DNA from: Candidatus Ratteibacteria bacterium
GTDB lineage: Bacteria; Ratteibacteria; UBA8468; B48-G9; DTJG01
NCBI GenBank assembly: GCA_049971295.1
Contig: JBMFLH010000027.1
Location: forward strand, 1 to 23,159
DNA length: 23,159 nt
Direction: 5' to 3'
Position numbers and translations under genes: made by a program. Below, one piece after another: positions 1 through 23,159 of this stretch (positions are counted from its first letter, which is position 1; each line of letters opens with the position of its first letter). Under the pieces are notes generated by a model, which had not been told where the DNA came from, searched no databases, and worked only from the letters and a program-made list of their open reading frames with translations.

Positions 1-1548
1 ATCAGGGAAATATTTCGATAGTGTTTCTGAAACAACAATACCAAGTTTTTCTGGAATAAAGACTCTTTTTTCTTTTCTGACATATTTTCTTTTTATTAAT
101 GTACCAATCGTGGGAGCATATGTTGAAGGTCTGCCGATACCAAATTTTTCAAGTGTTTTAATCAAAGACGCTTCAGTGTATCTTGAGGGCGGATTTGTTT
201 TCTTTTCTTCTGCTTTAATGTCTTTTAGGTTAAGTACCGCTGTTTCGTTGATGTCATCAGGGATGTTTTCTTCGCCTTTATCGATTTTTATATTCCAGAG
301 TTTTGTAAATCCGTCAAAAACGATTTCTGATTTGAATGCTTCAAATTCATATTTCCCCGCATTTGCTTTTACAGTCATGGTTTTAACAACAGCAGGCTTC
401 ATCTGACTTGAGATAAATCTTTCCCAGATCATTTTATACAGTAAAAACTGATCTCTGGTTAGATATTTTTTCAGATTGTCTGGTGTAAAATTTATATGTG
501 TTGGTCTTATTGCTTCGTGGGCTTCCTGTGCACTTGAAACCCGTGCTACATAATAAGGAGGTTTGTCAGGTACATATTCACTACCAAATGTTTCTTGAAT
601 GAATTTTGCGGCCTGATGCTGTGCAATTTTTGATACAGAGGGAGAATCTGTTCTCATATAAGTAATTAATCCGATAGGTGTTTTCTTTTCAATCGGTATG
701 CCCTCATATAATTGTTGTGCGATAAGCATTGTTTTTGTAGATGCAAATCCTAATTTTGTCGATGCTTCCTGCTGAAGTGAACTGGTGATAAATGGAGGAT
801 AAGGACCTTTATTTTTTGTTACTATGGTGATATCAGAAACAACAATTTGTTGTAAATCTTTGATTTCCTTGATGTATTGTTCCACTTTTTCCTTATCCAC
901 GATGCCTGGCGCCTGAATTTTTTCATTGCTAACGGATGCCAGTTGCATTTGAAATAATTTCTCCCGATATTCCACAACGACTTTTATAATCCAGTAGGGC
1001 TGTGGAATAAAGTCCTGAATCTCTTTTTCTCTCGTTACAATTAATTGGAGTGCTACTGATTGTACTCTGCCTGCTGAAAGATTCTTTCCAAGCAGAGGGC
1101 TCAAAGTATAGCCAACAATTCTGTCAAGTATCCTTCTTGTTTGTTGTGCTGAAACAAGATTCATATCAATTTTTCTTGGTTTTTGGAAGGATTCAAGAAC
1201 TGCCGGTTTTGTAATTTCGTGGAATGCGACCCTTTCCACTTCCTCAATGCTTTTGTTAATAACACTTGCAGTATGCCACGCAATTGCCTCACCTTCTCTA
1301 TCTTCATCGGTTGCTATATATACTGTTTCAGAGTTTTCTGCAAGTTTTTTTAAATAAGACACAATCTTCTTTTTGCCGGGAAGTATTACGTATTCTGGAG
1401 TAAAACTTTCAACGTCAACTCCAAATGTATCTTCCGGAAGGTCCATAATATGTCCGAGAGTTGCTCTGACGACATAGTCAGAACCAAGTATATATCCAAT
1501 TGTCCGTGCTTTTGCCGGTGATTCCACAATCACGAGTTTTTTTGTCAT
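1..1548 (-). CDS. topA: DNA topoisomerase I (type IA), 3' end runs off the window
   Basis: Not in the ORF track. The reverse complement from ATG at 1548 (AAGGA RBS at 1556-1560) reads MTKKLVIVESPAKARTI, with TOPRIM ATDEDREGEAIAWH, SAGRVQS, catalytic GLITYMRTDS, AQEAHEAIRPT and GIGRPSTYAP. The frame continues to position 1 (...LSKYFPD). Confidence 0.97.
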   Translation of the reverse strand, partial: MTKKLVIVESPAKARTIGYILGSDYVVRATLGHIMDLPEDTFGVDVESFTPEYVILPGKKKIVSYLKKLAENSETVYIATDEDREGEAIAWHTASVINKSIEEVERVAFHEITKPAVLESFQKPRKIDMNLVSAQQTRRILDRIVGYTLSPLLGKNLSAGRVQSVALQLIVTREKEIQDFIPQPYWIIKVVVEYREKLFQMQLASVSNEKIQAPGIVDKEKVEQYIKEIKDLQQIVVSDITIVTKNKGPYPPFITSSLQQEASTKLGFASTKTMLIAQQLYEGIPIEKKTPIGLITYMRTDSPSVSKIAQHQAAKFIQETFGSEYVPDKPPYYVARVSSAQEAHEAIRPTHINFTPDNLKKYLTRDQFLLYKMIWERFISSQMKPAVVKTMTVKANAGKYEFEAFKSEIVFDGFTKLWNIKIDKGEENIPDDINETAVLNLKDIKAEEKKTNPPSRYTEASLIKTLEKFGIGRPSTYAPTIGTLIKRKYVRKEKRVFIPEKLGIVVSETLSKYFPD

Positions 1549-1564
1549 CTGCTCATCCTTTTAA

Positions 1565-1600
1565 TTGCATTATTATAATACTTTTGGTAAAATTATTAAA
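1565..1600. promoter_or_regulatory. Overlapping divergent sigma70-type promoters for argH (+) and topA (-)
   Basis: Plus strand: TTGCAT (1565-1570), 17 bp, TAAAAT (1588-1593) with a TG extended -10. Minus strand: TTTAAT (1600-1595), 17 bp, TATAAT (1577-1572). Confidence 0.55.
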
Positions 1601-1631
1601 TATGCGCATGGAAAACAGGTCCGGGAATAAT

Positions 1632-3008
1632 ATGAAATATATATGGAGCGGACGGTTAAAAAAAAATCTTCACCATCTTGTCAGGCAATTTACATTTTCT
1701 ATTGAAATTGACAGAAAGCTTGCATTGTTTGATGTCCTGGGCAGCATTGTTCACGTCGGGATGCTGGTAAAACAGAAAATTATACCCAGACAGGATGGCA
1801 GGAAATTAATTTCCGGATTAAAGAAAATACAAAATGAAATAAAGACCAATTCATTTGTTTTTATGCCTGATGACGAAGATATACATACCGCTGTCGAAAG
1901 AAGGCTTATTGAACTGATTGGTCCCTGTGCAGGTAAGCTTCATACGTCTCGGTCAAGGAATGATCAGATTGTTCTTGATGAAAAATTGTATCTGAAACAA
2001 GTAATTCCAGAGATGATAGACAGTATCGTATATTTTCAAAAAAGTTTAGTGGAAAAAGCAGAGGAATGTTTTGGAATATATATGCCTGAATTCACACATT
2101 TTCAACCAGCGCAACCAGTGTTATTTTCTCATCATCTTCTTGCGTATGTGGCAATGTGTGAAAGGGATAAAGAAAGATTTATCGATGCTTTGAAACGAAT
2201 AAATGTCTCTCCTCTTGGAGCATGCGCCTGCGTGGGAACATCTTTTAACATTGCTCCGGAATACGTCGCAAAAAAACTGAATTTTGAAAAAGTGTTCTCC
2301 AATAGTGTTGATGTTGTCAGCGACAGAGATTTTATTCTTGAGACAATTTCAACAATCGGAATATTGATGGTTCATCTTTCAAGAATATCAGAAGAGTTTA
2401 TTTTATGGCATTGTCCACTGATCGGATTTGTGGACCTGCCAGAAGAATTTTGTACTGGTTCCAGTATAATGCCGCAGAAAAAAAATCCCGATGTCCTTGA
2501 GTTGATCAGAGGTAAAACATCAACAGTGATTGGAAATTTAACGGGAATATTTACTTTGATAAAGGGGCTACCTCTTTCTTATAATAGAGACCTTCAGGAG
2601 GATAAAAGATTCTTGTTTGACAGCTGTGAAATTTCTGCTGTATCATTGGCAATTTTGGCTGAAATTGTAAAAAAGACCAGAATAAACTCAAACCGGATGA
2701 AACAGGCATGTAAAATTGGATATATTGAAGCAACGGATATTGCTGAGTACCTTGTAACCAGAGGACTGCCTTTCAGACAGGCACATCATCTTGTTGGAAA
2801 GATTGTTGGTATAGCCGTCGAAAAGAATTTACCAGTGTCGGAGATTGATGAGGAAACATTAAAGAAGATGGGCTGTGATGCAGAAACAATTCATTTCATT
2901 AAAACCCTTGATAGTCAGAAGTCCATTCATTTAAAAAAATCAAAAGGTGGCACAGGAATCACTCAGGTGAAACAGGAAATAAGAAAATGGAAAAGTATCT
3001 TGAAATGA
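1632..3008 (+). CDS. argH: Argininosuccinate lyase
   Basis: DEDIHT, SRSRNDQ, GSSIMPQKKNPD signature and YNRDLQEDK. Start moved from the track's TTG at 1500, which overlaps topA, to ATG 1632 (MKYIWSGR, matching the usual LWGGR N-terminus). Confidence 0.96.
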   Translation: MKYIWSGRLKKNLHHLVRQFTFSIEIDRKLALFDVLGSIVHVGMLVKQKIIPRQDGRKLISGLKKIQNEIKTNSFVFMPDDEDIHTAVERRLIELIGPCAGKLHTSRSRNDQIVLDEKLYLKQVIPEMIDSIVYFQKSLVEKAEECFGIYMPEFTHFQPAQPVLFSHHLLAYVAMCERDKERFIDALKRINVSPLGACACVGTSFNIAPEYVAKKLNFEKVFSNSVDVVSDRDFILETISTIGILMVHLSRISEEFILWHCPLIGFVDLPEEFCTGSSIMPQKKNPDVLELIRGKTSTVIGNLTGIFTLIKGLPLSYNRDLQEDKRFLFDSCEISAVSLAILAEIVKKTRINSNRMKQACKIGYIEATDIAEYLVTRGLPFRQAHHLVGKIVGIAVEKNLPVSEIDEETLKKMGCDAETIHFIKTLDSQKSIHLKKSKGGTGITQVKQEIRKWKSILK

Positions 3009-4252
3009 TATCAGGCGGACTTTACAAATTTGTAAATGGTAGATTGATGATTGAAAGCGTTTATGCTGATGAAATATGTAAACAGTTTGGAACACCGGTT
3101 TATGTTTACAGCGCAAATTACATAAAAAATCAGATTCGAAAATTGCGGGTTTCATTCGAAAAAGCTCATCCGCTTGTCTGTTATTCAATGAAGGCAAATG
3201 GTAATATGAAAATTCTGGAACTTATAAAGAAACAGGGTTGCGGACTTGACATTGTTTCGGGCGGAGAACTGGTTAAGGCAATCAAACAGGGTTTTTCGCC
3301 AAAAAAAATTGTATTTGCAGGCGTGGGGAAAACAGAACAGGAGATTGCTGCTGGCTTGAAATATGGGATATATCTTTTTACTGTTGAAAGTGTAGAGGAA
3401 TTGAAAACGGTTGATAAAATTGCTGAGAAACTTAAAAAAACGGCGAATATCACCTTGAGAATTAATCTGGATGTGGATGTTGACACCCATCATTATACTA
3501 AAACAGGAAGGATAGAAACCAAGTTTGGAATGCCTGAGGAGCAGGTGAGGTCTATTCTTGTCAGCAGGAACAGTTTGAAACATATAAGGATTAAAGGGCT
3601 TCAGTTCCATCTTGGGTCCAACATAAAAAATTCTGCTCCATATCTAAGTGCATTGGAAAAACTAAAAAATTTTTTAAAACAGACCGATTTTCGTCCTTCA
3701 GTAATAGATATTGGCGGAGGATTTGGTATTCTGTATAAAAATGAAGAGATTGAATCAATCGAACAGTTTGGCAGTAAAATTTCTGATTACTTCGTCAAAC
3801 ATTTTCCTGACACCTTAATGATTATGGAACCAGGTCGGTTTATTGTAGGAAATGCAGGTATTCTCCTAACAAAAATCATATACAGGAAGCAAACCAATGT
3901 CAAAAACTTTTTAATAGTTGATGCGGGTATGAATGATTTGATAAGACCTGCATTGTATAACAGTTACCATGAAATTTTGCCTATTTTGAAAAAAGATGGG
4001 AGACGTTTAAAATTTGATGTTGTGGGACCTGTTTGTGAAACAGGAGATTTTCTGGGCAAAGAAAGAATGTTTCCTGAAATAATTGATTCTGGTGATTATC
4101 TTGCTGTAATGGGCTCGGGTGCGTATGGATTTTCAATGAGCTCGAACTATAACGGAAGATTGCGAGCTGCTGAAGTGATGATTTCTGGCAGATGTGTGAT
4201 TTGTTGTCGTAAACGTGAAAAAATGTCTGATTTGTGGAAATATGACTGTTAA
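3005..4252 (+). CDS. lysA: Diaminopimelate decarboxylase
   Basis: FGTPVYVYS, PLP lysine motif YSMKAN, KFG, HLGS, DIGGG, EPGR, CETGD and GAYGFSMSSNYN. ATG 3005 forms an ATGA overlap with the argH stop; 2987 is an alternative start. Confidence 0.95.
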   Translation: MISGGLYKFVNGRLMIESVYADEICKQFGTPVYVYSANYIKNQIRKLRVSFEKAHPLVCYSMKANGNMKILELIKKQGCGLDIVSGGELVKAIKQGFSPKKIVFAGVGKTEQEIAAGLKYGIYLFTVESVEELKTVDKIAEKLKKTANITLRINLDVDVDTHHYTKTGRIETKFGMPEEQVRSILVSRNSLKHIRIKGLQFHLGSNIKNSAPYLSALEKLKNFLKQTDFRPSVIDIGGGFGILYKNEEIESIEQFGSKISDYFVKHFPDTLMIMEPGRFIVGNAGILLTKIIYRKQTNVKNFLIVDAGMNDLIRPALYNSYHEILPILKKDGRRLKFDVVGPVCETGDFLGKERMFPEIIDSGDYLAVMGSGAYGFSMSSNYNGRLRAAEVMISGRCVICCRKREKMSDLWKYDC

Positions 4253-4255
4253 CTG

Positions 4256-4609
4256 CTACTTTTTAATTTTCTCTTTCAATCTCTCTAAAAGAGTCTGTTC
4301 ATCAGGAATATTTTTCAAATTTATTTGAGTTTCTCTGAAGGCATCAATACATGCTCGTATGATTGAATTTTTTGTAATTCTTTCTTTTTTATAGGAAGAG
4401 TCTCTATTTTTCAAAATTTCTCTCTGAAGTCTATCAAGAAATTCAAGATGATGCTGTGAAAATGGAACCGTCAATCTTATTTCAAATGTTTGAAATTTCG
4501 GGATATGCGTCCGGATTGTTTCCCCATCCTCATCTTTTTTTCTTTGTTCTTTTGGTACCGTTGATGTAATCCAGCTCAGTGGATCTCTTCCCAGTCCGCT
4601 CTTTTTCAT
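4256..4609 (-). CDS. ParA partner protein with a ParB-like N-terminal peptide and a predicted ribbon-helix-helix domain
   Basis: 117 aa, strong GGAGG RBS inside the parA 3' end. Begins MKKSGLGRDPL. IRLTVPF / SQHHLEFLDRLQREIL / ITKNSIIRACIDAF gives a strand-helix-helix pattern. The CDS is well supported; the function is inferred. Confidence 0.7.
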   Translation of the reverse strand: MKKSGLGRDPLSWITSTVPKEQRKKDEDGETIRTHIPKFQTFEIRLTVPFSQHHLEFLDRLQREILKNRDSSYKKERITKNSIIRACIDAFRETQINLKNIPDEQTLLERLKEKIKK

Positions 4610-5369
4610 ATGTACCTCCTGTCAAAATTTCTTTTGCAAGCTTTTTATAGTCCTCTGCGCCGTGCGAATCAGGCGCAAACTCGAAAATTGTCTGTCCAAA
4701 TCCTGGAGCTTCTGCCAGCTTAACATTTTCTCTTATTTTCGTTTTAAAAACTTTTGCACCAAAATGTTCTTTAACCTTTTCCGCCACCTCTTTGCAAATA
4801 TTTTTTCTTTTGTCAAACATCGTAATCAAAACACCAGAAATGTGTGTCGATGGATTAATTCTTTCGGTTACCAGTTGCACGGTCTGGATGAGTTTTGTGA
4901 GTCCTTCGAGGGCAAAAAATTCTGCCTGTATTGGAATGATAATCTCTGAAGCAGTTGTCAGGGCGTTAAGGGTTAAAAGTCCTAAAGAAGGAGGGCAATC
5001 TATAAAAAGATAATCATAATGATTTCCAGTTTTTTTCAGTGCCTCTCTCAAAACAATTTCCCTTCCAATGGTGTTGACCATCTCTATTTCAGCGCTTGCC
5101 AGTTCAATTTTTGCAGGAAGCAGGAAAAGATTTTTAACATGTGTTTCAATTATAATTTCAGCTGGACTCACTTCATTGACAAGAACATCGTAGACAGATT
5201 TTTCAAGTTTGAACGGCTCGAAGCCAAGATGGATTGTTGAATGTGCCTGTGGATCAAGATCGATTAAAAGAACCTTGAATCCTTTTTCCGCCACAGCAGC
5301 ACCAAGATTAACGACCGTGGTGGTTTTACCTGAACCACCTTTTTGATTTATAATGGCAATTTTTCTCAC
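4530..5369 (-). CDS. parA: ParA/Soj-family ATPase
   Basis: Deviant Walker A NQKGGSGKTTT, DLDPQ, Walker B IDCPPSLG, EFFALEG and NVKLAEAP. Likely start GTG 5369 with AGGA 6 nt upstream; ATG 5390 is the alternative. Confidence 0.93.
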   Translation of the reverse strand: MRKIAIINQKGGSGKTTTVVNLGAAVAEKGFKVLLIDLDPQAHSTIHLGFEPFKLEKSVYDVLVNEVSPAEIIIETHVKNLFLLPAKIELASAEIEMVNTIGREIVLREALKKTGNHYDYLFIDCPPSLGLLTLNALTTASEIIIPIQAEFFALEGLTKLIQTVQLVTERINPSTHISGVLITMFDKRKNICKEVAEKVKEHFGAKVFKTKIRENVKLAEAPGFGQTIFEFAPDSHGAEDYKKLAKEILTGGTYEKERTGKRSTELDYINGTKRTKKKR

Positions 5370-5408
5370 ATTGTATCCTATGAAGTTCATAACTTTTGAT
5401 TTTAATAA

Positions 5409-5436
5409 ATTATAGAATGTTATAAAACTTTGTCAA
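5409..5436 (-). promoter_or_regulatory. Consensus sigma70 promoter for the parA operon
   Basis: Minus strand TTGACA (5436-5431), 16 bp, TATAAT (5414-5409). Confidence 0.75.
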
Positions 5437-5503
5437 GTCCTGGTATTTTATTTTCGAAGCAAAGTTGTTTTCTTCTCAATGTATACTTCTTGCATTTCTG
5501 GGA

Positions 5504-5532
5504 TTGCTTATCCGGAAAATAGGATGTAAAAT
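5504..5532 (+). promoter_or_regulatory. Sigma70 promoter for aroE, possibly giving a leaderless mRNA
   Basis: TTGCTT (5504-5509), 17 bp, TAAAAT (5527-5532). The expected +1 falls at about 5539, the A of the aroE ATG. Confidence 0.5.
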
Positions 5533-5538
5533 TTATGT

Positions 5539-6417
5539 ATGATAATTACAGGGGAAACTATTATTACTGGTGTTTTTGGATATCCTGTACGGCATTCTCT
5601 ATCGCCAGTTTTTCAAAATGCCGCCTTTCGATATACCGAGCTTAACTGGGTTTATGTCCCATTTGAGGTTCGTCCGGAACATTTGAAACAGGCGGTCGAA
5701 TCCATCAGAATCTTTTCAATCAAAGGGGTCAACATTACCATTCCGCATAAAAAAGAAATTGTTAAATGCCTTGATTTTCTTGATGATGAGGTGAAAATAT
5801 TAGGCGTATCCAATACTATAGTAAATGAGAACGGGTTTTTAAAGGGTTATACAACCGATGGACCAGGATTTTTGCGTTCTTTGAAAGAGGACGGAGAATT
5901 TTTCCCTGAAAAGAAGGCAGTTTTTCTATTTGGTGCAGGTGGGTCAACTTTTGCCATCGCTGGTGCTCTTGTTAGAACAGGAATTTCAGAGCTAAAAATC
6001 TGCAACCGTACGATTGAAAAAGCTGTGATTTTGAAGGAGCATATTAAAAGTTGTTTCAATTTTGAAAATGTTGAAATAGTGCCATTTGACAAAAGAAACG
6101 ATTCAGGCATCTGGAAGAATATAGACCTTATTGTGAATACAACTTCTGTTGGAATGAAAGATGACGAGGTTGTACTGGTGGATGAAAAGAATTTGAAAGA
6201 GAATATGTTTATCTATGATATTGTCTATAACAGAGAAACAGCATTGATTAAGAGCGCAAAGAAAAAAAACATTAGATGTCTTGATGGTCTGTCCATGCTT
6301 GTTTTTCAGGGCGCAGTTTCTTTTACACTTTGGACGGGTCTGGATGCGCCGATCAGCATCATGAAAGAATCTTTGGTGTCATATAGAAAGATTTTTACTG
6401 CAGGGGAATCACAATGA
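5539..6417 (+). CDS. aroE: Shikimate dehydrogenase
   Basis: GYPVRHSLSP, GVNITIPHK, GYTTDG, GAGGS, NRT, NTTSVGM, DIVY and DGLSMLVFQGA. Confidence 0.95.
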   Translation: MIITGETIITGVFGYPVRHSLSPVFQNAAFRYTELNWVYVPFEVRPEHLKQAVESIRIFSIKGVNITIPHKKEIVKCLDFLDDEVKILGVSNTIVNENGFLKGYTTDGPGFLRSLKEDGEFFPEKKAVFLFGAGGSTFAIAGALVRTGISELKICNRTIEKAVILKEHIKSCFNFENVEIVPFDKRNDSGIWKNIDLIVNTTSVGMKDDEVVLVDEKNLKENMFIYDIVYNRETALIKSAKKKNIRCLDGLSMLVFQGAVSFTLWTGLDAPISIMKESLVSYRKIFTAGESQ

Positions 6418-6917
6418 AAATCGTACTTGCTGGTTTCAATGGAACGTGGAGAAAAGAAGCAGGGCATATACTTTCTATGAGGTTAGGTCGAGAATTTTTT
6501 GACATAGAGCAAATAATAGAACAAAAAGAAAACGATAGAATTGCTCATATTTCACAAATCAAAGGGTCTGCCTATGTACGAGACCTTGAAAATTCAATAA
6601 TAAAAAAAATTTCAAGCTTTGATAACTGCGTGATTTCTGTGGGACCTGATGCTATGGCTAATCAGAAAAGTCGTTTATTCCTTAAATCTAATGGTATCAT
6701 AATTTGGTTTACAGCAGAACCCTCTGTGATATTGCTTCGTCTTCATCCTGGGAAGGACAGCAAAACTTTATTGAAAAGACAGAATGCGATTTCTCACATT
6801 CGACAGATATTAAAAGAACATGATTATTCATGCTTTGCTGACAAGGTCCTTGATACTTCATTCCTTACCCCTGAAGAATCCGCAGATAAAGTTCAGCAGA
6901 TGTTGGCATGCTTTTAA
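6414..6917 (+). CDS. Shikimate kinase (AroK)-like protein with degenerate catalytic motifs
   Basis: 167 aa and collinear with AroK (IVLAGF.G, FFD, RDLE, VIS.G, ADKVLDT...PEE), ATGA-coupled to aroE. The P-loop reads GFNGTWRK instead of GxxGxGK[ST]. Confidence 0.8.
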   Translation: MKIVLAGFNGTWRKEAGHILSMRLGREFFDIEQIIEQKENDRIAHISQIKGSAYVRDLENSIIKKISSFDNCVISVGPDAMANQKSRLFLKSNGIIIWFTAEPSVILLRLHPGKDSKTLLKRQNAISHIRQILKEHDYSCFADKVLDTSFLTPEESADKVQQMLACF

Positions 6918-6960
6918 CATCGGTAGGTGAGCGTATCTCGCAATAAAGATATTTTAAATA

Positions 6961-8244
6961 TTATTCGGTTTCTTCTAATTCTATGCTTGCTCCAAGATTT
7001 TTCATTATGGAGAAAAATTCAGGGAAAGTGATTGAAACACATTCAGCATTACTCACTATTGTTTCTCCTTCTGCAATAAGCCCTGCAAGAGTCAGAGCCA
7101 TAACAACCCTGTGGTCCTTATGTCCATTAACAAATGTCCCCTTAAGCATGCTTTTATTTATAATAAGTCCGTCTTCAATTTCCTGAATGTTTGCGCCCAT
7201 TTTCGATAGTTCCTGTGCCATGACCTTTATTCTATCTGTTTCTTTGATTCGTGCCTGTGGAACATTGTAGAGCTTTGTAGTTCCTTCAGCAACGCAACCG
7301 AGTACAGCAAGCGCTGGCAGGGCATCAGGTGTGGAATTCAAGTCAATTTCTATTCCTTTCAGATCAGCTTTTTTAATCAAAATACCTTTTTCTGTGATTG
7401 TAATGGAAGCACCAGCGTTTCGTAGGTATTCAAGAACTTTTTTATCTCCTTGTACATCATTTAAATCAAGCCCTTTTATTAAAATTTCTGAATCCATCAT
7501 AGCCCCTGCAACAAGTGGAAATGTTGCTGAGCTCCAATCGCCTGGAATTTCTTTTTCAAACGGATGATACCTCTGGTTTCCAGAAATGTAAAAATATGTT
7601 AAGTCCTTTGTTTTATTATAAAGTATTTTCTGTTCATCCAGCCACATAAGGGTCATTCTGACATATGGTTCTTCACAAAGATTGATTACAGTAATTTCTG
7701 TGTCATCTGGAGCTAATGGTGTTGAAATAAGCAGAGATGATACAAATTGAGAATTTATTCCTGAAACAGTTGTTTTTCCGCCAGACAGCGGACCTTTTAC
7801 CTTCACAGGTGGTTTACCGTTATTATTGATTGATATCGCATATGCACCCAGATTTCTTAATGCAACAAGTAATGGTTCAACAGGTCTGCTTCTTAATGAT
7901 TCATCACCATCAAGAGTTACTTCAAAGTTACCAAGACAGCTTACCCCGCATATCAGATTAAAAGAAGTTCCTGAATTTTGAAGATCTAAAGTTTTCTGCG
8001 GATTTTTTGGATATTTATCAAAACCAATGACTGTCCAGCAATTTTTTTCTTTGTAAATCTCTGCTCCAAGATTTCTACACGCATTAACGGCTGCCATGGT
8101 ATCCAAAGAGTCAAGAGGATTGATAATTTTTGACTCTCCCCCGGCAAGAGATGCTATGACTACTGCTCTGATTGTGTGGGATTTGCTTGCAGGGATTGTT
8201 GCTGTGCCGTTCAATCTTTGAGTTTTCTTAATTTTGAGATTCAT
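6961..8244 (-). CDS. aroA: 3-phosphoshikimate 1-carboxyvinyltransferase (EPSP synthase)
   Basis: PASKSHTIRA, NSGT, SQF, RIKETDR and DHR. The plus strand has CAT at 8242-8244 and TTA at 6961-6963, so the gene is on the minus strand; the track's + label is wrong. Confidence 0.96.
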   Translation of the reverse strand: MNLKIKKTQRLNGTATIPASKSHTIRAVVIASLAGGESKIINPLDSLDTMAAVNACRNLGAEIYKEKNCWTVIGFDKYPKNPQKTLDLQNSGTSFNLICGVSCLGNFEVTLDGDESLRSRPVEPLLVALRNLGAYAISINNNGKPPVKVKGPLSGGKTTVSGINSQFVSSLLISTPLAPDDTEITVINLCEEPYVRMTLMWLDEQKILYNKTKDLTYFYISGNQRYHPFEKEIPGDWSSATFPLVAGAMMDSEILIKGLDLNDVQGDKKVLEYLRNAGASITITEKGILIKKADLKGIEIDLNSTPDALPALAVLGCVAEGTTKLYNVPQARIKETDRIKVMAQELSKMGANIQEIEDGLIINKSMLKGTFVNGHKDHRVVMALTLAGLIAEGETIVSNAECVSITFPEFFSIMKNLGASIELEETE

Positions 8245-8264
8245 TTTTAAAAACCTTTTTGTAA

Positions 8265-8323
8265 ATTATACCACTTTTTTCAGCTGATACAACAATGTGA
8301 CACTGTGAAAATCATGTTATAAT
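8265..8323. promoter_or_regulatory. Divergent extended -10 promoters for aroA (-) and aroB (+)
   Basis: Minus strand TGgTATAAT (8273-8265) with TTGTAT 16 bp upstream. Plus strand TGtTATAAT (8315-8323). Confidence 0.6.
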
Positions 8324-8353
8324 AAATTAAAAAACGTGCGAAGGATGAAATAA

Positions 8354-9415
8354 ATGGAAATATTGACAGTTTCTCTCAGCAATGTAATTTATCCGATATA
8401 TCTTGATTACCCTCTGAAAAAAATTGGCAATTTGTTTCACAAACATCAATGTGGAAAAAAAATACTGGTTATTACTGATGAAAATGTTGCCAGATTATAT
8501 GCTGACGTTGTTGTAAAAAGCGTTTCATCCATGAAGAATGTTCATTTATCAGTTGTAAAACCAGGGGAATCTTCTAAAACAATAAAAGTCGCTTATCAAT
8601 TGATAAAAGAATGTTCATTATTCGGGATGGATAGAACAGACACAATTATTGCCCTTGGGGGAGGGGTAATTAGTGACCTTGCTGGATTTGTTTCGGCAAT
8701 TTATTTAAGAGGGATTCGATTGATATCCATTCCCACGACACTTCTGGCACAGGTTGATGCGTCAGTAGGGGGTAAAACTGGTATTAATTTGCCATGGGGT
8801 AAAAATCTTGTGGGTGCGTTTCATCAACCGTTTTTCGTCGTGATGGACTTTTCTACTCTTGAAAGTTTGCCTGCAAGAGAAATATCTCAGGGTATGGCAG
8901 AAATTATCAAGTGCGCGGTGATAAGAAGTAAGAAGTTGTTTGACCTTCTGCAGGATGTACCAGGTGAAGATATCAAAAAGTATTTTAAGTTTCTTGTTCG
9001 CGAGTGTGTATCGATTAAAAAACGGGTTGTTGAATCTGATGAGAAAGAAGAAAAAGGAATACGGGAAATTTTGAATTTTGGGCATACGATAGGACATGCA
9101 ATTGAGATTAATAGCAAACTTTTAAATCATGGAGAATCCGTAGCCCTGGGAATGCTTGGAGAAACATTTCTTGCCGTGAAAAGAAACTTCTGTTCTTATT
9201 CGCTTTTTGAAAATCTCAGGGCTCTGGTCAAAAAATATGGGTTGCCAGTGAAATGTGATGTTTCAGTAAAAAGGGTAAGTCATTCACTTACGTTTGATAA
9301 AAAAATGAAAGGCGGAAAAATTAGATGCGTGATGCCCCTGAGAATCGGAGCTGTAAAAACAGGGGTTGAAATTTCGCCTGAAGAAGTAATATCAAACTGG
9401 GAGCAATGGCAATGA
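8354..9415 (+). CDS. aroB: 3-dehydroquinate synthase
   Basis: GESSKT, ALGGGVISDLAGF, PTTLLAQVDASVGGKTG, KNLVGAFHQP, LNFGHTIGHAIE, HGESVA and DKK. Confidence 0.96.
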   Translation: MEILTVSLSNVIYPIYLDYPLKKIGNLFHKHQCGKKILVITDENVARLYADVVVKSVSSMKNVHLSVVKPGESSKTIKVAYQLIKECSLFGMDRTDTIIALGGGVISDLAGFVSAIYLRGIRLISIPTTLLAQVDASVGGKTGINLPWGKNLVGAFHQPFFVVMDFSTLESLPAREISQGMAEIIKCAVIRSKKLFDLLQDVPGEDIKKYFKFLVRECVSIKKRVVESDEKEEKGIREILNFGHTIGHAIEINSKLLNHGESVALGMLGETFLAVKRNFCSYSLFENLRALVKKYGLPVKCDVSVKRVSHSLTFDKKMKGGKIRCVMPLRIGAVKTGVEISPEEVISNWEQWQ

Positions 9416-10491
9416 ATAAAAAAATTACACTTGATCATCTCAGGAAACAGATTGATGAGATCGATAAGAGGTTGATAAATCTTCTTAATGAAAGAGCGAA
9501 AATTGTACAGCAGGTGGCTGAAGTAAAAAAGCACAATAATCTTCCTGGTTTTGATCCTTCCAGAGAAAAAAAGATTATTGATACTTTACAGAGAATTAAC
9601 ACTGGACCGCTATCAAACAAAGATATAGAATCGGTTATGCGAGAAATTTTTAGAATTTACAGATCTCTCGGAAGGCCTTTGACTATTGCGTATTTAGGTC
9701 CAGCAGGGACATTTACTCATCAGGCGTCCTTGTTCCAGTTCGGAGACAAAAATGATTATATGCCATGTAGAACAATTGAATCTGTATTCAGAGAAGTTGA
9801 AAAGGGTAGGGCGGATTATGGCGTTGTGCCTATTGAGAATTCAAATGAAGGAGTGGTGACACACACACTTGACATGTTTGTTGATAGCGATTTGAAAATC
9901 ACAGCTGAGATTATTCTTGAAATTCATCATTTTTTACTTTCCAGGGAGAAGAACTTAACAAAAATTAAAAAGGTTTATTCTCATATCCAGGCATTAGGCC
10001 AGTGTCAGAGATGGCTTGAAGAAAATCTTCCTGGGGCAGTTCTGTTGGAAGCAGAAAGTACCGCGCATGCTGTGCGTCTTGCGCAAAAAGAGCCTTTTTC
10101 TGCGGCAATTGGTTCAGAAGCAGCAGCAGAAATTTATAAAATGAACATACTGGCACCAAATATTGAGGATTTCAGGGGAAATGCCACGAGATTTCTTGTT
10201 ATTGGGACACGTTATTCCCAGCCAAGCGGAGATGATAAGACCTCGATTATGTTTTCGATTAAGGATCGGGTGGGTGCGCTTCACGACATGCTTGTGCCGT
10301 TTAAAAAATACAATATCAATCTAACTCGGATTGAATCGAGACCTACAAAGAAAAAAGCGTGGGAATACATATTTTTTGTGGACTTCGAAGGACATAAAGA
10401 TGATGCTAACGTTTGTAAAGCCCTTGCTTTGCTTGAGAAAAATTGTGTATTTTTGAAAATCCTTGGTTCGTATCCAAAAGGAGGTCTTTGA
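9412..10491 (+). CDS. pheA: Bifunctional chorismate mutase / prephenate dehydratase (P-protein)
   Basis: N-terminal CM domain ([14 protein letters not shown]), then [19 protein letters not shown] and ACT domain [12 protein letters not shown] 9412 overlaps the aroB stop as ATGA; 9406 is an alternative start. Confidence 0.96.
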
Positions 10492-11513
10492 TGGCAGACC
10501 TTATTATTATGGCAGGGAATTCTTCTGATGAGGAAATTTCTGCTGTTATAGAAAAGATAAAATCTCTCGGTTTTGGTATTAATCTCAGTAAGGGAAAAGA
10601 AAAAATCATCATAGGGATTATTGGTGATACAAGACGACTTTCTGAGGAGGTTTTTTTATCTTTTCCCGGTGTGATTGAGGTTATCAATATTCTTAAGGAT
10701 TATAAATTGGTCAGTCGGGAATTTCATGTTGAAGATTCTTCCTTTTTTGTTGGAAATGTTCTGGTTGACAGGAATCGCCTTATTGTTGTGGCCGGTCCGT
10801 GTTCTGTAGAAAGTGAGGAACAGATGGTAAAAATCGCACATTTCATCCGATCCAGCGGAGGTAAAATTTTACGTGGTGGTGCCTATAAACCAAGAACATC
10901 ACCATACAGCTTTACAGGTCTGGGAAGAGAAGGGCTTGAGATCCTCAAGGAAGTAAAAAAACAAACAGGCCTTCCTGTGGTTACCGAAGTGATGACTCCT
11001 GAAGAGGTTGATATCGTCGCTGAAGTTGCAGACATGTTACAGATAGGAGCAAGAAACATGTACAATTATCGACTTCTTGAGAGAGTTGGAAGAACACAGG
11101 TTCCCGTGATGCTTAAAAGAAGTTTTCAGGCAACAATCAGTGAGTTTTTGAGTTGCGCCGAATATATTCTGAAGGAAGGAAATTCAAAGGTGATTCTGTG
11201 CGAACGGGGCATTCGCACTTTTGATTCGCAGTTTACAAGAAATTGTCTTGACTTAAACGCCATACCAGTTTTGAAAAAAGAAACGCATCTGCCTGTTTTT
11301 GTTGATCCAAGTCATGGAACCGGTAAGCGGGACCTTGTTATACCTATGTCGCGGGCGGCCATTGCTGCTGGAGCTGACGGACTTGTTATCGAAGTTCATC
11401 CAAAACCAGAAGAAGCATTGTCTGATGGATTCCAATCTCTCACCTTTGAAATGTTCAAAAGGTTGATGGAAGAGATTCAACCCTTTGCAAAAATTATGGG
11501 ACGAACTGTTTAG
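10491..11513 (+). CDS. aroF: DAHP synthase, type I-beta with N-terminal regulatory domain
   Basis: [44 protein letters not shown] and EVHP..ALSDG. Start ATG 10491 overlaps the pheA stop as TGATG, with a GGAGG RBS. Confidence 0.95.
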
Positions 11514-11528
11514 CGAAGAGGTTTTTCT

Positions 11529-12701
11529 ATGGATCTGATTGTTGAATGGAAAACACTAATTGATGAATCAACGTATCCGGCTGAATATCCATTTCCAGGG
11601 GAATGGGTGTCTTTTGGTAAAGGGTATCCAGTAAAAGGACTTGGTGGATGGGAAACTTCATTGATCGCACATGAAGTAAAAGATTTTGATCTGGATAGAG
11701 CCAAGCATCTTATGGTTTTATATTTGAAATCCTGTTATCGAGAAGAGGATGGAATGTTAGCATCAAAGGTGGTTGCAAAATCCGATAATTTGTATTCGAT
11801 GACAAAAAAAGGAAGGATATACAAATACAGTCATGCGCCTATCTGGAGTTTTACTGCAAGAAAAATTCTTGAAAAACAATGGGATGAGAAATTTGCTCTG
11901 CTTTGTTTTGATATTGGAATAAATAACCTTAAATGGTGGGAGGAAAACAGAAAAGATAGAATTGGATTATTTTGGTATTTTGATAGTTATCCTGACGAAA
12001 AGGAATCAGCGGAATCTGGCCACGAACATTCTCCACGATGGGATTTTACTGATCTTGGGCCATTTCCATGCATTGATTTAAACTGCCAGATCCTGATATA
12101 TCTTGAAAATCTCATATTTCTTGCTGAAAAACTTGGTAGAGTCAGAGAAAGGGACAAGATTTTTTCAATGTATGAGAATTTGAAGGCAACTTCCTGGAAA
12201 TATTTCTGGGATGAGTTAATTGGTATATTTTGTGATTACGACCTTACAGGTATGAATGCAAAGAAAACCACTGCTTCATTCTGGGCATTGATAAGCGGCC
12301 TGGCATCGCAAGAAGATACTGAGCGAATGGTAACTTTGCTACTGGACCCAAAGGAATTTTTTGCACCACACGGATTGCCTGTTGTATCACTTTCTGAACC
12401 AGCTTTTGAACTTGATTTCTGGAGAGGGGCGCTTTGGCCATCTGAAGTATTCTGGGTTTGTGCCGGCCTTCAGAAATATAAGTTTGATGAAATTGCGAAA
12501 AAAATTGCCAGGATATGTTTGGAAAATATTTTCAGCACTTTCAAAAATACTGGTAAATTCTGGGAGTTTTATAATCCTCTTGATGGAAATATATCTAAAC
12601 TAAAAAGGAATAAATCCAGCAAAGGGCCATTTCCAGATTGTCCTGCTTCAGTTCCTGTGATTAGTCTTGAAAAAATTGCAGAAGGAGAAAAGGTATGTTG
12701 A
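11529..12701 (+). CDS. GH63/MGH1-like (alpha/alpha)6-barrel glycoside hydrolase homologue
   Basis: ESGHEHSPRWD (family ESGxDNSPRW/F), IDLNC, FWDE..G.F.DY, FWRGALW (family YWRGxxW) and FWEFYNP. Substrate unknown. Confidence 0.8.
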   Translation: MDLIVEWKTLIDESTYPAEYPFPGEWVSFGKGYPVKGLGGWETSLIAHEVKDFDLDRAKHLMVLYLKSCYREEDGMLASKVVAKSDNLYSMTKKGRIYKYSHAPIWSFTARKILEKQWDEKFALLCFDIGINNLKWWEENRKDRIGLFWYFDSYPDEKESAESGHEHSPRWDFTDLGPFPCIDLNCQILIYLENLIFLAEKLGRVRERDKIFSMYENLKATSWKYFWDELIGIFCDYDLTGMNAKKTTASFWALISGLASQEDTERMVTLLLDPKEFFAPHGLPVVSLSEPAFELDFWRGALWPSEVFWVCAGLQKYKFDEIAKKIARICLENIFSTFKNTGKFWEFYNPLDGNISKLKRNKSSKGPFPDCPASVPVISLEKIAEGEKVC

Positions 12702-13810
12702 ACAGGATAAAATTTTTTCTACCAACAAGAATATTTTTTGGAGAAGGTTGTCTTTCTGAATTTTTGCCTGAAGCGGCTGTTTTTGGAAGAAATGCTTTGA
12801 TTGTGACAGGTAAATCTTCAGCACGAAGGACCGGTTTACTTGATACTGTATGCGGAATTTTAAAACACAGTGGCGTCATGTGTCACGTGTGTGACAATGT
12901 ATCTCCTGAGCCAGCAGTGAAAGATTGTGTTCGTGTGGCAGAAGCAGGTTTACAATATGATGCAGATATGCTTGTTGCTGTTGGTGGCGGCAGTGCCATG
13001 GATGTTGCAAAGGCAGCAGCTGTTTTGATGAAAAATCCAGGCCCCTGTCAGAGTTATTTTGGAGAAGAGAAATTTGCAAATGAACCTTTACCTGTTATTG
13101 CGGTCCCAACAACCTGCGGAAGCGGAAGTGAAGTTACCAGGTATGCGGTGATTATCGATGAACAAACAAATACCAAAAAAACTATTTCCTCAGAGAGAAT
13201 AATTCCGAAAATGGCAATACTTGATCCATCAACAATAAGAAGTTTGCCTGGGCCACTTATTGCAGGGACTGGCATGGATGCCCTGTGCCATGCGATTGAA
13301 GGGTTTTTATCAATAAAGGCGAATCATCTAACGCAACTATTTTCGCGGGCTGCAATCAGATTGATTATAGAAAACATTAATAATGCGACGACGGATTTGC
13401 ATATGGGACATATCGAATCAGTTTTCCTTGGTTCTCTGTACGCTGGCTTTGTAATCAATCACACCGGTACAATTTTCATCCATGGTATGGCATACGGCCT
13501 AACAATCAGACACAACGTTCATCACGGAACCGCTAATGCACTATGCCTGCCGTACGCCCTCTTGTTTTTGAAAAAACATGGATATGAGGAAGAAATAAAG
13601 GAACTGGAAGGATTTATTACTGCTCAGGCAATTATTGATATGAACAGGAGAATGGGACTTCCAGCAAGATTAAGGGATTTGGGTCTGCAGCAGAGCGAAA
13701 TTGGTATTCTTGCCGAAATGGCAGTAAAAGGTTGTGAGAGATCATTCAAAAACATGAAACAGCCATTTAGTAAGGACGATTTTGTTCAGATTTTTACATC
13801 TATGTTTTGA
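12695..13810 (+). CDS. Iron-containing alcohol dehydrogenase
   Basis: GGGSAMDVAKA, PTTCGSGSE, and metal ligands in DALCHAIE, HGMAY and HHGTANA. Confidence 0.92.
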   Translation: MLNRIKFFLPTRIFFGEGCLSEFLPEAAVFGRNALIVTGKSSARRTGLLDTVCGILKHSGVMCHVCDNVSPEPAVKDCVRVAEAGLQYDADMLVAVGGGSAMDVAKAAAVLMKNPGPCQSYFGEEKFANEPLPVIAVPTTCGSGSEVTRYAVIIDEQTNTKKTISSERIIPKMAILDPSTIRSLPGPLIAGTGMDALCHAIEGFLSIKANHLTQLFSRAAIRLIIENINNATTDLHMGHIESVFLGSLYAGFVINHTGTIFIHGMAYGLTIRHNVHHGTANALCLPYALLFLKKHGYEEEIKELEGFITAQAIIDMNRRMGLPARLRDLGLQQSEIGILAEMAVKGCERSFKNMKQPFSKDDFVQIFTSMF

Positions 13811-13835
13811 AGTTAATCACTTATGAAGTTCAGAA

Positions 13836-14762
13836 ATGAAGATTTCTAATATATTTCGATTTCATGCAAAGAATATTCCCTGCGTTGTAATGGGGATAGG
13901 GAAGTTTGATGGATTTCATGTTGGGCATCAAAAAATAGTAGACGAAATATTAAGGATATCTAACAATTTAAGGTGTATGCCGACGGTTTTTACCATCAGA
14001 AATTACCCAGCCAGCAGTGTCCTGGCTTTATGGAAGGAGCGACTTGATGCATTCAAAAGGCATGAAATTGAACTATGTCTGTGGGCAGATTTTATGGAAA
14101 TACAAAAACTTTCTCCAGAGATATTTCTGAATATTCTGCAATCCACCTGTAATATAAAGGGAATAGTTGTTGGAAAGGGTTTCAGATTTGGTTTTCATCG
14201 CAAAGGTGATACAAAATTTCTCAAGACCTGGGCAAAGCAGAAGGGAATTATTGTTTCTATTATAAAACCGGTCATTATGAATAATCACATTGTCAGCAGC
14301 AGTGTTATTAAGGAAATGATACGCAATTCTAAATTTTTTGAGGCAAGAGCAATGCTTGGCAGATGGTTTACTTTGAAAGGCAGGCATATTTCTGGTAGAA
14401 AATTAGGTAGAAGTATTGGTTTTCCTACGATAAATCTTGATTTATTAAATAAAAATTCACCATTGTCTGAAGGGATATATGCAGCGATTGTCAAACAGAG
14501 AACTAAAGTTTTCAAATCCGTGGTCTTTTATGGTTCTTCTCAAACCTTTCAAGGTCCTGTTTCATTTGAAATTCATATACTGGATACGAAGATTAATACA
14601 TCTGGTAATGAAATTTTTACTGTTATTCCTGTACAGAAAATAAGGGAAGTAGAAAAATTTGATAAAATACCAGCGCTTGTCAAGCAGATAGAAAGGGATA
14701 TTTCAAAAGCCAAAAAAATCTTTAATATTCTAAAACTTGACGACTTAAAAGAAAAGGTGTAG
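13836..14762 (+). CDS. ribF: Bifunctional FAD synthetase / riboflavin kinase
   Basis: GKFDGFHVGH, VVG..FRFG, VSSS.I, GRKLGRSIGFPTINL, GIY, EIH, IRE..KF and LVKQIERD. Confidence 0.92.
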   Translation: MKISNIFRFHAKNIPCVVMGIGKFDGFHVGHQKIVDEILRISNNLRCMPTVFTIRNYPASSVLALWKERLDAFKRHEIELCLWADFMEIQKLSPEIFLNILQSTCNIKGIVVGKGFRFGFHRKGDTKFLKTWAKQKGIIVSIIKPVIMNNHIVSSSVIKEMIRNSKFFEARAMLGRWFTLKGRHISGRKLGRSIGFPTINLDLLNKNSPLSEGIYAAIVKQRTKVFKSVVFYGSSQTFQGPVSFEIHILDTKINTSGNEIFTVIPVQKIREVEKFDKIPALVKQIERDISKAKKIFNILKLDDLKEKV

Positions 14763-14765
14763 TAT
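14737..14765 (+). promoter_or_regulatory. Putative sigma70 promoter for ppdK within the ribF 3' end
   Basis: TTGACG (14737-14742), 17 bp, TAGTAT (14760-14765). An AGGAGG RBS precedes the ppdK ATG. Confidence 0.5.
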
Positions 14766-14812
14766 TATGTCACCTTCCAAAAATTTTTTTCTGCGAAAAG
14801 GAGGAAAAGAAA

Positions 14813-17587
14813 ATGGACAAATATGTTTACTTCTTTGGAGGTGGTAGAGCAGATGGCAACGAAAGTATGAAGGAACTATTGGGGGGAAAAGGAGCCAATC
14901 TTGCTGAAATGGCAGGTCATCCGGATTTACGTTTGCCAGTTCCTCCTGGATTCACCATTACCACTGAAGTTTGTACTTATTATTACAAACACAACAGAAC
15001 ATACCCGAAAAGTTTGAAAAAAGAAGTTGAAGCAGCATTGAAAAGAGTGGAAAAACTTATGGGCCGAAAATTTGGGGATGCAGAAAATCCATTACTTGTT
15101 TCTGTCAGGTCTGGTGCAAGGCGATCAATGCCAGGTATGATGGAAACAGTTTTGAATGTTGGCTTAACTGAAAAGACGTTACCGGGGTTAATAAAGCAGA
15201 GTGGAGGTAACGAAAGATTTGCTTACGACGCCTATAGACGGCTCATTATGATGTATGCTGATGTGGTGATGGAAAAGGCGCAGGGCATTGAACCAGAAGA
15301 CGGTAAGGGTGTTAGAAAACTGATGGATGAGCGGCTTGAGGAACTAAAAATAAGAAAAAATTATAAAAATGATACAGATTTGACGGTGGAAGACCTTAAA
15401 GACCTTATCAAAGAATTCAAGCAAATCGTTAAACAGAGGTTTGGTAAAGAATTTCCTGATGATCCTGATGAGCAGTTGTGGGGTGCTATTGGTGCGGTGT
15501 TTGCATCATGGAATGGAAAACGAGCAGTTGAATATCGACGCATAGAAAAAATTCCTGATGACTGGGGAACTGCTGTTAATGTCCAGGCAATGGTGTTTGG
15601 CAATATGGGAGAAGATTCAGCTACAGGTGTGGCTTTTACACGTAATCCTGGCACAGGCGAACATCAATTCTATGGCGAGTATCTTGTTAATGCCCAGGGA
15701 GAAGATGTGGTAGCAGGAATCAGAACCCCGGCGCCGATCAACGAATACTCAAAGAATGAACAGAGTAAACATTTACCAACTCTTGAATCACTGATGCCTG
15801 AGGTTTACAAACAGCTGGATAAAATTCAAAAAAAGCTGGAAAAACATTATAAAGACATGCAGGATATTGAGTTTACCATTGAAAAAGGCAGACTTTTTAT
15901 TTTGCAATGCAGGGTGGGGAAAAGAAATGGTGTCGCAGCAGTCAGAATGGCGGCTGATATGTATAGGGAAAAACTTATTGACGCTGAGACCGCTGTCATG
16001 CGTGTTGCTCCGTCACAACTTGTGGAATTGTTGCTTCCCATGATTGACCCCAAAGCAGAAGCTGCGACAAAGCCCATAGCTAAAGGACTTCCTGCAGGTC
16101 CTGGTGGTGCCAGAGGAAGGGTGGTTTTTACTTCAAAAGATGCTGTTGAATGGGCTCAACGTGGCGAAAAGGTGATTCTGGTAAGGGAAGAGACATCACC
16201 TGAAGATGTTGACGGTATGCACAAGGCAGAGGCGATTCTTACCAGCAAAGGAGGTATGACATCCCATGCGGCACTTGTGGCAAGAGGGTGGGGGAAGTGT
16301 TGTATCGTGGGATGTTCAGATATTGAGATTGCAGCGGATAATAAATCCTTTAGAACGAAAAGTGGTGCGGTGATCAATGAAGGTGACTGGATTTCATTGA
16401 ATGGCACAAAAGGTCTTGTGTATCAGGGAAGTTTACCATTGGTTGATGTGGACCTCGACCATAATGAATCTTACCAATATTTCATGAAAATCGTGGATAA
16501 AGTAAGAAAACTAAAGGTGCGTGCTAATGCAGATACTCCTGAGGATGCAAAAAAAGCCCTCAAGTTTGGAGCAGAAGGGATTGGGCTTTTTCGTACAGAA
16601 CACATGTTTTATGGTGAAGGCAGTGACAAACCATTGTTTTTGCTCAGAAAGATGATTATGAGCAAAACAGTTGAAGAGCGAAAATCTGCTCTTGAAGAAT
16701 TATTCCCGTACATGAAGAATGACATAAAAGCCACGCTTGAGGTAATGAATGGATATCCGGTTACTATCCGTCTTCTTGACCCGCCACTTCATGAATTTGT
16801 TCCACACGATGAAGAAAAACTTCTTGCTCTTGGAAAAGAACTGGGCGTGGATGCCGATGAATTAAAAAGAAGGGCAGAATCTTTACGAGAAAATAATCCA
16901 ATGCTCGGTCATCGAGGGGTCAGACTTGGAATTACTTATCCTGAAATCTCTGAAATGCAGTTCAGAGCCATCCTCGAGGCAGCGGCAGAGCTGATTAAAG
17001 ATGGGAAAAAGGCATTGCCAGAAATCATGATTCCAGTAACATGTACGGTTGCAGAGCTTACGCATCAAAAGAGAATCTTTGAACGTGTTTATCAGGAGGT
17101 ATGTTCGAAATTTGGGTTGAAGAAAATACCCCATATGTTTGGCACAATGATTGAAATTCCAAGGGCAGCCCTTACTGCTGATAGAATGGCTGAGGTTGCT
17201 GAATTCTTTTCGTTTGGTACAAATGACCTTACTCAAATGGGATTTGGATTTTCAAGAGACGACATTGGAAGTTTTCTTCCCGACTATCTTGCAGGGAAAA
17301 TTCTTCCTGCAGACCCATTTCAGACTATAGACCAGGAAGGAATTGGTGAACTGATTTCTATCGGCATACAGCGGGGAAGAGCAACATGCGAGAACCTAAA
17401 GGTTGGTATTTGTGGTGAACATGGAGGAGACCCTGATTCTGTAAAATTCTGCCACAGAGCTGGCATGAACTATGTGTCCTGTTCTCCATTCAGAGTTTGT
17501 ATCGCAAGACATGCGGCCGCCCAGGCAGTGGTGGAAGAGAAGTTAAAAAGTTTGCAGAACAGAAAAAAGAAAACACGCAAAAAATAA
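14813..17587 (+). CDS. ppdK: Pyruvate, phosphate dikinase
   Basis: LLGGKGANLAEM, PLLVSVRSGA, AQGEDVVAGIRTP, phospho-His motif GGMTSHAALVAR, FSFGTNDLTQ and GICGEHGGDP; 924 aa. Confidence 0.98.
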   Translation: MDKYVYFFGGGRADGNESMKELLGGKGANLAEMAGHPDLRLPVPPGFTITTEVCTYYYKHNRTYPKSLKKEVEAALKRVEKLMGRKFGDAENPLLVSVRSGARRSMPGMMETVLNVGLTEKTLPGLIKQSGGNERFAYDAYRRLIMMYADVVMEKAQGIEPEDGKGVRKLMDERLEELKIRKNYKNDTDLTVEDLKDLIKEFKQIVKQRFGKEFPDDPDEQLWGAIGAVFASWNGKRAVEYRRIEKIPDDWGTAVNVQAMVFGNMGEDSATGVAFTRNPGTGEHQFYGEYLVNAQGEDVVAGIRTPAPINEYSKNEQSKHLPTLESLMPEVYKQLDKIQKKLEKHYKDMQDIEFTIEKGRLFILQCRVGKRNGVAAVRMAADMYREKLIDAETAVMRVAPSQLVELLLPMIDPKAEAATKPIAKGLPAGPGGARGRVVFTSKDAVEWAQRGEKVILVREETSPEDVDGMHKAEAILTSKGGMTSHAALVARGWGKCCIVGCSDIEIAADNKSFRTKSGAVINEGDWISLNGTKGLVYQGSLPLVDVDLDHNESYQYFMKIVDKVRKLKVRANADTPEDAKKALKFGAEGIGLFRTEHMFYGEGSDKPLFLLRKMIMSKTVEERKSALEELFPYMKNDIKATLEVMNGYPVTIRLLDPPLHEFVPHDEEKLLALGKELGVDADELKRRAESLRENNPMLGHRGVRLGITYPEISEMQFRAILEAAAELIKDGKKALPEIMIPVTCTVAELTHQKRIFERVYQEVCSKFGLKKIPHMFGTMIEIPRAALTADRMAEVAEFFSFGTNDLTQMGFGFSRDDIGSFLPDYLAGKILPADPFQTIDQEGIGELISIGIQRGRATCENLKVGICGEHGGDPDSVKFCHRAGMNYVSCSPFRVCIARHAAAQAVVEEKLKSLQNRKKKTRKK

Positions 17588-17621
17588 CGAAGTTATAAAG
17601 TCGTGAAATAATGAGGTTAAT

Positions 17622-17680
17622 AACAGAAGGCATATAAAAAATTGTCTGAGGCTCATCTTATGCCTTCTGTTTTTCTTTTC
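17622..17680 (+). terminator. Probable intrinsic terminator after ppdK
   Basis: Perfect 13-bp inverted repeat AACAGAAGGCATA (17622-17634) / TATGCCTTCTGTT (17659-17671) followed by a T-rich tract. The 24-nt loop is unusually long. Confidence 0.6.
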
Positions 17681-17909
17681 AGTTGCATAATCGCCAGTCT
17701 TGACCTTTATACTCCCTGTGACAGAGTTTGTCTCCTGCCCTTAGGTACACTCGGTAACCTTTATTAAGGAAAATAAAGAGTGGAAAAGTTCTGTACATAC
17801 CCATTATTTGTCTATAAGAATTACTGGCGTAAATTTTTTAAATATATGATACAGGTTTTTTATAATACTTCTACCAATATAAGCGTCTAATTTAAAAAAT
17901 GCGCGAAAC

Positions 17910-17938
17910 TTGCAAGGCACATTAAAGCCGGGTATAAT
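17910..17938 (+). promoter_or_regulatory. Sigma70 promoter for the DUF362-tatAC operon
   Basis: TTGCAA (17910-17915), 17 bp, TATAAT (17933-17938). Confidence 0.7.
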
Positions 17939-18020
17939 GTTCTTTAGCCAGTTTCTATGATAACAAAAAGGTTGAGGATTGTATACGTAAGTATCTGATA
18001 ATCATAAAAAAGGAGTCAGA

Positions 18021-18914
18021 ATGGATAGAAAAGAATTTTTGAAAACCAGTCTTGCCGCTGTTGCTGGATTGGTATTGGCGAGGTACTCAAAGGTTTCTGG
18101 TGGTCCTGTAAAATCTGCTGGTCAGAGAGCAGAAATTTTTGTCGCAAAGGACGCAGATCCTTCAGAGTTGACTGCAAAGGCTATAAAATCACTGGGTGGG
18201 ATGGAGAAGTTTGTGAAAAAGGGCGCAAGGGTTGTAATAAAGCCGAACATAGCATGGAATAGAAGTCCTGAGCAGGCGGCAAACACACATCCAGATGTCG
18301 TGGGAACAATTGTGAGTCTTTGTAAAAAAGCAGGCGCATCAACTGTGATCGTTACTGATGTGACCTGTCATCCCTGGCAAACTACCTATATTACTACGGG
18401 TATTAAAGAGGCTGTGGAAAAAGCAGGGGGGATTATGAAAGGGCCTGAAAAATTCAGGCACGTTTCTATTCCTTCTGGAGTTGTGCTTAAAGAGGCTGAT
18501 ATTCTTGAAGACATTCTTGATGCAGATGTTCTTATTAATGTTCCTGTTGTCAAGGTTCACGGTTCCCAGGCAAAGGTTACCATTTCTATGAAAAACTGGA
18601 TGGGAGCAGTAAGAGATAGGGGATATTTTCATAGGACAGATCTCAATCAATGTATTACAGACATTTCATCGTTTTTAAAGCCTACTTTTACAATTGTTGA
18701 TGCCACAAGAATCCTTCTAACAAATGGACCTCAGGGACCCGGCGAGGTGAAAGAAACGAAAATGGTCTTTGGTGGATTTGATTTTGTTGCACTTGATGCT
18801 TTTGGCGCGACACTTCTCGGAATCAATCCAGCAGAGGTGAGACACATTCAGATTTCAGGGAAAATGGGACTTGGTGAATCAGACCTATCAAAGGTGAAGG
18901 TAAATTATATATAA
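18021..18914 (+). CDS. DUF362-family protein with a Tat-like signal peptide
   Basis: LGGMEKFVKKGARVVIKPNIAW, ANTHPDVV, INVPVVKVH..VTISMKNWMG, LLTNGPQG and DFVALDA. N-terminus MDRKEFLK followed by a hydrophobic stretch. AGGAG RBS. Confidence 0.85.
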   Translation: MDRKEFLKTSLAAVAGLVLARYSKVSGGPVKSAGQRAEIFVAKDADPSELTAKAIKSLGGMEKFVKKGARVVIKPNIAWNRSPEQAANTHPDVVGTIVSLCKKAGASTVIVTDVTCHPWQTTYITTGIKEAVEKAGGIMKGPEKFRHVSIPSGVVLKEADILEDILDADVLINVPVVKVHGSQAKVTISMKNWMGAVRDRGYFHRTDLNQCITDISSFLKPTFTIVDATRILLTNGPQGPGEVKETKMVFGGFDFVALDAFGATLLGINPAEVRHIQISGKMGLGESDLSKVKVNYI

Positions 18915-18931
18915 AAATTCAGGGCTGCTTT

Positions 18932-19552
18932 ATGAAAAAAAACATTGTACGAAGACTTGTTCAGATTCTGAGTGTTTTCTTATTTTTTTTCCTGTTGAAA
19001 AAAACAGGAGCATTTCCTGTTTCTGAAAAATTGCCATTAAGTATCTACTATCAGGTGGATGGACTACTGACAATGTCAGTGGTAATAGCGACAAGAACCA
19101 TTGGTTTATTCATCCTCCCTGGAATATTATTGTTGTCAGTTATAGCAATAATTGGTAACTTTTTTTGCTGGTGGATTTGTCCATTGGGTGGCATTATTGA
19201 TTATCTTAACTTATTTACATTGAGAAAACGATGGAAAATTTCATTATTTATACCAGGGTGGTTGAGGAAAGGAGGATTAATAATTTTAATGATTACGATT
19301 TTATCTGCTATATTTTCTGGTTCATTACCTTTTATAGGTTTTGTTTTTGATCCTTTTGTTATTATGGGTCAAGCCGCAACAGGCCTGAAATTTTGGATTT
19401 GTTTTTTTGTAATTATTATTATCACTGGTATCGTATTTCCACGATTATGGTGCAATTGTTTTTGCCCTCTTGGCAAACTATACACGCTTACTGGTACGAG
19501 GGTAAAATTAAACATACTTAGAAGAAAATTAACAAAGAAAGGTTATGAATAG
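18932..19552 (+). CDS. NapH/MauN-like polytopic membrane protein (4Fe-4S binding family) without the C-terminal ferredoxin domain
   Basis: RRLVQ N-terminus, several hydrophobic segments, two CxxxCP motifs (GNFFCWWICPLG, RLWCNCFCPLG) and FDPF. Confidence 0.8.
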   Translation: MKKNIVRRLVQILSVFLFFFLLKKTGAFPVSEKLPLSIYYQVDGLLTMSVVIATRTIGLFILPGILLLSVIAIIGNFFCWWICPLGGIIDYLNLFTLRKRWKISLFIPGWLRKGGLIILMITILSAIFSGSLPFIGFVFDPFVIMGQAATGLKFWICFFVIIIITGIVFPRLWCNCFCPLGKLYTLTGTRVKLNILRRKLTKKGYE

Positions 19553-20135
19553 AAAAGAGTTCCTTGTTTCACTCGGCACGACAATTTTTTTTGCTCTTTT
19601 ACCTGGATTCCTTAGACCTGGAAGAAGTTATTCGTCATCAATTATACGACCGCCTGGTTCTCTTGAGGAGGACAAATTTCCATTGTTTTGCATCAGATGT
19701 GGGCAGTGTATAAGGACGTGCCCATCTAAATGCTTGAAGCAGGTGGAAATTAAAAAATCCTTAAACCATTGGGCAACACCAGAGATTATTCCAAGGCAAA
19801 AGGGTTGTATATTATGTCAGAATTGCTCAAAAGTATGTCCCACAGGTGCAATAAGAACTGTAGATCATGATAGCATAAAAATTGGCACTGCTACGATATA
19901 CAGAGACGAGTGTCTCGTATGGACTCATAAGAAGGAATGTCTTGTGTGTCTTGAGTTTTGTCCGGTTCAGGCAATATACCTCGATGAAAAGGGTAGGCCG
20001 ATTGTAAATCCCAGAGTCTGTGTTGGCTGCGGACTCTGCGAGCAAAATTGTCCTGTGACAAAAAAAGATGCTGCGATAAGGGTTTCAACAGCAGGTGAAA
20101 GAAGGTTTCATATAAATGATGGCAAATATTATTGA
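19545..20135 (+). CDS. NapG/MauM-like polyferredoxin (four predicted 4Fe-4S clusters) with a Tat-like signal
   Basis: IRPPGS..E..F, CIRCGQCIRTCP, CILCQNCSKVCP, C...CLVCLEFCP and CVGCGLCEQNCP. N-terminus MNRKEFLVSLG. Confidence 0.88.
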   Translation: MNRKEFLVSLGTTIFFALLPGFLRPGRSYSSSIIRPPGSLEEDKFPLFCIRCGQCIRTCPSKCLKQVEIKKSLNHWATPEIIPRQKGCILCQNCSKVCPTGAIRTVDHDSIKIGTATIYRDECLVWTHKKECLVCLEFCPVQAIYLDEKGRPIVNPRVCVGCGLCEQNCPVTKKDAAIRVSTAGERRFHINDGKYY

Positions 20136-20161
20136 CGTAAGACATTCACAAGGAGGACCTT

Positions 20162-20338
20162 ATGAATCTTGGGGTTCAAGAGCTGTTTTTAATAGGCCTG
20201 ATTATTTTACTTTTGTTTGGTGCAAAGAGATTGCCTGAAATTGGGAGAGCATTCGGGAAGGCCATTGGCGAATTTAGAAAAGGATTAAAAGAAGTTGAAA
20301 AGGTAGTTGAGGAAAAAGAGGAAAAAGAAAATAAGTGA
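20162..20338 (+). CDS. tatA: Twin-arginine translocase subunit TatA
   Basis: 58 aa, not in the ORF track: MNLGVQELFLIGLIILLLFGAKRLPEIGRAFGKAIGEFRKGLKEVEKVVEEKEEKENK. Has the FG hinge, an amphipathic helix and an AGGAGG RBS. Confidence 0.96.
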   Translation: MNLGVQELFLIGLIILLLFGAKRLPEIGRAFGKAIGEFRKGLKEVEKVVEEKEEKENK

Positions 20339-21084
20339 GAATCATGAGAATGGATTCTCAGAATGCGACATTTTTTGACCATCTTGAAGAGCTCAGACGA
20401 AGAATTCTGTTTATACTTTTGTGGTTTTTTTTGTGCTGTGCTATTAGTTATGTATTTAATAATCAAATACTTAAGCTTGTTATACAACCCTTGAATTCGT
20501 TTCAAAAAAGTCCGGTTTTTGTTTCTCCAGTTGAACCATTTTTTTCTGTTATAAAACTTACGCTTTTCTTTGGCCTTCTTTTAAGCTGTCCTTTTATATT
20601 TTTTCAGATTTATGTGTTTGTAAAACCGGCACTTAGCATTGAACAAGCAAGGAACTTCCTATTTTGTCTGATTGCTGGGTTGGTTCTGTTTTATGCTGGT
20701 ATCCTGTCAGGGTATTATTTCATTGTTCCAATGGGACTAAAGATACTTTTTGCTTTCGGAGGAAATTTGATAGTTCCCCTGGTAACAATAGGATATTATC
20801 TCACATTTTTTATCTGGATATCTCTTATGCTCGGTATTGTTTTTCAGTTACCTGTTGTCCTGGCTTTTCTTGGAATTTCTGAGATTATTAGTATTGGTCA
20901 AATGAAGAAATTAAGAAAATTTGTATATGTGGGTGCCTTTGTGATTTCTGCAATCATTACTCCAACCACAGATGCCATAACACAGACAATTATTGCAGGA
21001 ACGCTGATTTTTCTTTATGAGATTACACTAATTTTTCTTTGGATTTTTTTGAAGCATAAGATATTAGAAAACAAAAACTTATAA
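20335..21084 (+). CDS. tatC: Twin-arginine translocase subunit TatC
   Basis: DHLEELRRR, P.EPF, FVKPAL, FQLP, AIITPTTD and LYE, with about six hydrophobic segments. GTG 20335 overlaps the tatA stop; ATG 20344 and 20350 are alternatives. Confidence 0.95.
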   Translation: MRIMRMDSQNATFFDHLEELRRRILFILLWFFLCCAISYVFNNQILKLVIQPLNSFQKSPVFVSPVEPFFSVIKLTLFFGLLLSCPFIFFQIYVFVKPALSIEQARNFLFCLIAGLVLFYAGILSGYYFIVPMGLKILFAFGGNLIVPLVTIGYYLTFFIWISLMLGIVFQLPVVLAFLGISEIISIGQMKKLRKFVYVGAFVISAIITPTTDAITQTIIAGTLIFLYEITLIFLWIFLKHKILENKNL

Positions 21085-21182
21085 TCAATTTATTTATATT
21101 TGGTGTTAAGTTGATTTTCATCCCGGATTTTTTGTGATTTGTGCGTGATTGCGAAAATTCGAAACACTGATCAATATCCTAA

Positions 21183-21210
21183 AGTTAACATAATATATCT
21201 TATGCGACAT
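21183..21210 (-). other. dif: dif-like XerCD recombination site (chromosome dimer resolution)
   Basis: Minus strand ATGTCGCATAA-GATATA-TTATGTTAACT versus E. coli dif GGTGCGCATAA-TGTATA-TTATGTTAAAT. Same 11-6-11 layout, XerD arm 10/11 identical, intergenic between convergent tatC and pdxJ. Confidence 0.88.
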
Positions 21211-21400
21211 TATATTATGTATCTTTCATATTATCAATGCATTAGGTGCTTAAATTTGTTTAAAAGCACTGCAGGATGGATATATTGATGTTGCGGTCAT
21301 CCTGGAAGAATTTAACTCATTGTTCAGTGAAAATAAAACTGTTTTTTTGGTCAGAATTATGTGAAGTTATGTTTTTTCTGGAATGGTCTGATTTTTTCGT

Positions 21401-22138
21401 TTAATCCGGCTTTGGGCTGGTTTTTAATATTTCCACCATTTCTCGTACTGCTTGGTGAAGTCCTGTGAATACAGCCCGACATATAATGCTGTAGCCAATA
21501 TTGAGCTCCTCTATGTGCCTGATATTCAATATTGGATAAATGTTTCTATAGTCAATGCCGTGTCCGGCGTGTGTTTTCAATCCTGTTGAAACCGCAAATT
21601 CTGCTGCCTTGCGAATTTTTTGAAGTTCTTGATTCCATGCTTCATCTTGATCTTTTTCAAAGTACTCTGCATATTTACCAGTGTGTAGTTCTATGGCGTC
21701 TGCGCCTGCTTCTTTTGACGCTTCGACCTGTTGAAGGTCGGGTTCTATAAACAGGCTCACAACAATTCCTTTTTCATGGAAGAGTTTTATTACTTCCTTG
21801 ATCTTTTCATGGTGTGATAATACGTCAAGACCACCTTCAGTTGTCAATTCCTCCCTTTTTTCAGGTACAAGCGTTACCTGAGATGGCTGGACTTGCAGGG
21901 CAATTTTTACAATTTCTTCGCTTATTGCCATTTCAAGATTCAGTCTCCTCACCGTATTTTTTAATGCGAAAACATCCCTGTCCTGGATATGTCTTCTGTC
22001 TTCTCTTAAATGGCAAACAATTGAGTCGCACCCTGCTATTTCACATATTCCAGCAGCAAATACAGGATCAGGAAAATGTCCTTTTCTTGCCTGCCTTATT
22101 GTGGCAATATGGTCAACATTAACTCCTAATTTTTTCAT
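21401..22138 (-). CDS. pdxJ: Pyridoxine 5'-phosphate synthase
   Basis: LGVNVDHIATIRQAR, HLREDRRHIQ, LNLEMA, LVPEKREELTTEGGLD, IELHTG, HAGHG and ELNIG. Confidence 0.97.
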   Translation of the reverse strand: MKKLGVNVDHIATIRQARKGHFPDPVFAAGICEIAGCDSIVCHLREDRRHIQDRDVFALKNTVRRLNLEMAISEEIVKIALQVQPSQVTLVPEKREELTTEGGLDVLSHHEKIKEVIKLFHEKGIVVSLFIEPDLQQVEASKEAGADAIELHTGKYAEYFEKDQDEAWNQELQKIRKAAEFAVSTGLKTHAGHGIDYRNIYPILNIRHIEELNIGYSIICRAVFTGLHQAVREMVEILKTSPKPD

Positions 22139-23159
22139 TGTCTACCTCCCAGTATTTCTTTCAAATTCTTGACCAGCAATTGATTTTCTGAAGGTTTCCC
22201 AATCGTTATTCGTAGGAAGTTGTCTTTTATTCCAAATCCTGACATCGGCCGAACAATAATTCCCCTTTTTTCAAGTTCTTTGCATAGAAATTCCGCATTA
22301 TGACTGGATTTGCAGAATAAGAAATTTGTTTCACTCGGAAACGCCTTAAATCCAATCTCTGTTAAATGTTTGAGTAGGTAGCGTTTTTGTTTTCTGTTGT
22401 TTTCAATGGATTTTTTTACAAATTCGGTATCTTCTAACGCAGCAGATGCTGCCTGTTGGGCACAACTACTTGTATTGAATGGTGGCCTAATTTTTTCCAT
22501 GATGCCGATGATGTCTTGTGAGGAAATTCCATATCCGATTCTTAGTCCGGCAAGTCCGTATATTTTGGAAAAGGTCCTTGCGACAATGACATTTTTTCTA
22601 TTAATCCATTCCAGAGCGCTTCCAAAGTCCGGGTCTTCGGCATATTCAATATATGCCTCATCTGATAGCACAAGGATTCTGTCTGGAATATTTTGTAGAA
22701 ATCGTTCAAGTTGTATTTTTTTTATATGAGAACCTGTGGGATTATTGGGGTTACAAAGGATGATCATTTTTGTCCTGGAAGTAATTTTTTCAAAAAAGGC
22801 ATCAAGGTTATATGAAAAGTCGCTGTTAAGGTTTACCATTACTGGTTTTACACCGAAGGCAAAGGCAAGAATTTTGTAGATGATAAAAGATGGGTGCGGG
22901 AAAATCATTTCATCCTCTGGTTCGCAGAAGGACTGGATTGCCATGCTGATGATTTCGCTTGAACCACTTCCTACAATGATATTGCTGCTTTTTACATTCA
23001 GTAATCCTGCCAATTTTTCTTTCAAAAGATACGCAGAACCTTCAGGATATCTGTTGATCTCATAAATCCTTTTTTTCAGTGCTTTAACGGCTGCAGGAGA
23101 AGGTCCAAAAGGATTCTCATTTGAAGCCAGTTTCACAATTTTTGCTAATTTTCTTTCCC
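22135..23159 (-). CDS. hisC: Histidinol-phosphate aminotransferase, 5' end beyond the window
   Basis: KLASNENPFG, RYP, NPNNPTG, DEAY and RTFSKIYGLAGLRIGY (PLP Lys). The frame stays open past the track's GTG to the window edge (ERKLAKIVKL). ATGA overlap with pdxJ. Confidence 0.94.
   Translation of the reverse strand, partial: ERKLAKIVKLASNENPFGPSPAAVKALKKRIYEINRYPEGSAYLLKEKLAGLLNVKSSNIIVGSGSSEIISMAIQSFCEPEDEMIFPHPSFIIYKILAFAFGVKPVMVNLNSDFSYNLDAFFEKITSRTKMIILCNPNNPTGSHIKKIQLERFLQNIPDRILVLSDEAYIEYAEDPDFGSALEWINRKNVIVARTFSKIYGLAGLRIGYGISSQDIIGIMEKIRPPFNTSSCAQQAASAALEDTEFVKKSIENNRKQKRYLLKHLTEIGFKAFPSETNFLFCKSSHNAEFLCKELEKRGIIVRPMSGFGIKDNFLRITIGKPSENQLLVKNLKEILGGRQ

Follow-up and report, generated by a model that had tools for sequence, protein, structure and literature searches.

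A cargo-linked TatAC operon of a Candidatus Ratteibacteria bacterium with Arg-Lys signals and glutamine at the TatC Glu103 position

The window, a 23,159-nucleotide stretch of DNA from a Candidatus Ratteibacteria bacterium, encodes what is probably a working, cargo-dedicated minimal TatAC translocase that no longer has a pocket for the second Arg of twin-arginine signals and favours lysine in its place. Alignment shows that the predicted readers of the first arginine and the phenylalanine contact are retained in TatC while both predicted contacts of the second arginine are lost (Gln103, Ser100), and that both putative cargo signals keep the first arginine and the phenylalanine but carry Lys at position 2 (RK). 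The paired loss of Glu103 and presence of RK signals recurs in several unrelated bacterial groups, indicating that the twin arginine is less fixed than assumed. The pairing is not a strict switch, since RR, RA, RG and RL signals coexist with TatC proteins lacking Glu103.

The twin arginine and TatC Glu103 have been described as almost invariant (PMC5539426, PMC7317946; Glu103 itself in PMC5539426). In the E. coli structure, according to PMC13323110, the second Arg forms a salt bridge with Glu103, packs on Tyr100 and faces the lipid head groups, the first Arg uses Glu15 and Phe94, and E103A serves as the transport-inactive, binding-negative control. The substitutions E103G and E103K nearly inactivate E. 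coli TatC (PMC3712464), and laboratory suppressors exist for TatC E103K and F94D (PMC5539426).

Table 1. Features of the TatAC operon region, in window coordinates
Feature	Position	Strand	Basis
Candidate sigma70-type promoter, TTGCAA-17-TATAAT	17910..17938	+	gap after ppdK; 10/12 matches
DUF362 protein, 297 aa, R-K-x-F-L-K Tat-like signal	18021..18914	+	PF04015 171.6 bits
Arg-Lys pair of DUF362 signal, AGA AAA	18027..18032	+	
NapH/MauN-like membrane protein, 206 aa, two CxxxCP motifs	18932..19552	+	PF12801 40.8 bits
NapG/MauM-like polyferredoxin, 196 aa, R-K-x-F-L signal	19545..20135	+	Fer4 families
Arg-Lys pair of polyferredoxin signal, AGA AAA	19551..19556	+	
tatA, 58 aa	20162..20338	+	PF02416 66.6 bits; TIGR01411 66.6 over cut-off 53.9
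tatC, 249 aa, GTG start	20335..21084	+	PF00902 178.6/25.1; TIGR00945 171.6/132.7
His12 to Glu15 equivalents (HLEE, start of HLEELR), predicted first-Arg and Phe contacts, intact	20380..20391	+	alignment
TM2-TM3 loop of TatC	20617..20646	+	phmmer alignment

The operon comprises genes for one TatA and one TatC, with no TatB, encoded together with the cargo (Table 1), which is the minimal TatAC architecture. The sequence AAGGAG (18010-18015) precedes the DUF362 start, and alternative ATG starts of tatC lie at 20344 and 20350. Sigma70-type sites in the region were not above chance (15 against 12.3 +/- 3.8 in shuffles), a terminator scan of the region did not exceed shuffles, and an Rfam search of the window returned zero families.

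The DUF362 protein and the polyferredoxin are likely the two Tat cargo proteins. The DUF362 model (pLDDT 91) has an N-terminal helix (residues 3-22) followed by a disordered linker (23-34), and its predicted fold appears to resemble that of LarA-superfamily nickel-pincer enzymes, the top Foldseek matches (E 6e-7, TMq 0.43-0.53, best about 0.5, rmsd 4-9 A). The protein differs from that superfamily in its 11-14% identity, shorter length and putative export, and a search against PDB sequences gave no match below E 0.6. The arrangement of a CxxxCP membrane protein followed by a Tat-tagged polyferredoxin is shared with the NapGH and MauMN pairs and with the dual Sec/Tat polyferredoxin PFD (PMC5449189). 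However, the membrane and ferredoxin parts are here split into two genes, which overlap by 8 nt and score far below the NCBIfam cut-offs (49.5 and 48.8 bits against 234 and 213 for the NapH models; 94 against 269 for NapG and 83 against 179 for MauM/NapG), the membrane protein lacks the C-terminal ferredoxin domain, and the partner is a DUF362 protein rather than nitrate reductase.

In phmmer, the TM2-TM3 loop of TatC (FVKPALSIEQAR, from 20617) gives a gap-free alignment with the TatC proteins of Aquifex (4b4a, FIEPALYSHEKR) and E. coli (9dzz, FIAPALYKHERR), which places Gln (CAA, 20644-20646) in the Glu103 column and Glu (GAA, 20641-20643) in column 102. Phe94 is kept (codon 20617-20619), a clade-specific Lys occupies position 96, and Ser (codon 20635-20637) stands at the Tyr100 position; Tyr100 is also absent from sister genera with RR signals and Glu103. 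In the alignment to 9dzz the equivalents of His12, Glu15, Arg17 and Phe94 are retained, as are the TatA/B-binding polar residues Thr208, Asp211 and Gln215, with Met205 replaced by Ala. The site for the first Arg and Phe (His12, Glu15, Phe94) is therefore present, and that for the second Arg (Glu103, Tyr100) is not. The sequence-only reading of this locus had pointed out the glutamine, the intact HLEELR with its Glu15 and the two AGA AAA signals, and each of these observations stands. Among the best 120 database homologues, residue 103 is Gln in 14 and His in one of the 15 members of this clade, and Glu in 95 of the other 105, while His12 and Glu15 are kept in all 120. Phe at TatC position 9, an E. 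coli suppressor change, was considered and dropped, being common in canonical TatCs as well (59/103).

The two signals read MDRKEFLK (DUF362, 18021) and MNRKEFLV (polyferredoxin, 19545) and contain a helix cap, Phe-Leu, a moderately hydrophobic h-region and a basic c-region; two consecutive arginines are absent, and in the sister-genus orthologues RR stands at the equivalent place in the signal. A count of RR against RK signals in the source genome, along with a search for a second tatC, had been proposed in the sequence-only reading. The source genome, which is 92.5% complete, yielded a single tatC match and a single TatA/B/E-family match (tatA), with no second tatC and no tatB found. When its 3790 N-termini were searched with a symmetric RR/RK signal HMM, only the two RK proteins scored, at 27.3 and 19.8 bits, both of them members of the training set; the runner-up reached 7.8 bits. 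A looser motif scan of this genome gave no credible RRxF signal, and the two RK proteins are the sole Tat-like cargo found in it. TIGR01409 reports neither signal at E up to 10.

The locus belongs to a consistent contrast between its genus and the sister genera. All 20 signals from ten genomes of the genus are RK, TatC residue 103 being Gln in nine and His in one, whereas the sister genera have Glu103 in all 20 genomes with the same operon and RR in 36 of 37 signals. Both orthologous groups show it: RK in 10/10 genus members against RR in 18/18 sister-genus sequences for DUF362, and 10/10 against 18/19 for the polyferredoxin. The first Arg and the Phe are invariant in the genus signals while the remainder of the signal is variable, and the h-region is slightly more hydrophobic in this genus. 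Within the genus the Lys codon has switched at least five times between AAA and AAG and never to Arg; for comparison, the two cargo proteins have 23 Lys-majority columns with basic residues only, and 12 of these mix Lys and Arg. No credible hidden RR cargo was found in the 11 other genus genomes, the extra matches being weak, internal or stop-containing frames (one left out).

The association extends beyond the phylum. The survey covered 306 TatCs, 108 of them distinct and with a signal within 5 kb; before the tally, two loci were removed, L295 (a Gln TatC with an RR-like shadow frame) and L425 (a Glu TatC with an RR-like sequence that is not a signal). The non-Glu TatCs adjoin RK alone in 31 cases (one of them, the His locus L068, doubtful, counted here and removed from the trees) and RR alone in five (L115, L136, L278, L349 and L399), or RK alone at 30 of 35 loci without the doubtful one. 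The Glu103 TatCs comprise 69 RR-only, two mixed and one RK-only (any RK in 3/72), and these proportions refer to control lineages picked after RK occurrence was known and to pattern scans that sampled Gln/His TatCs with the consensus loop only. Across whole genomes, with matches below 12 bits or out of register excluded and 21 of the 24 matches in genome G131 retrieved, non-RR signals made up 49 of 79 where the sole TatC found lacks Glu103 (46 RK, plus RA and RG, against 30 RR) and 10 of 99 in Glu103 genomes (eight RK). In nine non-Glu genomes that supplied no training sequence the proportion was 20/32. Among the counter-cases, genomes G164 and G617 had RR alone. The apparent service of RR alone by Gln103 TatCs of Balneolaceae and Alistipes was an artefact of the RR-biased TIGR01409, which made non-Glu genomes look RR-only, and was overturned by the balanced RR/RK model. 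A Christensenellales sample, with tatC in 13 of 301 genomes, held no further non-Glu case among 11 loci. The RK cargo spans classic Tat families, namely molybdopterin enzymes, Rieske proteins, flavoproteins and GFO oxidoreductases.

Paralogues within one genome sort in the same manner (G042, G099, G043, G124 with RA, G141, G276, G308 and G137), RK/Gln and RR/Glu operons coexisting side by side, and RA or RL signals also adjoin non-Glu paralogues. The 135-row tree implies at least 14 changes of the residue 103 state, and clusters at 50% identity gave 9/12 (non-Glu) against 0/20 (Glu). The independent-pairs sign test gave a median p of 0.125 with five pairs and 0.0625 with eight (5.1 in the same direction, 0.0 opposite, 2.8 without difference), which is one-sided in direction yet short of 0.05. 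As judged from the genus, the same-genome paralogues and the other phyla, the proposal of the sequence-only reading that receptor and signals co-vary is supported. Of the three contrary outcomes named there, one is observed, at low frequency: RK beside a normal Glu103 (1/37 sister-genus signals, in addition to the 8/99 above).

In the favoured interpretation, the signal would still dock as a helix through the first Arg and the Phe. Position 2, having no salt bridge, would be kept basic mainly by contact with lipid head groups, perhaps with a hydrogen bond to Gln, so that Lys may equal or surpass Arg there and may now be held by selection. RK may have arisen first, tolerated by a Glu103 TatC, with Glu103 released next and RK then spreading or becoming fixed, an order read from a few neighbours (G022, L177, L178, G654, G648) on an unrooted tree. 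This path would be easiest where TatC serves few cargo proteins.

On a stronger reading, Gln103, perhaps together with Lys96, would create a site selective for Lys and averse to RR, and Gln103 paralogues would serve as private lanes insulated from the general Tat system. It is unlikely, although the genus-wide fixation of Lys in both cargo genes despite synonymous turnover, the excess of RK over RR in non-Glu genomes, the RK loci of Thermoleophilia at 69% GC, the adjacent RK/Gln and RR/Glu operons and the retention of Gln or His in 15/15 clade members agree with it. RR-rich genomes in which the single TatC found lacks Glu103 contradict a strict RK-only switch: RR accounts for 10/20 signals in G131 and 2/4 in G148, each with a single Gln103 TatC found, incomplete genomes being such that a second, Glu103 tatC can be missed. 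Position 2 is also occupied by Ala, Gly or Leu, and lineages differ in the residue at 103 (Gln, His, Thr, Val, Tyr or Phe), a variety more consistent with a lost contact than with a newly formed one. The altered specificity suggested by the sequence-only reading thus appears to stand as relaxation with a Lys bias, and not as a strict change. The related view of Glu103 as a natural specificity dial, Gln giving an RK-preferring translocase with many independent origins and a private RK lane beside an RR lane, is likewise doubtful.

Independent drift, in which RK is a conservative, tolerated exchange (one A/G transition at 38% GC), Glu103 is lost separately and the link reflects ancestry and the choice of lineages, is improbable. 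RK does occur with Glu103 (G022, L177, L178, G031, G654, G648), the genus contrast is a single event, the sign test falls short of significance, and the proteome Lys/(Lys+Arg) is 0.64. However, equally AT-rich sister genera keep RR through AGA/AGG codons, on average no independent pair runs opposite, and same-genome paralogues differ as predicted. The non-RR excess persists in the two lower GC bins, so that GC content as its cause is unsupported up to 62% GC; the high-GC bin shows little contrast (1/4 non-Glu, 1/23 Glu103).

Decay of the translocase, with the cargo using Sec or remaining cytoplasmic, is very improbable. E. coli TatC is severely impaired when Glu103 is lost, the genus TatCs are the lowest-scoring of the phylum against PF00902, and two of 11 other genus genomes have no tatC match. 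Nevertheless, each of the ten genus genomes with the operon has an intact tatA and tatC and two intact signals (tatC of G006 is split over two contigs), the first Arg and Phe are invariant amid an otherwise variable signal, and the equivalents of His12, Glu15, Arg17, Phe94, Asp211 and Gln215 are retained. Fe-S polyferredoxins are not expected to use the Sec route. The caveat of the sequence-only reading that the adjacent Glu takes over the salt bridge, leaving a functionally canonical site, is hardly tenable: besides the window, three further members of the genus and some Gln103 paralogues of Thermoleophilia have Glu102, but the remaining six of the ten carry Ile, Gln, Gln, Thr, Tyr or Lys there and keep RK, which contradicts it for the genus as a whole.

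Natural single-arginine Tat signals were reportedly described by Hinsley et al. in 2001, and TtrB has a Tat signal with Lys-Arg. Like the E103K/F94D suppressors, such signals indicate that both arginines and Glu103 are not strictly required for transport. However, those signals are exceptions among individual cargo proteins of a normal TatC, and the suppressors were obtained by selection, with more hydrophobic signals providing the rescue (PMC5539426), whereas in the present case the receptor has changed along with its cargo, repeatedly and in nature; genome-wide, no hydrophobic compensation in the h-region was detected (p 0.26). The TatC of the window shares the fold family and His12, Glu15 and Phe94 with E. 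coli TatBC, as described in PMC13323110 and bioRxiv 10.1101/2025.09.16.676506, but has Gln for Glu103, Ser for Tyr100 and no TatB. Its signals share the helix cap, first Arg, Phe and h-region with the E. coli S-R-R-x-F-L-K signals, but every cargo protein detected has Lys where the second Arg would stand.

Bacillus subtilis has a dedicated TatAC system linked to PhoD. Its TatAdCd and TatAyCy resemble the system described here in that one TatA and one TatC are encoded with cargo and paralogues with separate cargo occur in one genome; unlike these isoforms, here the cargo motif and a contact residue differ, the available portion of PMC3827258 reporting loop variation and mentioning no loss of Glu103. 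A literature search found no paper describing the RK/Gln103 Tat system of this genus.

The TatAC system may export a folded Fe-S polyferredoxin and a DUF362 enzyme of putative LarA fold, and the NapH-like membrane protein may couple these to the membrane electron pool. The natural loss of both halves of the contact, the second Arg and Glu103, provides an evolutionary test of the recent structures that pair them, and RK/Gln103 systems allow one to ask whether the second arginine serves affinity, Sec avoidance or proofreading. The window offers a clean test case: it has a single tatA, a single tatC and a pair of cargo proteins, and sister genera hold the canonical RR/Glu form of the operon. The TatC residue at 103 predicts where RR-based annotation under-calls exported redox proteins. 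If Glu103 were indeed a specificity dial, about 60% of the Tat cargo of these genomes would escape RR-only predictors, and the pair of RK and RR lanes would represent a ready-made, partly orthogonal export system.

The window carries a compact operon encoding a DUF362 protein, a NapH-like membrane protein, a NapG-like polyferredoxin, TatA and TatC, with gaps of only 17, -8, 26 and -4 nt. Both soluble proteins, the DUF362 protein and the polyferredoxin, contain R-K-E-F-L (AGA AAA) near the start. Nine residues past the equivalent of Phe94, TatC has Gln (CAA, 20644-20646), and ungapped alignment to the Aquifex and E. coli TatCs in the PDB bears out its assignment to the Glu103 column (E. coli numbering throughout). 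The 92.5%-complete genome (G000; 1.89 Mb, 38% GC) was checked for a second tatC; one tatC and one tatA-family gene were found. A symmetric RR/RK profile matched only the DUF362 protein and polyferredoxin among its 3790 N-termini. Candidatus Omnitrophica or Candidatus Ratteibacteria are the labels of the closest homologues that have a name, and no Rfam family was found in the window. Lys at TatC column 96 (20623-20625) is fixed in 15/15 clade members; it also occurs in the Gln103 TatCs of Alistipes and genome G143, and in many Glu103 TatCs.

Features of the tat operon and its surroundings in the window
Feature	Position	Remark
DUF362 protein gene	18021-18914	RK signal, operon gene 1
NapH-like membrane protein gene	18932-19552	operon gene 2
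NapG-like polyferredoxin gene	19545-20135	RK signal, operon gene 3
tatA	20162-20338	operon gene 4
tatC	20335-21084	operon gene 5
Housekeeping surroundings	1-17587 and 21401-23136	topA, argH, lysA, parA, shikimate/aromatic genes, glycoside hydrolase, Fe-ADH, ribF, ppdK-like gene, pdxJ, aminotransferase-like gene
Small ORF downstream of parA	4256-4609	

In the structure of E. coli TatBC with MdoD, a bond through water joins the first Arg to Glu15 and the same Arg stacks on Phe94; the second forms a salt bridge with Glu103, packs on Tyr100 and faces the lipid head groups, E103A serving as an inactive control (PMC13323110). Another structure agrees, with the second Arg unresolved (bioRxiv 10.1101/2025.09.16.676506). 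Phe94 and Glu103 are described as almost completely invariant (PMC5539426), E103G/K as nearly abolishing activity (PMC3712464), and more hydrophobic signals as able to rescue E103K (PMC5539426). Since the second Arg bonds Glu103 in E. coli TatC, the RK signals and Gln103 represent two halves of one contact.

The operon is present in 9 of the 11 other genomes of the genus. Across relatives the predicted co-occurrence holds: in ten genus genomes, including G000, all 20 signals are RK and column 103 is Gln (nine) or His (one), vs RR in 36 of 37 readable signals in 20 genomes of other genera of the order, where the same operon has a Glu103 TatC; the exception is the polyferredoxin of genome G022. 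Column 102 is Glu in only 4/10 genus TatCs. The Lys codon of the genus signals has undergone at least five AAA/AAG changes and none to Arg, and elsewhere the h-region is free to vary. A search of the 11 other genus genomes gave no additional credible cargo. A related genus encodes a different tatA-tatC operon with Thr103 (loci L029, G012:C84, and L030, G014:C14), flanked, as read from translations, by an ApbE-like/FMN-binding pair on one side and nuoABC-like genes on the other; an RK Rieske protein, a weak match, lies about 20 kb away in one of its two genomes (G012).

The similarity of the polyferredoxin and the membrane protein to NapG/NapH falls below the cut-off. Judged by published description and not by alignment, the pair resembles the dual Sec/Tat polyferredoxin PFD in split form (PMC5449189). 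The DUF362 model (pLDDT 91) has LarA-family proteins as best fold matches, and its invariant Lys, His, Asn and Asp are suggestive of an enzyme. The cargo may be a redox enzyme that is exported and linked to the membrane. A second, signal-less DUF362 protein is fused to a ferredoxin domain (G000:C15:17888-18991), and most relatives have a weak homologue of this size.

Recurrence was searched in GTDB and metagenomes with DNA patterns from TatC alone (Gln/His103), Glu103 controls being taken from family searches in the same lineages. GTDB gave 98 matches (66 TatCs among the 80 examined) and the metagenomes at least 119, with 104 TatCs among the matches listed. The collection came to 306 distinct TatCs, of which 108 lay no more than 5 kb from a Tat-like signal: the non-Glu TatCs had RK only in 31 cases (one doubtful) and RR only in five, vs 69 RR only, two mixed and one RK only for Glu103. 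Records under the titles Phascolarctobacterium, Christensenellales, Omnitrophota and Thermoleophilia contain RK/non-Glu pairs whose cargo proteins are unrelated. Eight genomes carry both types of TatC; in these the Gln paralogue adjoins RK or RA, and RR is found beside the Glu paralogue or elsewhere; in G137 an additional Gln paralogue adjoins an RR protein.

Several further loci were observed. In Acidaminococcaceae (L113, L140, L825), a protein of 380-410 aa that matches no Pfam family and has an RK or RA signal is encoded divergently beside a private Gln103 TatC. At L599, L606 and L607 (genomes G292, G141), Gln103 paralogues adjoin ferritin-like proteins whose signals read R-L-x-F-L. A large group titled Gaiellales/Thermoleophilia (L064-L131) combines His103 with Phe at column 99 and has few neighbouring signals; in its genome G130, one of three signals is non-RR. 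A mirror-image loss, with Glu103 kept, Ala at the Glu15 position and RR neighbours, occurs in several TatCs of the Christensenellales order (L205, G043:C124; L499-L502, L504, L508).

In trees built with the TatC loop removed, the 103 state changes 6-7 times among 107 rows and 14 times among 135. Eight independent pairs gave 5.1 differing in the same way, 0.0 opposite and 2.8 without difference (sign test, median p 0.0625, range 0.016-0.25). Clustering at 50% identity, which only approximates independence, gave 9/12 vs 0/20; the control lineages had been picked after the cases. The RK/non-Glu association is large and one-directional, and formally short of established.

A balanced signal model (15 RK and 15 RR training sequences) was applied to 23 genomes in which the single TatC found is non-Glu or both types are present, and to Glu103 genomes, counting all signals with Arg1 and Phe/Trp/Leu in register at 12 bits or more. 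With scan thresholds that varied (E 0.05 to 1) and part of the genomes supplying training rows, single-TatC non-Glu genomes had 30 RR, 46 RK, 2 RA and 1 RG, and Glu103 genomes 89 RR, 8 RK, 1 RA and 1 RQ. The per-genome comparison (14 vs 14) gave a Mann-Whitney p of 2e-4, kin not being independent; nine non-Glu genomes without training rows had 20/32 non-RR signals. In an even sample of Bacteroidota, 29/29 TatCs examined had Glu103, six further genomes with a match lying outside this count.

Genome G131, with one Gln103 TatC, has RR in 10/20 signals, G125 has RR, RK, RA and RG, the Gln paralogues of Thermoleophilia have RL signals in their vicinity, and Glu103 TatCs appear to tolerate RK in several lineages. 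Together with at least six different residues in non-Glu columns 103, this fits a loss of the second-Arg contact, in which a preference for a basic residue would remain. The RA and RG signals of G125, which has one Gln103 TatC, include those of GFO/IDH/MocA oxidoreductases (L565, L569, L580). The main rival is that Lys is actually preferred at position 2 in the genus, which is possible: Lys is fixed in two genes there, and RK is present in Thermoleophilia loci at 69% GC. A strict RK-only switch is opposed by the RR, RA, RG and RL signals with or near non-Glu TatCs and by RK with Glu103. GC content does not account for the non-RR excess below 62% GC, numbers above that being small.

Full-text searches of a mostly open-access literature turned up no report of TatC E103Q, of DUF362 in a twin-arginine context, or of RK signals that co-vary naturally with TatC. 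The altered specificity proposed from the sequence alone probably holds only as a relaxed, Lys-biased second position and fails as a strict switch. The RK/Gln103 pairing is real, conserved and recurrent, a variant of the known Tat system, and the window would most likely encode a TatAC translocase with such a relaxed, Lys-biased second position.
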